A stretch of DNA of 64,000 nt from an uncultured bacterium (GTDB taxonomy: Bacteria > Eisenbacteria > RBG-16-71-46). The notes below the pieces were generated by a model. It was not told the origin of the DNA, ran no database searches, and saw nothing but the letters and a program-made list of their open reading frames with translations. The stretch lies in contig CAZIVR010000001.1 of NCBI GenBank assembly GCA_964542745.1, positions 43,041 through 107,040 on the forward strand, given 5' to 3'. Below, in pieces: positions 1-64,000 of this stretch. Position numbers and translations under genes: made by a program. Numbering within the stretch: the stretch's first letter is position 1; the number at the start of each line of letters is the position of its first letter.

Positions 1-189
1 GAGCTGCTGTCGAACGGAGCGCTGTTCTCCCTCGGCGCGCTGCTGGCCGGCATGGCGGCGCTCCACGGCGTGTTCGGAGCGGTGCTGGTGATCCTGCCCC
101 TGCTGGTGGCCTTCCAGGGCTACCGCTGGCACGTGCGGTCGCGTTCGGCCGCGGAGGAGGAGGTGCCGGCCCCGGCGAGGGCGGCGTGA
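1..189 (+). CDS. 3' end of a membrane protein (truncated by window edge)
   Basis: Frame 1 is open from base 1 to TGA at 187-189: ELLSNGALFSLGALLAGMAALHGVFGAVLVILPLLVAFQGYRWHVRSR...; hydrophobic helices and GC3-rich codons. Confidence 0.65.
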   Translation, partial: ELLSNGALFSLGALLAGMAALHGVFGAVLVILPLLVAFQGYRWHVRSRSAAEEEVPAPARAA

Positions 190-281
190 CGCGGCACCGG
201 TGACGGGCCGGATCCGCCGGGCCGGGGGGGACTCGCGCTTCCCCCGGCCACCGGCGGGTCCGGCCCTCGCGTTTCATCCGG

Positions 282-1907
282 TCAGCGCGCCGGGACGTCC
301 TCGCGTTCGAGCAGGATCAGCCGCGCGGTGCGGAGCGCGATGCGGTAGCCGCCGCGGTCCGAGATCAGGCGCGCGGTCGCGGGGTTCGCGAACAGCAGGT
401 ACTCGGGGCGGTAGACGTCGAGGAAGCGGTTGAAGGGCTCCGGCGCCAGCGCCTTCCCGGACGGCAGCGAGACGAAGGGCCGCTCGAAGTAGAACGGATC
501 CTTCAGGAACTCCGAGGCGACCTTCGCGTCCTTCGGGGCGTTCGCCTTGATCCAGCTCACGACCTCGCTCCGCTCGGCGCGGTACTCGTTGAGGGACTCG
601 GGGAACTGGAACCCGTGCTTGAGCCGGAACCGCGCGTAGGAGGTGAACGTCATCGCGAACAGGAAGCCCGCCACCGCGGCGGTGCCGAGCCAGAAGCGGA
701 GCTCCGGGCCGGCGGCGGGGCGGGTGAGCGCGGCGCGCACCACCGCGAATCCCGCGGGCACGAGCATGGCGATCGGGAGCACCGAGTAGCGGTCCTGCTC
801 GATGCCCCGGTTCCACGCGAGGCTCGCGGCGTAGGCGAGGATCGAGAGCACGCCGACGCACGTGGTGGCGACGAGGAACGGATCGCGCGCGCCCGCCCGA
901 CGCCACGCGGTCCCGGCCACCGCGGCGCCTCCGAGCCACGCGGTGGGGCCCATGGTCCGGAGCAGCGCGGTCACGTGGTTCGTGAAGTGCCCCGCCATCT
1001 CGCGGAGCCCGGGTGAGGGGATGCCCGACACGCCGAGCACCGGGAGCGCGTCGCGATACACCGCGCCGCCCTCGTTCATCGCGATCGTGTAGCGCTTTGC
1101 CGCCGCGAGGTACTCGGGATAGATCGCGCCGTAGCGGACCAGGCAGAACAACTCGTAGGGCACCATCACCGCGAGGAACCCGGCCGCCATGCCGGCGCAC
1201 TCCGCGAACGTCCGCCGCCGGAACCCGTGCAGCACGGCCACCGCCACGAACAGCGCGGCCGCGTTGTAGACGCCGGCGAAGCGCACCAGGCACCCGATCC
1301 CGAGGAGCACGCCGACCCAGACGCGGGAAATCCGATCGTTCAGGAACAGCATCAGCGCCGCGAGCAGCGTGGCGGTGTGGAGCGGCTCGGTCCACGGGTG
1401 GATCGCGGTGTACAGGAGGTTCGGGTGGAACGAGACGTAGAGCGCCGCGAGGAGCGCGGTGGTGCGACCGAGCGCCCGGCGGGAGAGCAGGTAGAGCAGG
1501 CCACCGTTGACGGCGTTCAGCAGCAGGTTGAACGACGTGACCCCGCGGATGCCGTCGAGCTTGTAGAGGAGCCCCGCCAGGATCGGGTAGCCGGGCTGCA
1601 TGTAGGCGGGGAACGGGTGCTGGGTGCCGGGCCAGTACTGGTAGAGGTTGTAGGTGGTGACCGCGCCCCGGCCCGAGAACAGGTTGATTCCCATGTCGAG
1701 GTACCCGGCGGCGTCGGGCGTGAGGTGCTCGTAGGCGGCGAGCGGCAGGTGGAAGAAGTAGCCCACGATCACGATCGCGAGCACCAGCGCGACGTCGGTG
1801 GCCCACGCGACCGAATCCGGAAGCGCGGGGGCGTCGCCCCGCGCCGGGCGCGCGGGGCGCGCGGGGGCGGCGCGCCGCTTCGCGCCGCGGCGGTCAGTGG
1901 CGGTCAA
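282..1907 (-). CDS. Polytopic GT-C-type (ArnT/PMT-like, family 39-like) glycosyltransferase
   Basis: 541 aa with many TM helices; 'LTPDAAGY' acidic motif after TM1, 'QPGYPIL', 'WTEPLH'; soluble C-terminal tail. TTG start overlaps the upstream stop. Confidence 0.7.
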   Translation of the reverse strand: MTATDRRGAKRRAAPARPARPARGDAPALPDSVAWATDVALVLAIVIVGYFFHLPLAAYEHLTPDAAGYLDMGINLFSGRGAVTTYNLYQYWPGTQHPFPAYMQPGYPILAGLLYKLDGIRGVTSFNLLLNAVNGGLLYLLSRRALGRTTALLAALYVSFHPNLLYTAIHPWTEPLHTATLLAALMLFLNDRISRVWVGVLLGIGCLVRFAGVYNAAALFVAVAVLHGFRRRTFAECAGMAAGFLAVMVPYELFCLVRYGAIYPEYLAAAKRYTIAMNEGGAVYRDALPVLGVSGIPSPGLREMAGHFTNHVTALLRTMGPTAWLGGAAVAGTAWRRAGARDPFLVATTCVGVLSILAYAASLAWNRGIEQDRYSVLPIAMLVPAGFAVVRAALTRPAAGPELRFWLGTAAVAGFLFAMTFTSYARFRLKHGFQFPESLNEYRAERSEVVSWIKANAPKDAKVASEFLKDPFYFERPFVSLPSGKALAPEPFNRFLDVYRPEYLLFANPATARLISDRGGYRIALRTARLILLEREDVPAR

Positions 1908-2922
1908 GGTCGCGCCCCACCACCACCGGACCGCCGAAGCCCCCCGCGCGGACGCCCGCCAACAGCTCGTCGTCGGTGCCGCCCATGCGCACCACGTGGT
2001 GCAGCACGAGCCGCCGGACGCCGGCGCGCGCTGCGAGCGCGCCCACCTCGCGGTCGGAGGTGTGGAACGCGCGCATGTAGCGCGGCCAGTCCTCGCCGCC
2101 GGGCCGCGGCTCGGGAGCGAGCCGCACCTCGGGGTAGACCTCGTGGACCAGCACGTCGGCGCCTCGCGCCGCGCGCTCCAGCGCTTCGCTCGGCGCGGTG
2201 TCCCCCGAGATCACGACGGTCTTGCCCGGCGTCTCCACGCGGTAGCCGAACGCGTGCGCCCAGCCGCCGTGCGGCACCGGGATCGCGGTGATCCGCACGC
2301 CGGCCGAGTCGTAGACCACGCCGCCCGCGGTCTCGCGCACCGCCACGCGCTCCCCGCCGGGAATCCCGCGCTCGAGACCCTCGGTCCGGATCCGCACGTC
2401 CTCGCTCCACGCCTCGAGGATCAGGTCCGCCATGCGGCGGGTGCCCGGGGGGCCCACCAGCGCGAGCGGCGCGCGGCGTCCCATCACCCACGAGGTCAGG
2501 ATCAGGTCGGGAAGCCCGAGCGTGTGGTCGCTGTGGAGGTGGGTGAGGAACGTCGCGGTGACGGGACCGGCGCGCGTGGGCAGCCCCGCGGCGGCCATCT
2601 GCCGCATCACTCCCGCGCCGGCGTCGAAGAGGAAGATGCGGCCGCCGAAGGTGACGGCGGTGGCGGGCCCCTGCGCCAGCGGGTTCGGGACCGGCATGCC
2701 GGTCCCGAGCAGGATCACGGTGCAGGTGTCGGCTCCCGCCGCGGCGGGCGGGCCGGGGGCCGCCGCGGTTCGCGCCGCGGGCGTCGCGGCCCGCGCGGTC
2801 GTTCCCGCGGCGGCGCCGAACGCGAACAGGCCGGGGAGGAACACGCGGCCGAATCGCGCGAGGGCGCCGTGCGCGCCCGCGCCGCGCGCGCGCCGGGCCG
2901 GAAGGGGATCGTGCGTGCCCAC
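1894..2922 (-). CDS. MBL-fold metallo-hydrolase, RNase Z/arylsulfatase-like
   Basis: Motifs ILLGTG, FDAGAG, THLHSDH, ISGDT, DVLVHE, LVLHH. GTG start at 2922 inferred within the long ORF 1894..4092; N-terminus may be a signal peptide. Confidence 0.85.
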   Translation of the reverse strand: MGTHDPLPARRARGAGAHGALARFGRVFLPGLFAFGAAAGTTARAATPAARTAAAPGPPAAAGADTCTVILLGTGMPVPNPLAQGPATAVTFGGRIFLFDAGAGVMRQMAAAGLPTRAGPVTATFLTHLHSDHTLGLPDLILTSWVMGRRAPLALVGPPGTRRMADLILEAWSEDVRIRTEGLERGIPGGERVAVRETAGGVVYDSAGVRITAIPVPHGGWAHAFGYRVETPGKTVVISGDTAPSEALERAARGADVLVHEVYPEVRLAPEPRPGGEDWPRYMRAFHTSDREVGALAARAGVRRLVLHHVVRMGGTDDELLAGVRAGGFGGPVVVGRDLDRH

Positions 2923-2954
2923 GGCGCGCACGATCCCACATTCGGGCCGCAGCG

Positions 2955-3908
2955 TCAGCGGGCGACGACCACCCTCGCGGCGCGCGCGACGCCGCCCCGG
3001 CTCACCCTCGCGAAGTAGAGCCCGGGAGCGAGCGGCGCCCCGGCCGAAAGCTCCACCGCCTGCCGACCCGGCCCCGCCGCGTCCAGCGCGCGGGACGCCA
3101 CCCGGCGGCCGGCGAGGTCGAGCAGCTCGACCTGCGCGGGCCCCGCGCCCGGCAGCGACAGCTCGAGGCGCACCCGGCCGCCGTGCGCCGGGTTCGGGGT
3201 CGCGCGCACGGCGAGCGCGCCCCGGGCGAAGTCTCCGTCCACGCCGGTGGTCTGGGTGGACACCTCGACCGAGACGGCGTCGAGCGCCCACGACTCGTCG
3301 TCCCCGCCCTGCCACTGGGCGGCGGCCGGACCGGAGATCGCGCTGATCGTCCACAGCACCACCACGGAGTCGGCGGTGTGCGGAATGTCGAGGAAGGCCG
3401 GCTCCGCGCCGAGGTCGTAGGCGCGGTCGCGGTGGTAGTAGCAGCAGCCGCTGAAGCCCAGGTTGGTGCCCATGCTCAGGATCGCGCCGGGGGGCGCGGG
3501 GTGATAGCTCGTCGTGTCGCCCGTCGCGAGCTGGAACCAGTGGTTGAACCGAAGGGAGTCGTCCACCCGGATCTGCATCAGCTCGGTGCCGTCCCACGAG
3601 TCGATCAGCCCGAGCAGGAACTTGACGCTGAGCCGGTCGTGGGGCGGGAGGTTGCGCACGGTGAGCGTGGTCGGGAGGATCGGGACGCTGGTGTAGCGGA
3701 GGAAACTGCCGCCGAACTGACGCCCGGCAGGACCGAGTCCCGCGAAGCCCTGGACGCCGGTCAGGACCGCGCCTGGCGCCGAGAACTCGGGGGGCACGCC
3801 GCTCTCGAACTGGGTCGAGAACACCACCACGGGGGAGGCGAGCGCCGGAGTGGCCAGCAGGCCCGCGGACAGGAGGAGGGGAAAGAGCCTCGAGGTGAGG
3901 AAGCGCAT
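2955..3908 (-). CDS. Secreted protein with FlgD-Ig/T9SS-CTD-like C-terminal domain
   Basis: GGAGG upstream of ATG 3908; signal peptide MRFLTSRLFPLLLSAGLLATPALA; C-terminus ATPNP...DLAGRRV...PGLYFARV. Confidence 0.8.
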   Translation of the reverse strand: MRFLTSRLFPLLLSAGLLATPALASPVVVFSTQFESGVPPEFSAPGAVLTGVQGFAGLGPAGRQFGGSFLRYTSVPILPTTLTVRNLPPHDRLSVKFLLGLIDSWDGTELMQIRVDDSLRFNHWFQLATGDTTSYHPAPPGAILSMGTNLGFSGCCYYHRDRAYDLGAEPAFLDIPHTADSVVVLWTISAISGPAAAQWQGGDDESWALDAVSVEVSTQTTGVDGDFARGALAVRATPNPAHGGRVRLELSLPGAGPAQVELLDLAGRRVASRALDAAGPGRQAVELSAGAPLAPGLYFARVSRGGVARAARVVVAR

Positions 3909-4057
3909 CGGTGCCTCCGCGAACGGGGGGTACTGCATCCCGCGCCGGGGTGCGAAACGTGGCGCGGGCCTGCTCCGTGAGACGACGCCGCGCCCGGGGC
4001 GTCAGCGCCTCCGCCCCGGAAATCATGGCCCGGCTTGCGGCGCCGGGGAAAACGATT

Positions 4058-4085
4058 CGGCCCCGGGCGCCTAGGCCCGGGGCCG
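4058..4085 (-). terminator. Probable intrinsic terminator hairpin downstream of HU
   Basis: Perfect 11-bp inverted repeat CGGCCCCGGGC (4058-4068) / GCCCGGGGCCG (4075-4085) with a 6-nt loop, followed on the - strand by AATCGTTTT. Confidence 0.55.
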
Positions 4086-4103
4086 TTCGCAAGACGGTGC
4101 GAC

Positions 4104-4385
4104 CTACTTGAGGGCCAGTTCCTTCATGGCCTTCGCGATGCGGAACTTCAGGACGGTCTTCGCCGGGATCTTGATCGGCTCGCCGGTCTGCGGGTTCCGG
4201 CCCATGCGGGCCTTGCGCTTCACGACCACCAGCTTGCCGACGCCGGGGAACACGAAGCCGTTCTTCGCCTGCTTGGCGGCCAGCGTGGCGAGCTCCTCGA
4301 GGATCGCGGTGCTCGTCTTCTTCTTGAGGTCGAACTTGTTCGCGAGGTAGCCCGCGATCTGCGACTTCGTCATCATCTTGGCCAT
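4104..4385 (-). CDS. hup: HU family DNA-binding protein
   Basis: 93 aa, MAKMMTKSQIA...KRKARMGRNPQTGEPIKIPAKTVLKFRIAKAMKE; AAAGGA RBS before ATG 4385. Confidence 0.95.
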   Translation of the reverse strand: MAKMMTKSQIAGYLANKFDLKKKTSTAILEELATLAAKQAKNGFVFPGVGKLVVVKRKARMGRNPQTGEPIKIPAKTVLKFRIAKAMKELALK

Positions 4386-4504
4386 CTGCTCATCCTTTCG
4401 CTGAGGCCCTGGACTTCGCGCGCCCGGCCGCGTGGCCATCCTTGAGTCTCAAGGAAGAGGGCGCCGAACCGTTGCGGACACGAGTCGCGTGTCCGGCGCG
4501 CGTG

Positions 4505-4532
4505 TGTATAGCAAGACCGGCCGCGAAATCAA
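4505..4532 (-). promoter_or_regulatory. Putative sigma70 promoter of hup
   Basis: On the - strand: TTGATT-16 nt-TATACA with extended -10 TGc. Confidence 0.55.
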
Positions 4533-4668
4533 AGGCAATTCTGGAGGTCGCAGCGCTTTTGGCCAGTGGTGGCGCGGGTCCAAACGATGCATTTTCCGGG
4601 CCGCGTCCAGAGCGGGTGAAACGCGCCTCCCCTCCGGGGAGGCCGGAGGGGAGGTGTGGAGGGCCGAG

Positions 4669-7284
4669 TCAGTTCCCGCGGACGACGGTTCGGGTTCGAG
4701 TCTCGAGGCCGGAGGAGACGCGCGCGAAGTAGACGCCGGCGGGAACCCGATCGCCGCGCGAGCTTCGGCCGTCCCACTCGAGCACGTGCCGCCCGGCGGC
4801 AAGACGTCCGGATGCGAGCCCCGCGACGCGCCGCCCGGAGAGGTCGTAGATCGCGGCCTCGACCGCGCTTGGCGCGGGTAGCTCGAGAGTCAGCCGAACC
4901 TGCCCGCGACTCGGATTGGGCGCGGGCGCCGACAGCTCGAGCCGCACCGCCGACGGGGGAGCCGGCACGTCGAGCGGGAGCTGCGTGAGATCCAGCGTCC
5001 ACTGGGAGCGCCCGTGGGTCGCCGCGATCAGCCGTCGGGTGCCCCCCGCGGAGTAGAGCGAGAGGTCGAAGACGGTCTGGACCGGCATCCCGGTTCCGAG
5101 CGGGAACCAGCCCGCGCCCTGGTTGCGGCTCGCGTAGACCCCGACGTCGGTCGCGAGGTACAGCGACTGGGTGTCGGTCGGGTCCACGACGATGTCGTTG
5201 GCCGGGACGTCCGGCAGGTTGGCGGAGATCGAGGTCCAGCTCGTTCCCCGGTTGGCGCTCCGGTAGACGTGCGAGAGGTGCTCGTCCTGCCCGAAGCCGG
5301 AGAGGGTGACGTAGACCGCGTTCGGGTCCGAGGGATCCGGGGTCACGCGCGTCACGTAGCGGAGCGGCAGCCCGGCCGAGACGTTCTCCCAGGTTCCGCC
5401 CGCGTTCTGGGAGCGCCACACCCGGCCGTCGTCGGTCCCCGCGTAGTAGAGGGCGGTGTCGGCGGGGGAGATCGAGAGGGTGGTCAGCGTGCCGTAGACC
5501 AGGCTCGAGGGCGGGGCGCCGCTCAGGTCGCCGCTCACCGGCACGTAGCTCGAGCCCGAGTTGGTGCTCTTGTAGACCCGGTGGCTGCCGACCAGCAGGA
5601 TCGCCGGGTTCGCGGGGTTCATAGCGATCGGCGTGTTCCAGTTGTAGCGGTCGCCGCTCGAGAAGCCCGACGGGGTGATCCACGAGGACCCGCCGTTGAT
5701 CGAGCGGCGGAGCCCCGAGCGGTCGCAGCAGTACTGCCACTCGGCGTAGATCACGTTGGGATCGGCCGGGCTCACGATGGTCTGGAATCCGTCGCCCCCG
5801 AGGATGATCGTCCACCCGCTCGGCGATCCGGTCGTGATCATGGTGCTGTTGTCCTGCGTGCCCCCCAGCAGCCGGTCGGGGTTCGAGGGATCCACGCTGC
5901 CCGCGTAGAACTGCGTGATCGGCGTGTCGAGCGACTGCGTCCACCCGACGCCCCCGTTCAGCGAGGAGAAGAACCCGCCGTCGTTGCCGAGGTAGACGCG
6001 GTTCTGGTTCGACGGGTCGATCCACACGCCGTGGTGGTCCACGTGGGTGCCGCTCTGGATGCTGGTGAGCGTGGTGCCGCCGTCCAGCGAGCGCAGGAGG
6101 CCCACCCCCTGCACGTAGACCCGGTTGGGGTCGGTCGGGGAGACGGCCACGTCGCCGAAGTACCAGCCGAAGCCGCCGAAGTTGTTGGTGAAGGTGGAGC
6201 CGCCGCGTGGGCCCCAGACGTTGCCGCCGTCGGCGGTGCGGTACAGCGCGCGGCCGGTGTAGCCGCCGATCGCCCCCGAGATGATCTGGGCGTACACCAC
6301 CGAGGGTTGCGACTTCGCGATCGCGAGCCCGATGCGGCCGAGGTTGTCGTCCGAGGCCGGCAGCCCGCCGGCGAGCTTGGTCCAGGTGGTGCCGCCGTTG
6401 ACGCTGCGCCAGACGCCGCCGCCGGGCCCGTAGGCGCGCCGGTAGGTGGAGCGCCGCACCCGCTCCCACGTGGCGCAGAACATCGTCTCGGGATGGGCCG
6501 GATTGATCACCACGTCGCACACGCCGGTGCTGTCGTTCACGAACAGGACCTTGGTCCAGTTCGCGCCCCCGTCCTCGCTCCGGTAGAGGCCGCGGTCGGG
6601 GCTGGTCGAGAACTGGGTGCCCATCGCCGCGACGAACAGGCGCTGGGGGTTCACGGGGTCCACCGCGATGCGCGCGATGCGCCGCGTCTCCGCGAGCCCG
6701 AGCGACGTCCAGCTCGCGCCGCCGTCGGTGGTGCGGAACACGCCGGCCCCGTCGTAGGAGTCCACCGACGAGTTGGCCTCGCCGGTGCCGACGTAGACGG
6801 TGTTCGCGTCGGTCGGGTGCATTGCGAGCGCGCCGATCGAGAACACGCCCATCTCGTCGAACACCGGCGTCCAGTTCACCCCGGAGTTGGTGGACTTGAA
6901 CACGCCGCCCCCGGCCGCGCCGAAGTAGGCCGGGTTGCCGCCCGGGGCCGCGACCACCGCCGTGACGCGGCCGCCGATGTTGAACGGGCCCGCCTGCACC
7001 CACGCCGGGCCCGCCAGCGTGCCGTTGCCGCGCCCGCGCGCCGCGCGCGCCCGGTCGGCCCGGGCCTGGTCGTAGGCCGCGATCCACTTCTCCTGGGGCA
7101 CGGTCTCGAAGGGAAAGGCCCGCTGCGCCATGAACCACTCGTTCGGGACCTTGCCGGCCTCGGACTTCTCGCGCGGGCCGTCGGCCGGGACGCCGGCGGC
7201 CCGCGGACGGTGCAGGAGCAGGCCACCGGCGGCGGCGGCGACGAGCAGCACGGCTGCGGGAACGAGGGCACGGTCGAGGCGCAT
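4669..7284 (-). CDS. Secreted VPS10/BNR-repeat (GH74/sortilin-like) beta-propeller protein with FlgD-like CTD
   Basis: 871 aa; repeated S/T-x-D/N-GG-x-T/S-W Asp-box motifs; N-terminal signal/anchor; C-terminus PAPNP...DLSGRRV...WDGRSSRGDRVPAGVYFARV. Confidence 0.88.
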   Translation of the reverse strand: MRLDRALVPAAVLLVAAAAGGLLLHRPRAAGVPADGPREKSEAGKVPNEWFMAQRAFPFETVPQEKWIAAYDQARADRARAARGRGNGTLAGPAWVQAGPFNIGGRVTAVVAAPGGNPAYFGAAGGGVFKSTNSGVNWTPVFDEMGVFSIGALAMHPTDANTVYVGTGEANSSVDSYDGAGVFRTTDGGASWTSLGLAETRRIARIAVDPVNPQRLFVAAMGTQFSTSPDRGLYRSEDGGANWTKVLFVNDSTGVCDVVINPAHPETMFCATWERVRRSTYRRAYGPGGGVWRSVNGGTTWTKLAGGLPASDDNLGRIGLAIAKSQPSVVYAQIISGAIGGYTGRALYRTADGGNVWGPRGGSTFTNNFGGFGWYFGDVAVSPTDPNRVYVQGVGLLRSLDGGTTLTSIQSGTHVDHHGVWIDPSNQNRVYLGNDGGFFSSLNGGVGWTQSLDTPITQFYAGSVDPSNPDRLLGGTQDNSTMITTGSPSGWTIILGGDGFQTIVSPADPNVIYAEWQYCCDRSGLRRSINGGSSWITPSGFSSGDRYNWNTPIAMNPANPAILLVGSHRVYKSTNSGSSYVPVSGDLSGAPPSSLVYGTLTTLSISPADTALYYAGTDDGRVWRSQNAGGTWENVSAGLPLRYVTRVTPDPSDPNAVYVTLSGFGQDEHLSHVYRSANRGTSWTSISANLPDVPANDIVVDPTDTQSLYLATDVGVYASRNQGAGWFPLGTGMPVQTVFDLSLYSAGGTRRLIAATHGRSQWTLDLTQLPLDVPAPPSAVRLELSAPAPNPSRGQVRLTLELPAPSAVEAAIYDLSGRRVAGLASGRLAAGRHVLEWDGRSSRGDRVPAGVYFARVSSGLETRTRTVVRGN

Positions 7285-7396
7285 GCGGTGGCTCCAGAAG
7301 GGGAGTGGTCACGCCGGGTGCGGAAGCCGGTCTCAACCGCGATTCGAGGCGCGCAAAGTGTAGCGAGGGGCGGCGCGCCGCGTCCACCGCGGATTG

Positions 7397-7918
7397 CTAG
7401 CGTCGCGCCAGGGGAATCACCAGCTTGAGGGCGCTCAACGCCTCGGAGAAGGCGCAAACCTTCACGTCCACGAGGCCCGCCGCGAGGGCCGCGGCCCTCA
7501 CCATGTCCTCCTTGAGCGCGGGGCGCCCCTTCGGCCACACCACCCAGATCATCCCGTCGCGCGGCATGCGGCGTTCGAGCGCCGCGAGCCGCGCGAGGTC
7601 GCGCGGGGATTCCGCCCGCAGGAGGACCATCGCCGAGCCCGGCGCCACCCGGCCGCGGCTCACGTCGCCCGCGCGCGCCTCGAGCTCCGCGAGGAACCCG
7701 CCCTGGTCGTCGAGCCCGAGCACGCTCACGTTCATGCCGGGCTTCACCCCGAGCTTGTCGATCGTGGGCTTGCCCGAGTAACCGGCGAGCGGGGCCGGAC
7801 GATTGGCGGGCGAGGCGTCCTTGCCGGCGCCCCGCTTCGAGCGCGCGGGCCCCGCAGGTCCCGCGGGCCCGGAGGGCCGGCGCGATTTCACAGGCCGCTT
7901 CGCCCGGGCGCGTTTCAC
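7397..7918 (-). CDS. DUF3052-like protein
   Basis: AGYSGKPTIDKLGVKPG...GMIWVVWPK...GLVDVKVCAFSEALSALKLVIP. The GTG start overlaps the ycaQ stop (GTGA). Confidence 0.8.
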   Translation of the reverse strand: MKRARAKRPVKSRRPSGPAGPAGPARSKRGAGKDASPANRPAPLAGYSGKPTIDKLGVKPGMNVSVLGLDDQGGFLAELEARAGDVSRGRVAPGSAMVLLRAESPRDLARLAALERRMPRDGMIWVVWPKGRPALKEDMVRAAALAAGLVDVKVCAFSEALSALKLVIPLARR

Positions 7919-9264
7919 GTTCCGGCCGCCCCGCCGGCCATCGCCGGCTCGGGCCGCTCGGCGCGCGGCGTTTCGCGCGGATCGGGCCGCGCCGCCGCGA
8001 GCGCCGCCCGCATCGGTGGGGCCAGCGCGCGAGGCGACACGGACCCGAGCGCGACTTCGGAAGCGCCCACGAACTTGGCCAGCGACCAGGCGGCGGCCGC
8101 GGCGCCGGCCAGCGCCGCGTCGCGGTCGGGCTTGCCCCAGTGCGCGACCGGGGGCGCGACCCCTTTCGCGAACCACGTCTCGAAGTGAAGGGCGCGCATC
8201 TCGAGGACGCCGCGCTCGCGGTGGGTCTTGAAGTCGGCGCGGCCGATCAGCGATCCGTCGTGGAGGAGCGGGAGCACGTAGTAGCCGAACTTGCGCTTCG
8301 GGCCGGGGACGTACACCTCGATCTTGTAATCGAAGCCGAACAGCGCCTGCACGCGCTCGCGGTGCCACAGGAACGAGTCGAAGGGGCAGAGGAAGGTGGC
8401 GCCGCGCGAACCCGCGCGCCGGCGCGCGGCGCGCTCGAGTGCCGGGAGGTCGCGGGTGAGCGCGAACCAGCGCGCGGCGCTGCCCTCGAACACGACCGGC
8501 GTCACGTCGCCCGAACGCACCAGGCGGCGCAGCTCCTCGCGGCGCCAGCCCGAGGGCGTGCGCGGGAAAGTGAGGTAGAGGCGCAGATCGGCCTCGGTGG
8601 CCGCACCCATCGCGTGGAGCGAGCGTTCGACGTGCCAGCGACGGAACGCCGCGTCGTCGAGCGGCTTCGATGCCATCGGACCGGGAAGCACGCGCTCGAT
8701 TCGGTCGAACCGCTTCTGGAAGTGGCGCCGCGAATGCACGGTCGTGACTCCGGTCATCCACAGGTAGTCGAGCGCGTGCGAGGCGGGCTTCCAGTTCCAC
8801 CAGCCGGAGCTGCGGTGCCCGGGCGGGGGCTCGAAATCGGAATTGCCGAGAGGCCCGCGCTCGCGGATCGCGTCCGAGACCTTGCGGAGCGTGAGCCGAT
8901 GCCGCGTGAGCCACGAACCCCACCCCTTGGAGCGGCGCGTGAAGTCGAGCATCGCGCGCCGCCACGCCGGGAAGTCGCCGGTCGCCACCAGGCACGCGGC
9001 GTGGGCCCAGTACTCGAACAACACGCGGCGGCGGTAGACCAGCCGGTCGAGCACGGCGCGGTCGTAGGGGCCGAAGCGGCTCCATAGCGTGAGGTGGTGG
9101 GCGCGGTCCAGCACGTTGATCGAATCGAGCTGGAGCCCGCCCGCGTTGCCCACGAAGCCGGCGAGGCTCGCCGCCGTGAGCCGCCGCGAGCGTGGCCGGT
9201 CGAGCTGCTGGCGCTCGAGGAACAGCGCGGCCGCGGCGCGAAGGGGAAAGCGGGGCAGGGACAT
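7915..9264 (-). CDS. ycaQ: YcaQ/AlkZ (HTH_42) family crosslink-repair DNA glycosylase
   Basis: LQLDSINV (Q-phi-D motif typical of the YcaQ-like branch), LFEYWAHAACL, LCPFDSFLWHRER, FDYKIEVYVP, KRKFGYYVLPLL. Confidence 0.9.
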   Translation of the reverse strand: MSLPRFPLRAAAALFLERQQLDRPRSRRLTAASLAGFVGNAGGLQLDSINVLDRAHHLTLWSRFGPYDRAVLDRLVYRRRVLFEYWAHAACLVATGDFPAWRRAMLDFTRRSKGWGSWLTRHRLTLRKVSDAIRERGPLGNSDFEPPPGHRSSGWWNWKPASHALDYLWMTGVTTVHSRRHFQKRFDRIERVLPGPMASKPLDDAAFRRWHVERSLHAMGAATEADLRLYLTFPRTPSGWRREELRRLVRSGDVTPVVFEGSAARWFALTRDLPALERAARRRAGSRGATFLCPFDSFLWHRERVQALFGFDYKIEVYVPGPKRKFGYYVLPLLHDGSLIGRADFKTHRERGVLEMRALHFETWFAKGVAPPVAHWGKPDRDAALAGAAAAAWSLAKFVGASEVALGSVSPRALAPPMRAALAAARPDPRETPRAERPEPAMAGGAAGT

Positions 9265-9369
9265 TGCCGCAGTTTGTCGGACGGTAAGCCGCCGGGCAAG
9301 AAGGCGGCGACGGGAGGTCGATCCTTCGCGGCATCTCCTTCGCCCGCCTGCACGACATCGAGCGCCGGG

Positions 9370-10818
9370 TTACGAGCGCGCGTGGGCTGATCGTGCTCCT
9401 GCGGGCGCCGCGGGGTCGCCCGGCGCCGGGTGCGAGCGGCCGAGCAGTTCGACGAGGTGCAGAAACTCGACTCGCGTCCCTCGGGCGGCGCCGCCGCGCT
9501 TCATGTGGAGCAGGCAGCCGGGGTTCGACGCCACCACCACGTCGGGCGCCACGCGCTCGATCGCCTCGAACTTGGGCTCGAGCTGGCGGTCCGCCATCTC
9601 GGGGTGCGTGAGGTTGTAGATCCCGGCGCTGCCGCAGCACCAGTCAGCGTTGGGCAGCTCGACGAACTCCACGCCGGGAAGCGAGCGCAGCAACCGGCGC
9701 GGCGCTTCGCGCACCTTCTGCGCGTGGGCCAGGTGGCAGGCGTCGTGGTAGGTGACGCGTACGGGGCGATCGGACGCCGCGCCTGCCGCGCGCGGCGGCC
9801 CGGGCGGCTCGGGCAGTCCCACCTCGGCCAGCACTTCCGAGACGTCGCGCACCTTTGCCGAGAAGGCGAGCGCTTCCGCCGCGAGCCCGTCGTGTTCGAG
9901 CAGGTGACCCGCCTCGCGCAACGCCGCCCCGCAGCCCGCCGAGTGCGAGACGATCGCGTCCACCGGGGCGTCGCCGGCGAAGGCCGTCACGTTGCGACTC
10001 GCCAGCCGTTTCGCATCGCCGCGCAGCCCCGCGTGCGCGTGGAGCGCGCCGCAGCAGGTCTGGGAGCGCGGCACGCGCACCTCGCAACCCGCGATCACCA
10101 GCAGCCGGACCGTCTCGCGGTGAATGTGCGGGAACAGCGGCTCCATCACGCACGAGGTATGGAACGCGACGCGCAGCTTCGCGGTCCCCGCGGGCCGGAA
10201 CACCAGCGCGTCCGCGCGGGTCTCGATCCGCGCCCCGGCCGGCAACTGTGCGGCGACCCGCTCGAGCGCGCGCTCGCGGCGCGGCGCGATGTCGGGTGTC
10301 ATCTCGAGGCCCTGCGCCGCGAAGCGCGGCAGCAGGCGACGCACCGCCGGGACGCGCATCAGCGCGCCGATCGGCCCGCGCTGGCCGAGCCGCAGCAGGT
10401 CGGCCGCGAAGTGGGTGCGCGCAGCATGCGGCAGCACCGATCGCAGCACCCACTCGCCGAGCATGCGCATCGGCGTGCCTCTCAGAACGCGGCGGTTGAT
10501 CTGGCCGCGCGTCTGTTCGAGCAGCCGGCTGTAGGGGACCCCCGCCGGGCACACCGTCTCGCAGGCGCGGCAGTCGAGGCAGTTATCGAGGTGCTCGACC
10601 AGCGGATCGCGCGGCTCGATGCGGCCCTCGGCGAGCCCGCGCATCAGGTAGAGCCGCCCGCGCGGCGAGTCGGGCTCGATCTTGAGCGTGCGGTAGGTCG
10701 GGCACGCCGTGAGGCACAGCCCGCAGTGGATGCAGGTCTGGAGGTCGGGAAGCGCCGGAGGATCGTCGGCGTCGAACCAACTGGAGAATTCTCGGTCAGG
10801 GATCGGGCCGACGACCAT
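9370..10818 (-). CDS. glcF: Glycolate oxidase iron-sulfur subunit
   Basis: Two 4Fe-4S motifs (CIHCGLCLTACP, CLDCRACETVCP) and two CCG domains (CCGALH, HDACH...WCCGSAG). Start at ATG 10818 inferred. Confidence 0.88.
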   Translation of the reverse strand: MVVGPIPDREFSSWFDADDPPALPDLQTCIHCGLCLTACPTYRTLKIEPDSPRGRLYLMRGLAEGRIEPRDPLVEHLDNCLDCRACETVCPAGVPYSRLLEQTRGQINRRVLRGTPMRMLGEWVLRSVLPHAARTHFAADLLRLGQRGPIGALMRVPAVRRLLPRFAAQGLEMTPDIAPRRERALERVAAQLPAGARIETRADALVFRPAGTAKLRVAFHTSCVMEPLFPHIHRETVRLLVIAGCEVRVPRSQTCCGALHAHAGLRGDAKRLASRNVTAFAGDAPVDAIVSHSAGCGAALREAGHLLEHDGLAAEALAFSAKVRDVSEVLAEVGLPEPPGPPRAAGAASDRPVRVTYHDACHLAHAQKVREAPRRLLRSLPGVEFVELPNADWCCGSAGIYNLTHPEMADRQLEPKFEAIERVAPDVVVASNPGCLLHMKRGGAARGTRVEFLHLVELLGRSHPAPGDPAAPAGARSAHARS

Positions 10819-10945
10819 GAGCGAACCATACCATCGCCTCAGCCCGTGAACCGACGGGAGGGGCGACGGCAGGTGCCCGGCTCCGCTGCGATCGCTCAGT
10901 AGCCTCGCGGGTCTTGGGACGCTCAAGTGCGTCTAGATTGTCGTT

Positions 10946-13900
10946 TCACGGCAACCTCGTGACTCTTCGCTCCGCAACGAATCCTCCTGCCGTGATGCGG
11001 CACAGATAGACGCCCGCGCCGGCACGTCCACCTGCATCGAGCCTTCCGTCCCACATCGCCGAGTGACGCCCGGCCGGCAACTGCCGGTCGAGTAGCTCGG
11101 CCACGCGGCGGCCCTGTACATCGAAGATCTCGATCCGCACGCGGCTCGCCCGCGGCAGGTCGAAGCCGATCGTGGCCGAACTCGCGAACGGGTTGGGCCG
11201 GACCGGATGGAGCGCGAACTCCATGGGCGCCGCCGCCACGTCCGACGCGGGCTCGCGCCCGGAGACGGGCCCGCGTGAGGGGCCGCGCGCCCCACTCGCG
11301 AGCGCCGCTCCCGGCACCCGCACCACGAACAGGCAGTCCTCGCCCTCGCCCGGCGAGGTTGCGGGGGCAAAGCCGATCGTGAGTGTGTCGCCGGCCACGA
11401 AGTCGGCGGCGGCCGAGCCATCGGCCGCGCCTGAGAGGTCCCCGAGCCGCGAGTGGTTCGCACCCGTGAGCGCGTAGCGCCTGGGTGCCAGCACCACCGA
11501 CTCGAGCGTCGCCCCGGCCGGGAACACCAGCCGCCCCATCCCCGGCAGCGCGCGCACCCCGGCGCGGCCCGGCAGGAGCGGAGTCGTCACGTCCGTCACC
11601 CAGCCTTCGGCCTCGCTAAAGCTCTCGGCCACCATCGCCCGTTCGGTCGCGGCGAGCCGCGCGGGATCCTCCGCGAAGTCCTCGATCGTGAGCTGCCAGC
11701 GCGGCTCCGCCTCGCCCGCGTGCCCGGCCACGAGCCGCGAGGTAGTGGCGGCACTCGCGAGCGCGTGGCGCTCGGCCAGTCCCCGGAGGGCCGTCGCGCC
11801 GCGCGCCGGGGCGGATGGATCGGGCACGCCGTCGCCTTCGCCCCGGGTCCGCTCCGCCGAAGCCCCGGCGCCGCTCCCTCCGCACGAGGTGAGCGTCCCG
11901 AACTCGGCGTAGGCGAGCGGCGACCAGTGCCCCGACGTGCTGCGGGTGCGGCCTGCCACGTATACCAGCGTGCCCGGTTCCAAGTCGGTGAGAGTCCCCG
12001 CCGTCTGCGAGGTCCCCCCGGTGGCCGGGTCCGGCACGCCGGGGATCAAGCTCGCCGCCGCGAAGTTGGACGCGGAGATCGGCGCCAGCGACCAGCGCAC
12101 CTCGTACTCCTGCGCCTTTCCCGAGCAGCCGGAGTCCCCGGGGGCCGCCCAGCGCAGTGGCCCGATCGTGCTGCACGTGATCAGGTCCGCGGTGAGGTCC
12201 AGCTCGTCGGGGGCCGGGGTCGTGGAGGAGTTCACCCGGACCCAGCGGGCGATGGAGGGCACGTCAGCGCTCTGCGAGGTGCCGAGCACGAACAGCAGGT
12301 AGTCCCCGGGTGGCGCAGCGTCCGGGCTATCCGGGGTCGTGAGATGGAGCCTTGCCGGGGATGACTTCTTCGCGAGGATGGTGAGGGGGATGAACCGTTG
12401 GTTCATGTCCATCGAATGGGTGGTCGCACCGGGACGCATCAGGCAGGCGCTCTGGATGCTGGCGGTGTTGTCCACGCACACCGTGAACGCCGTGCCCCAG
12501 GTGATCTCCGCCGGTGCGCCCTGGATCTGCGGCCGCGTGGTGATCGGGTTCCCGCCCGAGTCGAACAGGTACGGCGGGCAGAAGAGCTGCGCCAGGCGCT
12601 TGTCGGCGTCGGCCTGCGTGTCGCCGGGACCCTGATTCTCACCCCCGGCGCTCAGCACGCGCCCGTCGGGAAGCAGGATGGCGGTCGAGTGGTCACCCCG
12701 GATGGTTCCCTGTTCGGCCAGCCGGTCCGACCCCGTCATGCTGGTCCAGGTTCCGCCACCGCTGGTTCCGGGAGTCCAGATCTGCGGCCGCTTTACCGGC
12801 CCCGCGCTGACGTTGTCGAAGACGTTGTTGCCGCCCACGGCGAGCACCTTGCCGTTGGGAAGCAGGACGAGATTGTGGTGCGACCGTGGCGCCATGTCCT
12901 CGGAAGCGACCCACGCGCTGTCGAAGCTCGCCGTGTTGAAGGTGATGGTGCGACCGGTGATCGCGTTGCCGGCATCGCTCCCGCCGGCCAGCATGATCTT
13001 CCCCGGGAGGTACTGGACGCCAGTCTTGGGGCGGAACAGCAGGCGATTGTCGTGCAGCGTGTCCCATTGGGCCGCCTGCCCGGTGGCCGGGAAGTCGCTC
13101 CAGTAGGCGCGCATGTCGTCGGTATTGATGTTGATCACCCGGCTGCCGCCGCTGTCGGCGCCCGGCACCACGAAGAGGGGCGGGTAGGAGCCCTGGAACA
13201 TCCGAGCGTTCGAGTGGAGGGTCCACTGGTTCGTGGCGGGGTCGTAGACCTCGGGGCTGCGCGCGATCTCGGCGAAGGGATCGAGCGAGGCCGTGTGGCC
13301 CCTCAGGCTGAAGCCGAGGTCGGACCACTGCTTCCAGGAGTTGTCGCTGGCCCAGGGGTCCACGATGTAGCTCTTCGAGTCGGCCGGCACGACCGAGCCG
13401 CCGGAGGCTCTCTCGCCGCCATACACGTAGAGCCGCGACCCGCCCTGGTTCCGGTCGAGCACCGCGCTGTGCCGCGCGCGGGCTCCGGGGGAGGTGCCGC
13501 CACCGGAGAGCAGCTTCCAGCCGTACCTCCCGTCGCCGAAGAGCCACAGCGCCCACAGCTCGTCCGAGTAGCTCAGGTCCCCGAGCTTGCCGCCATAGAG
13601 CAGGGCGGCGTGGGCGTTCGAGTGGCTGGCGTCGAAGTTGCGCGGCTTGTTGTCGGCGCTGAGCGTGTGCCACAGGCGGGCGGCGGGCTGGCCGTCTCCG
13701 AGTTCCTCCCGCACCATCGTGTGCCAGGTCGGGTTCGCCGGGTCCGAGGGGTTGAAGCGCAACTCGTAGACGTTCTGGTCCGTCGGCGTGCCGTTATGGC
13801 TCGTGGCGCCGCCGAACACGATCATGCGCTTGCGCAGCGTGTCGCTCACCATGGTCTCGTCGTAGATCGCCGTGTGACCGTAGCGGGCTGCCGGGCCGCC

Positions 13901-14995
13901 GGTGGCGCCGATCGCGTTCCAGGTATAGGTCAGGAACGTCGGACTGAAGGCGATTCGGCGAGCGTGGCTCAGGAGGTTGCCGCCTTCATCGAGCCCTCCG
14001 AATACGACGAGGGTGAGGTTCGAGTCTTTGACCGCGATCGCCGAGTGATCGGTCCGGCGAGGCTGTACGCCGCCCCCGGGCTGGATCTTGACCCAGTTGT
14101 ACGTCTGGCCGGCCCCGAGCTGGTTGCGATCCTGCATCAGTCGCCACAGGTCGTTCGCGGGTCCGGTCGCGGTCGTTCCACCGAACACCGTGAGCCCGTT
14201 GAACCCGAGGATCCCGGTCATCTCGGTCGCCGTGTGTCCGCTGCGCGGCGCGGGGCGGCCGTCCGGTCCCGCCGTGGGCAGCACGGGAGTGTCCCACTCG
14301 CCGTCGGGAATGGGCTCGAACCGCTGCAACGAGTCCGCAACGGGGCTCGCGGGCGGCGAGCCATTGCGGTCGCCGAACAGCACGCGATGCCGGGGGTGCT
14401 GGTTGCCGCTCACCACCAGGCCCTTGCCGGATCGCAGCGTGGCGACCGACGCGTACCAACGCCAGTCGTTCATCAGGGACGGCACCGACCAGCTCCCGAT
14501 CCCGCTGGATCCCGAGCCCGAGTGGAACACGTGCGCCTTGTTCTCGCCGTATTGCTTGGTCACCGGATGGGTGCCGCTTGCGAACAGAACCGCGCCATTG
14601 TCGCCGATTGCGGCGTGCCCGCTGCAGAACAGGTCCATGCTGGCGGTCGGCGCGTCGAGCTGCGCGAAGTTAGCGTCCGGGAAGTCCGAACATCCGTCGT
14701 TGCCGGGTGTCCAGCCCCACTGGCCGCCCAGCATCACGTCGGGCCCAAGCAGCTGCTTGTGGAACCAGAGGACGCGGCTGTGGTGCGGGTTGCCGTCGCC
14801 CTTCAGCAGCAGGAGGTGCACGGCGTAGCGTTCGCTGTGGCCGCGGCTCCAGTCCCGGGTCGGAGACCACGCGCCAAGGTCGGCCGCGGCAAGGCCGACC
14901 ATGACGGCCAGCGAGGCGGCAATGCCGGCAAAGTAGGCGAGGGAGAGTGGGCGAACTCGGAACCCTGACAGGACAAGGCGAGACGGACGCGACAT
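10946..14995 (-). CDS. Secreted galactose/glyoxal oxidase (AA5)-like Kelch protein with DUF1929 domain, Fn3-like domain and FlgD-like CTD
   Basis: DLFCSGH, WRWYAS, RGDHSTAILLPDGRVLSAGG, RPGATTHSMDMNQR, APPGDYLLFV; internal extra Kelch repeats; C-terminal RPNP...DVQGRRV...WDG. Confidence 0.82.
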   Translation of the reverse strand: MSRPSRLVLSGFRVRPLSLAYFAGIAASLAVMVGLAAADLGAWSPTRDWSRGHSERYAVHLLLLKGDGNPHHSRVLWFHKQLLGPDVMLGGQWGWTPGNDGCSDFPDANFAQLDAPTASMDLFCSGHAAIGDNGAVLFASGTHPVTKQYGENKAHVFHSGSGSSGIGSWSVPSLMNDWRWYASVATLRSGKGLVVSGNQHPRHRVLFGDRNGSPPASPVADSLQRFEPIPDGEWDTPVLPTAGPDGRPAPRSGHTATEMTGILGFNGLTVFGGTTATGPANDLWRLMQDRNQLGAGQTYNWVKIQPGGGVQPRRTDHSAIAVKDSNLTLVVFGGLDEGGNLLSHARRIAFSPTFLTYTWNAIGATGGPAARYGHTAIYDETMVSDTLRKRMIVFGGATSHNGTPTDQNVYELRFNPSDPANPTWHTMVREELGDGQPAARLWHTLSADNKPRNFDASHSNAHAALLYGGKLGDLSYSDELWALWLFGDGRYGWKLLSGGGTSPGARARHSAVLDRNQGGSRLYVYGGERASGGSVVPADSKSYIVDPWASDNSWKQWSDLGFSLRGHTASLDPFAEIARSPEVYDPATNQWTLHSNARMFQGSYPPLFVVPGADSGGSRVININTDDMRAYWSDFPATGQAAQWDTLHDNRLLFRPKTGVQYLPGKIMLAGGSDAGNAITGRTITFNTASFDSAWVASEDMAPRSHHNLVLLPNGKVLAVGGNNVFDNVSAGPVKRPQIWTPGTSGGGTWTSMTGSDRLAEQGTIRGDHSTAILLPDGRVLSAGGENQGPGDTQADADKRLAQLFCPPYLFDSGGNPITTRPQIQGAPAEITWGTAFTVCVDNTASIQSACLMRPGATTHSMDMNQRFIPLTILAKKSSPARLHLTTPDSPDAAPPGDYLLFVLGTSQSADVPSIARWVRVNSSTTPAPDELDLTADLITCSTIGPLRWAAPGDSGCSGKAQEYEVRWSLAPISASNFAAASLIPGVPDPATGGTSQTAGTLTDLEPGTLVYVAGRTRSTSGHWSPLAYAEFGTLTSCGGSGAGASAERTRGEGDGVPDPSAPARGATALRGLAERHALASAATTSRLVAGHAGEAEPRWQLTIEDFAEDPARLAATERAMVAESFSEAEGWVTDVTTPLLPGRAGVRALPGMGRLVFPAGATLESVVLAPRRYALTGANHSRLGDLSGAADGSAAADFVAGDTLTIGFAPATSPGEGEDCLFVVRVPGAALASGARGPSRGPVSGREPASDVAAAPMEFALHPVRPNPFASSATIGFDLPRASRVRIEIFDVQGRRVAELLDRQLPAGRHSAMWDGRLDAGGRAGAGVYLCRITAGGFVAERRVTRLP

Positions 14996-15194
14996 GGCGG
15001 CCTCCGCTTGGCATGACGTGGTGGACGATCAAAGAACCACGCGGGCCGTCGCGAAAGTCGTACCGGGATGAGGAACCTCGGCGGCGACGCGGAATGAAGA
15101 AAGGCTGGATCCACCCCGGGCACTGTGTCAACGTCTTTATCGCTTCCGGCCCCTCTTGGGGTCGGGTGGACATTCACTGAAGGACACGTTCTCG

Positions 15195-17174
15195 ATGATG
15201 CCCCGGCTGACCCCATCACTGGCCCTGGGGACCCTCCTGGCCACGACTTCTGCTCCCACCTCCGCCCTGGCTCAGTGGCAGCCAGACGGCGTGGCGGTAA
15301 GTGGGGCCTCGGGCGGGATCAACCTGGTGATCGCGGACGGCGAAGGGGGTGGCTACTTCGGGTGGCGCAACGGCGCCAACGCCGGCGATGTCTGGATTCA
15401 GCGGCTGGACGCGTTCGGACTCCCGCCCTTTGGCTGGCAAGCGGGCGGAATCCCCTTGGCGCTTCTCCCGGAATCTCAAGATCTCGTCGAGATCACTCGT
15501 GACGGCACCGGCGGCCTGCTGGTGCTCTGGGAGCACAACATCAACGACGCGCCGACCAGTGCGGATCTCTTCGTCCAGCGCGTGCTTGGCGACGGCTCGA
15601 TCGCTCCCGGTTGGCCCGCGCCTGGCCTCCGGATACTCGCTCCCGGACAGCAGACTCTCTCGGGAATCGCCTCGGATGGCGCGGGCGGAGCGTACATCGT
15701 GTGGCAGGACGACCGTGCCTGGGCCACTCGGCGCTACGACGTGTACGCGCTCCATCTGCTTGCCGATGGCAGCATCGCGCCCGGCTGGCCCGCGGATGGG
15801 CTCCCGATCGCGGCACTTCCGGGACACAACGCCGGTCCGCTCATTGTCTCGGATGGAGTCGGCGGGGCGTTCATCCTCTGGGCCGACGATCGCAACAACC
15901 CGGGCGGCGTGGGGGATACTTACGGCGTGCGGATCAACGGCGACGGCACGCTGGCCCCGGGCTGGGTCGCGAACGGCAATCGGCTGACCGTGCTCCAGCC
16001 ACGCCGGGGTCTGGTGCCCGACGAATCGGGCGGGATCTACCTGTGGACCACCAATGCGGGCGCCACGCCGGGCTTCGACAACGAATACTTCCTCTACCGG
16101 TTCACGGCCGCGGGCGCGCCGTCACCGGGGTGGCCCGCGAACGGCGTGCTGCTGTGCAGCGTGCCGGGGGACCGGGCCGCCACCTCGATGGAGCCGGACG
16201 GACAGGGCGGGGTGCTGCTGGCCTGGTACGACTACCGGCCGCCCTACGACCAGAGTTGCGGGGAGATTTTCGCCCTGCGGGTGCTGCCGAGCGGAGCGCG
16301 GGCGCCGGGCTGGAGCGCGAACGGATCGCTGGTGAGCGATCCGACCAACTCGACCTGCGAATACACGCCGGGAATCACCCGGGACGAGATGGGCGGCGCG
16401 TACATCGTGTGGACCATGAACGGGCCCTCCCAGGTGCAGCACCTGACCGCGAGCGGCCTGCCCGCGCCGGGCTGGCCGCCCTTCGGGGTGAGACTGGCTT
16501 CGTCGGGGGCGCAGAACGATCCCCAGATCGCGGCCGATGGCGAGGGGGGTGCGATCGTGGCGTGGTCGGAGGCGTGTTGCGGGCGGCTGCGGGTGTGGGC
16601 GCAGAAATACGTGCCGACCGGGATCGTGGCGGCGAGCCTGTCGCTGGTGAGCTCGGTCGCCGAGCGCGGGCGGGTGAGCCTCGAGTGGTTCGCGGCGAAT
16701 GGCGCCGGGCTCGCGGCCACGGTGGAGCGCCGCGAGGGCGACGAGGCATGGCGTCCGCTCGCGAACCTCACCGCCGATGGCACCGGGCACCTGCGCTACG
16801 AGGATCGGGACGTGACGCCGGGGGCGCGGTACCGCTATCGCCTCGCCTACCGCGACGGAGGAGCGGCGATGCACAGCGCCGAGACGCTCGTGGAGACGCC
16901 GGCAGCACTGGAACTGGCGCTCGAAGGGTTCCGGCCCAACCCGGCGGTGGGGCCGCCGCTGGTGTCGTTCACGCTGGCGCGATCCGCCCACGGCACGCTC
17001 GAGCTCTACGACCTCGCCGGGCGGCGCATGGCATGGCGCGACCTCGACGGGCTGCCTGCTGGCAGGCACGTGGTGCGGTTCGAGAGCCACCCGTCGCTGG
17101 CGCCGGGAGCGTATGTCATACGGCTCACGCACGCTGGCCGGGTGACCGCGGCTCGAGGCGTCGTGGTCAGATGA
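15195..17174 (+). CDS. Secreted repeat beta-propeller protein with FlgD-like CTD
   Basis: GAAGGA RBS before ATG 15195; signal peptide; about seven repeats of DGxGGx(Y/F)xxW...PGWPxxG; C-terminus RPNP...DLAGRR...PGAYVIRL. Confidence 0.8.
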   Translation: MMPRLTPSLALGTLLATTSAPTSALAQWQPDGVAVSGASGGINLVIADGEGGGYFGWRNGANAGDVWIQRLDAFGLPPFGWQAGGIPLALLPESQDLVEITRDGTGGLLVLWEHNINDAPTSADLFVQRVLGDGSIAPGWPAPGLRILAPGQQTLSGIASDGAGGAYIVWQDDRAWATRRYDVYALHLLADGSIAPGWPADGLPIAALPGHNAGPLIVSDGVGGAFILWADDRNNPGGVGDTYGVRINGDGTLAPGWVANGNRLTVLQPRRGLVPDESGGIYLWTTNAGATPGFDNEYFLYRFTAAGAPSPGWPANGVLLCSVPGDRAATSMEPDGQGGVLLAWYDYRPPYDQSCGEIFALRVLPSGARAPGWSANGSLVSDPTNSTCEYTPGITRDEMGGAYIVWTMNGPSQVQHLTASGLPAPGWPPFGVRLASSGAQNDPQIAADGEGGAIVAWSEACCGRLRVWAQKYVPTGIVAASLSLVSSVAERGRVSLEWFAANGAGLAATVERREGDEAWRPLANLTADGTGHLRYEDRDVTPGARYRYRLAYRDGGAAMHSAETLVETPAALELALEGFRPNPAVGPPLVSFTLARSAHGTLELYDLAGRRMAWRDLDGLPAGRHVVRFESHPSLAPGAYVIRLTHAGRVTAARGVVVR

Positions 17175-17216
17175 GCCAGGTCTTCGCGCGCTCGATGCAG
17201 CGCCCGATCGCCCGCG

Positions 17217-18305
17217 CTAGAGACTGAGCACCAGCTTCCCGAACGCTTGCCGCGCTTCGAGCTTCTCGTGGGCGCGGCGGGCTTCGGCGAGCGGGAACAC
17301 CTGATCCACCACCGGCACGAGCCGCCCGTCGCGCACGAAGCGCAGCACCTCGACCAGTTCCGAGCGGCGGCCCATCCAAGAGCCCATCAGGGTGAGGTGG
17401 CGGCCGAACAGCGGGTTGATGCCGAGCGACACGGCGCTGCCGATGGTGGCGCCGCAGGTCACGAGCCGGCCGTTCTTCGCAAGGGAGGCCGCGGCCTGCT
17501 CGAACACGTAGCCGCCGACGTGCTCGAAGGCCACCTCGACGCCCTTCCTGCCCGTGAGCGCGCGCACCTGCTTCGCGAAATCCTGATCGGCATGGCTCAC
17601 CACGTCGTGCGCGCCGAGGGCGCGAGCGCGCTCGAGCTTGGCGTCGCTGCCGGCGGTGGCGATGACGCGCGCGCCGATCAGGCGTGCGATCTGGATGGCG
17701 GCGCTGCCCACGCCGCTGCCGCCGCCGATCACGAGCACGTCCTCGCCCGCCTGGAGCTTCGCGCGCCCGACCAGCATGTGCCAGGCCGTGAGGAACACCA
17801 GCGGCACGGCGGCGGCCTGCTCCCAGCTCAGGTTTTCGGGGTACGGCAGGCAGTTGGCGGCCGGCACGGCGACGAGTTCCGCGTAGCCGCCATTGCGCCG
17901 CCGGCCGAGCACGTCGTAGTCGCGGCAAAGATTGTCGTCGCCGGCCACGCACGCGGGGCAGGAGCCGCACGAGAGCGTGGGCAGCACCAGCACGCGGTCG
18001 CCGGGTTTCACGTTCCGTGCGGCAGGCCCGGCTTCGCGCACCACGCCCACCACGTCGTTGCCGAGCACGTGCGGCATCTCGATCTCGAGCCCCGGCAGCC
18101 CGCGCCGCACCCACAGGTCGAGGTGGTTGATCCCGCAGGCCCTCACTTCGACGAGCACGTCGCCTGCCGCGAGGGCGGGCTCGGGAAGCTCGCGCGGCTC
18201 CAGCACCTCGGGACCGCCATGGCGGTCGAACACCACGGCCTTCATCCGGCGCGCGGGCTCCGATTCGTACACCCAGCGGCGCTCGGGCTCGCTCCGCTCA
18301 CTCAT
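17217..18305 (-). CDS. Zinc-binding MDR-family dehydrogenase/quinone oxidoreductase
   Basis: CGINHLD, PHVLGND, structural-Zn cluster CGSCPACVAGDDNLC, GGGSGVG NAD(P) site. Alternative start at ATG 18245. Confidence 0.9.
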   Translation of the reverse strand: MSERSEPERRWVYESEPARRMKAVVFDRHGGPEVLEPRELPEPALAAGDVLVEVRACGINHLDLWVRRGLPGLEIEMPHVLGNDVVGVVREAGPAARNVKPGDRVLVLPTLSCGSCPACVAGDDNLCRDYDVLGRRRNGGYAELVAVPAANCLPYPENLSWEQAAAVPLVFLTAWHMLVGRAKLQAGEDVLVIGGGSGVGSAAIQIARLIGARVIATAGSDAKLERARALGAHDVVSHADQDFAKQVRALTGRKGVEVAFEHVGGYVFEQAAASLAKNGRLVTCGATIGSAVSLGINPLFGRHLTLMGSWMGRRSELVEVLRFVRDGRLVPVVDQVFPLAEARRAHEKLEARQAFGKLVLSL

Positions 18306-19149
18306 CGAACGACACCGTGGGCTCCTCGTAGAAGCGCACCTTGCGCGCGGCGAGCTTCGCGGCCACCCACTCGGCGAGCCAGCGGTTCTTCCCGGCGAGC
18401 GGCTCGTCGGAGGCGAGCCGCTCGATCGGCACGTCGAGCCTGAGCGCCCGCCAGCGGATCAGGTGGCGGGTGATCCCGGCCGGGAGCCGCGCGCCGGTGG
18501 TGGCCAGCTCCACGACCTCGGCCGGTTCGAAGTGCGGGTAGACGACCAGCGCGGTGGTGCCGGGGTGGCGGTCGCTGGCGTCGGCGAACTCGTCGCTCGG
18601 CACGCGCACGTAGCGCTGGCGCTCGCGGTAGAGGTCCACCACCCGGTTGAGGAGCGCGTTGCGCTCGCCGATATCGGCGCCGCCGTGAAGCGTGTCGGTC
18701 GAGCCGTCGGCGTAGGCCACGAACGCGAGCGCCTCGCGGCGCGCGAGCAGCGCGCGCGCGTGCAGCAGCGGCTCTTCGCGAACCGTGAGTCCGGCGATGC
18801 CGCGCAGGCCGGCTTCGAGCTCGGCGCGCGGCATCTCGCCCAGGGCGTGGCTCCACGTGGAGAGCTTGACCGCGGGCTCGGCGTAGTCCACGACCTGCAC
18901 CACGAGGTGCGGGAACTTCGCCTCGCGCGCCGCGGTCACGCGGTTCGCGCCATCGAGAACGATGAAGCGCCCGTCGCCGCCCGGAAGCGCCGCCACGATC
19001 GGCGGGTTCTTGAGGTGGGCCTCACTGCGCAGCCGCTCGGCGAGCGGCGCGAGGCGTTTGGCGTCGTGGCGCTCGTGCGGCACCAGCGCCTCGACCGCGA
19101 CGAAGCGCAGGTCGGGCAGGCGATGATCGGAAACCGGCAGCCGGGTCAT
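18298..19149 (-). CDS. ParB/Srx-fold protein resembling SbnI/SerK free L-serine kinases
   Basis: LVPHE...LKNPPIV...FIVLDGANRV...KLSTWSH and C-terminal LPAGITRH...RALRLDVPI...RFYEEP parallel the SbnI layout as I recall it (LHE..., HPILV, MVIDGVHR, STW, PAGVTRF, RCLNLQVP, RCYTE). Confidence 0.72.
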   Translation of the reverse strand: MTRLPVSDHRLPDLRFVAVEALVPHERHDAKRLAPLAERLRSEAHLKNPPIVAALPGGDGRFIVLDGANRVTAAREAKFPHLVVQVVDYAEPAVKLSTWSHALGEMPRAELEAGLRGIAGLTVREEPLLHARALLARREALAFVAYADGSTDTLHGGADIGERNALLNRVVDLYRERQRYVRVPSDEFADASDRHPGTTALVVYPHFEPAEVVELATTGARLPAGITRHLIRWRALRLDVPIERLASDEPLAGKNRWLAEWVAAKLAARKVRFYEEPTVSFDE

Positions 19150-19165
19150 GGCGCCGGAATCTACC

Positions 19166-19951
19166 TCAGGCGGACCGGGAGGGCTCGGCCGCGGGGCGCC
19201 GCGCCCGGTACAGCGCGAATCCCATCGTGTCGCGCCCCCAGCGGCGGTAGAGCGCGTGCCACGAGCGGCTGCGGGCGAGGAACGCCTCGCGGTCGGGGTC
19301 GGCCGGGTGGGCCTCGAAGTGGCGCTCGATGTTCGCGGCGTAGCGGTCTTCGTACGCGTCCCACTCGGCCTCGGTGCTGGCCGCCTCGTCGAGCAGCTCG
19401 AAGCCCGCCGCGGCCAGCGCCGCGCGGTTGTCCTCGAGGGTGCCCAGTTCGTCGCGCGAGCCGCCGAAGCCGGCGAGGTACTCGGGTTCGGGTTCGCGTT
19501 TCCAGTAGCCGTGCCCGAGCAGGAGCCGGCCGCCCGGGGCGAGCCGCCGGTGGAGCGCCGCGAGCGCCTCCGGAAGCGCGCCCAGGGCGTGCGCCGAGCC
19601 CACGCACATCGCGAGGTCGAAGGTGCGGGAGCCCGCGAGCGCCGTCGCGGCCGCGCCCTCGATCCACTCGATGCCGCCGCCGGCGCCGGGCGCGCCCCCC
19701 GCCGCGGCGCGGGCGCGGGCCTCGTCGAGGAACGTTGGGTTCAGGTCCACACCGGTGCCGCGCGCGCCCCAGCGGGCGACCACCCGCACCAGCAGTTCGC
19801 CTTTTCCGCACCCCACGTCGAGCACCCGCGCGCCGGGTTCGAGTTCGAGCGCCTCCACGAAGCGGCTGAGGGTCCCGGCGCCGAGCGGGTTGCAGAAGTC
19901 GTGCGTCGCGTGGGCGAGGGTCGTGAAGCGATAGGGGTTCGCTCCGCTCAT
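19166..19951 (-). CDS. Class I SAM-dependent methyltransferase
   Basis: VLDVGCGKGELL, GVDLNP, FDLAMCVGS, LAPGGRLLLGHGYW. ATG 19951 overlaps the upstream stop (ATGA). Confidence 0.9.
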   Translation of the reverse strand: MSGANPYRFTTLAHATHDFCNPLGAGTLSRFVEALELEPGARVLDVGCGKGELLVRVVARWGARGTGVDLNPTFLDEARARAAAGGAPGAGGGIEWIEGAAATALAGSRTFDLAMCVGSAHALGALPEALAALHRRLAPGGRLLLGHGYWKREPEPEYLAGFGGSRDELGTLEDNRAALAAAGFELLDEAASTEAEWDAYEDRYAANIERHFEAHPADPDREAFLARSRSWHALYRRWGRDTMGFALYRARRPAAEPSRSA

Positions 19952-20772
19952 CGCTCCCACGCCAGGGTCGCGCCGATTCGGGCGAAGGGCCCGCCCAGGT
20001 CGAGGTCGCGTCCCGCCACGAAGTCGCGCAGCTCGTCGTCGAAGTCGAAGGCGAAGCGCGAGCCCCCCGACTGGCTCGACGCGCGGGTGCCGCTGTAGGA
20101 GAGGGGCGTCCGGTGGTGGCGCCAGCCGGCCGCGAAGCGGAGCCCGAGCGGACCGTCGCCGGCCACGACGCCGAGCTCGAGCGAGCCCGCGAAGCCGTGG
20201 CCCTTGCCGAGCGCCGTGCCGCCCGGGGCCGAGAACTGGAGCCGCGCGCTCCCCACGCCGGCCGCGGCCTGCGCGTAGGCCGACGTGCCGCGGCGCGCGC
20301 CGGGCAGCGTCCAGCGCGCGGCGACCAGCCAGGCGTTGCTGGTGGCGTCCGCCTCGGTCGGGTATTCGGCCAGCGCGCCGCCGCCCGAGGCCTCGCGCAC
20401 CGCGAACTCGGACTTGCCCGTGGGCCGGTCGTACTGGATCCCGGCGAAGAGGCCGGGCCGGAGCCTCGCGAGGATCGCGGCCTCGAACGACGTGGTGGTG
20501 GCCGGGAGGTTGGAGGTGGTGACGGCGAGTCCCGAGGCGCGCGCGCCGGACTCGAGGCTCGCCACGCCGTCGTTCCACTCGCCCATCCCGGCCCACGCCT
20601 GCTGGAGCGCGAGCTCGGCGACGAAACCGCGCGTGGCCCGCGCCTCGGCGCGCGGGGGAGGAGACGCCGGGTAGGCCGGAGGCTCGGCCGCCGTGGCTGC
20701 AGTCGGTGCGCTCCCCGCCGGGGCCGCGAAGGCGAGCGCGGCGATCGCGAACGCCGTGGCCGCGCGCCCCAA
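19948..20772 (-). CDS. Putative outer-membrane beta-barrel protein
   Basis: Signal-like RAATAFAIAALAFAAPA, then alternating amphipathic beta-strands and a C-terminal ...ARIGATLAWER. Start uncertain (TTG 20772 or TTG 20835). Confidence 0.6.
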   Translation of the reverse strand: MGRAATAFAIAALAFAAPAGSAPTAATAAEPPAYPASPPPRAEARATRGFVAELALQQAWAGMGEWNDGVASLESGARASGLAVTTSNLPATTTSFEAAILARLRPGLFAGIQYDRPTGKSEFAVREASGGGALAEYPTEADATSNAWLVAARWTLPGARRGTSAYAQAAAGVGSARLQFSAPGGTALGKGHGFAGSLELGVVAGDGPLGLRFAAGWRHHRTPLSYSGTRASSQSGGSRFAFDFDDELRDFVAGRDLDLGGPFARIGATLAWER

Positions 20773-20811
20773 AGCGCGGCGGCCACTCGCGGAGTCGCGG
20801 GTGGCCGCCGG

Positions 20812-20899
20812 GGCCGGGATTCCGGCTCGCGTCAACGGTACAGCGCTTTCATCCGGCCCCACGACACCGCGGTGGCCGGCACCGCGTCCTGGATCGAGA
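20812..20899. repeat. 88-bp perfect direct repeat, copy 1
   Basis: GGCCGGGATTCCGGCTCGCGTCAACGG...CTGGATCGAGA is identical to 21777-21864 (offset 965 bp). Confidence 0.92.
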
Positions 20900-21764
20900 C
20901 CTGGTGAACGGCGCCGCCCTCGTATCTCACATCCGCGACGTAGATCGTCGAATTGTTGAACAGAACCAGATCCAGCGGCTGCGTAAAGTTGGCTGTTCCC
21001 ATGTAAGCCAGCGCCTCGAGCCGCGTGCCCCCCGGAGCGTGGACCGAAAGCACTCCATTGACATACACGCCCCAGGAGATGGCGAAAATACGTCCCGAGT
21101 TGTCCACGTCGATGCCCCGAACGCTCGAATTGATCACGGTGGGGATGGATCCCAGCGGGACGCCGTCCTCGTTGAACTTGAATACGAGTCCGTTGACATC
21201 CCCGGCGAGATAGACCACGCCATTTCGGACCGCAAGAACGCATGCGGCGGTGGTGAGCGACCACGATGCGGTCAGCGCCCCCGTCGTGTCCCAGCGACGG
21301 ATCGTGGTCACACCGCTGTTGTTCGTGGCGATAAAAATACGATCTGCCGAACCGAGCTTGGGGGTGGACCAACCGTGGGTTCCTCTCGGCACCGGCCAAG
21401 CGCTGAGGACTCGACCGGAATCATTCATCAGGATGAGGCGGGGAAAGGCACCACCAAGGTCGAGCGTGAGGAGCCGACCATCCGACATTCTCAAAGCGCC
21501 ATGGTGGCTGGAAATCTGGTCGTCGCCCGGCCACTGAGAGGCGACGCGCGACAGGAGCAGGCTCCAGGACTCGCTGTAGCGAAACATTGCTCCGGAGTCC
21601 GTGAGCAACAGCGTTCCATCGCCGGCGTCTGCGATCGCACGGGTGTTCGTGCCCGGATAGATCGTCCGCTGGAAGTGCAGGATCTGGGCGCGCACCTCGG
21701 TCGCCGCTCCCGCGAGCGCGACGAGCAGGAGTGCGGGGATCAGGCACGCGGGGTTCGTCTTCAT
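20832..21764 (-). CDS. Secreted NHL-like beta-propeller protein with C-terminal SWGRMKALYR motif (paralog B)
   Basis: GGAG RBS before ATG 21764; MKTNPACLIPALLLVALAGAATEVRA signal; ends QDAVPATAVSWGRMKALYR. Confidence 0.8.
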   Translation of the reverse strand: MKTNPACLIPALLLVALAGAATEVRAQILHFQRTIYPGTNTRAIADAGDGTLLLTDSGAMFRYSESWSLLLSRVASQWPGDDQISSHHGALRMSDGRLLTLDLGGAFPRLILMNDSGRVLSAWPVPRGTHGWSTPKLGSADRIFIATNNSGVTTIRRWDTTGALTASWSLTTAACVLAVRNGVVYLAGDVNGLVFKFNEDGVPLGSIPTVINSSVRGIDVDNSGRIFAISWGVYVNGVLSVHAPGGTRLEALAYMGTANFTQPLDLVLFNNSTIYVADVRYEGGAVHQVSIQDAVPATAVSWGRMKALYR

Positions 21765-21776
21765 GATTCGCTCCGA

Positions 21777-21864
21777 GGCCGGGATTCCGGCTCGCGTCAA
21801 CGGTACAGCGCTTTCATCCGGCCCCACGACACCGCGGTGGCCGGCACCGCGTCCTGGATCGAGA
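21777..21864. repeat. 88-bp perfect direct repeat, copy 2
   Basis: Identical to 20812-20899; covers the last ~22 codons of paralog A plus 20 nt downstream of its stop. Confidence 0.92.
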
Positions 21865-22753
21865 ACTGGTGCACCGCGCCAAAGCCCCAGCTTCCGTCCG
21901 CGATGTAGATGGTCGAGTTGTTGACCAGCACCAGGTCGGACGGCGCCGAGAACGAGCTGCCCGTACCCGGGCGATCCAGCGCCTGGAGGCGCGTGCCGCT
22001 GGGAGCGAGGATCGAAAGCACCGCGACGCCACCCGGGCTCCCGGCGATGGCGAGGATCCGGCCCGAGGCGTCCACGTCCATGCCCTGCACGCTCGATCCG
22101 ATCACGGTGGGGACCGACCCCAGCGAGACACCGCCCTCGTTGAACTTGAAGATCTGCCCGCTGGCATCCCCGGCGAGGTAGACCACGCCGTTCCGGACCG
22201 CGAGCACGCACGCGGCGGTGTTGAGCGACCACGACGCGGTGATCGTCCCCGCGGCGTCCCAGCGGCGAACCGTGGTCACGCCGTTGGTGTTCGTGGCGTG
22301 GAAGACCTGCCCCGCCGATCCGAGTTCGGGCGTGGACATGGCGGTCAGCCCGCGCGGCACCGGCCACTCGCCGAGCCGTGCGCCGGCGTCGTCGAAGAAA
22401 ACGAAACGCGACCCGATCCATTCGCCGCCCGGCGCACCGCCGGGATCGAACGTCAGCAGGCGGCCGTCCGGCAGCCGGAGGCCGCCGATCGTGTTGACGA
22501 ACGGCTCGCCGCTCACTCCCGGCGAGTAGTTCTCGCGGGACATGAGCAGGCTCCACCCCCCGGAGTAGCGGCGAAACGTGTTGTGACTCGTGACGAGCAG
22601 CGTTCCGTCGCCGGCGTCGGCGAGCTTGCGCGCGGGAACTCCGGGCAGGATCGTCTGCTGGAAGAGCAGGATCTGGGCGCGCGCCTCGGTGGCCGCGCCG
22701 GCGAGCGCGACGAGGAGGAGCGCGGCGAGCGAAAGGGCCGGACTCGGTTTCAC
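21797..22753 (-). CDS. Secreted NHL-like beta-propeller protein with C-terminal SWGRMKALYR motif (paralog A)
   Basis: GGAGGG RBS before GTG 22753; aligns end to end with paralog B (AQILxFQxTIxPG..., WSLxTAACVLAVRNGVVYLAGD, identical tail). Confidence 0.8.
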   Translation of the reverse strand: MKPSPALSLAALLLVALAGAATEARAQILLFQQTILPGVPARKLADAGDGTLLVTSHNTFRRYSGGWSLLMSRENYSPGVSGEPFVNTIGGLRLPDGRLLTFDPGGAPGGEWIGSRFVFFDDAGARLGEWPVPRGLTAMSTPELGSAGQVFHATNTNGVTTVRRWDAAGTITASWSLNTAACVLAVRNGVVYLAGDASGQIFKFNEGGVSLGSVPTVIGSSVQGMDVDASGRILAIAGSPGGVAVLSILAPSGTRLQALDRPGTGSSFSAPSDLVLVNNSTIYIADGSWGFGAVHQFSIQDAVPATAVSWGRMKALYR

Positions 22754-22897
22754 GATTCCCTCCGGGGCTCGGGGTCGCTCGTACGGTGAACGGGGAGCCC
22801 GATTGTCGCGCTCCAAGCGCCCGGGCTCAACCGAAAAGTCCCTCGCCGCTCAACGCCCGGCGGAGTCGCCCCGGGCGTCCAACAACCTGAGGCGCGG

Positions 22898-24019
22898 CTA
22901 CTTGGCGACTTTCGTCTCGGCCGCGCGACCGCTCTCGAAATAGGCTTTCTTGAGCCGCTCCATGAGCTCGCCGCGGCGCTCGTACAGCCGGCGGGGCTTG
23001 CGCGGCGCGTGGCGGGCGAGCGCGTAGGCGGTGAGCAGCGGCAGGCCGATGGTCGAATCGGTGTAGCAGATCACCGTGCCCGGGAGCTGGTCGGGATCGA
23101 TCTTGCCCCAGCTCACCGCCTCGGCGGGTGTGGCGCCCGAGAGGCCGCCGGTGTCGGGCCGCGCGTCGGTCACGGCGAGGAAGTAGTCGTGGCCCTTCTC
23201 GGCGATGCCGAGCACTTCCTGGATCTGCGGCTCGGTCTGGAGCAGGAAGTTCTTGGGGCTCCCGCCGCCCAGGATCCACACCGCGCTCTTGCCGCCGCCC
23301 GCCTTCGCGTCCCACACGATCGCCGCGGTCTCGTTCACGTCGGCGTTCACGTCGATCAGCAGCTTCGACCCCTCGAGCGCCTTGGCCGCCACGTTCATGC
23401 CGATCGAGGAGTCGCCGGGCGACGAGGTGTAGATCGGCACCGCGTGCTCCCACGCCGCCGCCAGCAGCGAGCGGCCCTTGAGCCCGAGCTTTTCCTCGCG
23501 GGCGCGCACGTACTTGCCGCACAGGTAGTGGAACTCGGCGCTGCTCATGGTGCGCTGGAACTCGGGGGCGGCGATCACCTCGCGGAAGAACGCGTCGGTG
23601 TCGAGCAGCACCGAGTAGTCGAAGAACACGTCGTAGATGCGCACCACTTCCTTCTCGCGCAGCTCGACGTCGTCGGCCTGGTAGGTGCCCTGGTGCATGT
23701 CGAGGCCGATGCCGAAGTGGGTGTCGTGGTACAGGTTCGCGCCGGTCGAGACGATCCAGTCCACGAATCCCGCCTCGATGAGCGGGATCAGCGCGCTCAT
23801 GCCGAGGCCCGCGGGCGTGAGGGCGCCCGTGATCGAGAGCGCCACCGTCACGTCGGGCTCGAGCATGCGCTCGGTGAGGAGCCGCGCCCCCTCGCGGAGC
23901 CGAGCGCCGTTGTAGGCGAGGAACGCGCGGTCCACGAGATCGGCGGCGGTTTCCTTGCCGGTGATGGGCGGCGGGCTGATGCGGGGTCCCCGGATGTGGG
24001 GGTTCTTCTTCGGGCTCAT
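22898..24019 (-). CDS. Deoxyhypusine synthase-like protein (bacterial SpeY/homospermidine synthase type)
   Basis: [50 protein letters not shown] (catalytic Lys). Start at ATG 24019. Confidence 0.92.
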
Positions 24020-24451
24020 GGCGGGCTCCGGTCGGACGGATCGCGGCGGCGTTCGAGTCGCGGAGAGTAGCGCGGGGGGCCGGTGGGTCCAAGCCGGGAG
24101 ACACCGCGCGAGACCCGGGCCGGCTCCCGGCCGTGGGCGCGACGCGGGTGTCGCCCGCGCCGACACTTCGGCCGGCGGGAACGGGGGCATGAACGACTTC
24201 ATCTCGGGCGGCCGGGCCCGGACGCCGGGCGATGCCCCCGGAAATCGCGGCGCCGGCCGGGCGATTCGGCGTGCGAATCGCGACGACGTCCCGGCCCGTC
24301 CCTCCCGGCACCGTGCTTGCGTTCCCGGAGGGTGAGGCGTGAATCTGCGGCCCCTCGACCCGGGGACGCGGCGTGCGCCCTCGGACACGGACGCCCGGCC
24401 GCCCTTCGCGGCGGCGAGCTTCGCAGCCTTCGACCCACTGGCGGATCCTTC

Positions 24452-27400
24452 ATGCACCTCGCGAACGCGCACCCTTCGGGACTCGGGCGGCTGGGAAATC
24501 ACGCGCGATCCCCGCGTCATTCGGCCACGACCTCGGGGCTACCGGCCGGGACCCTCGCGCTGGCCGTGCTTTTCGCAATCCTCGCGGCGCCGGCCTCGTT
24601 CGCCGACACCGTGCTCCACCGCGTCAACGTGGGAGGGGCGCCACTGGCCGCGCTCGACGCCGGGCCCGCGTGGAGCGAGGACTCGAACGCGAACCCCTCC
24701 TCGTACGTGAACTGGGCGCAGTCCGGGAACTGGTTCGGCGGCACCGACCAGCCGATGGGCGCGCCGCACCCTTCGGTGCCCGCGTACGTGCCGGCCGCGC
24801 TCTTCGACACCGAACGCTGGGACTGGGCGGACGCCGACGACCAGACCTGGGAGTTCCCGGTCCCGAACGGAACGGTGCGCGTCAACCTGCTGTTCGCCGA
24901 GGGCTGCAACTGCGCGAACTTCGCGAACGGCCGGAAATTCGACGTGGACCTGGAAGGCGCGCAGGTGCTCGACGATTTCGACCAGTTCGCCACCTTCGGC
25001 AGCTTCACGCCGGGCATGCAGACCTTCCTCGTGAACGTCGCCGACGGGGGACTCACCCTCAAGCTCCGTCACGGGCCCGCCAACGCGCCCTCGATCCGCG
25101 GCATCGAGGTGGTGCAGGTGGACGTGAGCCAGACGCTCCAGTCGTCGCGCACCTCGATCGGCTTCGGCACGGTGTTCGTGGACTCGACCTCGGGCCCGCA
25201 GGGCGTCACGCTCACCCACCTCGGCTCGGGCGGCGATCCCTCGATCACGATCACGGGCGTCTCGGTCACCGGGCCCTTCACCCACACCCTCGCGCCCCAG
25301 ACGCTGCTGCCGGGACAGAGCCGCAACTTCAACGTGAAGTTCACGCCCACGGCGGTGGGCCCGGCGAACGGCACGCTCACCGTGACCCACTCGGGCGACA
25401 ACAGCCCGATCGAGATCGCGCTCGCGGGGACCGGCGCCAACGTGCCGCCGATCGGATTCGGGAAGTCGTGGCTTCAGGGGCTGGTCGCGGCGGGCCCCAC
25501 GTCGCTCCAGTTCGGGCCGGACGGGCGGCTCTACATCGCCGAGATCAACGGCGCCATCCTCGTCGCCGACGTGGTCCGCACCGCGCCCAACGTCTATCAG
25601 GCGAGCCTCGCCCACATCCTCGACCACGTGAAGAACATCCCGAACCACGACGACGACGGCTCGCTCAACCCGAGCCTGGACACCCGCCTCGTCACCGGCC
25701 TGCTCGTGACCGGCACGCCGTCGAACCCGGTGATCTACGTGACGAGCTCGGACTCGCGGATCCAGGAGTCCGGCTTCCCCGGCTCCGACACCAACTCGGG
25801 GATCCTCTCGCGCCTGACGTGGAACGGGTCCGCCTGGGAGAAGCTCGACCTGGTGCGCGGGCTGGCGCGCTCGCAGGAGAACCACGCCTCGAACGGGCTC
25901 GCCCTCGACACCCTCACGAACACGCTCTACATCGCCTCGGGGGGCCACACCAACATGGGGGCGCCCTCGAACAACTTCTACTTCCTGCCCGAGTACGCGC
26001 TGTCCGCCGCGATCCTTTCGGTGGACCTCGACGCGATCGGCGAGACCACCTACGACCTCCCGACGCTCGACGACGAGGACCGGCCCGGAGTCAACGACGC
26101 GAACGATCCGTTCGGCGGCAACAAGGGCAAGAACCAGGCGCGGATCGTTCCCGGCGGGCCGGTCCAGGTTCACTCCTCGGGCTACCGCAACCCCTACGAC
26201 GTGGTGTGGACCGGGGCCGGGCGCCTCTACACGATCGACAACGGCCCGAACATCGCGTGGGGCGGTCCCCCGGTCGGGGAAGGGCCCGGCGACGGCTGCA
26301 CGAACGCCATCAACGAATCGAACAGCGCGACGCTGAACGACAACCTCCATCTCATTCCCGCGGCCGGCTACTATGCCGGTCATCCCAACCCGACGCGGGC
26401 CAGCGTCGCCAACACCTTCAACGCGTCCAACCCGCAATCGCCGGTCCCGGCCGGCAATCCGGCCGAGTGCGACTACCTCGAGCCGGGCGTGGACGGCTCG
26501 CTCGCGTCGTGGCCGTACTCCACCAACGGGCTCTGCGAGTACCGCGCCTCGAACCTCGGCGGCGCGCTTCAGGGCAACCTGCTCGCCGCGAGCTTCAACA
26601 ACGACGTCCAGCGCATCGTGCTGAACGCCGCGGGCGACAGCGCCGTCAGCGTGGGGGCGCTCTTCTCCAACGTCGGCAACATCCCGCTCGACATCACGGC
26701 CCAGGGCGACGAGGGGCCGTTCCCGGGCACGATCTGGGTGTGCAACCTGGGCTCGGGGCTGATCGCGGTGTACGAGCCCTCCGACTACGACGGCAACACC
26801 AGCACCTGCACCGGCGCTGACGACGACCAGCTCGACGAGGACGGCGACGGCTACAACAACGCCGACGAGATCGACAACGGCACCAGCCCGTGCTCGGCGG
26901 GGGACTTCCCGTCCGACTTCGACTCGGACTTCCTCTCCGACCTGAACGATCCCGACGACGACAACGACGGCTGGCTCGACACCGTGGACCCGTTCGCGAT
27001 CGACGCCTCGAACGGCGCCACGCCCATGCCCGTCCTGTACTCGTGGGACGCGGGCAACCCGGGCTTCGGCCTGCTCGGCGTGGGCTTCACCGGGCTCATG
27101 ACCGACAGCCTCACCGACTACCGGCTCCAGTACGACCCGGTCCAGATGACCGCGGGCGGGGCCGCCGGCAAGGTGACGATCGACAACGTGCCCGCGGGCG
27201 ACGCGCTGGGCGCGCAGAACGACCAGCGCTACGCGTTCCAGTTCGGAGTCGCCACCGACTCCACGAGCCCGGTGTTCCTGGTGCGGACCCGCGCCTCGAC
27301 CCCGTACTTCAACGGCAGCCCGCCGAGCGGCTTCCAGTCGCAGGGGCTCTACGTCGGCGACGGCGCCGACGACGACTACCTGAAGATCGCGATCGCCCGC

Positions 27401-28036
27401 GACGGCGCCGATCCCGCCATCGAGGTGGTCCACGAGGTGGACGGCGTGCCGACCTCGTTCGTGATTCCCGTGCCCGGGCTGCTCGCCGGGACGGGCGTGG
27501 ATCTCCAGTTCGTGGTGGACCCGCTGGCCGCCACGATCCAGCCGCGCTACGCCTACGCCGGTGGCCCGATCCAGAACGCCGGCGCGCCGGTCGCGCTGGT
27601 TCCGGGTTCGAAGCTGCACTCGGCGGTCGTCGGCTCGCCCGCGATGGCGGTCGGCGTCATCGCCACGTCGCGGGGCGCCACGCCGTTCGCCGCGACGTGG
27701 GAATTCATGGACGTGCTACCGATGTCGGGGGTGTCGGTCGAGGGGGCCGTCCGCCCCACGCGCGTCGCCCTCGGGCTCCCGCGCCCCAATCCGTCGCGGG
27801 GCTCGGTCGCGCTGAACCTCTCGCTCGGCTCGGCGAGCCGGGTGGAGGGCGCGGTGTTCGACGTGGCCGGCCGGCGCGTGCGGACCCTCATCCGCGGCAC
27901 GCTCGGGCCCGGCGTCCACCCGCTGCGCTGGGACGGACGCGACGACTCGGGCCGCGCCGTGGCGGCGGGCGCCTACCTCGTGCGCCTCGACGCGGGCGGG
28001 GTGGTCGAATCCCGGCGGGTGCTGATGCTGCGGTGA
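24452..28036 (+). CDS. Secreted malectin + Ig-like + GSDH/PQQ-propeller-like + Asp-rich Ca-binding repeat protein with FlgD-like CTD
   Basis: RVNVGG...VRVNLLFAE...RKFDVDLEG (malectin); IGFGTV...FTPTAVG (Ig-like); GPDGRLY...ENH...GYRNPYD (GSDH-like); DxDxDG repeats; PRPNP...DVAGRRV...WDGRDDSG. Confidence 0.8.
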
Positions 28037-28159
28037 GGCGCCGAGTCCCGGTCGCCGGCGAGCGCCGCGAGCGGGGTTCCGACGGGAACATCCGTCAGCT
28101 CCAGCGGATGAGATCGGCGCATCGCGATCTCCCGGGGGTGAGCCTGGGATTGCGATGAC

Positions 28160-28738
28160 CTAGCCGTCGGCATTGACATAGGGCGGGACCTGCATGGGCC
28201 TCGTCGGGCTCGAGTTGGTCGGATTCCGACGCTTCTCTGCCCGGAAGTGCTGCTCGTCTACTTGGAACTTGAATGCTCGAGGCTGATCCTTGGCCTTGTC
28301 GAAGGCGTTGGGATCGAGCCTCAGGGCGCCGGTGCCACCCTGTGCCGGCACGGGGATCGTCATGGCATTGCCGATTCCGACGAAGGGTGGCGGCACACGA
28401 TTGCCAGCCTGGAAAAAGTAGAGCGTGTGGGCCTTGTTGTCCGAGGAAAAAAACTTCATCGTGTCCCCGTTCCGGCTGTTCATCGAGATTCCGGAGTTGC
28501 CGCCGAGGTGGTAGACGACCTCCTCTCGGGTGTAGCAACCGTGTACCAACCCGTCGCCAGTTCCCGGGACACACACCTGGTAGTAGTGCGGCAGTTGCCT
28601 TGCGCAACTCGCATGGCTCGGCTCGGTGGGTTTTTCGTTAGTGCCGCAGTTAGGGCATTTGGCCCAGCCCACTCCGAATCCGCCGCCGATGCCCACGGCG
28701 AACACGGCGAACACGAGAACAAACCTCGCAGCCTTCAT
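28160..28738 (-). CDS. Orphan secreted protein with Cys-rich N-terminus
   Basis: 192 aa; signal peptide MKAARFVLVFAVFAVGIGGGFGVGWA; CPNC...C...C...C; ATGA overlap with the kinase stop; visibly lower GC than the flanks. Confidence 0.65.
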   Translation of the reverse strand: MKAARFVLVFAVFAVGIGGGFGVGWAKCPNCGTNEKPTEPSHASCARQLPHYYQVCVPGTGDGLVHGCYTREEVVYHLGGNSGISMNSRNGDTMKFFSSDNKAHTLYFFQAGNRVPPPFVGIGNAMTIPVPAQGGTGALRLDPNAFDKAKDQPRAFKFQVDEQHFRAEKRRNPTNSSPTRPMQVPPYVNADG

Positions 28739-31212
28739 GGAGACCTCTCCTCATTCTGGCCCGTGGTCTTCGCGACGGCCGCCGCGTAGAGCGGGTGGGC
28801 CCTGAGTCGCGCGAGCGCCGGATCGCTCGCGAACCTTTCCGGACGGTATCCGGCTTCGAGGCATCTCCTCAAGAACGAAATGGCACGTGGGGGATCGTGG
28901 ATCTGGTAGACCCCGACGGCCGCGACCAGAAGTCCGAGATCGTTCGGGCTCTCCGCCAGGGCCCGCTCGATCTCGCGGGAGGCTTCCTCATAGCGCTGGA
29001 TGTTGGAGAGCCAGGCCGCCAGCAGCGCCTTCTCGCGGTGCTGGGCTTGCCGCTCCACCGTCCTGTCCCGCATCAACGCGATCGCCCTTTCGGTGGCCTC
29101 CCGGGCGCGGGCCTCCCGGCCGGGGGCGAGACGGGCGGCGCTCCCGAGGTTGCCCCATGCCTCCGGATCGCCGGGGCTGAGCGCGACCGCGCGTTCGAAC
29201 GTCTCGACCGCCTCCTCGTGGCGGCCCAGGTAGGTGAGCGCGGTGCCGAGGTTGGCGTAGGCGCGAGGGTTGGGCTGGGCGGCGATCGAGCGCCGGCACG
29301 CCGCGACCGCCTCCTCGAGATGGCCGGCCTGGAAGTGCGCGGCGCCGAGGTTGGCGAGGGTCCGGGCGTTGCCGGGGGAGAGCCTGAGCGCTTCGCTCCA
29401 CGCGGCGGTGGCGGCGTCATAGCGGGACTGGCGGAAGTGCAGCAGCCCGAGCCACTGGTGGCAGCTCCAGCGGTCGGGAAAGCTCGTCACGGCCTCGCGC
29501 AGCGTGGCTTCGGCCTCTTCCGTTCGGCCGAGACCCTCGAGGGCTCGTCCGCGACCGACCAGCGCCTCGGGTGTCGGGTGCGCCGCGAGAAGCCGCTCGA
29601 AGCCTTCGAGCGCGAGGGGGTGGCGCCCCGCCTCGAGTTGCAGTTCCGCGTGCGCGAGCAGCGCCTGCTCCGAGCCGGCATCGAGCGCCAGCGCCCGCTC
29701 GCACGCGCTCGCCGCGCGCGCCTCCCACGAGCGCTCGTTCGTGAGCCGGCGCTTCATCAGATACGCGCGCCCGAGCGCGCCGAGAACCGCCGCGGACTCG
29801 CCGTCGCTCTCGATCAACCGCTCGAGCAACTCGATCGCTCCGTCCACGCTCGGCGGATGGTCGTAGCGGTGCAGATAGCCGAGGGCCTGCTGCAGGTGCT
29901 CGGCGGCGGCGGGGTCGTGCCGCCGGCCGGTGCGCGGCGTCGAGGTGGTCGCCTCGAGGCCGAGGCCGCGGATCACGCTCGCCACGAGCCGGTCCTCGAG
30001 CCCGAGCGGATCCACGGCGAGACCTTCCACCGAACCGGCGTGAATCTGCACCGACGAGAAGGGATCGAGCAGCCGCCAGCCCACGCGCACGCTCGTGCCC
30101 GAACGGCGCACGCTGCCCCGCAGGGCACGGTTGGCGCCGAGTGAACGCGCCGCGTCGGAGAGCGGCCGAGCGGGATCGGCGTCGGGCCCCGCGGCCTCGA
30201 TCACCGTCAACTCAGGGAACGCCGCGAGCGCGGTGACGATCGCGGCGCCGAGCCCGGGCGCGAGCCGTTCGCCCCCCGCGTCGGGCGCTGCTTCCTCGAA
30301 CGGAAACACCGCGAGGAACACCCGCGAAACGTCGCGCACCGCGGGCGTCCGGACGGGGGTCCCCGGCCGCGGGTCGCCCGCGTCGAGCCGCGCGGCCGCG
30401 CCGCTCGCGATCAGGGCGCGCAACGCGCTCTCGAGCGCCGCCGCCGAGGGCGTCCGCTTCGTCTCGTCGCGGTCGAGCACCTCCGCGACCAGCGAATCCC
30501 ACTCCGGCGAAAGTCCCGGGCGGGCCGCCGAGGGCGGCGTGACGGGCTCGTTGAGGATCGCGTAGATCAGCGCCTCGGTGCGTTCGTGGCGGAACGGGAG
30601 CCGGCCGGTGAGCGCCTCGTAGAGCACGATGCCGAGGCCCCAGACGTCCGAGACGGCGCCGGGCTTCGCGCCGCGTGCCACCTCGGGTGCCAGGAAGCTG
30701 AGCGTGCCCATCAGCGTGCCGCTGGTGGTGAAGGTGTCGGCGTCGAGCGCGCGCGAGAGCCCGAAGTCGAGCACGAACACGCGGCCGTCGCCCGCCACCA
30801 TGATGTTGCGGCTCGTGACGTCGCGGTGGAGCACGCCGCGCTCGTGGGCGTGGTCGAGGGCTCCGGCGGCCTCGGCGACGATGCGCGCGGCCTCGGCGGG
30901 GTCGAGCGGGGCGCGCGCGATGCGGTCGGCGAGCGTCTCCCCGTTCACGAGCGTGAACGCGATCCATAGCTGCCCGTCGCGCTCGCCGAAATCGAGCACC
31001 GGCACGATGCCCGGATGGTCGAGCCGGCGGCCGTTGTTGGCTTCGACCCGGAAGCGGGCCCGCGCGGAGGGGGAGCGCGAAAGTCCCTCGGCGATCACCT
31101 TGAGCGCGACGGGGCGCCCGAGCAGCGGGTCGGAGGCGCGCCACACGGTGGCCATGCCGCCGCGCCCGAGCGGGGCCTCGACCACGAAACGACCGAAACT
31201 CTGACCGAGCAT
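28735..31212 (-). CDS. Hanks-type protein kinase with TolB-N-like domain and TPR repeats
   Basis: LGRGGMATVW, VALK, HRDVTSRN, DFG, APE, DVWGLG; then FLAVFPF (TolB-N-like) and many TPR helices. Confidence 0.92.
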   Translation of the reverse strand: MLGQSFGRFVVEAPLGRGGMATVWRASDPLLGRPVALKVIAEGLSRSPSARARFRVEANNGRRLDHPGIVPVLDFGERDGQLWIAFTLVNGETLADRIARAPLDPAEAARIVAEAAGALDHAHERGVLHRDVTSRNIMVAGDGRVFVLDFGLSRALDADTFTTSGTLMGTLSFLAPEVARGAKPGAVSDVWGLGIVLYEALTGRLPFRHERTEALIYAILNEPVTPPSAARPGLSPEWDSLVAEVLDRDETKRTPSAAALESALRALIASGAAARLDAGDPRPGTPVRTPAVRDVSRVFLAVFPFEEAAPDAGGERLAPGLGAAIVTALAAFPELTVIEAAGPDADPARPLSDAARSLGANRALRGSVRRSGTSVRVGWRLLDPFSSVQIHAGSVEGLAVDPLGLEDRLVASVIRGLGLEATTSTPRTGRRHDPAAAEHLQQALGYLHRYDHPPSVDGAIELLERLIESDGESAAVLGALGRAYLMKRRLTNERSWEARAASACERALALDAGSEQALLAHAELQLEAGRHPLALEGFERLLAAHPTPEALVGRGRALEGLGRTEEAEATLREAVTSFPDRWSCHQWLGLLHFRQSRYDAATAAWSEALRLSPGNARTLANLGAAHFQAGHLEEAVAACRRSIAAQPNPRAYANLGTALTYLGRHEEAVETFERAVALSPGDPEAWGNLGSAARLAPGREARAREATERAIALMRDRTVERQAQHREKALLAAWLSNIQRYEEASREIERALAESPNDLGLLVAAVGVYQIHDPPRAISFLRRCLEAGYRPERFASDPALARLRAHPLYAAAVAKTTGQNEERSP

Positions 31213-31301
31213 CGCGCGCCTCTCGAACCTGGGTTCGGCGGACGAGGTGCGGGGCCGGCACGACCCGCGCCCGGGTGGCCCCCGCCCCGGCGCGCGAACG
31301 C

Positions 31302-33164
<1,863 letters not shown>

Positions 33165-33260
33165 GCCCCGGAAGCTATCAGCCGCGCCGCGCGCGACAAA
33201 GCGCGCGGGCCTGACGATTCGTGGACGCGAACGGCGGTGCGCCCGGAGTGCGGCGGGCGA

Positions 33261-34301
33261 TCAGCGCAGGAACCGCTGCACCCTCGGCGCCTGCCGCTGC
33301 ACTTCGGCGATCTTCTCCGGGTCGTCGGGGAAGAGCCCCACCTTCGCGAGCCGCGGGATCAGGTCCATCCAGAACCGCTCGCGCACGAACACGCGCCGGA
33401 ACGCCTGCAGCCCCTCGGGCACCCGCCCGTTGGTGTAGAGGCCGACCGCGGCCCAGAACTGCAGTTCGACCACCTCGGGCGCGAGCTTGGCCGCCGCCTC
33501 GTAGTGCCGCAGCGCCTCCTCGGGCTTCTTCTCCGAGATCGCCGCGTCGCCCGCGTCTTCGTGGTTGTAGGCGCGCCGCAGCCGGAGCAGCCGGCGCAAC
33601 TCGCCGAGCGGGTCCTTGTGGTCCTCGACCCGCAGGTCCACGACGCGGTCGGCCCACGGCTTCCCGCTCGACTTCGCCTTCACCACCACGATCGCCGCCG
33701 ACTGGCGGCCGCGGATGTCGCCGCCCGCCTTCTCGGCGGCCTCGAGCGCCTGCATCATGCGCTCGGCCAGGTCGCCCTTCGCGTTCTCGTAGGCCGCGGC
33801 CATCGCCGGCCACACGGTCGCGTTGCGCATGAGATTCGCCTGCACCGAGTAGCCCGCGCCCACACGGTGCCCGGCGTCCGGGATGCAGGCCGGCCCGGTC
33901 CACGCGTCCACGCGGCCCGCGGCGTCCACCATCGCGACCTGGCGCCCGTCGCGCGCCTTGTCCTTCGCGACCAGGCGCTTCAGGGCCTCGGGCGCGGCGA
34001 GGCCGCCGCGCATCAGCTCCAGCCCGTCGGGGCCGTAGTCCACCAGCACCAGCGACTGGGTGGCCACCGCGCCCACGCCCGCCTCGGCCCACGGAACGAT
34101 GGGGCCGACCGAGAAGTAGTGGGACTGCACCGCGACCCCCATGTCGCCGGTCTCGGGGTCGCGCGCCACGATCGAGTACGTGGAGACGAGCGGCGGGCGC
34201 GGGGCGGGGTCGGCCGGCGGTGGGGCCGCGGCCCGGGCGGCGGGCGCGGCGGCGGCCAGCGCGAAGGCGGCGAACGAGAGCGCGAGAACGGGGCGCGGCA
34301 T
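33261..34301 (-). CDS. DUF1028 (Ntn-hydrolase-like) protein with C-terminal TPR
   Basis: Signal peptide, then STYSIVARDPETGDMGVAVQS, GAVATQS, QANLM, GGDIRGRQSAA, DLRVEDH. Confidence 0.88.
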   Translation of the reverse strand: MPRPVLALSFAAFALAAAAPAARAAAPPPADPAPRPPLVSTYSIVARDPETGDMGVAVQSHYFSVGPIVPWAEAGVGAVATQSLVLVDYGPDGLELMRGGLAAPEALKRLVAKDKARDGRQVAMVDAAGRVDAWTGPACIPDAGHRVGAGYSVQANLMRNATVWPAMAAAYENAKGDLAERMMQALEAAEKAGGDIRGRQSAAIVVVKAKSSGKPWADRVVDLRVEDHKDPLGELRRLLRLRRAYNHEDAGDAAISEKKPEEALRHYEAAAKLAPEVVELQFWAAVGLYTNGRVPEGLQAFRRVFVRERFWMDLIPRLAKVGLFPDDPEKIAEVQRQAPRVQRFLR

Positions 34302-34440
34302 GAGGACCTCCGGGAGCGGGAGAGGAGCGGCCGGTCCGAACGCTAGCAGGGATGCGCCGCGCGCGTCACCGGGCGTTGGAGTTCCGGGTTCGGTCGGCTA
34401 ACCTCGGCCGCATGGCTTCCACCCCGGCCGCGGGGGCCGC

Positions 34441-35997
34441 GTGAGCGCGCTGCGTCCCTCCGACCTCGAACAGCTCGCCGCGCAGGGCATCGCGCCCGCC
34501 GAGGCGGAGCGCCAGCTCGCGCTGCTCGCCGATCCCCCGGCGCCCCCCGCGCTCGACCGCCCGTGCACCGTGGGCGACGGCATCGCCCGGATCGGGCCCG
34601 ACGAGGGGCGCGCGCTGCTCGAGCTCCACGCCGAAGCCGCCGAGCGCGGGCGGGTCTCCGCGTTCGTGCCGGCCTCGGGGGCGGCCACGCGCATGTTCGG
34701 CGACCTGATGGCGGTGCGGGCGGAGCCTTCGCTCGGCACGCCGGAGGCGCTGGCCGCCGCGGCGCGCGCGGGACGCCGGGAGGCCGCGGCGGCGCGCGAG
34801 TTCCTCGGCGGCCTCGACCGCTTCGCGTTCTTCCCCGAGCTCAAACGCGCGGCCGAGGCGGGCGGCGTCCCGCTCCGGATGCTGGTGCGCGAAGGCCCGC
34901 TCGAGACGCTGTTCTCCGCGCTGCTCGACGAGACGGGGCTGGGCTACGGCTCGCGGCCCAAGGGGCTGCTCGCGTTCCACGACTACCCCGATGGCCCGCG
35001 CACCCCGTTCGAGGAGCACCTCGTCGAGGCCACCCAGTTCGCCGGCGACGGGGAGGCGCGCTGCCGGCTGCACTTCACGGTCTCGCCGGAGCATCGCGCG
35101 GCCTTCGAGGCCCGGCTGCTCGACGTGGCGCCCCGCCTCGGGCAGCGCCTCGGGGCGGGCCTCGACGTGGGCTTCTCCGAGCAGAAGCGCTCGACCGAGA
35201 CGCTCGCGGCCTCGCCCGGGGGCGGGCCGTTCCGGACCGCCGAGGGGAAGCTGTTGCTGCGGCCCGCGGGCCACGGCGCGCTGCTCGCGAACCTCGCCGA
35301 CCTCGACGCCGACCTGGTGATGGTCAAGAACGTGGACAACGTCGCGCACGAACGGTTCAAGCGCGACACGTTCACCTGGAGCCGGCTCCTGATCGGGCTC
35401 GCCGCGCGGCTCGAGCGCGAGGCGGTGGCGCATCTCGGCCGGCTCGCGGCGGGGGCCGACGAGGCGGCGGTGTCGGGGGCCGAGCGATTCCTCGCCACCG
35501 CGTTCGGCGCCGCGGCGCCGGCGGCGGGCCCCCTGCCCGAGCGCACCCTGCGCGCCGGACGCCGGCTCGCGCGCCCGCTGCGCGTGTGCGGCATGGTGCC
35601 CAGCACCGGCGAGCCCGGCGGCGGCCCGATGTGGGTGCGCGGCGACGACGGCGAGGTGACGGCGCAGGTGGTGGAGCTGTCGCAGGTGCGGCTCGACGAT
35701 CCCGGGCAGCGCGCGGTGGTCGAGAAGTCCACGCACTTCAACCCGGTGTTCATGGCGCTCGCGCTGCGGGGAGCCGGGGACCGCCCCTACCGGCTTGCGG
35801 AATTCGTGGACGAGCGCGCGGTGCTGGTCGTGAAGAAGAGCTTCGAGGGACGCGACCTGCTCGCGCTCGAGCGCCCGGGGCTGTGGAACGGCGCGATGGC
35901 GCGCTGGAACACGGTGTTCGTCGAGGTGCCGCTCTCGGTGTTCAACCCGGTGAAGAGCGTGAACGACCTGCTGCGGAAGGAACACCAGCCGGGATAG
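34441..35997 (+). CDS. DUF4301 family protein (nucleotidyltransferase-like)
   Basis: FVPASGAATRMF, PKGLLAFH, RPAGHGALL, KNVDNV, RPLRVCGMV, GEPGGGP, THFNPV, ERPGLWNGAM, FNPVKSVNDLL. Confidence 0.88.
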   Translation: MSALRPSDLEQLAAQGIAPAEAERQLALLADPPAPPALDRPCTVGDGIARIGPDEGRALLELHAEAAERGRVSAFVPASGAATRMFGDLMAVRAEPSLGTPEALAAAARAGRREAAAAREFLGGLDRFAFFPELKRAAEAGGVPLRMLVREGPLETLFSALLDETGLGYGSRPKGLLAFHDYPDGPRTPFEEHLVEATQFAGDGEARCRLHFTVSPEHRAAFEARLLDVAPRLGQRLGAGLDVGFSEQKRSTETLAASPGGGPFRTAEGKLLLRPAGHGALLANLADLDADLVMVKNVDNVAHERFKRDTFTWSRLLIGLAARLEREAVAHLGRLAAGADEAAVSGAERFLATAFGAAAPAAGPLPERTLRAGRRLARPLRVCGMVPSTGEPGGGPMWVRGDDGEVTAQVVELSQVRLDDPGQRAVVEKSTHFNPVFMALALRGAGDRPYRLAEFVDERAVLVVKKSFEGRDLLALERPGLWNGAMARWNTVFVEVPLSVFNPVKSVNDLLRKEHQPG

Positions 35998-36022
35998 GCG
36001 GGATCCTTCGCGGGAACGGCCG

Positions 36023-37210
36023 TCAGCCGGCCTGCACCCACGCCTCGCCGCCGGCGAAGCGGCCGCCCGGGTCGAGCGCCTCGCGGAGGCGTTCGCGCAT
36101 CGCCCGCACCGCGGCCTGCCCGGACCACGCGGGCGCCGCGAGGCCGCGGCGGGCGATCGGAACCGCGCCGAACTCGGCGAGCGCTCCGACGAGGCCCGGC
36201 GCCTCCGGCTCCGGCGTCCACGCCAGCAGGCGCCCGGCCGGGGCGTGGAACAGGAAGGGCGCCGCCGGGACCCGCGCGAGCAGCGGCGAGACCGCCGCGG
36301 GCGAGTCGTCGGCCGTCGTGAAGGTGAGCCGCGTCCCCGGGGTTTCCTCGAGATCGGCGATCCGCTGCCAGAGCGCGGCCGCCGCGGCGCCCTCGAGCCG
36401 CGCCATCGGCTCGCCGTAGGCCGCGAGCACCGCGCGCTGCTGCTCCGCCACCCGGGCCGGGTCGTCCTCGAGCCCCACCACGCCCACGTAGTCGGCGCCC
36501 TGGGGGTCGAGCCCGGCCGCGCGCGCGAGCTCCGCGCTCATCACGCTCAACACCGCCACCTCGAGGCGCGCGAACGCGCCGCAGCGGTCGCGGTCGCGGA
36601 TCCGGTCGGCGTCGCAGCCGAAGACGCAGGCGAGGCGCGCGGCGGGCGCGGGCTGCAGCTTGAGGCTGGCCTCGAGGATCACGGCGAGCGCCCCGCGCGA
36701 CCCGCACAGCAGGCGATGGAGCCCGTAGCCCGCGACGTTCTTCACCACCTTGCCGCCGGTGCGCGCCTCGCCGCCGTCGCCGAGCAGGTAGCGCGCGCCG
36801 AGCACGCGGTCGCGCGGGGCGCCGAAGCGGCGCCGGCGCGGCCCCGAGGCGTTGGCGGCGAGCACGCCGCCGAGCGTGGCCCGATCGGCCCGCGCCGCCT
36901 CGAGCGGCAGCTCGTGGCCGTGCGCGGCGACCGCGGCGCGCAGCGCGCCGAGCGTGGCCCCGCACTCGGCGGTGAGGGTCAGGTCGTCGGGCTCGTACTC
37001 GACCACCGCGGCGAGCGCCGAGAGATCGAGCGCCACGTCGTAGCGCGCGGGCGCGGCCTCGGCGGGCAGCGAGACGCCGCCGCCCCACGGCACCACGCCG
37101 AGCCGGTCGCGCGCGGCCGCGCGCAGGGCCTCGCGGGCCTCCTCGCGGGTGGCGGGCCGCTCGGCCCGGCGCGGCGCCACGCCCCCGATCGCGTAGCGCG
37201 TCAGATCCAC
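36023..37210 (-). CDS. glcE: Glycolate oxidase FAD-binding subunit
   Basis: EYEPDDLTLTAECG, ATLGG, GPRR...GAPRDRVLG, GGKVVKNVAGY. GTG 37210 overlaps the glcD end. Confidence 0.85.
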   Translation of the reverse strand: MDLTRYAIGGVAPRRAERPATREEAREALRAAARDRLGVVPWGGGVSLPAEAAPARYDVALDLSALAAVVEYEPDDLTLTAECGATLGALRAAVAAHGHELPLEAARADRATLGGVLAANASGPRRRRFGAPRDRVLGARYLLGDGGEARTGGKVVKNVAGYGLHRLLCGSRGALAVILEASLKLQPAPAARLACVFGCDADRIRDRDRCGAFARLEVAVLSVMSAELARAAGLDPQGADYVGVVGLEDDPARVAEQQRAVLAAYGEPMARLEGAAAAALWQRIADLEETPGTRLTFTTADDSPAAVSPLLARVPAAPFLFHAPAGRLLAWTPEPEAPGLVGALAEFGAVPIARRGLAAPAWSGQAAVRAMRERLREALDPGGRFAGGEAWVQAG

Positions 37211-38697
37211 GGCCCCTCCGCGTCGTCGCGCATCGGACCGCCGCGCATCGGCTGCGGCCGGCCCGCCGCGAGCGCGTGGGCGGCGCCCTCGCCGCAGCCC
37301 GCGCCGCCCGGGAGCACCTTGCAGGGGTTGAGGAGCCCGTCCGGGTTGCAGGCCGTGCGCACCCGCTCCATGAGCGCCAGGTCCTCGGGCGCGAACAGCT
37401 CGCGCATCATCGGCTTCTTCTCGATCCCGACGCCGTGCTCGCCGGAGATCGTCCCGCCCGAGCGGATGCACATGCGCAGGATCTCCTCGGAGACCTCGAG
37501 CGCCGCCTGCTGCGACGCGGGGTCGCCCTGGTCGAAGGCGACGTGCGGGTGCAGGTTGCCGTCGCCGGCGTGGAACACGTTGCCGGTGCCGAGCCCGCGC
37601 TCGGCGCACAGCCGGTACACGGTGGAGAGCGCGTGCGCGAGCCGGGTGCGCGGCACCACGCCGTCCATGATGTAGAAGCCGTTGCCGCTCCTCCCGAAGG
37701 CGCCGAACGCCGACTTGCGGCCGCGCCACAGCGCGAGGCGCTCGGCGTCGTCCTTCGCCACTCGGGTCGACCGCGCGCCGTGCCGCTTCGCGATCTCGAC
37801 GATCCGGTCCACCTGCGGGCCGAGGCACACGGCCGGGCCATCCACCTCGATCAGCAGCACGGCGGCGGCGTCGAGCGGCAGGCCGAGGTGCAGCCAGGCC
37901 TCGACCATCTCGTTGACGTGGCGGTCCATGATCTCCATCGCCGCGGGCACGATGCCGGCGGCGATGGTGGCCGAAACCGTGTCGCACGCGGCCTCGATGG
38001 TGTCGTAGTCGAACAGCATCGTCTTCACGGCTTCGGGCTTCGGCAGCAGCCGCACGCAGATCTCGGTGACGATGCCGAGCGTGCCCTCGCTGCCCACGAT
38101 CAGCGAGAGCAGGTCGAAGTCGGGCGCGTCGAGGGCCTCGCCGCCGAGGGTCACCACGTCGCCGCCGGCCAGCACCACGGTGGCCCCGAGCACGTGGTTG
38201 AAGGTCACCCCGTACTTGAGGCAGTGCGGCCCGCCGGCGTTGGTGGAGACGTTGCCGCCGAGCGTGCTGACCTGCTGCGAGGCCGGATCGGGCGCGTAGT
38301 AGAGCCCGTGCTCGGCGGTGCGCTGGGAGAGCGCCAGGTTCACGAGCCCGGGCTGCACCCACGCCAGCATGCGCTCGGGGTCGAGCCGCAGCAGCGCGTC
38401 CATGCGGTTGACCGACAGCACCACGCCGCCCCGGATCGCGGTGGCCCCGCCCGCGAGCCCCGTGCCCGCCCCGCGCGGCGTCACCGGCAGGCCCTTCGCG
38501 TTGGCCCAGCGCACCACCGCGCTCACCTCGTCGGTGTCGCGCGGCAGCACCACCACGTCCGGCATCGCGCGCTCGATCGTGAGCGCGTCGGCCTCGTACG
38601 TGAAGCGCGCCGCCTCGCTGGCGAGCACGCCGTCGTCGCCGAGGAGCGCGCGCAGTTCGTCGAGGTCGGAGGGGGCGAGGGCCGCGACGGTGTTCAT
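37201..38697 (-). CDS. glcD: Glycolate oxidase subunit (FAD-linked oxidase)
   Basis: PRGAGTGLAGGA, YAPDPASQQVSTLGGNVSTNAGGPHCLKYG, GSEGTLG, HAGDGNLHP, SGEHGVGIEK. Confidence 0.9.
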   Translation of the reverse strand: MNTVAALAPSDLDELRALLGDDGVLASEAARFTYEADALTIERAMPDVVVLPRDTDEVSAVVRWANAKGLPVTPRGAGTGLAGGATAIRGGVVLSVNRMDALLRLDPERMLAWVQPGLVNLALSQRTAEHGLYYAPDPASQQVSTLGGNVSTNAGGPHCLKYGVTFNHVLGATVVLAGGDVVTLGGEALDAPDFDLLSLIVGSEGTLGIVTEICVRLLPKPEAVKTMLFDYDTIEAACDTVSATIAAGIVPAAMEIMDRHVNEMVEAWLHLGLPLDAAAVLLIEVDGPAVCLGPQVDRIVEIAKRHGARSTRVAKDDAERLALWRGRKSAFGAFGRSGNGFYIMDGVVPRTRLAHALSTVYRLCAERGLGTGNVFHAGDGNLHPHVAFDQGDPASQQAALEVSEEILRMCIRSGGTISGEHGVGIEKKPMMRELFAPEDLALMERVRTACNPDGLLNPCKVLPGGAGCGEGAAHALAAGRPQPMRGGPMRDDAEGPWI

Positions 38698-38782
38698 GAC
38701 ATGCAGCCTAGCATCAGGGCTCGCAGCGAGGCGCAATGTGGCGGCCCGGAAATCGAATTGGAGCCGGCGAAATTGACTCTGC

Positions 38783-38788
38783 TACACT
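38783..38788 (+). promoter_or_regulatory. Putative extended -10 element upstream of the two-gene islet
   Basis: TGcTACACT about 55 nt upstream of ATG 38843; the -35 box is unclear. Confidence 0.35.
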
Positions 38789-38842
38789 CGCTCGCGGCAT
38801 CAAGCGTGCCCCCTCGTTTGGAAGGATGGCTTCGGAGTCAAC

Positions 38843-39139
38843 ATGGGAAAGAGTGCGACGACCGCGGCTAAGCGGGTGATTCAGGTACCGGAAATCGAGA
38901 GCGACTTGAGAGCTGGAAGAGTGGATCGCGCGTTCGCCCGTGTGCGTGGAGTCCGGAAGGGCAAGCTCCTCTCGAGGCAGCGAGCCAAGAAGGTGCTTTC
39001 GCGGACCTATCAGGAGATCCTCTTCAATCTCAAACCGGAGAATCTGGTCAGCGCGACCTTCAAGGTGCACGCGGGCGGATCCCTCGGCGTTCGCACGGTT
39101 CGCCGGAGGGGAAAGCGGGTTCCTGCCAAGAAGAAATAG
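38843..39139 (+). CDS. Small, highly basic hypothetical protein
   Basis: 98 aa, Lys/Arg-rich; GGAG upstream of the ATG; no recognised family. Confidence 0.6.
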   Translation: MGKSATTAAKRVIQVPEIESDLRAGRVDRAFARVRGVRKGKLLSRQRAKKVLSRTYQEILFNLKPENLVSATFKVHAGGSLGVRTVRRRGKRVPAKKK

Positions 39140-39171
39140 CCGCCGATCCCAAGCCCCTTTGAGAGGCCGCT

Positions 39172-39792
39172 GTGAGCGCAAGGCGCGTTTCGAGCGTCTT
39201 CATCAATGTTCCGTTCGACCGCGCCTACGAGCCCCTGCTGCAGGCGATCATCTTCGCCGTCTCCGACTGTGGATTCGTCGCGCGGTCTGCGCTCGAGATT
39301 GACGACGGCTCGCAGATCCGGATCCAAAAGATCTGCGAAATCATGTCGCAATGCGATTTCGGGATTCACGATATCTCGCGGACCGAGGTGGGGCGCACGG
39401 GGCTGCCGCGATTCAACATGCCGCTCGAACTGGGCCTGTTCCTGGGCGCCAAGCGGTTCGGGAAAGGCAGGCAGCGGAGGAAGAACTGCCTCATCCTCGA
39501 CCGGCATCGGTACCGATTCCACAAATTCTGCTCGGACATCGCCGGCCAGGACATCCGAGCCCACGGAAATCGTCCCGCGAGGGTCATCGCGAGGGTCAGG
39601 GACTGGCTCGCGAGTTCGATGAGTTCGCGGGGGATCATGGTTCCTGGACCGGTGTTCATCTCCCGTCGCTACGCACAGTTCCTTGAGGATCTCCCGGCCG
39701 CTTGCCGCGACCTCGGCTTGCGCGTCCGCCAGTTGACGTTCAACGATTTCCGCTTCTTGGTTTCTCGCTGGCTGCTGAACAATCCCTGGTAG
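39172..39792 (+). CDS. Nucleoside 2-deoxyribosyltransferase/TIR-like fold protein
   Basis: VFINVPF at the N-terminus, CDFGIHDIS, RFNMPLELGLFLG (N-x-x-x-E-L-G catalytic-Glu-like motif), SDIAGQDI. Confidence 0.65.
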   Translation: MSARRVSSVFINVPFDRAYEPLLQAIIFAVSDCGFVARSALEIDDGSQIRIQKICEIMSQCDFGIHDISRTEVGRTGLPRFNMPLELGLFLGAKRFGKGRQRRKNCLILDRHRYRFHKFCSDIAGQDIRAHGNRPARVIARVRDWLASSMSSRGIMVPGPVFISRRYAQFLEDLPAACRDLGLRVRQLTFNDFRFLVSRWLLNNPW

Positions 39793-39840
39793 GCGCACCC
39801 GGGGCCGTGCCTCAACACCCGCTGGGTAGGGCGCCTTGCA

Positions 39841-42090
39841 TCACGCCTGCTCCGTGAGCCCGACCCTCCGCGCGAGATCCGCGAAGCGCGGGTCGTCGCG
39901 GATCGGATCGAGGCGGGGATTTCCGCGCAGCCACACCAGCGCGCTGTCGCGCTCCGCGAAGGCCCGATCGAGCCACTCGAACGCGCGGTCGTGCTCGCCG
40001 AGCGCCACGTGGATCATCGCGATGCCGGCCGGCGAGACGAACTGGCCCTTCCGATGGGCCTCGAGGCGCGCGAGCACCCGTCGCGCCTCGTCCGCGCGGC
40101 CGGCGGCGGCGTAGGCGTAGCCGAGCCCGGGGATCAGTTCGGGCTCGATCTCCCGCAGGCGGGCGGCGGTGCGGAACGAGGCGATGGCCTCGTCGTGGAG
40201 CCCGAGGATGCTGCAGGCGCGGCCCAGGTCGGTGTGCCCGTGCACGAAGCTCGGGTCCACGGTGAGGATCGTGCGCAGCATGGCCGCCGCCTCCGCGGCC
40301 CGCCCGCAGAAATACAGGACGTCGGCGTGCGAGGTCGCGAGCACGGTCGAGAGGGGGTCGAGCTCGCGCGCGCGGCGCGCCTCGGCGATCGCCTCCTCGT
40401 CGCGCCGGTGCATCACGAGGAACTCCGCGTACCACTGGTGGCCGGTGGCGTAGTTGGGCTTGAGTTCGAGCGCCCGCAGGAAGGCGGCCTCGGCCCGCTC
40501 CCAGTCCCAGTCGTGGAACGCGTGCTGGAACGCCAGCGAGACGTGGGCCTCGGCGAGCTGCGGGTCCAGCTCGAGGGCGCGGTTCGCCGCGGCCTTGGCA
40601 CGCGGGGCGGAATCCTCGGGGGCGATCGCGTGCTGGTCGCCGAGGATGTTGTAGCAGTCGGCGAGGCCCGCCCACGCCAGCGCGTAGGTGGGATCGGCGG
40701 CGATCGCGCGCTCGAAGAACTCGATGCCCCTTCGCACCGAGTCGGGGGTGCGCCGGTTCCACTGGAAGCGTCCGCGCAGGTAGGCGTCGTAGGCCTCCGG
40801 GTCCACCGGCCGCGACTCGGCGAGCCGGCGCGACTCGCCCGGCGAGAGATGGCTGCGTACCTCGCCCGCGATGGCGAAGGCGACGTCCCGCTGCAGGGCG
40901 AGGATGTCGCCGAAGTCGCGCTCGTAGCTGCGCGCCCACAGATGCCGGTCGGTGGACGCCTCGATGAGCTGGGCGCTGATGCGCACCCGGTCGCCGGCCC
41001 GCGCCACCGTGCCCTCGACCACCGCGTCCACGCCCAGCTCGCGCGCGATCTCCGGAAGCGGCCGCCGCGTGCCCTTGAAGCGCATCACCGAGGTCCGCGA
41101 GATCACGCGCAGCGACGCCACCTGCGCGAGGTCGCCGATCAGCGCCTCGGTCATGCCGTCCGCGAAGAACTCCTCGGCCGGGTCCCCCGAGAGATTCTCG
41201 AGAGGGAGCACCGCGACCGACGCGATGCGCGCGGGCGCCCCGGCCGGGAGCGCGGTGTCGGGGTGCCGGAGGGCCTCGAGGAACTCGCGCGCCGAACCGA
41301 AGCGGTGCTCGCGGCGCTTCTCGATCGCGCGCAGGATCACGCGCTCGAGCCCGGCCGAGAGCGCCGGGTTGGCGGCGCGGGGCGGTTCGGGCGTGGCGTG
41401 GAGGATCGCGTAGATGAGCGCGGCGTCGTGGGCGGCGGCGTAGGGGCGGCGGCCGGTCGCCATCTCGTAGAGGAGCACGCCGAGCGCGTGCAGGTCGGTG
41501 CGCGGGTCGGGCTCCTCGCCCGTGATCTGCTCCGGCGCCATGTAGGGAAGCGTGCCGGCGAGCGGCGCGAGGGCGGCCGCCGAGGCCGGCGCCGAGCTGG
41601 ATCGCGCCGCCTGCTCGCGGGCGCGCAGGCGGGCGAGGCCGAAGTCCAGCACCTTGGCCTGCCCGCGGGGGGTCAGGTGGATGTTGGCGGGCTTGAGGTC
41701 GCAGTGGACGACGCCGTGCTCGTGCGCGGCCTCCAGCGCCTCGGCGACCTGCGCCGCGATCGCGACCGCCTCGGCCTCGCCAAGCGGGCCGCGCTCGAGC
41801 CGCCTCTGCAGGCTCTCGCCGGGCACCAGCTCCATGACCAGGAAGTCGGTGTCGCCGGCGGTCTCGAAGGCGTGCACCGTGGCGATCCCGGGGTGCGAGA
41901 GGCGGGACGCCGCCAGCGCCTCGCTCCGGAACCGGCGGCGCGCCGGGCCGTCGGCGACGCAGCCGGCGCGCAGCACCTTGAGCGCGATGTCGCGCTCCAG
42001 CCGCTCGTCGCGAGCCCGGTACACCGTGCCCATGCCGCCCTCGCCGAGCAGCGACTCGATCCGGTAGTGGGCGAGCCGGGTTCCGATCAT
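39841..42090 (-). CDS. Hanks-type Ser/Thr kinase (non-RD) with TolB-N-like domain and TPR repeats
   Basis: ATG 42090: MIGTRLAHYRIESLLGEGGMGTVY, HCDLKPAN, DFG, GTLPYMAPE; SVAVLPLENLSGDPAEEFFADG; TPRs. Confidence 0.93.
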   Translation of the reverse strand: MIGTRLAHYRIESLLGEGGMGTVYRARDERLERDIALKVLRAGCVADGPARRRFRSEALAASRLSHPGIATVHAFETAGDTDFLVMELVPGESLQRRLERGPLGEAEAVAIAAQVAEALEAAHEHGVVHCDLKPANIHLTPRGQAKVLDFGLARLRAREQAARSSSAPASAAALAPLAGTLPYMAPEQITGEEPDPRTDLHALGVLLYEMATGRRPYAAAHDAALIYAILHATPEPPRAANPALSAGLERVILRAIEKRREHRFGSAREFLEALRHPDTALPAGAPARIASVAVLPLENLSGDPAEEFFADGMTEALIGDLAQVASLRVISRTSVMRFKGTRRPLPEIARELGVDAVVEGTVARAGDRVRISAQLIEASTDRHLWARSYERDFGDILALQRDVAFAIAGEVRSHLSPGESRRLAESRPVDPEAYDAYLRGRFQWNRRTPDSVRRGIEFFERAIAADPTYALAWAGLADCYNILGDQHAIAPEDSAPRAKAAANRALELDPQLAEAHVSLAFQHAFHDWDWERAEAAFLRALELKPNYATGHQWYAEFLVMHRRDEEAIAEARRARELDPLSTVLATSHADVLYFCGRAAEAAAMLRTILTVDPSFVHGHTDLGRACSILGLHDEAIASFRTAARLREIEPELIPGLGYAYAAAGRADEARRVLARLEAHRKGQFVSPAGIAMIHVALGEHDRAFEWLDRAFAERDSALVWLRGNPRLDPIRDDPRFADLARRVGLTEQA

Positions 42091-42142
42091 GTCCGGCTCG
42101 CCGGGTGGTTTCGGCCGCGCACGGTCCGCACCGGGCTGGCTC

Positions 42143-42493
42143 CTAGGGGCGCGGCCCGAACCGGGCGACGAGGTAGTCGCGCAGCGTGTCGCGCTCGCCC
42201 TCGGAGAGGGGCGCGCCCCACGCCCGCATCTGCGCGAGGGTCTTGTCCCAGGCCGTCGAATCCTTGCGCTGCTGGGTGAGCATCGAGGCCGAGTGGCACA
42301 TGAGGCAGGCGCGCCCCGCGATCTCCCGCCCCGGCGCCTCGGGCAGCGTGTCCGCGTAGAGCCGCGCCACCGTCGGCGGCTGCCGGGTCTTGCGGGGCGT
42401 CTGCGAGCGCGCGTCCGCCAGCCACCCGGCGGCGGGCAGCAGCGCCAGCGCCGCCAGCGCCGCGAGCGCGACCCCCCGCTCAGGCGCGCGCAC
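42143..42493 (-). CDS. sorB: Monoheme cytochrome c (SorB-like)
   Basis: Signal peptide, CLMCH heme motif, W..TLAQM..WGA; overlaps the sorA end. Confidence 0.8.
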   Translation of the reverse strand: MRAPERGVALAALAALALLPAAGWLADARSQTPRKTRQPPTVARLYADTLPEAPGREIAGRACLMCHSASMLTQQRKDSTAWDKTLAQMRAWGAPLSEGERDTLRDYLVARFGPRP

Positions 42494-43616
42494 GGACGGT
42501 CACCCGGTGGATCGAATTGTTGGCGTAGCCCGCGGCGTTCGCGCGCGCCGCGACGGGCTGGGTCTCCCCGGCCGCGTCGGTCGCACGCGCCGCCAGCTCC
42601 AGCGCGCCCGACGCCGGCACGTCCACGCGCAGCTCCCAGCGGCGCCACGCGAACGGACCGGCCTCGGGGCCGAGCGGCGCCTCGTGCCACGTGGCCATGC
42701 CGTCCGAGGACACTTCGACCCGCCGGAGCGGCCGCCCGCTCCACGCCCAGCCGGCCACCGCGAGCGGCCCCGGGCTCACCTCGTCCCCGTCGCGCACCGA
42801 GGTGACCAGCGACTTCACCCGCACGTCCTCGACCGGCGGCGCGGTCGCGGGGTTCTCGCCCGGATACTGGTAGCGGTAGCCGCGCACCATGAAGTGATTG
42901 TCGCTCGGGGTGCGCTCCACGCGAACGCCGGTCACCCACTTGGTCGAAGCCATGCCGTACCAGCCGGGCACGATCGCCCGGCACGGCGCGCCGTGGAGCG
43001 GCGGGAGCGGCGCGCCGTTCATCTCGAGGGCGAGCAGCACGTCGGCGCGCGCCTTGTCGCCGGGCACGCTGCGCAGGAACGGGGGCACCTTGCCGAACGG
43101 CGAGCGGTCGGCGGCCTCGAACCACACGTGCTCGGCGTCGTCCGGGGCGCCCGCCCGCTCGAGCACGTCGGCGAGCCGCACGCCCCGCCAGCGGGCGTTG
43201 CCCACCGCCCCGTGTTCCCACTGGGTGCCGGAGGTGTTCGGCAGCCGGTAGAGGCCGCGGCCGTTGCCCGCACACTCGATCACGCAGGTCACCTCGTGCT
43301 GCGGCATCGCGCGCAGGTCGTCGAGACTCAGCGTGAGCGCGTTCCGGACCCGGCCGGAGACCTGCAGCCGCCACTCGCGCCGGACGAGGTCCGGGGCCGG
43401 CAGGTGGCACCGCACGAAGAACAGCTCGTTCGGGGTGAGCGCGGCGCGGTCAAGGGCGGGGAGCGAGGTCTCCCACTGGCGCGGCCACAGGTTGCGCTCG
43501 AGCAGCGGGGGTCCCGACGCGGCGGCCAGCGCGCCGCGCAGCGCGGGCAGGGCGGTGGCGGCCGCGGCGCCGAGCCCGGCGCGGGCCGCGAGCTGGAGCG
43601 CCGACCGGCGGTTCAT
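42480..43616 (-). CDS. sorA: Tat-exported sulfite oxidase family molybdoenzyme (SorA-like)
   Basis: MNRRSALQ Tat motif, FFVRCH, IECAGNGR (Mo-ligand Cys), GAVGNARW, HGAPCRAIVPGWYGMASTKW, C-terminal Ig dimerisation domain; ATGA overlap with the upstream gene. Confidence 0.9.
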   Translation of the reverse strand: MNRRSALQLAARAGLGAAAATALPALRGALAAASGPPLLERNLWPRQWETSLPALDRAALTPNELFFVRCHLPAPDLVRREWRLQVSGRVRNALTLSLDDLRAMPQHEVTCVIECAGNGRGLYRLPNTSGTQWEHGAVGNARWRGVRLADVLERAGAPDDAEHVWFEAADRSPFGKVPPFLRSVPGDKARADVLLALEMNGAPLPPLHGAPCRAIVPGWYGMASTKWVTGVRVERTPSDNHFMVRGYRYQYPGENPATAPPVEDVRVKSLVTSVRDGDEVSPGPLAVAGWAWSGRPLRRVEVSSDGMATWHEAPLGPEAGPFAWRRWELRVDVPASGALELAARATDAAGETQPVAARANAAGYANNSIHRVTVRARA

Positions 43617-44851
43617 GCCCCGACCGTCCGCGCGCAGTCGCGCGCGATGCGGGCCACGATCTCCGCGACCTGGCGGTAGCCGGTCTCGAGCAGGAAGGCC
43701 GGATGGCGCCCGTAGGACTTGGCGCCCGCCAGGTAGAAGTCGGGCTCGGGGCCGGTGAGCGCCTCGATGCCCGCGGCAGGCACCGCGAGGCAGTCGTCGC
43801 CGGCCTCGAGCAGGGTCGCGGCGAGCTTCATCGGTCCCTCGGTCGCGTAGCACGAATGCACCTGCAGCTCCCGGAAGATCGAAAGATCGGGGTGGTATCC
43901 GCAATTGACGATCACGTGGTCCACTTCCTCGAGCCGGGCTTCCTCGCCGAGCACCAGCGCCACGCGGTAGCGGTGGGTCGCCGAGTTGAACTCGAAGCCC
44001 TCGACGCCCGCGCCGCCGATGTGGACGACCGCCGGGTCGCTCCCGGCGAGCAGCGCCCGGGCGCGCGCCAGCAGTTCGCGGCGCGCGGGGAGCGGATCGC
44101 CCTCGACCGGCGCGTAGAGACGTTCGCGCGGGGCGCGCGTCACCCACGCCACGGAGGTTCCGGGGACCTCGGCGGCGAGGCGCGCGAGATCGCTCACGAC
44201 GGTGGCGGCGCTCGTGCCGGAGCCGATCACCATGACGCGCTTGCCCGCGTAGCGCTCGCGCCGGAGCCCGAGCACGTCGTCGAGGTGGTAGGAGAGCTGC
44301 GGGGCGACGTACAGCTCCTGCCGCGCGGGGATGCCGCCCAGCCCGGCCCAGTTCGGGTTGCCGTAGGTGCCCGAGGCGTCCACCACCGCGAACGCGTGCA
44401 GGAAACTCTCGCGACCCCCCGCGTCGCGCACCAGCAGCCGGAAGGGGTGCTCGCGCCGCTCGGGCTTCGCGATCCAGTCGCCCTTGAGCGCCCCGCGGCG
44501 GCTCAGGTGGACCACCTTCGCGTGGGCATGCACGCGCCCGGCGAGCGCGGGAAGGCGCGAGGCGGGCCCGAGGGCGCGCTCGGCGAACTCGGCGCCGGTC
44601 GGGCATTCCTCCGCCGGGGGCGCGGTCCAGTCCGACCGCTCGAGATGGGCGCGGGTCGCGGGCCCCACGTTCATGCGCCAGGGCGTGAACATCCGGACGT
44701 GGCCCCACGCGATCGGGTGCGAGGCCACCTCGCCGCGCTCGAAGACGTGCACGTCGAGCCCGGCGTCGAGGGCGGCGAGGGCGGTTTCGAGGCCGACGGG
44801 GCCGGCGCCGATCACGGCGAGGGTGTTGCGGGCGGGCTGGGACTGGGGCAT
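43613..44851 (-). CDS. FAD/NAD(P)-dependent oxidoreductase (flavin monooxygenase-like)
   Basis: GAGPVG FAD site, WGHVRMFTPW, VVDASGTYGNPN, GSGTSA NAD(P) site, GAKSYGRHPAFLLETGYRQV. Confidence 0.85.
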   Translation of the reverse strand: MPQSQPARNTLAVIGAGPVGLETALAALDAGLDVHVFERGEVASHPIAWGHVRMFTPWRMNVGPATRAHLERSDWTAPPAEECPTGAEFAERALGPASRLPALAGRVHAHAKVVHLSRRGALKGDWIAKPERREHPFRLLVRDAGGRESFLHAFAVVDASGTYGNPNWAGLGGIPARQELYVAPQLSYHLDDVLGLRRERYAGKRVMVIGSGTSAATVVSDLARLAAEVPGTSVAWVTRAPRERLYAPVEGDPLPARRELLARARALLAGSDPAVVHIGGAGVEGFEFNSATHRYRVALVLGEEARLEEVDHVIVNCGYHPDLSIFRELQVHSCYATEGPMKLAATLLEAGDDCLAVPAAGIEALTGPEPDFYLAGAKSYGRHPAFLLETGYRQVAEIVARIARDCARTVGA

Positions 44852-45033
44852 GGAGGATCCTGATCGAGAGGGGTGGTGACCGGGGGCCAGACTAGCCCAA
44901 ACGGATCGGACGGGCGCGCCCCGCCCCGGCGCCTCGCGTCGCGGATCCCGGCGAGTCCCGGACCGCGGGGTCCGCCGCGCCGGACCGCGCCGGCCGACTC
45001 AACCGCCCGCCGCGCCGGGCCACGCCCGCGGAC

Positions 45034-46911
45034 TCACCGGCCCGGCGGCAGCGAGTCGCGGAGCATGCGGAAGCGCTCGGCGAGCAGCGGGGCCTCGGGA
45101 TTGAGCCGCCGGGTTTGTTCGAGCTGGGCGAGCGCCTCCGGCCAGCGGCGCTCGAGGATCTCGAGCGTGGCGAGCGTGCTCCGCGCCCGCCAGTTCCATT
45201 CCGACTCGCGCAGTTGCCGCTCGAGCTCGGCGCGCAGCGCGCGGCGGGCTTCCGGATCGAAGTGCGCGGCATGCATCCGTTCCGGCAGCGCGCGATCCCC
45301 CGCCGGGAGGATCGAGTAGCGCTCGCGCGCGGCCAGGTCGGAAAACCTCCCGGACCGCCGCAGCCAGAGCGCCGCCACGTCGTCGAGGAACACCAGCGCC
45401 CAGGTCGAGTCGGCGTCCAGCCGGTCGAGCAGGTCCTGCCGCGGGAACTGCGTGCGCGGCAGCAGCAGGTAATCGAACGAATACTTCGCCTCGAGCGCCC
45501 GCCACACCGGCTCCCGTTCCCAGGAGAGGGCGTAGAGATCCTGGTCGGCGCGGGAGCCGGTGACGTGGATGTCCATGAACGGCAGGCGGTCGCGCTGCGG
45601 CCAGAAGCGCCACAGCTGGTAGCCGGCGAAGTGGAAAGCCCCGAACGATCTCCCGCGCACGCCGTGCTTCTCGATCCAGTCGCAGGCCCGCACCGGGAAG
45701 GCCCGCCAGTCGAGGCCGAACCCCGGCCGCCACGGCTCCTGGAGGAGCTGCGGGACCGCGCCGAGCGCGATCAGGAGCGAGGCCCCGGCCGCGCGCGCCG
45801 GGGCGCTTCGCAGCGCAGGCGGCAGGCGCAGGGACTGGACCCCCCACGCGAGATCCCGCGCGAAGATCGGCGCCGCCGCCACGCACAGGAACCCGAGGAA
45901 GCGCTGCGCGCCGAGCGCCGAGGCGAAGAACGCCGCGTAGACCAGCGTGTCCACGAGGTCGCCGCGGCGCCGCACCAGCCGCGCGAGCCACAACCCCCAC
46001 GCCAGCAGCATCCACACGAGCAGGCCGTCGCGCCGGTGCGCCTCCCACGTGATCGGCTTCAGCTCGAGGATCATTCCGAAGAGCGGCTGGTGGCGCCATT
46101 CGAGCAGGTACTGGAAAGGCTGCCACAGGGCCCGCCATCCGAAGGGATTCACGAAGCACGCGGCCGCGCTCGCGGCCAGCACGAGCGCGAGCCGGGCCGG
46201 CGGCCGCGCTCCCGGCCGGCCGCGCCCCGCGGCGAGCCCTTCGGCCAGCACGTGGAATCCCGTGAGCGCGAGCGGGAGGTAGTAGGAGACGTGGGCGTTG
46301 GCCCAGACCCACGTGATCGGGACGATCCACGCGGAGCGGTCGGGCCCGCCGCGCCGGCGCGTCTCGAGGATCCACACCTGGAGCGCGAGCAGCAGGCACG
46401 CGAGCGTTTCGGGACGCACCATGGAGCGCGACCGATAGAGCAGCGCGCACCACGCGATCGCCACCACCACCGTGACCCCGCGCGCCCCCATCCGTCGCGC
46501 CGCCAGTCCGGCGAGCGCGAAGGTCGCGAGCGTGAAGCCCCACCGCCACGCCATCAGGCCCCATTCCCCGGCGAGCGCGTAGAACGGCCAGAGCAGCGCG
46601 CGGAACAGCCACGACGGCAGCAGGTAGGGCTCCCCGAACGTGGGCCACGTCCACACGTTGGTGCGGGGGATCGCGTGGCCCTCCCAGAGCGTGCGTCCCA
46701 CCCGCAGGTGCTGCCAGAGGTCGGGATCGTAGAGCCGGTATGAGACGCCGAGGCCGATCACGACCGCCGCGACCCCGAGCACGAGCAGCCGGTAGGGGCG
46801 GGGGAGCGGGAGGGAGACGGCGGGACGGCCGGAAGGCTTGCTCGCTCGCTTCAGGGGGATCCTCCGGACCGACTCGGGCGACCATCCGCCCCTCCGCCAC
46901 GTCCCGGGCAT
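45034..46911 (-). CDS. Polytopic membrane protein (GT-C-like) with C-terminal TPR
   Basis: DPDLWQHLRVGR...PSWLF, RPET, WANAH, NPFG, about 11 TM helices, periplasmic tail and TPR-like helix pair. Start uncertain. Confidence 0.65.
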   Translation of the reverse strand: MPGTWRRGGWSPESVRRIPLKRASKPSGRPAVSLPLPRPYRLLVLGVAAVVIGLGVSYRLYDPDLWQHLRVGRTLWEGHAIPRTNVWTWPTFGEPYLLPSWLFRALLWPFYALAGEWGLMAWRWGFTLATFALAGLAARRMGARGVTVVVAIAWCALLYRSRSMVRPETLACLLLALQVWILETRRRGGPDRSAWIVPITWVWANAHVSYYLPLALTGFHVLAEGLAAGRGRPGARPPARLALVLAASAAACFVNPFGWRALWQPFQYLLEWRHQPLFGMILELKPITWEAHRRDGLLVWMLLAWGLWLARLVRRRGDLVDTLVYAAFFASALGAQRFLGFLCVAAAPIFARDLAWGVQSLRLPPALRSAPARAAGASLLIALGAVPQLLQEPWRPGFGLDWRAFPVRACDWIEKHGVRGRSFGAFHFAGYQLWRFWPQRDRLPFMDIHVTGSRADQDLYALSWEREPVWRALEAKYSFDYLLLPRTQFPRQDLLDRLDADSTWALVFLDDVAALWLRRSGRFSDLAARERYSILPAGDRALPERMHAAHFDPEARRALRAELERQLRESEWNWRARSTLATLEILERRWPEALAQLEQTRRLNPEAPLLAERFRMLRDSLPPGR

Positions 46912-47011
46912 CGGGCCCGGCGAGTCTAGCCGCCGTCCCGGGGCCACGCCATGCCCGGGGGTGGCCGCGCCCCGGCCGACTCCGCCCGCCCCGCCCCGGG
47001 GCACGGCGGGC

Positions 47012-47050
47012 GAAAAAAGTCCTTGCGCGATCCCCGCCAATTGCTAGGCT
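47012..47050 (+). promoter_or_regulatory. Putative sigma70 promoter with UP-like A-tract
   Basis: GAAAAAA, then TTGCGC (47023-47028), 16 nt, TGcTAGGCT (-10 at 47045-47050). Confidence 0.55.
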
Positions 47051-47056
47051 GTTGGC

Positions 47057-47127
47057 GTTTCTTCGCCATTCAGCGGAGCGAAGGAAGGCCGGCCGGGAGA
47101 TGGCGCCTGACCGGCCTTATTTTTTTT
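47057..47127 (+). ncRNA. Candidate small RNA or attenuator leader (two hairpins plus U-tract)
   Basis: 9-bp stem 47058-47066/47078-47086; 8-bp perfect stem AAGGCCGG (47085-47092)/CCGGCCTT (47111-47118), extendable; T8 at 47120-47127; lies just downstream of the promoter. Confidence 0.4.
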
Positions 47128-47549
47128 CGATGGGACTCCTGAAGAATCTCGGACTCTTCTTCATCGTGTTCCTTCCGGCGGTGGCACTGGCCAGCATGCT
47201 CCTGGCCGGACTGCCGGGAGCGCGAGCGGCGGTTTCCCCGGAGTGGCGGATCGGTTGGAATCCCGTGCCGTGGCTGATCATGACGGCGCCGTGGCTGCTG
47301 CCGACCATCCTCCTCGTCCCGGCCCTCCATCTGCTGGGCAAGTGGCTCGTGAGGAAGCGATCGCGAGGGAACGCCAGGCTCGTGATCGCGCTGGCCTCGT
47401 CAGTGCTCTTTCCAGCCGCAGCGCTCGCCCTGTGGGGCCCGAGCAACCTGCGGGTGGACTTCGTGCTGCCGATCGTGATCTCGGCGCTGGGCTACGGGCT
47501 CGTGTTTCGACTCCCACGATTCGTTTCCGCGGCGGTGGGGGGCGCCTAG
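47100..47549 (+). CDS. Hypothetical 4-TM membrane protein
   Basis: Four hydrophobic helices. Start is ATG 47100 or ATG 47130. Confidence 0.6.
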   Translation: MAPDRPYFFSMGLLKNLGLFFIVFLPAVALASMLLAGLPGARAAVSPEWRIGWNPVPWLIMTAPWLLPTILLVPALHLLGKWLVRKRSRGNARLVIALASSVLFPAAALALWGPSNLRVDFVLPIVISALGYGLVFRLPRFVSAAVGGA

Positions 47550-47603
47550 GCTCCGCTCGAAATCGCCCCGCTCGCGCGCCGTGCTCGCCCCGGGCCTGAC
47601 CGG

Positions 47604-48764
47604 CTACCCCTGGAATTCCGCCACGATCGGCGCGTGGTCGGAGGCGCGTCCGGGACCGTCGAGCCCCGGGACCGTTCGGCCGCTTCCCCCCAGCCAGCCG
47701 CGTCCCGCGAACCAGTCGAGCCGCAGCGCGCCCCGCCGTTCCGCGAAGCCCATCACCGCGCGGCCCACCGGCCCGAGCACGCGGCGCAGCAGCGCCGCCT
47801 CGTCGATCCGGTCGAGGCGGAGCTGCAGCGTCGGCTCGAAGTCCACGAACGAGGTCCACTCGAATCCCGCCTCCCGGAGCAGGTCGAAGAGCGGCTCGCG
47901 GAACCGGCCGCGGTCGGGGCGCGCGAGGCGGCGGCGCAGCGGTCCCGGCGGCCAGAACAGCAGCGCCCCGGCGCCGGTGAGCGGCGAGTGCCAGAGGCCG
48001 CGGTCGAAGGTGTGCGTGTTCCAGTCCCCGGCGAAGATCACGGGCCGCCGCTCGTCGCCGAGGGCTTCGAGGATCAGGCGCACCTGCGCGGCGCGATGCG
48101 CGCGGGTGCGATGCACCTCGAGGTGGGCGGCCACCGCCACGAACGGCGCCCCGGGCCGCTCGACCTCGACGATCAGCCCGATGTTCCGGCCCAGCATGCG
48201 CTCGGCGTCGAACTGAACCTCCTCGGGGCTCGGCAGGTCCACGATGCGCACCCGGCCGAGTGGCCAGCGCGACAGGATCGAGAGGCCGAACAGCGACTCC
48301 TCGTTCTCGCGGGTTCCCGCGGTGAGCGCGTCGTCGTCGCGGCCGATCGTGGTCTCGAGGAAGAGCGGCACCCACACGCCGCCGCGGCCGAGCGCGCGGG
48401 CCAGGTCGGCGGTCACGTCGCGATTCCCGGCCCGGGCCATGCCGAGGTCGATCTCGTTGAAGAACAGCAGGTCGGCGTCGCGCAGGTCCGGGTGCTCGCG
48501 GAGCGCCGCCTCGACCTGCTCGTAGCGGTTGCCGTGCTCGACGTTCCAGTGCACGGCCCGCAGGCGGGGCGGCGAGAGGGGCGCCGGCGCGGCGGGCGGG
48601 GGCTCGGGAATCGGGTAGCGGTGCACCCGGTGGAGCAGGGCGTGGAAGCGCGGCTCGAGCGCGCTCCATTCGCGCGACGCGCGCATCGCGGCGAGGGTGC
48701 GGTGGCGCGCGATCGCCCGCTGGAGCGCGCGGCACTCGACGAGGAGATCGGGGTCGCGTCGCAT
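47604..48764 (-). CDS. Endonuclease/exonuclease/phosphatase (EEP) family protein
   Basis: HWNVEHG, FNEID, AHLE, FAGDWNT, LDW, SDHAPI. Confidence 0.9.
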   Translation of the reverse strand: MRRDPDLLVECRALQRAIARHRTLAAMRASREWSALEPRFHALLHRVHRYPIPEPPPAAPAPLSPPRLRAVHWNVEHGNRYEQVEAALREHPDLRDADLLFFNEIDLGMARAGNRDVTADLARALGRGGVWVPLFLETTIGRDDDALTAGTRENEESLFGLSILSRWPLGRVRIVDLPSPEEVQFDAERMLGRNIGLIVEVERPGAPFVAVAAHLEVHRTRAHRAAQVRLILEALGDERRPVIFAGDWNTHTFDRGLWHSPLTGAGALLFWPPGPLRRRLARPDRGRFREPLFDLLREAGFEWTSFVDFEPTLQLRLDRIDEAALLRRVLGPVGRAVMGFAERRGALRLDWFAGRGWLGGSGRTVPGLDGPGRASDHAPIVAEFQG

Positions 48765-48850
48765 GGGGGCCGCGAGGATAGCAGCCGTCGCGCGGGCGCG
48801 GCCGCGCCCGAGCTTCCCGGCGGCTCCCGCCTCCGGTAGCGTCCCGACCC

Positions 48851-51145
48851 ATGTCGCGACGCTCCCGGCTGCGCCTCCCGACCCTCGCCGTACCCGGTTT
48901 CCGGCGGCCGGAGCCCTTCCCCGAGGACTTCCTGTTCGGGGTCGCCACTTCGGACCACCAGTGCGAGGCCTACGAGCCGCGCTGGGAGGACGTGCGCGAC
49001 CGCTGGGAGCGGCTCGACGGGCGCACGCCGCGCGGGCGGGCCACCGACTTCTGGAACCGTCACCCCGAGGACATCGCGCTGGCGCGCGACCTCGGCTGCC
49101 GCGCGTTCCGCTTCTCGGTGGCGTGGTCCCGGGTGGAGCCCGAGCCCGGGCGCTGGGACCTGGAGGCGCTCGACCACTACCGGAAGCTCGCCGAACGGAT
49201 CGCGGACGCGGGCATGACGCCGATCCTCACGCTCCACCACTTCACGTGGCCGATCCACCTCGAGGATCGCGGCGGAATGACCGCCCCCGAGTTCCCGGTG
49301 TGGTTCGCCGACTACGCCGGGCGCGTGGCGGAGGCGGCGGGCGAGCGGGTGGGCTACTGGATCACGTTCAACGAGCCCACCTACCTGCCGATGGGCTACA
49401 TCAAGCGCTGGGGCGCGCGGTCCTTCCTGATGCCGCCGGGGCTGGGCCGCGCTTCCAGCGACGAGCAGGTGCGGGCCTCGGCGTTCCTGATGCGCAACCT
49501 GTTCCTCGCCCACCGCGAGGCCCGGCTCCGGATCCGCGCCCGGCGGCCGGGCGCGAAGGTGGGCGCCAACCCCTTCGTGCTCGGTTTTCCCGCCGGGGTG
49601 CAGGGATTCCTCGACCGCCGGGCCGCCGCCGCGCGCGAGCCCGAGACGTGGATCCGCCGCGAGCGCCGCCTGCTCGAGGGCTACCCGGACCTGGTGGCCG
49701 GCGTGGTGGACGTGATGTTCGGCGCCTACACCCGCACGCCGGACCGCGAGGCCCAGATGATGTTCTCCGAGGGCTACGCCGAGTCGCGGCCCATGCTGAT
49801 GGTGGCGGACGGCGACCCCGCGCGCGAGGCCTGCGACCTCGAGCACGCCCGCGTCGCCGCGGTGCGCGGGAGCGGCGCGGCCGACGTGGTGCCGCGCTGC
49901 GGCGTGGCGCTGGATCTGAGGTGGGAGCCGAAGCTGGAGCGCTGCCTCGCGCGGCTGCGGCGCGGCGCCGTGCGCGCCGTGCTGAGCGACGACCTGCTGC
50001 TCGCGCCGGTCGCCGAAGCCGAGCCCGGCCGCTGGCGGCTGCTGCCCCTCGACGTGCCGCCCCAGCAGTACGCCGCGGCGGTCGCGCTCAATCGCGAGAG
50101 CCTGCTGCGCGAGGTGGACGAGGCGATCCGCGAGGTGGTCGAGGCGCGTGCCCCCGGGCCGCCCCACGCGCCGGAGCGGCTGGCGCGGCTCGGGACCCCC
50201 GCGCCCGGCGGCGAGGAGGCCTCGGCGCACGCGCCGCCACGGCCCGCGACGACGCGCGAGACCTGGCTCTCGGGCGACCCGGTCGCGGCGGTGCGGCGGC
50301 GCGGCGAGATCGTGGTCGGCCTGCGGCGCGGCGGATCGCCCTTCGCGTGGCGCGATCCCGCGACCGGGGAGTGGCGCGGCCTCGAGGTGGAGATCGCGCG
50401 GGCGCTCGCGCGCAGGCTGTTCGGCGATCCCTCGCGCGTCCGCTTCCTCGCCCTCGACCTGCGCTGGCGTGCCGGCGCCGTGCACAGCTTCTGGCTGTGG
50501 CCGCTCGAGTTCATCCACCGGGTGGTGACGTTGTTCTCGACCGTGGCCAACAGCGACTGGTGGAACCTCGGCATGGCGGGGCGGCTCCCCGGCTTCCTGT
50601 GCCCCGCCGAGTGCGCGGGCCAGATGGACTTCGTGGGCTTCGACTACTACTGGGGCGTGCAGGAGCTGCGCTGGGACCGGATCCGCGGGCTGCTCGACGC
50701 GATCAGCTTCCGGTTCGCGCGCGCCCCGGTCCATCCCGGCGGCCTGCGCCGCCTGCTCGCGCGCTACCAGCGGATGTTCCCGGGGATGGAGATCCTGATC
50801 TTCGAGAACGGCTGCATCGAGCGCGCCGACGGCGTGAGCCGGGAGGAATACCTGCGCACCCACCTGTGGGAGGTGCAGAAGGCGATCGCGGCGGGGATCC
50901 CGGTCACGGGCTACGTGTGCTGGAGCCTCACCTCGAACCGCGAGTGGGGGCTGCCCTTCGGGCCCGACAGCGACTTCGGCCTCTACCACGTGGACCTCGA
51001 CCGCGACCCCGCGCTGAAGCGCGTCGCGACGCCGTCGGCCGAAGCGTTCCGGGAGATCGCGCGCACTCGCGACGCGGTTCCCAGCGAGGGCGAGGCCCTG
51101 CGCGAGTGGATGAGGCGCTTCGGCGTGAGGCGGAAGGGAGGCTAG
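48851..51145 (+). CDS. Glycoside hydrolase family 1 with inserted family-3 solute-binding domain
   Basis: FLFGVATSDHQCE, FRFSVAWSRVEP, TLHHFTWP, TFNEP (acid/base), FVGFDYY, IFENG (nucleophile), WSLTSNREW, FGLY; SBP-like block at about 49700-50470. Confidence 0.9.
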   Translation: MSRRSRLRLPTLAVPGFRRPEPFPEDFLFGVATSDHQCEAYEPRWEDVRDRWERLDGRTPRGRATDFWNRHPEDIALARDLGCRAFRFSVAWSRVEPEPGRWDLEALDHYRKLAERIADAGMTPILTLHHFTWPIHLEDRGGMTAPEFPVWFADYAGRVAEAAGERVGYWITFNEPTYLPMGYIKRWGARSFLMPPGLGRASSDEQVRASAFLMRNLFLAHREARLRIRARRPGAKVGANPFVLGFPAGVQGFLDRRAAAAREPETWIRRERRLLEGYPDLVAGVVDVMFGAYTRTPDREAQMMFSEGYAESRPMLMVADGDPAREACDLEHARVAAVRGSGAADVVPRCGVALDLRWEPKLERCLARLRRGAVRAVLSDDLLLAPVAEAEPGRWRLLPLDVPPQQYAAAVALNRESLLREVDEAIREVVEARAPGPPHAPERLARLGTPAPGGEEASAHAPPRPATTRETWLSGDPVAAVRRRGEIVVGLRRGGSPFAWRDPATGEWRGLEVEIARALARRLFGDPSRVRFLALDLRWRAGAVHSFWLWPLEFIHRVVTLFSTVANSDWWNLGMAGRLPGFLCPAECAGQMDFVGFDYYWGVQELRWDRIRGLLDAISFRFARAPVHPGGLRRLLARYQRMFPGMEILIFENGCIERADGVSREEYLRTHLWEVQKAIAAGIPVTGYVCWSLTSNREWGLPFGPDSDFGLYHVDLDRDPALKRVATPSAEAFREIARTRDAVPSEGEALREWMRRFGVRRKGG

Positions 51146-51182
51146 CGGGGGAGTCCGGCCCGCCGGGCCGGAACCACCCGCG

Positions 51183-51494
51183 CTATCCCGGGGGCAGGGA
51201 TCGCGGGCCGCGGGAGGGCGGCGCCGCGGGCGTTCCCTTCCCGCGGGTCGCGATCCAGCACGCGAGCGTCCAGCTCGGGACGAGATCCACGAAGGGCACC
51301 AGCTCGGCGAGGAACGTGGGCAGGAACGCCCAGTGCCAGCCGATCAGCGCGCTGAGCAGCAGCGCGACCGAAACGTCGAGCACGTTGTTGGCGGGCGAGG
51401 CGAAGCCGGGCCCGAACACCGGGAACACCGCGATCTGGAGCGCGTCGGCGGCGAGCGCCACGAACCAGGCGAGGCGTGGGCGGGGACGGAACAC
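51183..51494 (-). CDS. Small hypothetical membrane protein
   Basis: 103 aa; AADALQI...LIGWHWAFLPTFLAELVPFVDLVPSWT hydrophobic pattern; GTG start. Confidence 0.65.
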   Translation of the reverse strand: MFRPRPRLAWFVALAADALQIAVFPVFGPGFASPANNVLDVSVALLLSALIGWHWAFLPTFLAELVPFVDLVPSWTLACWIATRGKGTPAAPPSRGPRSLPPG

Positions 51495-51703
51495 GCGCGC
51501 ATGATTGGCGCGCGACGGGCGCGGCGCAAGCGGCCGCGCGCGGCGGCCCCGGCGGCGCGCGCCGCCGCCCCCGCGCGTCGCGGCGGCGTGGATCGCGGCC
51601 GCGCGCGTTGCCCCCCCGCCGCATCCCTCCTAGACTCCGGGCATCCAACCCCCGCGTGTCCTCCCCCCACGCGACCCCCGGCCGCCAGGAGACCGCCCGA
51701 TCC

Positions 51704-53209
51704 ATGTCCCGTCCCAGCACCCTCGGTGAACTGAAGGCCTCCGGTTATCGCTCCCGGTCCGTCAAGGACGAGTTGCGCGCCAACGTCATCGCGCGGCTCC
51801 GTTCCGGCGCGCCGCTGTTCCCGGGCATCGTCGGCTACGAGCACACCGTCGAGCCCCAGATCGTGAACGCCCTGCTGTCGCGCCACGACTTCATCCTGCT
51901 CGGTCTGCGCGGCCAGGCCAAGACCCGCCTGCTGCGGGCGCTCGTGCAGTTCCTCGACGAATGGATTCCCGAAGTGGCGGGCTGCCCGCTCCACAGCGAC
52001 CCGTTCCTGCCGCTCACGCACCACGCGCGCGTGCAGCTCGACGCCCACGGCGACGCCACGCCCGTGGCCTGGATCCACCGCGACCAGCGCTACCAGGAGA
52101 AGCTCGCCACGCCCGACGTCACGATCGCCGACCTGATCGGCGACCTCGACCCGATCAAGGCCGCGACGCTCCGGCTCGACTACTCGGACGAGCGCGTCAT
52201 CCACTACGGCATCATCCCGCGCACCAACCGCGGGATCTTCGCGATCAACGAGCTGCCGGACCTCCAGCCGCGCATCCAGGTGGGGCTCCTGAACATGCTC
52301 GAGGAGAAGGATTTCCAGATCCGCGGTTTCCCGGTGCGCATTCCGCTCGACGTGGCGATGGTGTTCTCGGCCAACCCCGAGGACTACACCAACCGCGGCA
52401 ACATCATCACGCCGCTGCGCGACCGCATCAATTCCCAGATCATCACGCACTACCCGCTGACGCGGGAGCAGGGCATGGAGATCACGGCGCAGGAATCGTG
52501 GACGCGCCGGGAGGGCGGCGTGGAGGTGCTGGTGCCCCCCTTCGTGCGGGAGCTGATCGAGGAGGTGGCGATCCAGGCCCGCAAGAGCGAGTACGTGGAC
52601 CAGAACTCGGGCGTGTCGGCCCGGCTCCCGATCGCGCTGATCGAAAACCTGGTCTCCAACGCGGAGCGGCGGGGCCTGGCCACCGGCGAGGCGCGCGTCG
52701 TGACCCGCATCTGCGACCTGCAGAACGCGGTTTCGGCCGTGAGCGGCAAGGTCGAGCTGGTGCTGGAGGGCGAGCAGGAGGGAACGCTCAACGTGGCGCG
52801 CGCGCTGCTCGCCCGGGGCGTGAAGGCGCTCTTCAGCCAGCGCTTCCCCGACGCCTTCAGCCCCAAGCGCCGGCGTTCGCGCTCCGCCGCCGCCGAGGGC
52901 GGGGACGAGCCGCCGGCCGCGTCCGAGTACCGAACCGTGCTCGAGTGGTTCGCGAGCGGCAACCACCTGGAAATCTCGGACGACGTGCCGCAGGCGGAGT
53001 ACGCGGAGCGGCTCACTGAGGTGAAGGGGCTGCGCGAGCTGGCGGCGAAGTACCTGGAGCCGAAGAGCCCCGAGGAGCACGCGGTGGCGATGGAGCTGGT
53101 GCTCGAGGGCCTGCACCAGCATTCGATGCTGTCTCGCGAGCGTACCGGCGAGGCGCGCACGTCGTACAAGGACATGCTGAAGAGCATGCTCACGGGGCTC
53201 GGCGATTGA
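51704..53209 (+). CDS. Magnesium chelatase/MoxR-like AAA+ ATPase
   Basis: ATG 51704; GLRGQAKT Walker A variant, GIFAINELPDL Walker B, SANPEDYTNRG, PLRDR. Confidence 0.88.
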   Translation: MSRPSTLGELKASGYRSRSVKDELRANVIARLRSGAPLFPGIVGYEHTVEPQIVNALLSRHDFILLGLRGQAKTRLLRALVQFLDEWIPEVAGCPLHSDPFLPLTHHARVQLDAHGDATPVAWIHRDQRYQEKLATPDVTIADLIGDLDPIKAATLRLDYSDERVIHYGIIPRTNRGIFAINELPDLQPRIQVGLLNMLEEKDFQIRGFPVRIPLDVAMVFSANPEDYTNRGNIITPLRDRINSQIITHYPLTREQGMEITAQESWTRREGGVEVLVPPFVRELIEEVAIQARKSEYVDQNSGVSARLPIALIENLVSNAERRGLATGEARVVTRICDLQNAVSAVSGKVELVLEGEQEGTLNVARALLARGVKALFSQRFPDAFSPKRRRSRSAAAEGGDEPPAASEYRTVLEWFASGNHLEISDDVPQAEYAERLTEVKGLRELAAKYLEPKSPEEHAVAMELVLEGLHQHSMLSRERTGEARTSYKDMLKSMLTGLGD

Positions 53210-53246
53210 GCGGCCGCGTCCCGGACCCGGGTCCGGAGGAGGGAAG

Positions 53247-53648
53247 ATGCTGAAGCGGCTGCTGGGAGTGATCCTCGGTCTCGTGGTGGGCATGATCGTG
53301 GTGGCGCTGATCGAGGGACTGGGCCACGCGCTGTGGCCGCCGCCCAAGGGCGTGGACCTGCGCGATCCGAAGCAGCTCGCCGCACTCATGCCGAGCCTCC
53401 CCATCGGCGCGCTCCTCGCCGTGGTGGTGGGCTGGGCGCTCGGAGCCTTCGCGGGCGGCTGGATGGCCGCGACGATCTCGCGCGACGCCCGGATGGCGCT
53501 GGCCGTGGGTGCCCTGCTCCTCTGCCTCGGCGTCGTGACGATGATCCAGATCCCGCACCCGCTCTGGATGTGGGTGGTCGGCGTGGCGCTCCCGCTGCCC
53601 GCCGCCTGGCTGGGCTCGAGGTTCACGCCCGCGCCGCCGGGAGCATGA
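53247..53648 (+). CDS. Hypothetical membrane protein
   Basis: GAGGG RBS; 133 aa with about four TM helices. Confidence 0.75.
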   Translation: MLKRLLGVILGLVVGMIVVALIEGLGHALWPPPKGVDLRDPKQLAALMPSLPIGALLAVVVGWALGAFAGGWMAATISRDARMALAVGALLLCLGVVTMIQIPHPLWMWVVGVALPLPAAWLGSRFTPAPPGA

Positions 53649-53666
53649 GGGGAGCTCCCGAGCCCG

Positions 53667-54758
53667 ATGCGCTTCGACTACTCGAAATGGAAGGGCCCGC
53701 GCCCGGACGATCTCCGCTTCCTCAAGCAGATGATGGAGATCTACCGCAACCTGCTGCTCCAGACCGGCGGCGACGCGGACGAGGCGCTCAAGTGGATGGA
53801 GCACTTCGGCGAGCAGTACGGGTTCTTCAACGAGAAGTTCGGCCTCGACGACTTCAAGAAGATGCTCGAGGAGTCGGGCGAGGCCGAGCGCACCCCGCAG
53901 GGCTACCAGGTGACGCCGAAGGGGGAGCGGCGCATCCGGCAGGATTCGCTGAACGAGATCTTCAACACCCTGCAGGCGGGCGGGGCCGGGGACCACCGCA
54001 CGCCTCAGGCGGGCAAGGGCGGCGAGCGCCTGAGCGAGACGCGCGCCTACCAGTTCGGCGACGACCTCGCGAACCTCGATCCGCTGGGATCGGTGAGCAA
54101 CGCCCTGAAGCGCGGGGGCGTGGACGATCTCTCGCTCACCGAGGACGACCTCTCGGTGTTCGAGACCGAGCACCTGTCCTCGTGTGCCACGGTGCTCATG
54201 GTGGACGTGAGCCACAGCATGATCCTGTACGGCGAGGACCGGATCACGCCGGCCAAGAAGATCGCGCTCGCGCTGGCGCAGCTGATCCAGACGCGCTACC
54301 CGAAGGACACGCTCGACGTGGTCCTGTTCGGCGACGACGCGCTGCAGGTGCCGCTCAAGGACCTCATGAAGATCCAGGCCGGGCCCTACCACACCAACAC
54401 TCGCGCCGGGCTCCAGATGGCGAGGCGCATCCTCGAAGGGCGCAAGGGAGTCAACAAGCAGATCTTCATGGTCACCGACGGGAAGCCCTCGGCGATCCGC
54501 GAGTTCGGCCGGATCTACAAGAACCCGTTCGGCCTCGATCCCAAGATCGTGAACAAGACGCTCGAAGAGGCTTCGTACTGCCGCAAGAAGCGCATCACGA
54601 TCACGACCTTCATGCTCGCCACCGACGGGCCGCTGCTGGATTTCGTGAGGAAGCTCACCGAGCTCAACCACGGCCGCATCTACGAGACCGATCCTTCGAA
54701 CGTGGGCGCCTACGTGTTCCGCGACTTCGTGCGGAACCGGAGGAAGCGGCTGCACTGA
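53667..54758 (+). CDS. VWA domain-containing protein
   Basis: MIDAS motif DVSHSM, T (HTNT), D (VTDGKPS). Confidence 0.9.
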   Translation: MRFDYSKWKGPRPDDLRFLKQMMEIYRNLLLQTGGDADEALKWMEHFGEQYGFFNEKFGLDDFKKMLEESGEAERTPQGYQVTPKGERRIRQDSLNEIFNTLQAGGAGDHRTPQAGKGGERLSETRAYQFGDDLANLDPLGSVSNALKRGGVDDLSLTEDDLSVFETEHLSSCATVLMVDVSHSMILYGEDRITPAKKIALALAQLIQTRYPKDTLDVVLFGDDALQVPLKDLMKIQAGPYHTNTRAGLQMARRILEGRKGVNKQIFMVTDGKPSAIREFGRIYKNPFGLDPKIVNKTLEEASYCRKKRITITTFMLATDGPLLDFVRKLTELNHGRIYETDPSNVGAYVFRDFVRNRRKRLH

Positions 54759-54849
54759 CGCCGCGCAGTCGCGACGAAGGCGGTCGCGATCGACGGCGCC
54801 TGCCGGGCGAGCCGGCTCAGCTGATCGCGGCGCGACCGGGCGCACCGGC

Positions 54850-55094
54850 TCCCTCGCTTCGCCCGTGTCGAGCGCGGCCAGAAACACGCCCGGTTCCGCG
54901 TGGCGTCCGCTCCCGTCGCGTCCGTCCCACGCCACTTCCTGCCGTCCGGCTTCGCGGGGCTCATCGAGGATCGCCCGGACGACCCGGCCGGCGGCATCCA
55001 GGATGCGCAGCGTGGTCCGAGCGGGCGAATCCAGTTCGAAGCGAAGCCGAGTTCCCGAACGGGAGAGGGGTGCCGGAAACGCGCTCAGGCGGAG
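54850..55094 (-). pseudogene. Orphan or degenerate FlgD-like CTD fragment (- strand)
   Basis: LRLSAFPAPLSRSGTRLRFELDSPARTTLRILDAAGRVVR...WDGRDGSGRHAEPGVFLAAL; no signal peptide or cargo domain, and no stop at the usual domain end. Confidence 0.5.
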
Positions 55095-55277
55095 CCTCGC
55101 CCGAAGGCCGCCGGCCGCGACATCGGTGGATGCCGTTGCGGAGATCCGGCACACGCGATCGGCAGCGAAGTCGCTCACCTACATCGCTCCGTCCGGTCCA
55201 AGGAGCGGGCGCTCGGCCGGCACCTGCGCGGACGCGGTTTCGGACTCCGCGCGCCGGGGCGGCGACACCGGGCGCAG

Positions 55278-55610
55278 GTGAGTCCATCGTCCTACTGCGA
55301 GCCCGAACTGATTCGGGCACCGGGCGAGGAGCTCGAAGCTGCGAGCCGCTTCGACCTGCGACCGGTGACTCCCAACCCGGCTCCGGGGGTGGTCGAAGTG
55401 CGGTTCAGCCTCCCGCGGCGCGGGAGCGTGTCCCTGACCCTCGTGGATGTCGGCGGTCGAATCGTCGAAAGCGCCGAGCCGGGAAGCCTGGGACCCGGCG
55501 ACCACTCGATTCGGCTCGGCGACGGGTCGCGTCTCGCTCCCGGGTACTACGTCGTGCGCCTGCGGCAGGGCTCCGACATCGCCACCAGGCCGGTGATGAT
55601 CGTTCGCTGA
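55278..55610 (+). CDS. Stand-alone or remnant FlgD-like CTD protein
   Basis: FDLRPVTPNP...FSLPRRGSVSLTLVDVGGRIV...PGYYVVRL...VMIVR*; no cargo domain upstream. GTG start tentative. Confidence 0.5.
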   Translation: MSPSSYCEPELIRAPGEELEAASRFDLRPVTPNPAPGVVEVRFSLPRRGSVSLTLVDVGGRIVESAEPGSLGPGDHSIRLGDGSRLAPGYYVVRLRQGSDIATRPVMIVR

Positions 55611-55799
55611 CGTCGGCGGGCGGGCGGGGGGCCGGCGCGTCCCAAAACTTCGGCCCCCGCCACGGTGGCCCGGCTGGTAGACTTGCCGGCGCGGCGAGCC
55701 TCCCGAAGCGTTCCATCCTGCGCTGACGGACGCTCGCCGCGACCCGCATTCCGGCAGCTCGACTTCCGCGCCTCGCCTCGCACCGATTCCGGAGACCTC

Positions 55800-58700
55800 A
55801 TGCCGCGCTCTCCGCGCCCGCACCATGCCCTGCTGGTCGCCGCCCTGCTGGTTTCGCTCCCGACGACTCCTTCGCCGGCCGCGGTGCTCACGAACTACGT
55901 GCTTCAGTGGGGTTCGTTCGGGTCCGGCAACGGGCAGTTCAACCAGCCGGTCGGGGTCGCGGTGGACTTCAGCGGAAACGTCTACGTCACCGACATGGGC
56001 AACGACCGCGTGCAGGTGTTCAACGGCTCCGGCGTGTGGCAATACAGCTTCGGCGGCACCGGCAGCGGCCCCGGGCAGTTCCTCCGGCCTTACGGCATCT
56101 CGATCAACGGCGGCGACCTGTACGTCGTGGACACCGGCAACTACCGGGTTCAGAAGTTCACGCTGGCGGGTTCGTTCCTGCTCCAGTGGGGTAGCCAGGG
56201 ATCGGGGAACGGCCAATTCCAGCGCCCGCGCGGCGTGGCCGCGAGCGGGACCGGCAGCGTCTTCGTCACCGACGACAGCCTCGACCGCGTGCAGTCGTTC
56301 GACGGGCTGGGCGCGTACCAGTTGCAATGGGGCACGACCGGCAGTTCGCCCGGCGAGTTCCGGGGCCCGAACGGCATCGTGGCCGACGCCGGAGGCGGCG
56401 CGGTGATCGTGGCCGACTCCTCGAACCACCGCATCCAGCGTTTCGACAGCCTGGGGAACCTGCTCAACCTGTGGGGCACCCAGGGCGGCGGGAACGGCCA
56501 GTTTCAGGGCCCGGTCGGGATCGCGTCCACCGGCTTCGAGTATTTCGGTGTGGACACCGGCAACGACCGGATGCAGAAGTTCAACTACTCGTACCTCTAC
56601 GCCACGCAGTGGGGGGGCACGGGGACCGGAAACGGCCAGTTCGTGCGTCCGCATTCGGCGGCCGTGGACGGCAGCTTCATCTACGTAACCGACACCGGGA
56701 ACCATCGCGTGCAGAAGTTCGGCCCGCCCTCCGATGGCGCCTGCGCCACGTGCTTCAGCCCGCCCGAGGGTTGCTGCGCGGCGCTGCCCCAGGTCGGCGG
56801 CCCGTGGACCCGCATCGCCGTCGGGACCCGGGAGTCCGATCCGGGCGGCTCGTGGCCCTACGTGGTGACGATCTTCGATCTCACTTCCACGCCGCTGCCG
56901 CCCGAGGACGCGAACTGGGCGTCCATCACGCGCTACTCCGGCCCCGGGGCGGGCTGGCGTGCGGATTCCCTGGGCAGCGTGTTCGGGCTCACGCTCGACT
57001 CCTACGGGAACATCTTCGTGGCGCACAGCTCGTGCTACGCCAACGACCGGATCGGCCAGGTTTTCGGCGGCGCGCCGGGCGCGATCTACCGCCTCGACGC
57101 CGTTTCCGGCGCGATCTCGACGTTCTGCGTGCTGCCGAACCAGCAGGATCCGATGCTGGCCGTGGGCGACGACTACCCGGGCCTCGGCAACATCACTTAC
57201 GACTGCCAGCACCAGCAGTTCTTCGCCACCAACCTCGAGGACGGGAGGATCTATCGGATCCAGCCCAACGGCGTGAACGGCACGACCGGCAGCGTCGTCG
57301 AGACGTTCGATCCGCTGGCCCCCGACAACGGGCTTCCCGGGTGGGCGGCGGTGGGGGAGCGGCTGTGGGGCGTCCAGGTGCACGGCAATCGCGTGTACTA
57401 CGCGGTGTGGGCGCTCGACCTCGAGTCGGGCAACACGCTCAACGAGATCCGCAGCGTCGGCCTGACGCTCGCGGGCGCGTTCGCCGCCGGAACCGACCAG
57501 CACGAGCTCTGGCTGCCGTTGCTCACCCCCTACGACTTCTCGTTCCCGGTGGCGGACATCAGCTTCTCGAGCCAGGGGCGAATGCTGCTCGGCGAGCGAG
57601 GCATCTCCACGATGTCGTATCCGTATCCGCACTACGCCCGCGCGCTCGAGTACCAGTGCTCGGGCGGCTGCTGGGTGCCGGCCAACGGCTATTCGCTGGG
57701 CGTCGGCAATGGCGAGAACTCCGAAGGCGGCGTGGACTACGACCTGCATCCATTCACCGGCCCGTCCGGCACGATCGGCCGCGTGTGGGTGACGACCGAC
57801 GCCATGCACAGCCCCAGCCAGCCTCCGTACACCGATTACGTGTACGGCTATCAGGGCCTGCGCCCGAACCTGCCCTCGGGGTCCGTGGTCAACAGCATGT
57901 TGATCGACTCGGACGGGGCGACCGTGAACTTCGCCGACAAGTCTCAGAGCGGCGACGTCGAAGTGCCCGGCTGCCCCGTGGTCGAGGTCGGCGCGATCTG
58001 CGGACGCAAGTTCCTCGATGCGAACCGCAACAGCCTCAAAGACCCGGGCGAAAGTTACGCGGGCGGCTGGACGATCCGTGCGACGGGCCCGGGCGGCACC
58101 TACACGACCGTGACGGACGCGAACGGCAACTACTGCTTCACCAATCTCGTGACCGGAACCTGGACCCTGAGCGAGGTCGGCCAGCCCTCGTTCGTCCAGA
58201 CCGCGCCCGCGAGCGTCACCTACAGCGTTTCGCTCGCCGGCGGGCAGACGCTGTTCGGCTACGACTTCGGCAACTACGCCTGCGCCCAGGGCGGCCCGGG
58301 CTGCGTCCAGCCGCCGACCGGCATGTCGGCGTGGTACCCGTTCGCGCCTACGCCCGGCGCGGGCACGACCGCCGCCGACGTCACCCACCTGTCGCCCGCC
58401 CGCAACGCCGCGCAGCTCGTGGGCGGCGCGGCGATCGAGCCGGGCGACCCCGGGAGTTCGGGCGGTCCCGCGAGCTTCGGCGGGCTGCGCCTTGCGACGG
58501 CCGCGGACTACGCCCGCGTGCCCTACGCCGACCAGCTCGACCTCAACTTCGGCACCGGGTCGTTCTCGCTGGACGCCTGGGTTCGCCCCGATCCCGGAAT
58601 CGCTGGCGAGCGCACGATCGTCGAGAAGCGCCACCTCAACTCGTCCTCGCCGTATCGCATGCTCGGCTGGGCCCTCTACCTCGACGGCCAGCAACTCACG

Positions 58701-60065
58701 CTCGAGATCGGCAACGGCATCGAGACGCAGGTCGTGCCGGGACCGGCGATCCCGGCCGGGGACTGGACGCACGTCGCGGTCACCGTGGATCGCGGCTCGA
58801 CCTCCGGCGTGGGCCGCTGGTACGTGAACGGCGCGCCCTTCACCGCCGCCGACTTCGCGCCGCTCGCGGGCTCGGTCTCGAACGCGGCGGATCTCTACAT
58901 CGGCCAGGCCAACCCCGCGTTCGGGTCCAAGCCCGGCTTCGGAGGAACGATCGTTCACCTCGAGGTCTTCCGCACCGTCCTGCCCGGGGGCTCGATCTCG
59001 ACGATCACGGCGGCGTTCGTGGCGGGCAAGTGCCCCGAATTCATCGCGCTGCCTTCGGTCACGACGATGTGCGCCAACGCGAGCACGGCACAGGTGTGCT
59101 TCAGCATCTGCAACACGACGGCCACGCCCCGGACCTACCACTGGTCGGCGGCGGGGCTTCCGGCCGGGCCTGGCTGCACCGTCGCGGGCCCGACCCAGTT
59201 CAATCCGCCCGCGGGCTCGGTGACGGTTCCGCCGGGGAGCTGCTCGCCGCCGATCTGCGTGACCGTGGCGCGCCCTCCGGGAATGACCGCGCACAATTCC
59301 ACCGCGTGCTACGGCATCACCATCGTCAACGACTCCACCGGAACCTGCTACACGAAGCAGGGCAAGCTGCGCGCCGACAACTGCTGGTGCGTGACGCCGC
59401 AGCAGAACGGCGTCGTGAACGTCGCCGCCCGGGTCCCGGCAGGCACCGCGATCGGCATCGGCCTCGATCACCCGTGCGGACCCATTCCCACGGCGAGCTA
59501 CCGCGTGAGCGCGGTCTGGCTCAACACGGACCATCCGGACCCGCAGGCGCTCAGCCTGAACGGCCTGCCGCCGGGAACCCCGGTCACGGGAACGCTGTCG
59601 GGCGGGGCCACCGGGCTGAGCGTGCAGGCGAGCTACCCGGCGGCCTACGACCCCGCGGCGCCCTACGAGATCGTGTTCGAGGTCGACCCGAATGGAACCG
59701 GCGACTGGGAGCGCTGGGGCGGCACGGTCGTCGCCGCTTCCTACGACACGACGCAAGTGCTCGGTCTCGCGCCGACCCTTCCTGCGGTCGAGAGCGTGCG
59801 GCTGGTCGCGACCCCCAACCCGTTCCTGACCGGCTCGACGCTCGCCTTCACGCTCGCACGCGCGGAAGCGGTGACGGTCGGCGTCTACGACCTGGGCGGC
59901 CGCCGCGTGAGGTCGCTCGAGGCCGGGCGGCTGGCCGCCGGCCCCCACCGCTTCGAGTGGAACGGGCGCGACGATCGCGGCCGGCGCGTCGCGGCCGGCG
60001 TCTACTTCGCGAGGCTTGCCATGGGCTCACGGCACGTCGAAGTGAAGGTCGTGAAGCTTCGGTAG
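55800..60065 (+). CDS. Large secreted mosaic protein: NHL repeats, propeller, SdrD-B-like, LamG, Cys-rich Ig-like, FlgD-like CTD
   Basis: GGAG RBS before ATG 55800; signal peptide; repeated WG..GSG.GQF..P.G.AVD...VTD..N.RVQ; GRKFLDANRN (SdrD-B-like); SFSLDAWV...WTHVAVT (LamG); TPNP...DLGGRRV...WNGRDD. Confidence 0.88.
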   Translation: MPRSPRPHHALLVAALLVSLPTTPSPAAVLTNYVLQWGSFGSGNGQFNQPVGVAVDFSGNVYVTDMGNDRVQVFNGSGVWQYSFGGTGSGPGQFLRPYGISINGGDLYVVDTGNYRVQKFTLAGSFLLQWGSQGSGNGQFQRPRGVAASGTGSVFVTDDSLDRVQSFDGLGAYQLQWGTTGSSPGEFRGPNGIVADAGGGAVIVADSSNHRIQRFDSLGNLLNLWGTQGGGNGQFQGPVGIASTGFEYFGVDTGNDRMQKFNYSYLYATQWGGTGTGNGQFVRPHSAAVDGSFIYVTDTGNHRVQKFGPPSDGACATCFSPPEGCCAALPQVGGPWTRIAVGTRESDPGGSWPYVVTIFDLTSTPLPPEDANWASITRYSGPGAGWRADSLGSVFGLTLDSYGNIFVAHSSCYANDRIGQVFGGAPGAIYRLDAVSGAISTFCVLPNQQDPMLAVGDDYPGLGNITYDCQHQQFFATNLEDGRIYRIQPNGVNGTTGSVVETFDPLAPDNGLPGWAAVGERLWGVQVHGNRVYYAVWALDLESGNTLNEIRSVGLTLAGAFAAGTDQHELWLPLLTPYDFSFPVADISFSSQGRMLLGERGISTMSYPYPHYARALEYQCSGGCWVPANGYSLGVGNGENSEGGVDYDLHPFTGPSGTIGRVWVTTDAMHSPSQPPYTDYVYGYQGLRPNLPSGSVVNSMLIDSDGATVNFADKSQSGDVEVPGCPVVEVGAICGRKFLDANRNSLKDPGESYAGGWTIRATGPGGTYTTVTDANGNYCFTNLVTGTWTLSEVGQPSFVQTAPASVTYSVSLAGGQTLFGYDFGNYACAQGGPGCVQPPTGMSAWYPFAPTPGAGTTAADVTHLSPARNAAQLVGGAAIEPGDPGSSGGPASFGGLRLATAADYARVPYADQLDLNFGTGSFSLDAWVRPDPGIAGERTIVEKRHLNSSSPYRMLGWALYLDGQQLTLEIGNGIETQVVPGPAIPAGDWTHVAVTVDRGSTSGVGRWYVNGAPFTAADFAPLAGSVSNAADLYIGQANPAFGSKPGFGGTIVHLEVFRTVLPGGSISTITAAFVAGKCPEFIALPSVTTMCANASTAQVCFSICNTTATPRTYHWSAAGLPAGPGCTVAGPTQFNPPAGSVTVPPGSCSPPICVTVARPPGMTAHNSTACYGITIVNDSTGTCYTKQGKLRADNCWCVTPQQNGVVNVAARVPAGTAIGIGLDHPCGPIPTASYRVSAVWLNTDHPDPQALSLNGLPPGTPVTGTLSGGATGLSVQASYPAAYDPAAPYEIVFEVDPNGTGDWERWGGTVVAASYDTTQVLGLAPTLPAVESVRLVATPNPFLTGSTLAFTLARAEAVTVGVYDLGGRRVRSLEAGRLAAGPHRFEWNGRDDRGRRVAAGVYFARLAMGSRHVEVKVVKLR

Positions 60066-60169
60066 CGGTTCGTGTCGCGGCGGTCCGGTCGTTTGGCCCG
60101 CCCTTCGGAAGGCCCGTGAGCGTGCCCGCTCCGCCCGATTGCGGAGGCCGCCCGAGTCCGCGCCGCGCC

Positions 60170-60198
60170 TTGACCCCCCCGGGTCCCCAAGTTAGCGT
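60170..60198 (+). promoter_or_regulatory. Putative sigma70 promoter of the TPAT operon
   Basis: TTGACC (60170-60175), 17 nt, TAGCGT (60193-60198). Confidence 0.55.
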
Positions 60199-60288
60199 CC
60201 CCATGGCGCTCCCGCTCCGCACGGTGCACGGATGCCCGGCCGCGGAACACCCAAGGACGGACCCCCGCCCGTGAGCCTTCAACCCCAC

Positions 60289-61263
60289 ATGCCCACGCCT
60301 CGATCGAGCCGCTTTCGCGTCCCGCTGACAGCGCTGCTGCTGGCCGCGGTCGCGCTGGGCCTCGGCTCCTGCTCGATCAAGCGCATGGCGGTCAAGAGCG
60401 TCGCCAACTCGATCGCCAGCGGGCCCGACGTGTACGGCACCGACGACGATCCCGAGCTGGTGCGCGACGCGCTGCCCTTCGGGCTCAAGACCATGGAGTC
60501 GCTGCTCGCGGTGGTGCCCGATCACGAAGGCCTGCTGCTCGCCGCCTGCCGCGGCTACACGCAATACGCCGCGGCGTTCGTGCAGTCCGAGGGCGACCTG
60601 CTGGTCAGCAGCGACTACCCGCGCTCGCAGCACCTGCACGGGCGGGCGTTCCGGCTTTACCTGCGCGCGCGCGGCTTCGGGCTGCGCGGGCTCGAGCGCC
60701 GCTACCAGGGCATCGGCCGCGCGCTGGAGTTGGACCCCGCGCGCGCCGCGGCGCGCATCGGCAAGCGCGACGTGCCGATGCTGTTCTGGACCGCGGCGTC
60801 GTGGGGTTCGGCGATCTCGCTCGGCAAGGACCAGCCCGAGATGCTGGCCGACCTGCCCGCGATCCGCGCGCTGCTCGAGCGCGGGCTGGCGCTCGACGAG
60901 GCGTTCGAGGGCGGCGCGTTCCACGAGGCGCTGATCGTGCTCGACGCGCTGCCCGAGGCGATGGGCGGCTCGCCCGAGCGCGCCCGCGGGCACTTCCGGC
61001 GCGCGATCGAGCTCTCGGGCGACGCGCGGCCCGGCCCCTACGTGACGCTCGCCACCAGCGTGTCGGTGGCGAAGCAGGATCGCGCCGAGTTCCGCTCGCT
61101 GCTCGAGAAGGCCCTGACGTACGATCCCGACAAGAACCCGTCGCAACGCCTGGCGACCCTCGTCCTGCAGCGCAAGGCCCGCGCGCTGCTCGAGCGCGAG
61201 GCCGAGTTCTTCATCGAAGACGCACCCGCTCCCGATTCCCTTTCCACCGAGGACAACCGATGA
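60289..61263 (+). CDS. tatT: TRAP transporter TatT component family lipoprotein
   Basis: Lipobox LGSC; DDDPELVRDALPFGLKTMESLL, all-helical; directly upstream of dctP/dctQM. Confidence 0.85.
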   Translation: MPTPRSSRFRVPLTALLLAAVALGLGSCSIKRMAVKSVANSIASGPDVYGTDDDPELVRDALPFGLKTMESLLAVVPDHEGLLLAACRGYTQYAAAFVQSEGDLLVSSDYPRSQHLHGRAFRLYLRARGFGLRGLERRYQGIGRALELDPARAAARIGKRDVPMLFWTAASWGSAISLGKDQPEMLADLPAIRALLERGLALDEAFEGGAFHEALIVLDALPEAMGGSPERARGHFRRAIELSGDARPGPYVTLATSVSVAKQDRAEFRSLLEKALTYDPDKNPSQRLATLVLQRKARALLEREAEFFIEDAPAPDSLSTEDNR

Positions 61264-62330
61264 CCCGACGCACCCGACCGGGCCGACATCCCCGCGCTCC
61301 CATCACCCTGGCCGCGATCCTCCTGCCCCTCGCCGCGCTGGCCGCCGGCGCCGCGACGCTTCCACGCGCCGCGCACGCCCAGCCCGCCCAGGTGGTGAAG
61401 CTCGCCACCCTCGTGCCGGAGGGCTCGGTGTGGGACAAGGCCATGCGCGAGATGGGAGCGGCGTGGGCCACCGGGACGCAGAACCGGGTGGCGCTGCGCG
61501 TCTACCCCGGCGGCGTCGCGGGCGACGAGCCGGACATCGTGCGCAAGATGCGGATCGGCCAGCTCCAGGCGGCGGCGGTCACCACCGCCGGGCTCGCCTC
61601 CATCGATCCGGCGTTCCACATCTTCAACATCCCGATGTTCTTCGACTCGTACCCCGAGCTCTACGCGACCCTCTCGGCGCTCGAGCCGGTGCTCAAGCAG
61701 CGCCTCGAGCAGCGCGGCTTCGTGCTCCTCAACTGGGGCCACGGCGGCTGGGTCTACTTCTTCACCAAGCAGCCGGTCGCGTCGGTGGACGGGCTCAAGA
61801 AGACCAAGCTGTTCGTGTGGGCGGGGGACGACCAGATGGCGCAGCAGTGGAAGGCCCTCGGCTTCCAGCCGGTGGCGCTCGCGGCCACCGACATCATGAC
61901 CGGGCTCCAGACCGGGATGATCGACGCCTATCCCACGACGCCGCTGCTCGGGCTCTCGCTCCAGTGGTACAAGCTGACGCCCAACATGGTGGGGCTCGGC
62001 ATGGCGCCGCTGGTGGGCGGGCTGGTCATGAACAAGTCGGCGTGGATGAGGATCGGGGAGGCCGACCGCGGCAAGATCCTCGCGGCATCGCGGCGCATGG
62101 AGCGGCGGCTGCAGAACGAGGTGCCCGAGCAGGACACGACCGCGGTCGCCGAGATGCGCGAGCGCGGGCTCACGGTGAACGCGGTCGGCGCGACCGACGC
62201 CGGCCAGTTCCGCGCGGTGGCCGACCAGTTCGCGGCGGGCATCCCGGGCTCGCGCGTGCCGCCCGAGATCCTCGCGGCCGCCCGCAAGGCGCGCGACGAG
62301 TTCCGCAGGAAGAACGGGAGCGCGCGCTGA
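61260..62330 (+). CDS. dctP: TRAP transporter substrate-binding protein (DctP/TatP)
   Basis: KLATLVPEGSVW, VYPGGVAGDE, KMRIGQL, GLQTGMID; ATGA overlap with tatT. Confidence 0.9.
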   Translation: MTRRTRPGRHPRAPITLAAILLPLAALAAGAATLPRAAHAQPAQVVKLATLVPEGSVWDKAMREMGAAWATGTQNRVALRVYPGGVAGDEPDIVRKMRIGQLQAAAVTTAGLASIDPAFHIFNIPMFFDSYPELYATLSALEPVLKQRLEQRGFVLLNWGHGGWVYFFTKQPVASVDGLKKTKLFVWAGDDQMAQQWKALGFQPVALAATDIMTGLQTGMIDAYPTTPLLGLSLQWYKLTPNMVGLGMAPLVGGLVMNKSAWMRIGEADRGKILAASRRMERRLQNEVPEQDTTAVAEMRERGLTVNAVGATDAGQFRAVADQFAAGIPGSRVPPEILAAARKARDEFRRKNGSAR

Positions 62331-64000
62331 CCGGCTTCCTCGGCCGCTTCGAGCGCGGCCTCTCGAACGTCGCGCTCGCGCTCATGGCGATCCTGCCGAT
62401 CGCCGAGATCGCGTGGCGCGCGATCTTCAAGATCGGGCTGCCGGGCTCGGGCCCCTTCGTCCAGCACCTCACGCTGTGGGTGGGGTTCATGGGCGCGGCG
62501 CTCGCCGCCCGCGACGGAAGGCTGCTCGCGCTCGCGACCGGCGCGTTCCTCCCGGAGGGCCCGGTGCGGCGGGCCGCCTCGGCCGCATCGAGCACGGTGG
62601 CGGTGGCGATCACGGTGCTGCTGGCGCGCGCCTCGTGGGAGCTCGCGATGGCGGAGCGCGGCTCGGGCGCGGTGATCGCGCTCGCGGTGCCGGTGTGGGT
62701 GGCCCAGCTGGTGCTGCCGCTGGCGTTCGCGCTGATCGCGGCGCGCATCGCGTGGCGCGCCGACGCGTCGTGGTGGGGGCGGGGGATCGCCGCGCTCGGG
62801 GGTGCGGCCGGGTTCGCGCTCGCGAGCCGGCCCGAGCTGCTGGCCGCGATCCCGCCGTGGCCCGCGGCGGCCCTCGTGATCGGGGCGGCCCTGCTCGGGG
62901 GTCCGCTGTTCGCGCTGCTCGGAGGCGTGGCGCTGGTGTTCTTCATGCACGACGGCGTGCCGATCGCCGCGGTGCCCGCGGAGACCTACCGGCTCGCGGT
63001 CTCGCCCACGCTGGCCGCGATCCCGCTCTTCACGCTCACCGGCTTCCTGCTCGCGGAGGGGCGCGCCTCGAGCCGCCTGCTGCGCGTGTTCCGCGCGCTG
63101 CTCGGCTGGATGCCGGGCGGCACGGCGATCGTGGTGGCGGTGGTGTGCGCGTTCTTCACCGCGTTCACGGGGGGGTCGGGCGTCACGATCCTCGCGCTCG
63201 GGGCGCTGCTCTTCAAGGCGCTCACCGAGGAGCGCTACGGCGAGAACTTCTCCCTCGGGCTCCTCACCGGCTGCGGCTCGCTCGGCCTGCTGTTCCCGCC
63301 CGCGCTCCCGATCATCCTGTACGGGATCGTGGCGCAGATCTCGATCGAGGACCTGTTCATCGGCGGCGTCGTGCCCGGTTTCCTGCTGCTCGCGCTCGTG
63401 ATCGCGTGGGGCGTCCGCGAGGGCGCGGCCCGCAAGGTCGCGCGGCCCCCCTTCGACGCCCGCGAGCTGCTCGCGGCCTCGTGGGAGGCGAAGTGGGAGC
63501 TGGCCATGCCGGCGATGGTGCTGGTGGCGATCTTCGGCGGCTTCGCCACGCTGGTCGAGGCCGCCGCGCTCACCGCGCTCTACGCGTTCGTCACCCAGAG
63601 CTTCGTGCTCCGGGATCTCTCGGTGCGCCGCGACCTGCCGCGCGTGCTCGGCGAGAGCGTGGTGCTGGTGGGCGGCGTGCTGGTCATCCTCGGCGCCGCG
63701 ATGGGTCTCTCGAGCTACATGGTGGACGCCCAGGTGCCGGCGCGGCTCGTGGAGTGGACGCAGGGCAACGTGCACTCGGCCGCCGTGTTCCTGCTCGGCC
63801 TCAACCTGTTCCTGCTGGTGGTGGGGGCCTTGATGGACATCTTCTCGGCCACCGTCGTGGTGGTGCCCCTGATCGTGCCGATCGCGCAGGCGTTCGGCAT
63901 CCACCCCGTGCACCTCGGCATCATCTTCGTGGCCAACCTCGAGCTGGGCTACCTCACGCCGCCGGTGGGACTCAACCTGTTCCTCTCCTCGTACCGGTTC
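62327..64000 (+). CDS. dctM: Fused TRAP small + large permease (DctQM), truncated by window edge
   Basis: Frame open from CTG 62327 (or ATG 62384) to the window end; AIPLFTLTG, FTGGSGVTILALG, GSLGLLFPP, GIHPVHLG, ELGYLTPPVGLNLF. Confidence 0.9.
   Translation, partial: MTGFLGRFERGLSNVALALMAILPIAEIAWRAIFKIGLPGSGPFVQHLTLWVGFMGAALAARDGRLLALATGAFLPEGPVRRAASAASSTVAVAITVLLARASWELAMAERGSGAVIALAVPVWVAQLVLPLAFALIAARIAWRADASWWGRGIAALGGAAGFALASRPELLAAIPPWPAAALVIGAALLGGPLFALLGGVALVFFMHDGVPIAAVPAETYRLAVSPTLAAIPLFTLTGFLLAEGRASSRLLRVFRALLGWMPGGTAIVVAVVCAFFTAFTGGSGVTILALGALLFKALTEERYGENFSLGLLTGCGSLGLLFPPALPIILYGIVAQISIEDLFIGGVVPGFLLLALVIAWGVREGAARKVARPPFDARELLAASWEAKWELAMPAMVLVAIFGGFATLVEAAALTALYAFVTQSFVLRDLSVRRDLPRVLGESVVLVGGVLVILGAAMGLSSYMVDAQVPARLVEWTQGNVHSAAVFLLGLNLFLLVVGALMDIFSATVVVVPLIVPIAQAFGIHPVHLGIIFVANLELGYLTPPVGLNLFLSSYRF

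Follow-up and report, generated by a model that had tools for sequence, protein, structure and literature searches.

The window, by which we mean the whole 64,000-nucleotide stretch of DNA analyzed here, contains a complete gene on the reverse strand (ORF list), encoding a predicted secreted homolog, 1349 amino acids long, of the copper radical oxidases (CROs), the CAZy AA5-like superfamily of galactose oxidase, glyoxal oxidase and GlxA. Members of this superfamily use a single copper and a Tyr-Cys radical to oxidize alcohols or aldehydes, reducing O2 to H2O2. Its GC3 of 0.89 is typical for the real genes of the window. The AlphaFold2 model of the protein (pLDDT 91.9, pTM 0.91) contains two complete propellers, and the model and Foldseek together revealed the seven-bladed catalytic propeller and E-set domain of a CRO. 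Foldseek matched the protein to GlxA with E about 1e-24 and to galactose oxidase with E about 1e-24 to 3e-23, and the Pfam GO-like_E_set domain (PF09118, DUF1929) scored 79.5 bits (cut-off 25). These scores place the CRO homology of the protein far beyond chance.

Two further models matched in part. Pfam Glyoxal_oxid_N (PF07250) matched aa 117–200 only, with 21.9 bits against a gathering score of 37.5; an inserted propeller interrupts the model. The NCBIfam GlxA equivalog (NF052501; cut-off 800) scored 127 bits and matched aa 580–921 only, which does not place the protein among the GlxA orthologs. The features of the gene are listed in Table 1.

Table 1. Features of the CRO-like gene, in the order of translation; positions are those of the window.
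Feature	Position	Strand	Evidence
GGAGG Shine-Dalgarno-like motif, 5 nt upstream of ATG	15001..15005	-	Read from sequence
Whole gene (P0001)	10946..14995	-	ORF list; family HMM aligns full length from ATG at 14995
aa 1–38, Arg-rich N-terminus and 22-residue hydrophobic stretch ending AAA; putative signal peptide or N-terminal membrane anchor	14882..14995	-	Sequence inspection
aa 39–200, catalytic propeller blades 1–2 and blade 3 strands A–B	14396..14881	-	AlphaFold2 strand pattern; weak Glyoxal_oxid_N match aa 117–200; DLFCSGH alignment to GlxA
Cys124 (FCSGH), galactose oxidase Cys228, thioether partner	14624..14626	-	HMMER, MAFFT
Trp180-Tyr181 (RWYAS; Tyr181 at 14453–14455); Tyr, galactose oxidase Tyr272/GlxA Tyr289; Trp, GlxA Trp288, second-shell stacking residue	14453..14458	-	Alignments; GlxA 'arWYptl'
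aa 201–579, six-bladed Kelch propeller, between blade 3 strands B and C	13259..14395	-	Pfam Kelch_KLHDC2_KLHL20_DRC7, 86 bits; AlphaFold2 strand pattern; Foldseek; six Kelch motifs
aa 580–820, catalytic propeller blade 3 strands C–D and blades 4–7	12536..13258	-	HMMER alignment to GlxA and CgrAAO; partial NCBIfam GlxA match aa 580–921; AlphaFold2
Asp768-His769 (RGDHS); Asp768 (12692–12694, codon GAC) at Tyr495 position; His769 (12689–12691), equatorial His496	12689..12694	-	Alignments
aa 821–921, GO-like E-set (DUF1929) domain, hairpin with His860	12233..12535	-	Pfam PF09118, 79.5 bits; AlphaFold2
His860 (ATTHS), galactose oxidase His581	12416..12418	-	Alignments
aa 933–1035, FN3-like beta-sandwich, stalk module 1	11891..12199	-	Weak Pfam fn3 match; AlphaFold2 of C-terminal part; Foldseek FN3 arrays
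aa 1086–1228, second beta-sandwich module between low-confidence Gly/Ala-rich linkers	11312..11740	-	AlphaFold2; pLDDT dips aa 1040–1081, 1231–1253
aa 1266–1349, FlgD_ig-like, T9SS-CTD-like C-terminal domain; presumed sorting or anchoring tag	10949..11200	-	Pfam FlgD_ig; Foldseek PorU

The C-terminal domain of about 80 aa matched FlgD_ig (PF13860) with 30.8 bits (cut-off 27), and fell just below the cut-off for the T9SS type A sorting domain TIGR04183 (22.6 against 23). At least seven other ORFs of the window end in a FlgD_ig-like domain. The hydrophobic N-terminal segment, the FN3-like stalk and the FlgD_ig-like C-terminal domain suggest that the protein is probably secreted and displayed on the cell surface.

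The inserted Kelch propeller

An earlier note on this DNA, made from the sequence alone, had proposed that about 380 aa of extra Kelch repeats form a second propeller within a CRO. All six R-x-x-H motifs that it listed fall between LVVSG (aa 193–197) and PEVYDP (aa 581–586), and AlphaFold2, Foldseek and Pfam agree on a complete second Kelch propeller at this place, inserted between strands 153–156 and 543–546 of the AlphaFold2 model. MAFFT placed galactose oxidase Trp290 at Gln199/His200. In Foldseek comparisons the inserted domain resembled the Kelch domains of KLHDC2 and LZTR1 (target-normalized TM 0.64–0.73), and over about 300 aa it is 27–33% identical to stand-alone secreted Kelch proteins, some of them from named Eisenbacteria and many with the same C-terminal tag. 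Here the propeller does not stand alone but is nested in a loop of another propeller.

The double-propeller architecture is common to about 170 relatives, of which the named ones belong to Candidatus Eisenbacteria, and full-length genomic copies of double-propeller genes are present in Eisenbacteria MAGs. The uncultured high-GC bacterium that carries the gene described here most likely belongs to Candidatus Eisenbacteria as well. The shared domain order and the pTM of the model rule out a chimeric assembly or tandem fusion.

Active site and the axial position

Every motif coordinate given in the earlier note proved correct when read again against the sequence, and its identification of the active-site residues was borne out by the alignments. 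The cofactor Cys, the cross-linking Tyr and both equatorial His ligands are in place according to HMMER and MAFFT, with galactose oxidase C228/Y272/Y495/H496/H581 corresponding in MAFFT to C124/Y181/D768/H769/H860. The galactose oxidase sequence used was 100% identical to 1gof_A. Across the insert, MAFFT smeared out the blades of galactose oxidase; only anchors near the ligand motifs were used. The column of the axial Tyr (Y495 in galactose oxidase, Y501 in GlxA) thus holds Asp768. In the HMMER alignment against PDB sequences, RGDHS pairs with RNYHS of GlxA, and this agreement with the MAFFT alignment to galactose oxidase rules out a misalignment hiding another Tyr. The axial Tyr is described as conserved in all characterized CROs (PMC11611005; PMC13094651). 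It is a copper ligand, and its published role is that of general base (PMC11611005).

At the level of residues the Tyr-Cys cofactor pair is well conserved in the family: among the sequences covering each column, the Cys124 column holds Cys in 134 of 135 and the Tyr181 column Tyr in 140 of 141. Trp180 directly precedes Tyr181, an arrangement described in GlxA and FgrAldOx (PMC13094651), which provides the aromatic second-shell residue; of 141 family members, 124 have Trp in this column and 16 have Tyr or Phe.

Among 155 family members that were scored confidently, 139 keep the axial Tyr. Since most double-propeller members do so, the inserted propeller and the axial Asp are not linked. The earlier note had asked whether Asp is conserved in orthologs; nine sequence clusters carry it (9/9 of the group), at identities down to about 44–50%, and both GAC and GAT are used as the codon. 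These clusters group together in the tree with modest bootstrap support for a single clade (37/100), and the nearest group bears His at the axial position. All Asp-group sequences that cover the relevant columns retain Cys124, Tyr181, His769, His860 and Trp180. Of 513 residues at conserved family positions, the group keeps 496, and the axial site itself accounts for 9 of the 17 exceptions. Nowhere else among the family sequences compared does the Asp group have a Tyr of its own, and apart from weak lineage-linked changes at positions 118, 200, 606 and 741, no residue was found that is peculiar to the group and might compensate.

A technical origin of these features is refuted. TAC and GAC differ by one base, and Kelch repeats can mislead aligners, as the smearing of the galactose oxidase blades illustrates. 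However, contigs from four runs in three studies showed 0 differences from positions 12400–13000 of the window, at depths of 4.5–23x, and eight further clusters, which come from other samples and in some cases use GAT, also carry Asp. This rules out the single-genome sequencing error (TAC to GAC) that the earlier note had considered. The insertion, for its part, recurs with identical domain order in the relatives described above and folds in the model as two complete propellers. The axial Asp is genuine, and reproducible in independent assemblies.

The surroundings of the gene were examined for clues to function. A GlcF-like gene lies 20 nt downstream of the CRO-like gene, but only in the window among four Asp-group loci; these loci share no neighbors, and the genomic surroundings do not point to a substrate. 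A Pfam scan of the 29 window ORFs revealed no copper chaperone or peroxidase partner, an Rfam scan of the window gave no match, and a search for RNA evidence of expression found no RNA run.

Interpretation of the axial Asp

We consider it on balance probable that the protein is a working, surface-displayed copper enzyme of the CRO superfamily. Its Asp would then take up the substrate proton by way of a water bound to the copper or of the hydroxyl group of the substrate, and the inserted propeller would form a lid or a platform for the substrate. The catalytic unit is the usual seven-bladed Kelch propeller and E-set, with a second shell of the GlxA/AA5_1 type, in which Trp precedes the cofactor Tyr. 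Copper is predicted to be bound still, and the Tyr-Cys cofactor still to be formed, because four of the five first-shell residues are unchanged, as are about 98% of the family-invariant residues. The side chain of Asp is about 3 Å shorter than that of Tyr, and so Asp very probably falls short of the copper; the axial site may instead be open or occupied by solvent. In galactose oxidase, the B–C loop of blade 3, which bears the stacking Trp290, is located on the copper face, and the propeller inserted here would therefore be expected to sit over the active-site entrance, as a lid, a substrate-binding platform or both, in the manner of the unrelated domain 2 of GlxA. Relative to the Tyr-type paralogs, the redox potential, pH profile and substrate range are predicted to be shifted. 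The altered copper coordination and new chemistry proposed in the earlier note are suggested by the residue change.

A bolder form of this proposal, which we advance tentatively and regard as possible, is that a whole CRO lineage works without the axial Tyr. Asp, or His in the neighboring lineage, would abstract the proton. The copper(II)-Tyr-Cys radical site would be four-coordinate or capped by water, and would be distinct in its redox potential, in its dependence on pH and in the substrates that it accepts. The propeller in the Trp290 loop would shape a new channel for the substrate.

Without the Tyr, catalysis could simply be lost, because the Y495F variant of galactose oxidase is inactive, although it retains copper and the radical (PMC11611005). 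The Asp lineage, and the His lineage with it, might then comprise non-catalytic surface binding proteins (lectin- or adhesin-like), or proteins that only bind copper. Secreted Kelch proteins that are not enzymes and bear the same C-terminal tag are indeed numerous in Eisenbacteria-like genomes. We nevertheless consider this unlikely: the four remaining ligand and cofactor residues and Trp180 are retained throughout the group, as are about 98% of the other conserved family positions despite the sequence divergence, and Asp is fixed in all nine clusters with synonymous codon variation. Such a pattern is in keeping with selection on one particular residue and not with relaxed drift.

The site might instead have been rebuilt, with Asp (or His in the neighbors) ligating the metal directly after a backbone shift. 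The resulting 2-His/1-carboxylate/Tyr-Cys or 3-His site could support a different reaction, such as that of a non-radical oxidase or an oxygenase, or could hold a different metal. The axial position switches among Tyr, His and Asp, all good metal ligands whose codons differ by a single nucleotide; this column contains few residues that are not ligands (one Leu and one Gly), and the His-group and Asp-group sequences adjoin in the tree. His769 and the segment R-x-x-H-S-T-A-I-L-L-P-D-G-R are unchanged, however, which argues against a large backbone rearrangement, and the protein retains the stacking Trp and the Cys/Tyr pair, which is needed for radical chemistry only. A rebuilt site therefore also seems improbable to us, and a working enzyme with Asp as proton acceptor is the reading that we prefer.

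CROs have value as cofactor-free biocatalysts that oxidize alcohols. New substrate scope could come from a propeller-in-propeller scaffold with a different base, and the double-propeller family adds to the poorly known Eisenbacteria a large uncharacterized group of predicted secreted oxidases. According to reviews and recent structural papers, the five first-shell residues do not vary among the characterized CROs (PMC11611005; PMC13094651), and the axial Tyr is the indispensable general base. A conserved natural Tyr to Asp lineage next to a Tyr to His lineage, with the rest of the site kept, provides a direct comparative test of the part of the axial ligand in proton transfer, radical delocalization and redox tuning. 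If the reading without an axial Tyr is true, these proteins would form a subclass of the CRO family that is new in both structure and mechanism. Our literature search found no report of a nested second propeller or an axial Asp in CROs, and nothing relevant on natural or engineered axial Asp/His variants or on Eisenbacteria CROs; the single match to 'Y495D' concerned a laccase.

Comparison with known copper radical oxidases

GlxA from Streptomyces lividans (PDB 4UNM) is the best PDB match of the protein in both sequence and fold. It is likewise bacterial and extracytoplasmic, and shares the seven-bladed propeller and E-set, the Cys, Tyr and two His ligands, and a Trp directly before the cofactor Tyr (W288-Y289 in GlxA, W180-Y181 here). 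GlxA has the axial Tyr in RNYHS, whereas the protein described here has RGDHS. GlxA also carries an extra domain (domain 2) on the copper face of the propeller, which shields the copper (PMC11611005). This is a small beta domain between Cys121 and Tyr289, while the extra domain here is a six-bladed Kelch propeller after the Tyr, and the Cys-to-Tyr spacing is 57 aa here and about 168 in GlxA. The CRO-like gene lacks a cslA-type neighbor, and its product bears a long FN3-like stalk and the FlgD_ig-like C-terminal domain.

The galactose 6-oxidase of Fusarium graminearum (AA5_2; PDB 1GOF) has the same catalytic fold at about 16–18% identity. Its N-terminal CBM32 domain is absent here. The 380-aa insertion falls in the loop that corresponds to its Trp290 loop, and the stacking role of Trp290 is presumably taken over by Trp180. 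The AA5_1 glyoxal/aldehyde oxidases are represented among the Foldseek matches by FgrAldOx (9n3u; PDB 9N3U), in which a second-shell Trp immediately precedes the cofactor Tyr (W509-Y510; PMC13094651), as in the double-propeller family. In contrast to the protein described here, these fungal enzymes have one propeller and keep the axial Tyr.

Active-site residues of the copper radical oxidase homolog

The ORF 10946-14995 on the minus strand encodes a 1349-aa homolog of the copper radical oxidases (CROs), referred to here as the oxidase, and its ATG is preceded by a GGAGG motif at a spacing of 5 nt. The active-site motifs, domains and neighboring genes are listed in the Table. The NCBIfam GlxA model gave only a partial match (127 bits vs 800). 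In a phmmer search, the top PDB match was GlxA of Streptomyces lividans (E ~1e-21), with the motif pairs RGDHS/RNYHS, ATTHS/ASTHV and DLFCSGH/DLFCTGH. The oxidase and its relatives were also aligned with residues 224-639 of galactose oxidase, a reference that was 100% identical to 1gof_A in a PDB search. As read from these alignments, the oxidase retains four of the five canonical first-shell residues, the exception being the axial Tyr, which is replaced by Asp768. Both the GlxA and the galactose oxidase alignments thus upheld the Asp at the axial Tyr position proposed in the earlier note, whose motif coordinates were all correct on re-reading of the sequence. Trp180 directly precedes the cofactor Tyr, as in GlxA (W288-Y289) and the AA5_1 aldehyde oxidase FgrAldOx (W509-Y510), where this Trp is a second-shell stacking residue (PMC13094651).

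Table. Positions of oxidase motifs and domains (aa numbering where marked), neighboring genes and ORFs bearing the FlgD_ig-like tag.
Feature	Position	Strand	Remark
Cys124 in FCSGH	14624-14626	-	from sequence; galactose oxidase C228
Tyr181 in RWYAS	14453-14455	-	from sequence; galactose oxidase Y272
Gln199 (His200 adjacent)			galactose oxidase W290
Asp768-His769 in RGDHS	12689-12694	-	Asp codon GAC; galactose oxidase Y495, H496
His860 in ATTHS	12416-12418	-	from sequence; galactose oxidase H581
LVVSG	aa 193-197		six Kelch R-x-x-H motifs between this and PEVYDP
PEVYDP	aa 581-586
Glyoxal_oxid_N	aa 117-200		Pfam, sub-threshold
KLHDC2-type Kelch domain	from aa 240		Pfam
GO-like_E_set	aa 821-921		Pfam, 79.5 bits vs cut-off 25
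FlgD_ig domain	C-terminal end of oxidase		Pfam
AlkZ-like DNA glycosylase	7915-9264	-	PF06224, E 6e-63; second gene downstream of oxidase
GlcF-like Fe-S/CCG-domain protein	9370-10926	-	starts 20 nt past oxidase stop codon
GlcD-like FAD-linked oxidase	37201-38736	-	26 kb from GlcF-like gene and oxidase
Tag-bearing ORF	2958-4001	-
Tag-bearing ORF	4672-7308	-
Tag-bearing ORF	15072-17171	+
Tag-bearing ORF	24071-28033	+
Tag-bearing ORF	54825-55607	+
Tag-bearing ORF	55611-60062	+

Nested propeller, termini and gene context

An AlphaFold2 model of aa 40-925, based on a 43-sequence alignment, had a mean pLDDT of 91.9 and a pTM of 0.91. The predicted chain forms blades 1 and 2 and strands A and B of blade 3, with Tyr181 immediately preceding strand A and LVVSG forming strand B. 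It continues into an insert of ~380 residues, folded into six four-stranded blades with the ring closed by the first and last strands, and then returns to strands C and D of blade 3 (EVYD, WTLH) and blades 4-7. Asp768 and His769 immediately precede strand A of blade 7, and His860 lies on a hairpin of the E-set domain. Foldseek searches against the PDB matched the catalytic part to GlxA and galactose oxidase (E ~1e-24), and the insert to the six-bladed Kelch domains of KLHDC2 and LZTR1 (target-normalised TM 0.64-0.73). The strand pattern and these matches bear out the insertion of a second Kelch propeller, suggested earlier from sequence.

The insert lies in the B-C loop, which in galactose oxidase bears Trp290, the residue that stacks on the Tyr-Cys cofactor. 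With the insertion in this loop, the second propeller would by homology emerge on the copper face of the catalytic propeller, beside the cofactor. GlxA also has an additional domain above its copper site (PMC11611005). This domain is located between the Cys and the Tyr, which are ~168 aa apart compared with 57 aa in the oxidase; because the oxidase insert lies elsewhere, the two insertions are independent.

A word-indexed search found the same architecture in 33 proteins, the named member being a Candidatus Eisenbacteria bacterium protein. An exhaustive phmmer search against 1.84 billion cluster representatives yielded 10,436 matches (876 below 1e-30). Among the top 150, the majority align in one stretch over the bulk or the whole of query residues 2-885 and therefore contain the insert; the remainder are fragments. 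Database names of the relatives are generic ('galactose oxidase-like domain-containing protein'). In species-representative genomes, the named MAGs with full-length copies are Eisenbacteria; the phyla with single-propeller CROs include Acidobacteriota, Actinomycetota and Chloroflexota. Stand-alone secreted Kelch proteins, some from Eisenbacteria, share 27-33% identity with the insert and are a plausible source of it.

At the N-terminus, an Arg-rich segment precedes 22 hydrophobic residues with AAA at their end, an arrangement suggestive of a signal peptide or membrane anchor. The AlphaFold2 model of aa 926-1349 (pLDDT 78) contains an FN3-like module, a second beta-sandwich and a FlgD_ig-like domain, separated by low-confidence linkers, and Foldseek matched this part to FN3 arrays and PorU. 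The same ~90-aa FlgD_ig-like domain is found at the end of seven or more further window ORFs, including large proteins with Malectin, NHL/Laminin_G (Laminin_G_3) and Sortilin/BNR domains, and looks like a lineage-wide (genome-wide) tag by which secreted proteins are sorted or anchored. A further copy at ~54848-55106 (-), near the N-terminal end of the long stop-to-stop ORF 53193-55178, coincides with the first part of ORF 54825-55607 (+); the two ORFs are alternative gene models.

The neighboring genes differ among all four Asp-group loci. The adjacency of the oxidase and the GlcF-like gene is probably coincidental, because it is absent from the three other loci. The divergent gene upstream encodes a 672-aa secreted protein. 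A Pfam scan of 29 window ORFs revealed no copper chaperone, peroxidase or glycan synthase, an Rfam scan of the window gave no matches, and no RNA runs for oxidase expression were found. Elsewhere in the window are a well-conserved DUF4301 protein (34441-35997, +; E 4e-157) and a well-conserved DUF1028 protein with a TPR tail (33261-34301, -). In the ORF 48851-51145 (+), a glycoside hydrolase family 1 match in two stretches, the best reaching no further than the first half of the profile, is combined with a segment of solute-binding-protein family 3; this ORF may represent a gene fusion or an incorrectly joined gene model.

The axial residue across relatives

In a 173-sequence alignment, Cys124, Tyr181, His769 and His860 are essentially invariant, and the axial column contains 139 Tyr, 9 Asp, 6 His and 1 Leu (two more non-Tyr calls, one Leu and one Thr, came from truncated fragments and were discounted). 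Since the family was sampled by similarity to an Asp-type query, its non-Tyr share of ~10% is inflated. In one sample of single-propeller relatives, the axial residue was Tyr in 108 of 108, and genome loci of CRO homologs gave 82 Tyr against 1 Gly. This lone Gly among ~80 loci (L049:2408-2422, RAGHS) is from the Phycisphaerales MAG JAZFYE010000099.1, and the matched length suggests a single propeller.

Conservation of the Asp in orthologs, proposed earlier as a check, extends to nine sequences, the nearest relatives of the query (44-76% identity over the catalytic region). In a neighbor-joining tree, constructed with the axial column left out, the Asp sequences formed one group adjoining a three-member His group (RTHHS: P0005, P0007, P0008), with no Tyr sequence inside the combined group. 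The His group had a bootstrap value of 98/100, the Asp group one of 37/100 and the two combined one of 40/100; at most three Tyr sequences intruded in about two thirds of the replicates. The other His sequences (P0175, P0182, P0205) and the Leu sequence (P0116, RNLHS) were placed elsewhere and are therefore independent changes. Axial His is thus found at two or more distinct points of the tree, and the His and Leu members keep all remaining copper ligands.

Five runs of sand and bioreactor metagenomes have contigs that contain the window in full, and sludge runs cover 70-84% of it. Contigs of four runs from three studies (4.5-23x depth) showed no differences over 12400-13000, and two orthologs from other samples use GAT in place of GAC. 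The identical contigs and the GAT-using orthologs rule out a single-genome sequencing error at Asp768.

Role of the axial Asp and comparison with known CROs

The axial tyrosinate has been described as a weak copper ligand and as the general base that deprotonates the bound alcohol, and galactose oxidase Y495F is inactive, though it retains copper and the radical (PMC11611005). Recent work has also assigned spin density to the axial Tyr (PMC13094651). Loss of catalysis in the Asp lineage is nonetheless unlikely in our estimate. Across the 69 positions with at least 95% conservation in Tyr-type members, Asp-group sequences retain 496 of 513 residues; the axial site accounts for 9 of the 17 differences, and these positions show no sign of general decay. 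This pattern fits selection on the axial Asp. We consider it equally improbable that the first sphere has been rebuilt for a different chemistry. Few changes track the Asp group (His200, Pro606, Thr741 and Ala/Ser at position 118), and they may reflect mere shared ancestry; position 200, in the Trp290 loop, is aromatic in most family members and His in the Asp group.

Because the Asp lineage keeps all else in the site, the oxidase is most simply interpreted as a functional copper/Tyr-Cys enzyme, with Asp768 as its presumed proton acceptor. By standard side-chain lengths, the terminal oxygen lies ~6.5 Å from C-alpha in Tyr and no more than ~3.7 Å from it in Asp. With this shorter side chain and an unchanged flanking backbone, the Asp768 carboxylate should be too distant to bind copper, and would then act via a copper-bound water or the substrate hydroxyl. 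The His of the neighboring group could lie nearer to copper.

Searches of the available literature returned no account of a natural axial Asp or His in any CRO, of CROs with one propeller nested in another, or of CROs from Eisenbacteria; on this basis, the axial Asp and the predicted double propeller appear to be a previously unreported variant of CROs. Judged by homology and predicted fold, the oxidase is a member of the CRO superfamily, from which it differs in lacking one defining first-shell feature, the axial Tyr. Its nearest characterised relative is GlxA, whose equivalog model it fails.

Follow-up and report, generated by a model that had tools for sequence, protein, structure and literature searches.

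A relative of the free-serine kinases SbnI and SerK paired with a zinc-type dehydrogenase in Candidatus Eisenbacteria

Based on profile searches, predicted structures and gene-neighbourhood comparisons, we describe a convincing distant relative of two known free-serine kinases, SbnI and SerK, encoded on a 64-kb stretch of DNA (the window) from a Candidatus Eisenbacteria bacterium. The reading that we favour, and hold to be probable though by no means certain, is that this protein (ParBk) is a free-serine kinase of the SbnI/SerK superfamily, that it belongs to a third clade and is paired with a zinc-type medium-chain dehydrogenase (Zn-MDR), and that the methyltransferase and beta-barrel genes beside it are passengers. 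Its most likely activity would be to phosphorylate the side-chain hydroxyl of free L-serine at the expense of a nucleotide, with O-phospho-L-serine as the product; the catalytic base would be E26, and D66 and R70 would be placed in the nucleotide/metal site. In Candidatus Eisenbacteria the kinase gene heads a conserved pair with the dehydrogenase gene.

Organization of the locus

Four open reading frames lie on the minus strand within the interval given in the first-pass annotation, 17217 to 20772; they are tightly packed, and all four look coding, since their third-codon-position GC is 0.92-0.95 in each case. These genes and the elements upstream of them are as follows.

17217-18245 from the MKAVVF start (longest ORF 17217-18305), minus strand: Zn-dehydrogenase (ADH), 342 aa; Pfam ADH_N and ADH_zinc_N
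18298-19149, minus strand: SbnI/SerK-like ParB-fold kinase (ParBk), 283 aa; NCBIfam, PDB profile, AF2 and Foldseek
19166-19951, minus strand: class I SAM-dependent methyltransferase, 261 aa; Pfam Methyltransf_25, _11 and _23
19948-20772, minus strand: small beta-barrel-like protein, predicted to be secreted, of 274 aa when started at the TTG at 20772; AF2 and Foldseek
20775-20830, minus strand: GC-rich double hairpin, then CUUUG, directly upstream of the barrel TTG start; RNA fold
22898-24019, minus strand: homospermidine-synthase-like (deoxyhypusine synthase family) gene; NCBIfam NF001980

The junctions had been described as ATGA or short overlaps with a single 16-nt gap, which holds for most of the block: the barrel stop and the methyltransferase start overlap as ATGA, 16 nt separate the methyltransferase from the kinase, and the longest ADH frame overlaps the kinase stop by 8 nt (ATGAGTGA). 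This last overlap gives way to a 52-nt spacer when ADH starts at the MKAVVF of 18245, which is the likely start because the orthologues are 342 aa long and the match to PDB 2eih is full-length. In the window, the kinase-ADH pair is probably co-transcribed with the upstream genes for the methyltransferase and the small, predicted outer-membrane-type barrel. The barrel protein (P0271) is called in the database with 295 aa, corresponding to a TTG start at 20835, as against 274 aa from the TTG at 20772. RNA folding of 20770-20835 yielded -41.5 kcal/mol (z = -4.6 versus shuffles), and the hairpin may be a terminator or leader that sets the four-gene block apart from the paralogous genes upstream.

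Fold and conserved residues of the kinase

The identification of ParBk as an SbnI/SerK-type ParB-fold protein, proposed initially from its motifs, is borne out by sequence and structure comparisons. ParBk matched the NCBIfam equivalog models of SbnI (NF033589; E=6.7e-17, 61.7 bits) and SerK (NF053625; E=2.9e-14, 52.8 bits) over nearly their full length, with scores far below the respective curated cut-offs of 350 and 380 bits, and it is ~20-23% identical to the characterised SbnI and SerK proteins. A profile of its family matched SbnI in the PDB with E=2e-36 and covered residues 5-250 of 254. The best Foldseek matches of the AF2 model (pLDDT 94.5) were the SbnI and SerK structures, over the whole chain, at E ~1e-15 and a target-normalised TM-score (TMt) of 0.79-0.85 (0.80-0.82 across 255-270 aligned columns for SbnI). 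This similarity is far beyond chance, and both the profile and Foldseek searches delineate a ParB/Srx N-terminal domain followed by an SbnI/SerK-type C-terminal domain. The Pfam search of ParBk returned no family at E<=0.1, neither ParBc nor DUF1015.

All seven motifs quoted in the first-pass annotation are present in the ParBk sequence.

19072-19080, minus strand (residues 24-26): PHE, with E26 the predicted catalytic base
Residues 48-52: NPPIV
18940-18960, minus strand (residues 64-70): VLDGANR, with D66 and R70, in the ParB/Srx nucleotide-binding core
Residues 97-101: STWSH
18463-18483, minus strand (residues 223-229): PAGITRH of the C-terminal domain, by alignment to SbnI/SerK
Residues 234-241: RALRLDVP
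18322-18336, minus strand (residues 272-276): C-terminal RFYEE, with R272, Y274 and E276 invariant

The glutamate of the HE motif, which had been singled out for checking, was placed by alignment: E26 corresponds to E20 of SbnI and E30 of SerK, and D66 to D58 and D69, respectively. Glu20 and Asp58 of SbnI are said to have been found essential by Verstraete et al. in 2018, and the SerK entries 5x0e, 5x0g, 5x0j and 5x0k of the PDB are E30A and E30Q mutants. In an alignment of 40 diverse family members, of which the window protein is the first sequence, E26 and D66 are invariant, R70, P223, G225 and R228 are each at least 90% conserved, and ParBk has all 12 of the invariant residues. PAGITRH aligns with PAGVTRF of SbnI and TTRH of SerK, and RFYEE is matched by MRCYTE in SbnI, while SerK stops short of this segment.

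Canonical ParB/Noc proteins, CTP-dependent DNA clamps that add helix-turn-helix DNA-binding and C-terminal dimerisation domains to the ParB N-terminal domain, and sulfiredoxin share with ParBk the N-terminal ParB/Srx nucleotide-binding core of ~80 residues. The best structural match could have been a ParB protein or a sulfiredoxin devoid of the SbnI C-terminal domain, but such proteins align over those residues only. For ParB, Noc and KorB, the query-normalised TM-score is ~0.24 and the E-values of ParB profiles from the PDB are merely ~0.007-0.8, and we reject the assignment of ParBk as a canonical ParB/Noc protein. Sulfiredoxin is a single domain of ~100 aa whose active-site motif FGGCHR (GCHR) holds the catalytic cysteine, whereas ParBk has 283 aa and two domains, and the equivalent motif, LDGANR, contains no cysteine.

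The closest characterised relative is SbnI of the Staphylococcus staphyloferrin B operon (PDB 5uje, 5ujd, 6nr6), an ATP-dependent L-serine kinase and heme-responsive regulator. It is only ~22% identical to ParBk, and the two have in common the HE glutamate, the DGxxR aspartate, PAG(I/V)TR(H/F) and the C-terminal R-x-Y-x-E. In its cluster the partners are SbnA (a PLP enzyme) and SbnB (cyclodeaminase-like), whereas the partner of ParBk is a Zn-MDR dehydrogenase. SerK (TK0378 of Thermococcus kodakarensis; PDB 5x0b and related) is an ADP-dependent free serine kinase; it belongs to archaeal cysteine and serine metabolism, whereas ParBk is bacterial, but has the same two-domain fold, and its PHE (residues 28-30) aligns with that of ParBk, although it lacks the R-x-Y-x-E segment. 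Nucleotide use in this type of fold is not predictable, because for one SerK-like protein CTP, and not ATP, was the reported ligand (PMC12704722). The DUF1015 'SerBK' proteins, remote structural relatives of SbnI whose genes show linkage to serA and for which conversion of serine and phosphoserine into each other has been proposed (GapMind 2026 preprint), are a different family: ParBk has no DUF1015 match but a direct sequence match to SbnI.

The dehydrogenase partner and the wider clade

ADH exceeded the Pfam cut-offs for PF08240 (ADH_N, GroES-like; 96.7 bits) and PF00107 (ADH_zinc_N Rossmann; 117.1 bits). Its nearest solved structure is the Thermus thermophilus ADH 2eih, with the same two domains and a full-length match at E=2.8e-103, and its sequence contains a four-cysteine motif (C93, C96, C99, C107) as well as C37 and H59. 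The protein reached no curated NCBIfam equivalog, and the type of reaction is uncertain because the next matches include quinone oxidoreductases and enoyl-CoA reductases. We surveyed 90 related loci, 87 of which are informative. In 51 of these 87 Eisenbacteria loci the kinase gene is directly followed, in the same orientation and with a median gap of ~12 nt, by the gene for the same Zn-MDR dehydrogenase; among the four genes of the window, ADH alone is a regular neighbour of the kinase. In most relatives the pair is followed by a gene for a small membrane protein of two helices, which is absent from the window. Part of the kinase-ADH adjacency may simply reflect a gene order conserved in a single phylum; synteny extends to the homospermidine-synthase-like, GlcF-like and AlkZ-like genes that flank the pair.

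The ParBk clade is found in at least ~780 species genomes and is a third, separate and uncharacterised bacterial clade beside SbnI and SerK. A SerA-type D-2-hydroxyacid dehydrogenase is fused N-terminally to the kinase domain in seven representative proteins (a Prok-JAB domain is fused in one protein), and 33 of the 71 LDGATR-subfamily loci carry a SerA-like gene immediately before the kinase gene, which resembles the location of archaeal serK genes beside 3-phosphoglycerate dehydrogenase genes (PMC5120207). In 15 Chloroflexota loci the kinase gene is clustered with those for TrpB2 and indolepyruvate oxidoreductase, in the order TrpB2, kinase, oxidoreductase, and in two further loci SerA separates the kinase from a TrpB2 gene ~2.3 kb upstream. 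The kinase precedes TrpB2 in six Comamonadaceae/betaproteobacterial loci, two of which (L078 and L084) have a convergent SerB nearby. TrpB2 enzymes are O-phosphoserine-dependent tryptophan synthases according to Busch et al. 2014, as cited in PMC11917138. Finally, seven Anaerolineae loci have a cystathionine-beta-synthase-type (CBS) PLP enzyme, which exceeds its curated cut-off, directly upstream of the kinase. ParBk is 43-55% identical to the TrpB2- and CBS-linked clade members, and 43-63% identical to the members with serine- or phosphoserine-linked partners as a whole. In an Ardenticatenales MAG (L167), SerA and the kinase come after an ADH of 45% identity.

Because clade members in other lineages adjoin, or form fusion proteins with, enzymes that produce or consume O-phosphoserine, the most likely activity of ParBk is phosphorylation of free L-serine; it is from these partner genes that we infer both substrate and product. 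The first-pass annotation had placed the kinase outside any siderophore or cysteine cluster. For the window this is accurate: neither a siderophore gene nor one for cysteine synthase occurs in the 64 kb, which also lack sbnA, sbnB, genes for siderophore synthetases and any PALP or OCD gene, and no O-phosphoserine-consuming enzyme was found there. For the clade it is misleading, as other phyla tightly link the kinase to O-phosphoserine-using enzymes of the cysteine, tryptophan and serine pathways.

The Eisenbacteria subclade could nevertheless use an acceptor other than serine, because the dehydrogenase partner has no obvious place in phosphoserine chemistry. ParBk would then act on another hydroxyl, for example that of threonine, homoserine, a hydroxy acid or an amino alcohol, and ADH would make or consume that compound. 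The phylum-wide partnership with the dehydrogenase, the lack of a PLP enzyme in the window and scores far under the SbnI and SerK equivalog cut-offs are consistent with such a role, as is the presence after the kinase, in a few other Eisenbacteria, of ornithine-cyclodeaminase-like (OCD-like) and threonine-dehydratase-like genes, which score below the SbnA/SbnB cut-offs and encode enzymes acting on other amino acids. We nonetheless consider another acceptor unlikely, given the partners of the clade members noted above, the retention of every invariant residue and the specificity of SerK for serine, with no activity on threonine or homoserine (PMC5120207). More doubtful still is that free-serine phosphorylation serves another direction or role, as a substitute for SerB or in the catabolism of serine to 3-phosphoglycerate, instead of supplying beta-replacement reactions. 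'SerBK' has been proposed to replace serB and to support serine utilisation, and adjoins serA (GapMind 2026 preprint), Makino et al. proposed serine assimilation via SerK, and the ParBk clade often shows fusion or adjacency to SerA. Against a SerB-like role stand the absence of DUF1015 or any other Pfam match in ParBk, the thermodynamically unfavourable reverse reaction (GapMind 2026 preprint) and the lack of both serA and serC in the window.

The variable stretch upstream of the kinase

The homospermidine-synthase-like gene (569.9 bits to NF001980, cut-off 450) precedes the kinase, at distances that vary, in 22 related loci and is a syntenic anchor upstream of a variable stretch. The methyltransferase, which reached no curated NCBIfam family, occurs in seven other loci and is complete in five (L050, L056, L063, L088, L090). 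Only in the window and in L088, where the four-gene order recurs, does it immediately precede the kinase; elsewhere it neighbours the homospermidine-synthase-like gene, with or without an intervening barrel gene, and is located 3-5 kb from the kinase or split off from it by a TMEM260-like glycosyltransferase gene, which is inserted in L089 and L090. The barrel protein has a hydrophobic, signal-like N-terminus and no Pfam or NCBIfam match. Its AF2 model, of moderate confidence (pLDDT 74.8, 9-sequence alignment), predicts ~11 long strands, with Foldseek matches to OmpA, OmpW, OmpX and Ail at E ~1e-5, TMt 0.5-0.6 and rmsd 6-7 Å; proteins of the OmpA/OmpW/OmpX class have a signal peptide and a closed antiparallel barrel of 8-10 strands. 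Its family comprises nine proteins among 5.8 billion, and homologues turned up only in L088-L090, the three closest relatives, and not in L001-L087. The methyltransferase and the barrel are lineage-specific passengers of the variable stretch and not conserved pathway partners.

These distributions bear on the earlier proposal that all four genes form one pathway of phosphorylation, methylation and redox chemistry on an envelope component or small metabolite. The tight packing, the identical order in L088, the inserted glycosyltransferase gene and the predicted likeness of the barrel to outer-membrane proteins would fit it, but the synteny comparison upheld only the dehydrogenase: the barrel is confined to the closest relatives, and the methyltransferase is tied to the homospermidine-synthase-like gene. 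Moreover, an upstream gene is called in 73 loci, and in 53 of them the nearest one lies on the opposite strand, which probably makes the kinase the first gene of its operon there. The proposal is unsupported, and we regard a common four-gene pathway as quite improbable. It is very improbable that ParBk is a ParB-like DNA-binding regulator or nuclease instead of a small-molecule enzyme: SbnI is annotated as both regulator and kinase, a Pyrococcus homologue was once reported with nuclease activity (PMC5120207), and Ada/AlkA, Ogt and AlkZ-like repair genes lie further downstream in related loci, but the partners and fusions of the clade are metabolic enzymes, the catalytic Glu and Asp are invariant, and the chain beyond the N-terminal stretch matches SbnI and SerK only.

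The ParB-like kinase homologue and its gene block

The ParB-like protein studied here (hereafter the kinase) is a well-supported homologue of the free-serine kinases SbnI and SerK, a call that we consider solid, and it most likely works as they do. It belongs to a run of four consecutive minus-strand ORFs, which a start-optimising GC3 gene caller recovered as the first-pass annotation had described them:

17217-18305 (longest ORF) or 17217-18245 (from an MKAVVF start), minus strand: Zn-type dehydrogenase (ADH)
18298-19149, minus strand: ParB-like kinase, 283 aa
19166-19951, minus strand: class I SAM methyltransferase (MT)
19948-20772, minus strand: signal-peptide-bearing protein (barrel)

Third-codon-position GC is 0.92-0.95 for each of the four, as expected of genuine genes in this genome, and they thus look coding; the G+C content of the window is about 72% and its nearest protein relatives are found in Candidatus Eisenbacteria MAGs. 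The tight junctions initially described stand on both sides of the MT gene, which overlaps the barrel stop as ATGA and is separated from the kinase by 16 nt, whereas the kinase-ADH overlap (8 nt between the kinase stop and the longest ADH ORF) is probably a 52-nt spacer instead. Since ADH orthologues are 342 aa long and begin with MKAVV, and the alignment of PDB 2eih begins at the same start residue, ADH probably starts at 18245. A consensus scan for promoters and terminators returned no promoter and one terminator-like site, on the opposite strand. The sequencing runs matching the window are DNA metagenomes only (bioreactor, sand filter, sludge), with no RNA run among them.

All motifs previously quoted for the ParB-like protein are present in its sequence. 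A Pfam search assigned the kinase to no family. It matches the NCBIfam equivalogs of SbnI (E=6.7e-17, residues 13-276, 61.7 bits vs a cut-off of 350) and SerK (E=2.9e-14, 52.8 bits vs a cut-off of 380) at scores far under both cut-offs, so that membership of either curated family was rejected. Among PDB sequences, the single kinase sequence retrieves SbnI (9e-11) and SerK (6e-7), and a profile built from 40 divergent sequences of the family retrieves SbnI (E=2e-36, residues 5-250 of 254) and SerK (2e-15), with Noc/ParB at about 0.007 or worse only. The Foldseek neighbours of an AlphaFold2 model built on the 40-sequence alignment (pLDDT 94.5, pTM 0.89) are nine SbnI, SerK and PF0380 structures (E 1e-15 to 7e-14; target-normalised TM-score, TMt, 0.79-0.85; 237-270 aligned columns), whereas ParB, Noc, KorB, PadC and sulfiredoxin match over some 80 N-terminal residues only. 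The SbnI/SerK-type assignment made at the outset is thus upheld, the best fold matches being these kinases and not a DNA-binding ParB or a sulfiredoxin that lacks the C-terminal domain of SbnI. A canonical ParB, a sulfiredoxin and a DUF1015 'SerBK' protein were ruled out on the basis of Pfam, NCBIfam and Foldseek.

The catalytic Glu of the HE motif, singled out for checking at the outset, has its counterpart in the alignments: E26, within the PHE motif of the kinase, is equivalent to E20 of SbnI and E30 of SerK, whose E30A and E30Q mutant structures are among the Foldseek matches, and D66 of VLDGANR aligns with SbnI D58 and SerK D69. Verstraete et al. reportedly found in 2018 that E20 and D58 of SbnI are essential. 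The 40-sequence alignment has twelve invariant positions (E26, P49, L65, D66, Q85, W99, H101, Y174, R234, R272, Y274 and E276). SbnI shares with the kinase a C-terminal R-x-Y-x-E segment, whereas the SerK chain ends before it. The phosphate donor is not predictable from the fold, one SerK-like protein being reported to bind CTP rather than ATP in a 2025 survey of the ParB-CTPase fold (PMC12704722).

A widespread clade with partners linked to O-phosphoserine

The experimentally studied free-serine kinases fall into two groups only, archaeal SerK and staphylococcal SbnI. The 2016 SerK paper considered clear homologues to be absent from bacteria (PMC5120207), and the fold survey, in its available text, brings up SerK, SbnI and Srx only as isolated cases of ATP binding (PMC12704722). 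The family found here comprises 1,412 proteins at E<=0.001 among word-indexed candidates. A search of cluster representatives at 50% identity gave 1,007, of which 230 are below 1e-30. In a one-genome-per-species collection, at least 581 of the 599 stretches matching [YF][VI][VI]LDGANR are confirmed relatives, and the LDGATR variant adds 201 more. The clade is carried by hundreds of species genomes (at least about 780) from Eisenbacteria, Chloroflexota (Thermoflexus, Anaerolineae, Caldilineae, Ardenticatenales), Comamonadaceae and other Burkholderiales, Ignavibacteria/Kapaibacteria and others. Its members are publicly named 'ParB N-terminal domain-containing protein' or 'hypothetical', and one JGI entry bears the KEGG-style name 'L-serine kinase (ATP) / ParB family transcriptional regulator'. 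The clade that the kinase represents is distinct, widespread and uncharacterised; it keeps the fold of the known enzymes and probably their chemistry, and has new partners.

Because the 40-sequence alignment was too diverse for scanning loci, two narrower alignments (LDGANR and LDGATR) were used. Of the 71 informative loci of the LDGATR subfamily, 33 have a SerA-like gene immediately upstream of the kinase, and in about nine of those 33 a PLP enzyme comes before it. The gene for TrpB2, the O-phosphoserine-dependent type of tryptophan synthase, forms a same-strand cluster with the kinase and an indolepyruvate-ferredoxin-oxidoreductase-like gene in 15 Chloroflexota loci, and in two more LDGATR loci TrpB2 is located about 2.3 kb upstream of the kinase with SerA between them. 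Six Comamonadaceae/betaproteobacterial loci encode a TrpB-like PLP enzyme (730 bits vs a cut-off of 366) after the kinase, and two of the six (L078, L084) also have a convergent SerB nearby (174 bits vs a cut-off of 144). A cystathionine-beta-synthase (CBS)-type enzyme (534.6 bits vs a cut-off of 510) is encoded upstream in seven Anaerolineae loci, at most about 190 nt from the kinase start and, in four of the seven, at 6 nt or less or overlapping; two Anaerolineae loci have an Fe-S assembly (SufT-like) gene 3' of the kinase. In seven representative proteins a SerA-type D-2-hydroxyacid dehydrogenase is fused N-terminally to the kinase domain, and one family protein is fused to a prokaryotic JAB domain. 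The CysM enzyme of Mycobacterium works on O-phosphoserine with CysO as carrier, from which a JAB protease (Mec+) frees cysteine.

O-phosphoserine is thus the common point of several unrelated kinds of partner: TrpB2, CBS-like, SerA-like, SerB and JAB partners or fusions all point to this compound. Published precedents are as follows: archaeal serK adjoins 3-phosphoglycerate dehydrogenase and aminotransferase genes (PMC5120207), the O-phosphoserine made by SbnI feeds the PLP enzyme SbnA (PMC12414870), and O-phospho-L-serine is a substrate of TrpB2 according to Busch et al. 2014, as cited in PMC11917138. Because of this convergence, and because the window kinase shares 43-55% identity with the members linked to TrpB2 and CBS, serine phosphorylation is its most likely activity, an assignment we favour with moderate confidence. 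If this activity is confirmed, phosphorylating serine would be a common way for bacteria to feed cysteine, tryptophan and central carbon metabolism, a source of substrate for O-phosphoserine-dependent TrpB2 would be suggested, and the names of many proteins now annotated as 'ParB N-terminal domain-containing' or 'hypothetical' could be put right. What the window itself yields is more modest, namely a kinase homologue and one conserved, unexplained dehydrogenase partner; no O-phosphoserine-consuming enzyme was found within its 64 kb. The searchable literature holds no paper linking TrpB2 to a serine kinase and none on serine or cysteine metabolism in Eisenbacteria.

The indolepyruvate-ferredoxin-oxidoreductase-like gene recurs beside kinase-TrpB2 in Chloroflexota (L093-L108) and Burkholderiales (L067, L076, L083, L085), which suggests a module for tryptophan/indole salvage or turnover built on O-phosphoserine. 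The neighbours of the kinase in Ignavibacteria/Kapaibacteria (MBL-fold hydrolase and PpiD-like, by eye) give no functional hint. In one Anaerolineales locus (L009), the gene after the kinase (6862-9900) encodes 1,012 aa with TCAD9 and NB-ARC/AAA domains; it probably belongs to an adjoining conflict system that has nothing to do with the kinase.

The kinase-ADH pair and the variable stretch in Eisenbacteria

Within the LDGANR set (90 loci, L001-L090), 51 of the 87 informative loci have ADH downstream of the kinase on its own strand, at a distance of 700 nt or less, all 51 from Eisenbacteria-type MAGs, with ADHs 59-79% identical to that of the window and gaps mostly of -3 to 60 nt (median about 12). 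Where an upstream gene was called (73 loci), the nearest one is on the opposite strand in 53, which makes the kinase the probable first gene of its operon in those loci; Pfam found nothing informative on the conserved divergent genes. In six Eisenbacteria loci, ADH is replaced by other genes: an ornithine-cyclodeaminase-family gene and, after it, a threonine-dehydratase-like PLP enzyme (L028), a cyclodeaminase-like gene (L034, L049), or a threonine-dehydratase-like PLP enzyme (L035, L037, L058).

The window ADH contains ADH_N and ADH_zinc_N domains (Pfam), a four-cysteine motif, C37 and H59. Its closest solved structure is an uncharacterised Thermus thermophilus ADH (2eih, E=2.8e-103), followed by quinone oxidoreductases and enoyl-CoA reductases; no curated NCBIfam cut-off is reached. 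Most kinase-ADH loci encode, after ADH, a conserved protein of about 125-135 aa (L002 9888-10271; L088 8885-9280; L089 8923-9321; L090 6350-6721) with two hydrophobic helices (by eye, four sequences) and the motif GYHxxGGLGWLDSLYNASMILSGMGPVD. It looks pore-loop or channel-like, and Pfam gave no informative match. This gene is absent from the window, where genes for two large secreted proteins (10946-14995 and 15156-17174) stand in its place. The adjacency of kinase and ADH may partly be phylum-level gene-order conservation; an Ardenticatenales locus (L167), where a 45%-identical ADH directly precedes SerA and the kinase, weakly suggests a functional pairing beyond mere inheritance.

The gene orders of the closest relatives of the window locus (L088-L090) reveal a conserved backbone consisting of DS, a variable stretch in which genes come and go, and kinase-ADH:

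22898-24019, minus strand: DS, a homospermidine-biosynthesis (deoxyhypusine synthase family) gene of the window, 569.9 bits vs a cut-off of 450
9370-10818: GlcF-like gene of the window, by eye from its N-terminal sequence and the L088 gene order
7915-9264: AlkZ-like gene of the window, on the same grounds
L088: DS, 319-aa gene, barrel, MT, kinase, ADH, 131-aa gene, GlcF-like, AlkZ-like
L089: DS, barrel, TMEM260-like glycosyltransferase (GT), kinase, ADH
L090: DS, barrel, MT, TMEM260-like GT, kinase, ADH

DS recurs upstream of the kinase region in L002, L012, L013, L015, L020, L022, L023, L025, L039 and L088-L090. The GlcF-like and AlkZ-like genes of the window are still in order, parted from ADH by the two large secreted-protein genes. 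MT, a generic class I enzyme (Pfam, NCBIfam), is present in seven other loci and complete in five; it directly follows DS in L050, L056 and L063, with the kinase 3-5 kb further on, and in the other two (L088, L090) the barrel gene lies between DS and MT. Barrel homologues are absent from L001-L087 and occur among the 90 loci in L088-L090 only (53-62% identity), the whole family counting nine members in a collection of 5.8 billion proteins. The barrel has no Pfam match, and its model (pLDDT 74.8, about 11 long strands) resembles the OmpA, OmpW, OmpX and Ail barrels (Foldseek, E ~1e-5, TMt 0.5-0.6), which makes a beta-barrel plausible, with moderate support.

The first-pass annotation had suggested that the kinase, in a coupled operon of all four genes, may feed an undescribed pathway of phosphorylation, methylation and redox steps acting on an envelope component or small metabolite. 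Their close packing is genuine and recurs once, in L088; across the related loci, however, only kinase-ADH is kept together, and an envelope-modifying pathway that uses all four genes is therefore considered unlikely. A defence-system reading was also rejected, PADLOC having returned only a generic match of MT to mad2 through the SAM-binding domain.

A broader, joint reading is tentative: the clade would consist of serine kinases supplying O-phosphoserine to PLP beta-replacement enzymes (TrpB2-type, CBS/cysteine-synthase-type) and to SerA-linked serine assimilation, and the Eisenbacteria kinase, ADH and two-helix membrane protein would constitute a separate, undescribed serine- or phosphoserine-dependent pathway, with ADH acting on a kinase-derived intermediate. 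Were the clade-wide supply of O-phosphoserine true, TrpB2 enzymes would gain a dedicated source of substrate.

The TMEM260-like gene (GT-C protein O-mannosyltransferase-like; L089 5190-6989, L090 2516-4333) sits between barrel or MT and the kinase in these two loci and is absent from the window.

Other features of the window

20775-20830, minus strand: GC-rich double hairpin, then CUUUG (-41.5 kcal/mol, z=-4.6 over 20770-20835)
20832-21752 and 21797-22753, minus strand: two tandem paralogous secreted-protein genes, about 306-318 aa
10946-14995 (minus strand), 15156-17174 (plus strand) and 24083-28036 (plus strand): very large secreted proteins with a common C-terminal domain
55398-55610, plus strand: 70-aa stand-alone fragment with the same type of C-terminal domain

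The tandem paralogues end in the identical C-terminal peptide SIQDAVPATAVSWGRMKALYR and have no Pfam match. The GC3 of the downstream copy (about 0.76) is lower than that of the upstream copy (0.89) and of the neighbours. In L088, the 319-aa gene occupies their position. The double hairpin, a very stable one, separates the second paralogue's stop from the TTG at which the barrel gene starts, and could be a terminator, an attenuator or a repeat element; it would be coding if the barrel starts at an alternative TTG (20835), which overlaps the stop of the upstream gene. The C-terminal domain of the very large proteins spans about 80 aa (...FDxxGRRVxxL...GxHxxxWDGRDxxGxxxxxGxYxxRL...) and may serve in sorting or surface attachment; judged visually, it is similar to the FlgD-Ig domain assigned by Pfam to comparable large proteins of L088.

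Follow-up and report, generated by a model that had tools for sequence, protein, structure and literature searches.

A short C-terminal tag shared by secreted proteins in Eisenbacteria and related uncultured phyla is a candidate sorting or attachment signal

C-terminal sorting signals such as LPXTG, PEP-CTERM and the T9SS CTD have each led to a dedicated envelope machine, and they are routinely used for predicting surface proteomes. The type A CTD of the T9SS (TIGR04183 / PF18962 Por_Secre_tail; PF13860 FlgD_ig-like in FCB candidate phyla), a system defined in Bacteroidota, forms a beta-sandwich fold of about 80 residues (70-100) and sits as a module at the extreme C-terminus of unrelated Sec-exported proteins. 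The substrates of exosortase, myxosortase and rhombosortase carry the PEP-CTERM, IPTL-CTERM, MYXO-CTERM and GlyGly-CTERM signals, which are tripartite and consist of a short proline motif, a transmembrane helix of about 20 residues and an Arg/Lys cluster. Shorter signals are also read in the envelope: the beta-signal of OMPs is a C-terminal aromatic motif recognized by BamA/BamD, the YxF tail of OMPs is sensed by the PDZ domain of DegS, and the LES of Bacteroidota surface lipoproteins is a very short linear FCB sorting motif without a folded domain, the reader of which was long unknown. To our knowledge, a core of 9-10 residues with neither a transmembrane helix nor a folded domain is unprecedented among known C-terminal sorting signals.

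The window analysed here is a stretch of 64,000 nucleotides from an uncultured bacterium of the Eisenbacteria lineage. Two tandem genes, on the minus strand like the parts and repeat copies given for them below, encode paralog A (20832-21764; 310 amino acids plus stop, ATG start) and paralog B (21797-22753; 318 amino acids plus stop, GTG start preceded by a GGAGGG site), which are 61% identical. The preliminary description had presented them as secreted paralogs, and indeed both open reading frames exist and both begin with what reads as a Sec-type signal peptide, ..LLLVALAGAATE[VA]RA followed by Gln at the presumed cleavage site. In paralog A this peptide occupies 21687-21764 and ends in MKTNPACLIPALLLVALAGAATEVRA ahead of the Gln; in paralog B it comprises about 26 residues (22676-22753), ends in VKPSPALSLAALLLVALAGAATEARA ahead of the Gln, and is modelled by AF2 as a helix at residues 5-19 followed by coil. 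The AF2 model of paralog B (pLDDT 88, pTM 0.84) places the strands of a propeller body at residues 29-299 (21857-22669; block pLDDT mostly 85-98), and Foldseek returned the NHL domains of Mei-P26, Brat and TRIM2 as the best matches (TM 0.62-0.79; 7nyq, 1q7f and 7qrv at E values of 1e-10 to 1e-12). The body of both paralogs is thus predicted to be a six-bladed, NHL-type beta-propeller resembling solved NHL domains. The Pfam NHL repeat model PF01436 scored 15.3 bits against a cut-off of 20 on one window paralog (P0001) and had no match on the other (P0002), and the homologues P0014 and P0028 matched scyF_NHL_VPEP at 7e-38 and 7e-58, respectively. The ORF downstream of the pair (19948-20772) had no Pfam match, the gene downstream of the orthologue P0005 was unrelated to it, and none of the RNA-seq runs in which the gene was sought carried it.

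We found that paralogs A and B end alike, in VPATAVSWGRMKALYR directly followed by the stop codon. This whole tag covers residues 295-310 of paralog A (20835-20882; stop at 20832-20834). In paralog B, a hinge at residues 300-309 (QDAVPATAVS; 21827-21856), modelled as coil with a pLDDT of about 57, leads into the tag core at residues 310-318 (WGRMKALYR; 21800-21826; stop at 21797-21799). According to the model, the last propeller strand stops at residue 299, only 19 residues remain, and residues 310-317 form a detached helix of low confidence (pLDDT about 63), so that the tag is predicted to lie outside the propeller fold. The tail had been described as following a linker, and a hinge is present, but it has just about 10 residues in the AF2 model. 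For an unrelated tail-bearing family of 185 amino acids (7 sequences), the AF2 model, with a pLDDT of 53, did not have the quality needed to reproduce the detached tail.

Across genomes, the tag comprises the last 16-17 residues and has the consensus [ST]-P-V-E-x-x-[ST]-W-G-x-[IVLM]-K-A-[LM]-Y-R-COOH, with a Cys at -11 to -9 in about half of the cases; the window carries its NHL-family flavour, V-P-[AT]-x-x-x-[ST]-WG-x-[ILM]-K-A-L-Y-R. Both paralogs have the core W-G-x-[ILVM]-K-x-[LMI]-Y-R, which lies at most 9 residues from the stop and here, as WGRMKALYR, directly at it. The hinge, for which the consensus has [ST] at -1, Pro at -6 and [VST] at -7, reads V(-7) P(-6) A T A V S(-1), with Thr in place of Glu at -4 as in the NHL-family flavour. 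In six frames of the whole window, WG..K..[YFW] occurs only at the two paralog C-termini. The preliminary description had stressed that the two tails are identical; they are, but not independently, because both sit in an exact 88-nt DNA repeat, and the window pair therefore represents one observation, not two. The case that the motif is no coincidence comes from other genomes.

A degenerate DNA scan of genome contigs returned more than 120 tag loci, which is a lower bound. Among the matches listed, almost all belong to Eisenbacteria, Krumholzibacteriota, Latescibacterota and allied MAGs: the labels are Eisenbacteria, Krumholzibacteria, Latescibacteria, 'Fibrobacteraceae', Gemmatimonadota, Effluviviaceae and Coatesbacteria, with single MAGs labelled Verrucomicrobiia and Isosphaeraceae, and about half are labelled merely 'bacterium' or 'uncultured bacterium'. 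No Bacteroidota or Proteobacteria label was found among the listed matches (at least 120 loci), and all carriers of the tag are uncultured MAGs. The earlier suggestion that related uncultured phyla have such tails was thus correct, and restriction to one family is ruled out, since 101 tail-bearing proteins fell into 62 BLAST clusters, hence at least 62 unrelated families, with bodies whose Pfam domains include Beta_helix, NHL, MAM, FG-GAP, LTD, PD40, CHRD and Cleaved_Adhesin. The motif is strictly C-terminal: when relaxed matches outside the scan pattern were collected in six frames of 870 kb, 27 of 27 lay 1-9 residues from a stop and none was internal, with short extensions after YR being tolerated. 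Signal-peptide-like N-termini accompany the tail, as they were found on 88-93% of the tail proteins and 84-89% of the CTD proteins compared with 32-46% of the other ORFs in the same loci; a lipobox was visible in only 2 of about 100 tail proteins.

The tail is also the best-conserved segment of the NHL-propeller homologues that share 20-44% identity, in which W, G, K, Y and R of the core are kept. Positions that the scan had left free are nevertheless strongly conserved among the listed matches ([ST] at -1 in 93%, P at -6 in 53%, E at -4 in 56%), and the tag codons differ synonymously between genomes, which indicates that it is the protein sequence, rather than a DNA repeat, that is constrained. 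We take this pattern to mean that the tail is conserved under selection. The tag is absent from the catalogues: no Pfam or NCBIfam model was shared across 91 tail proteins and no NCBIfam model matched P0001 or P0002, although the same search does find the 24-residue PEP_CTERM model in two homologues, and a literature search for the tag strings, CTERM signals and T9SS in these phyla gave nothing relevant. A tail-only search (region 279-318) of a 5.8-billion-protein collection retrieved nothing beyond the pair in the window, there being too few words in common.

Since the tail stands on unrelated secreted proteins in place of the sorting signals of their relatives, it is probably an address label, and probably one not described before. 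We consider it likely, judging from the sequences compared, that the two paralogs each end in a copy of a linear tag that is portable and strictly C-terminal and that a lineage-specific envelope component reads for sorting or attachment. A role in sorting or anchoring is supported indirectly, and the following course can be proposed. The protein would be exported by Sec and its signal peptide removed, as its N-terminus suggests; the propeller would then fold in the periplasm, with the tag held outside the fold by the short flexible hinge of the model. An envelope component of Eisenbacteria and allied phyla would finally read the tag, and the protein would be directed to, retained in or attached to the outer envelope. 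This last step is proposed on the basis of positional equivalence, as homologous proteins carry the 80-residue FlgD-Ig/T9SS CTD or a PEP-CTERM tail at the same place.

The equivalence is seen most directly in the propeller family itself, where the NHL homologues P0022 and P0047 end in PEP-CTERM and P0041 in Por_Secre_tail, each above the curated cut-off. Beyond this family, tail-bearing bodies matched the NCBIfam models for choice-of-anchor W and J, rhombosortase- and myxosortase-dependent M36 peptidases, ExeM-GG, PEP-CTERM protein ScyF and a T9SS-dependent DNase. Homologous bodies thus end elsewhere in PEP-CTERM or a T9SS CTD, some of them belonging to choice-of-anchor or sortase-dependent families, and the tail fills the slot of known sorting signals.

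The FlgD-type CTD is among the known signals that come closest to the tag. Seven other secreted proteins of the window carry a FlgD-Ig-type CTD (Pfam and our own HMM, built from 39 local CTDs), and, as had been proposed, the two paralogs lack it: neither had a FlgD_ig or Por_Secre_tail match at E <= 1 or a match to our CTD HMM, neither has a C-terminal beta-sandwich matching PF18962, PF13860 or TIGR04183, and apart from the tag no C-terminal sorting domain was seen on either. The mutual exclusivity anticipated earlier extends to the other loci, where none of 126 tail ORFs matched the CTD HMM, yet 52 CTD ORFs occur in 39 of the 120 same loci. Tag and CTD, which had been suspected to coexist, indeed share genomes and often loci, with homologous bodies bearing one or the other. 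Like the CTD, the tag is modular and caps the extreme C-terminus of unrelated Sec-exported proteins. It differs in having 16-17 residues with a 9-residue core in place of a folded sandwich, in lacking detectable sequence similarity to the CTD, in lacking a labelled Bacteroidota match among those listed, and in having much smaller carriers: the median ORF is 252 amino acids for tagged proteins, mostly with one or no recognized domain, versus 646 for CTD proteins, which are large and multidomain.

This co-residence raises the possibility that the T9SS-like pathway of the FlgD-Ig CTD proteins also takes the tag as a minimal signal, so that the same translocon, a PorV-like shuttle or a PorU/C25-like sortase, perhaps with a lineage-specific adaptor, would read it and no separate machine would be needed. 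We regard such coupling as unlikely but worth weighing. Apart from the co-residence and the exchange of tag and CTD on homologous bodies, it is favoured by the fact that both signals finish with hydrophobic residues leading to a terminal basic residue, and export in P. gingivalis reportedly depends critically on very short stretches at the C-terminal end of CTDs. There is, in addition, some likeness of the hinges, [ST]-P-V-E in the tag and T-G-V-[PDS] located 15-21 residues ahead of PNPF in the CTD, and for 4 of 54 proteins, compared with 0.45 expected, a tag-hinge PSSM had its peak at the hinge of the CTD. However, the resemblance is weak, and in three of the four cases the registers differ. 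Known T9SS recognition, moreover, involves a folded beta-sandwich of 70-100 residues, to which the tag bears no similarity by the HMM (0/126), and none of the at least 120 listed loci carries a Bacteroidota label, although that phylum is numerous among sequenced genomes. In the window, we found no T9SS core machinery.

Other known signals resemble the tag in part. With the CTERM class it shares a short proline motif near the C-terminus, a basic end, and a folded body directly ahead, and NHL homologues, M36, ExeM and choice-of-anchor proteins use CTERM in the same slot; the tag, however, has no transmembrane helix, as the 9 residues after the hinge, Lys included, cannot span a membrane, and neither paralog matched TIGR02595 or related CTERM models. 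The OMP beta-signal and YxF tail are likewise short, linear and C-terminal, contain a conserved Gly and an aromatic residue, and are read in the periplasm, but there the aromatic residue is last and the protein is a beta-barrel with alternating hydrophobicity, whereas the tag ends in Arg, tolerates extensions, misfits in spacing and, in the window, follows a predicted soluble six-bladed propeller. The LES is comparably short, linear and free of a folded domain; it is N-terminal, acidic and next to the lipidated Cys, in contrast to the C-terminal, basic tag, which is found mostly on non-lipoproteins.

The physical character of the tail bears on whether a dedicated reader is required at all. It had been called amphipathic and basic; basic it is, with a mean net charge of +2.2, but amphipathicity is weakly supported, the hydrophobic moment lying less than 1 SD above that of shuffled sequences for helix or strand, with helix no better than strand. 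A tail rich in W, Y, K and R could simply stick to a membrane leaflet, LPS or peptidoglycan, in analogy to E. coli PBP5, which is anchored at the periplasmic face by a C-terminal amphipathic helix. The charge, the interfacial W and Y, the short helix drawn by AF2 and the lack of a reader gene among the neighbours in 120 loci would agree with this, and still we consider direct adhesion quite improbable. The retention of W-G, K and Y-R in the 20-44% identical homologues and of the hinge and -1 positions, which were free in the scan, across unrelated families and phyla exceeds by far what lipid binding needs, a stable in-plane anchor would be expected to be longer than the 9-residue core, and the acidic, conserved P-V-E hinge would be left unexplained.

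Alternatively, the tag may be a docking peptide that binds a surface partner or scaffold, for instance by beta-strand addition, so that small subunits assemble onto larger anchored proteins. The tagged proteins are small, many of them are encoded next to large multidomain proteins anchored by a CTD, the hydrophobic moment of the window tail is higher for a strand (0.60-0.68) than for a helix (0.33-0.38), the AF2 helix is of low confidence, and the extensions after YR argue that a free carboxylate clamp is not required. Docking nevertheless seems rather improbable to us, as we identified no partner domain or neighbour that recurs, and among the at least 62 unrelated tagged families are enzymes with homologues that rely on classical sorting signals, a spread more in keeping with an address than with a specific complex. 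When the neighbourhoods were searched for a reader, no conserved neighbour was found in the 120 loci or in the window; neighbours that neither bear the tail nor are linked to CTD proteins occur in no more than 4 of the 120 loci, and those that recur resemble, judged by eye, a radical-SAM-like protein, an ECF sigma factor and a PPIase-like chaperone.

If the tag is an address label, it may serve an unrecognized post-Sec sorting or attachment pathway with an envelope machine of its own, parallel to the FlgD-Ig/T9SS-type CTD pathway and used mainly by small proteins; we put this forward tentatively, as somewhat less probable than not. An equally tentative extension is that this pathway spans the diderm Eisenbacteria, Krumholzibacteriota, Latescibacterota and allied phyla, with a signal that has neither a transmembrane anchor nor a folded domain. 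The tag marks many unrelated secreted proteins in several abundant uncultured phyla of soil, sediment and water treatment, and, since databases hold no model for it, its carriers are annotated as plain 'hypothetical' or 'periplasmic' proteins. Its definition should improve localisation prediction for these phyla and offers a handle, as peptide bait or profiling query, for finding the reader, and a new reader would add a structurally minimal class to the bacterial sorting signals.

The 88-nt repeat deserves attention in its own right. Copy A (20812-20899) comprises the last 22 codons, the stop and 22 nt of 3' flank, copy B lies at 21777-21864, and this tract, which reaches 22 nt beyond the stop codon, is the only long exact run shared between the two genes. 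RNA structure as the reason for its identity was rejected (z = -0.6). The organism reaches a word depth of about 17-30 in the runs X1-X5, from sand-filter or bioreactor communities, and in X1 and X3 the repeat assembles as its own unitig with roughly twofold depth. In the sludge metagenome contigs X6 and X8, depth is zero over 20848-21735, and contig 22 of X6 runs from the flank (20786-20807) through the tract into the B body. Paralog A is thus missing from a related population exactly between the repeats, and has been gained or lost there in related populations. Such exchange, and a repeat that runs past the stop codon, might be read as a sign that the tail is a local product of duplication or gene conversion, or a terminal strand peculiar to propellers, with no wider meaning. 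This reading, to which we give practically no weight, is refuted by the distant homologues in other metagenomes that keep the tail and by the unrelated families in other genomes that are capped by it, and AF2 places the tail outside the propeller. The tag-coding DNA doubles as homology for the gain or loss of a whole paralog, which hints at how tags may spread between genes.

The two tandem secreted NHL propeller genes of the window, paralog A (20832-21764, reverse strand, 310 amino acids, ATG start) and paralog B (21797-22753, reverse strand, 318 amino acids, GTG start preceded by a GGAGGG site), encode proteins that are 61% identical, each with a typical Sec signal peptide at its N-terminus and with VPATAVSWGRMKALYR directly before the stop. 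WG..K..[YFW] occurs nowhere in the window, read in six frames, except at the ends of A and B. An AlphaFold2 model of B, made from a 24-sequence alignment, is a six-bladed propeller (pLDDT 88, pTM 0.84); among solved structures it comes closest to the NHL domains of Mei-P26, Brat and TRIM2 (TM 0.62-0.79). Since the final blade strand of the model stops at residue 299 and is followed by coil (residues 300-309, pLDDT ~57) and a detached, low-confidence helix (WGRMKALY, residues 310-317, pLDDT ~63), the tail is predicted to lie outside the folded body of the propeller. Directly downstream of A, the 274-amino-acid ORF at 19948-20772 (reverse strand) begins like a signal peptide and is rich in Gly, Ala and Ser, with the look of a beta-barrel; a Pfam search of it gave no match, and its adjacency to the NHL gene is not kept at the orthologue P0005.

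Comparison of A and B in 45-nucleotide windows gave 27-87% identity except for one exact run, a direct repeat of 88 nucleotides (20812-20899 = 21777-21864) that takes in the final 22 codons with the stop plus 22 nucleotides of 3' flank. Because both tails sit in this single repeat, they are not two independent observations. RNA structure was considered as a cause of the identity and rejected, folding giving no signal (z = -0.6). DNA of the window's organism is present in sand-filter, bioreactor and sludge metagenomes, and the arrangement with both paralogs is real, as it occurs in public contigs from two independent studies. In two runs carrying A and B (X1, X3) the 88-mer stands as its own unitig with roughly twice the depth, and the body of A is at flank depth, whereas in two sludge metagenomes (X6, X8) depth across the body of A is zero, and one sludge contig runs from the downstream flank of A (20786-20807) straight into the 88-nucleotide tract and on into the body of B. 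The depth gap and the joining contig therefore reveal a related population with one gene instead of two, the boundaries being the tail-coding repeat; sand-filter and bioreactor populations have A and B, and sludge populations show no depth over the body of A. This polymorphism arose either when a cassette was gained by single crossover within the tract or by loss through recombination between the repeats, and in both cases the DNA encoding the tag supplies the homology by which an entire gene is gained or lost.

As to conservation beyond the window, VPALTKTWGGLKAMYR and VPTATHTWGQLKAIYR close orthologues that share 37-38% identity, and 51 relatives came from a full HMMER search over 1.8 billion representatives. 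About thirty NHL propellers (~180-400 amino acids, 20-44% identity) carry [ST]WG.[ILVM]K..Y[RHW] at the very end, and no other segment of the alignment is conserved as well. A degenerate pattern for WG.[LIMFV]KA.YR-stop, run against the DNA of a single genome from each prokaryotic species, gave at least 120 loci; by our estimate the pattern holds ~35 bits, so that a few tens of chance matches are expected in 1.2e12 positions. What decides that the motif exceeds chance is the conservation of positions that the pattern left free: among the matches listed, counting back from the core Trp, [TS] stands at -1 in 93%, Glu at -4 in 56%, Val at -5 in 51% and Pro at -6 in 53%, and about half have a Cys at -11 to -9, which the window paralogs lack. 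A beta-helix family (L024, L025, L052, L067, L078, L115) has a CxxC pair before the tag (GCDNCVSSPVE, CPACASPVE, CGPCNSV, CSDCVSPVK, CGDCSSPVE). The codons of the tag differ synonymously (GGC/GGA/GGT/GGG, TAC/TAT, six for Arg and each of the three stops), and selection therefore acts on the peptide and not on a DNA repeat.

The tag is not limited to one family, since among the matches listed 101 full-length bodies, stripped of their tails, fell into 62 BLAST clusters, with Pfam domains including Beta_helix, NHL, InhA-like MAM, FG-GAP, LTD, PD40, CHRD, Cleaved_Adhesin and pectate lyase. A local artefact or family-specific element, to which we give almost no weight, is refuted by these clusters together with the tailed orthologues, the more distant homologues and the conserved free positions. 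The preliminary description had mentioned similar tails on secreted proteins of related uncultured phyla, and this was borne out: among the matches listed, the loci belong almost entirely to Eisenbacteria and allied MAG lineages. The window itself, with ~72% G+C, comes from an Eisenbacteria-type bacterium by its deoxyhypusine-synthase-like gene, which is 79-87% identical to genes in MAGs mostly labelled Candidatus Eisenbacteria and 71-75% identical to those of Gemmatimonadota. Five SMAG_U* records (L135, L139, L144, L166, L169) with genes 81-87% identical to it are labelled Saccharimonadaceae, Verrucomicrobiia, Udaeobacter, Acidiferrales and Limnocylindria, and are probably mislabelled or contaminated bins.

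By a crude scorer, signal peptides are present on 88-93% of tail proteins, 84-89% of CTD proteins and 32-46% of other ORFs at the same loci. As the scan sample is terminal by construction, terminal position was tested on relaxed matches outside the pattern in six frames of 870 kb, and all 27 lay 1-9 residues from the stop, with none internal. Seven other secreted proteins of the window (2955-3938, 4669-7284 and 10946-14995 on the reverse strand; 15156-17174, 24083-28036, 54900-55610 and 55665-60065 on the forward strand) end in a FlgD-Ig-type CTD, all seven matching our purpose-built CTD HMM and four scoring above the Pfam FlgD_ig gathering score, whereas A and B match neither model, as the initial reading of the two paralogs had proposed. 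These seven include a Sortilin/BNR protein, a double-Kelch galactose-oxidase-like protein, a malectin protein and an NHL/LamG giant. In 54 CTDs of this type, the PNPF motif is preceded, 15-21 residues earlier, by a conserved T-G-V-[PDS] hinge. The CTD HMM matched none of 126 tail ORFs, yet 52 CTD ORFs occur in 39 of the 120 listed loci; the median ORF is 252 amino acids for tail proteins versus 646 for CTD proteins. The tag, we conclude, is conserved and portable, sits strictly at the C-terminus of exported proteins, and is exclusive with the CTD yet co-resident with it.

Among propeller relatives the same slot holds known sorting signals: P0022 and P0047 match PEP_CTERM (TIGR02595; 22.5 and 16.3 bits, cut-off 16), and P0041 ends in Por_Secre_tail (TIGR04183; 31.4 bits, cut-off 23). 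NCBIfam identified, among the bodies of 91 tail-bearing proteins, choice-of-anchor W and J domains, rhombosortase- and myxosortase-dependent M36 peptidases, ExeM (GlyGly-CTERM), ScyF (PEP-CTERM) and a T9SS-dependent DNase, families defined by interchangeable C-terminal anchors. Pfam and NCBIfam gave no model common to the tails of these 91 proteins, an absence that is meaningful because the same search detects the 24-residue PEP-CTERM; literature searches turned up neither the tag strings nor CTERM signals in these phyla. The tag falls outside the definitions of three known classes, lacking the folded domain of T9SS CTDs and the transmembrane helix of PEP-CTERM, and, unlike an OMP beta-signal, following a soluble propeller and ending in Arg; it resembles all three only in position and in carrier proteins. 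Its co-residence with CTDs and a weak hinge likeness between the two would suit a minimal signal coupled to T9SS, but the tag has no similarity to the CTD and no labelled Bacteroidota appear among the matches listed, so we consider such coupling unlikely.

By analogy, we infer that the tag does in the envelope the job of the CTD or PEP-CTERM on homologous proteins. The protein would be exported by Sec and fold, and the hinge would then offer the tag core to an envelope factor specific to the lineage, which would steer the protein to the outer envelope or keep it there. Whether this amounts to a separate, undescribed pathway we propose only tentatively. Nothing suggestive of a cognate machine was found inside the window, and among genes that neither bear a tail nor belong to the CTD-linked cluster, none is a neighbour at more than 4 of the 120 listed loci. 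Ranked in our weighting behind the T9SS-coupled signal, a docking peptide for surface scaffolds is improbable; a basic and aromatic envelope anchor needing no such factor comes next and is more doubtful still, given the near-invariant W-G, K and Y-R, and the artefact comes last. The hydrophobic moment of the window tail is 0.60-0.68 as a strand versus 0.33-0.38 as a helix, the form in which AlphaFold2 draws it with low confidence; over all tails, amphipathicity exceeds that of shuffled sequences by less than 1 SD. YR can be followed by a short extension, which disfavours a strict PDZ-type carboxylate clamp.

Two tail proteins (L018 5953-6633, reverse strand; L091 2887-3519, forward strand) have a lipoprotein-type signal peptide followed by an acidic run (..LVGCSDDD, ..VAGCGKDDP) resembling the Bacteroidota surface-lipoprotein export signal, and by this likeness may bear two addresses each. 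The DNA pattern used for the species scan gave only 7 matches across all IMG/VR, of which about five look genuine and one or two like chance; the proteins with genuine-looking ends (L129, L130, L131, L132, L134; for example ...VTPIESATWGSVKALYR), at least two with a signal peptide, are on contigs classed as viral and may be phage-borne, lie in prophage regions or come from bacterial contigs that were misclassified. The core also varies naturally (L018 3325-3957, reverse strand; L101 1153-2625, forward strand; P0055; P0020), with Phe in place of Trp (TFGEIKALYRR, TTFGRIKAAYRDGGQP, TTFGAIKARYHR) or Ser in place of Gly (TTWSRLKTLSR), and these variants could guide mutagenesis.
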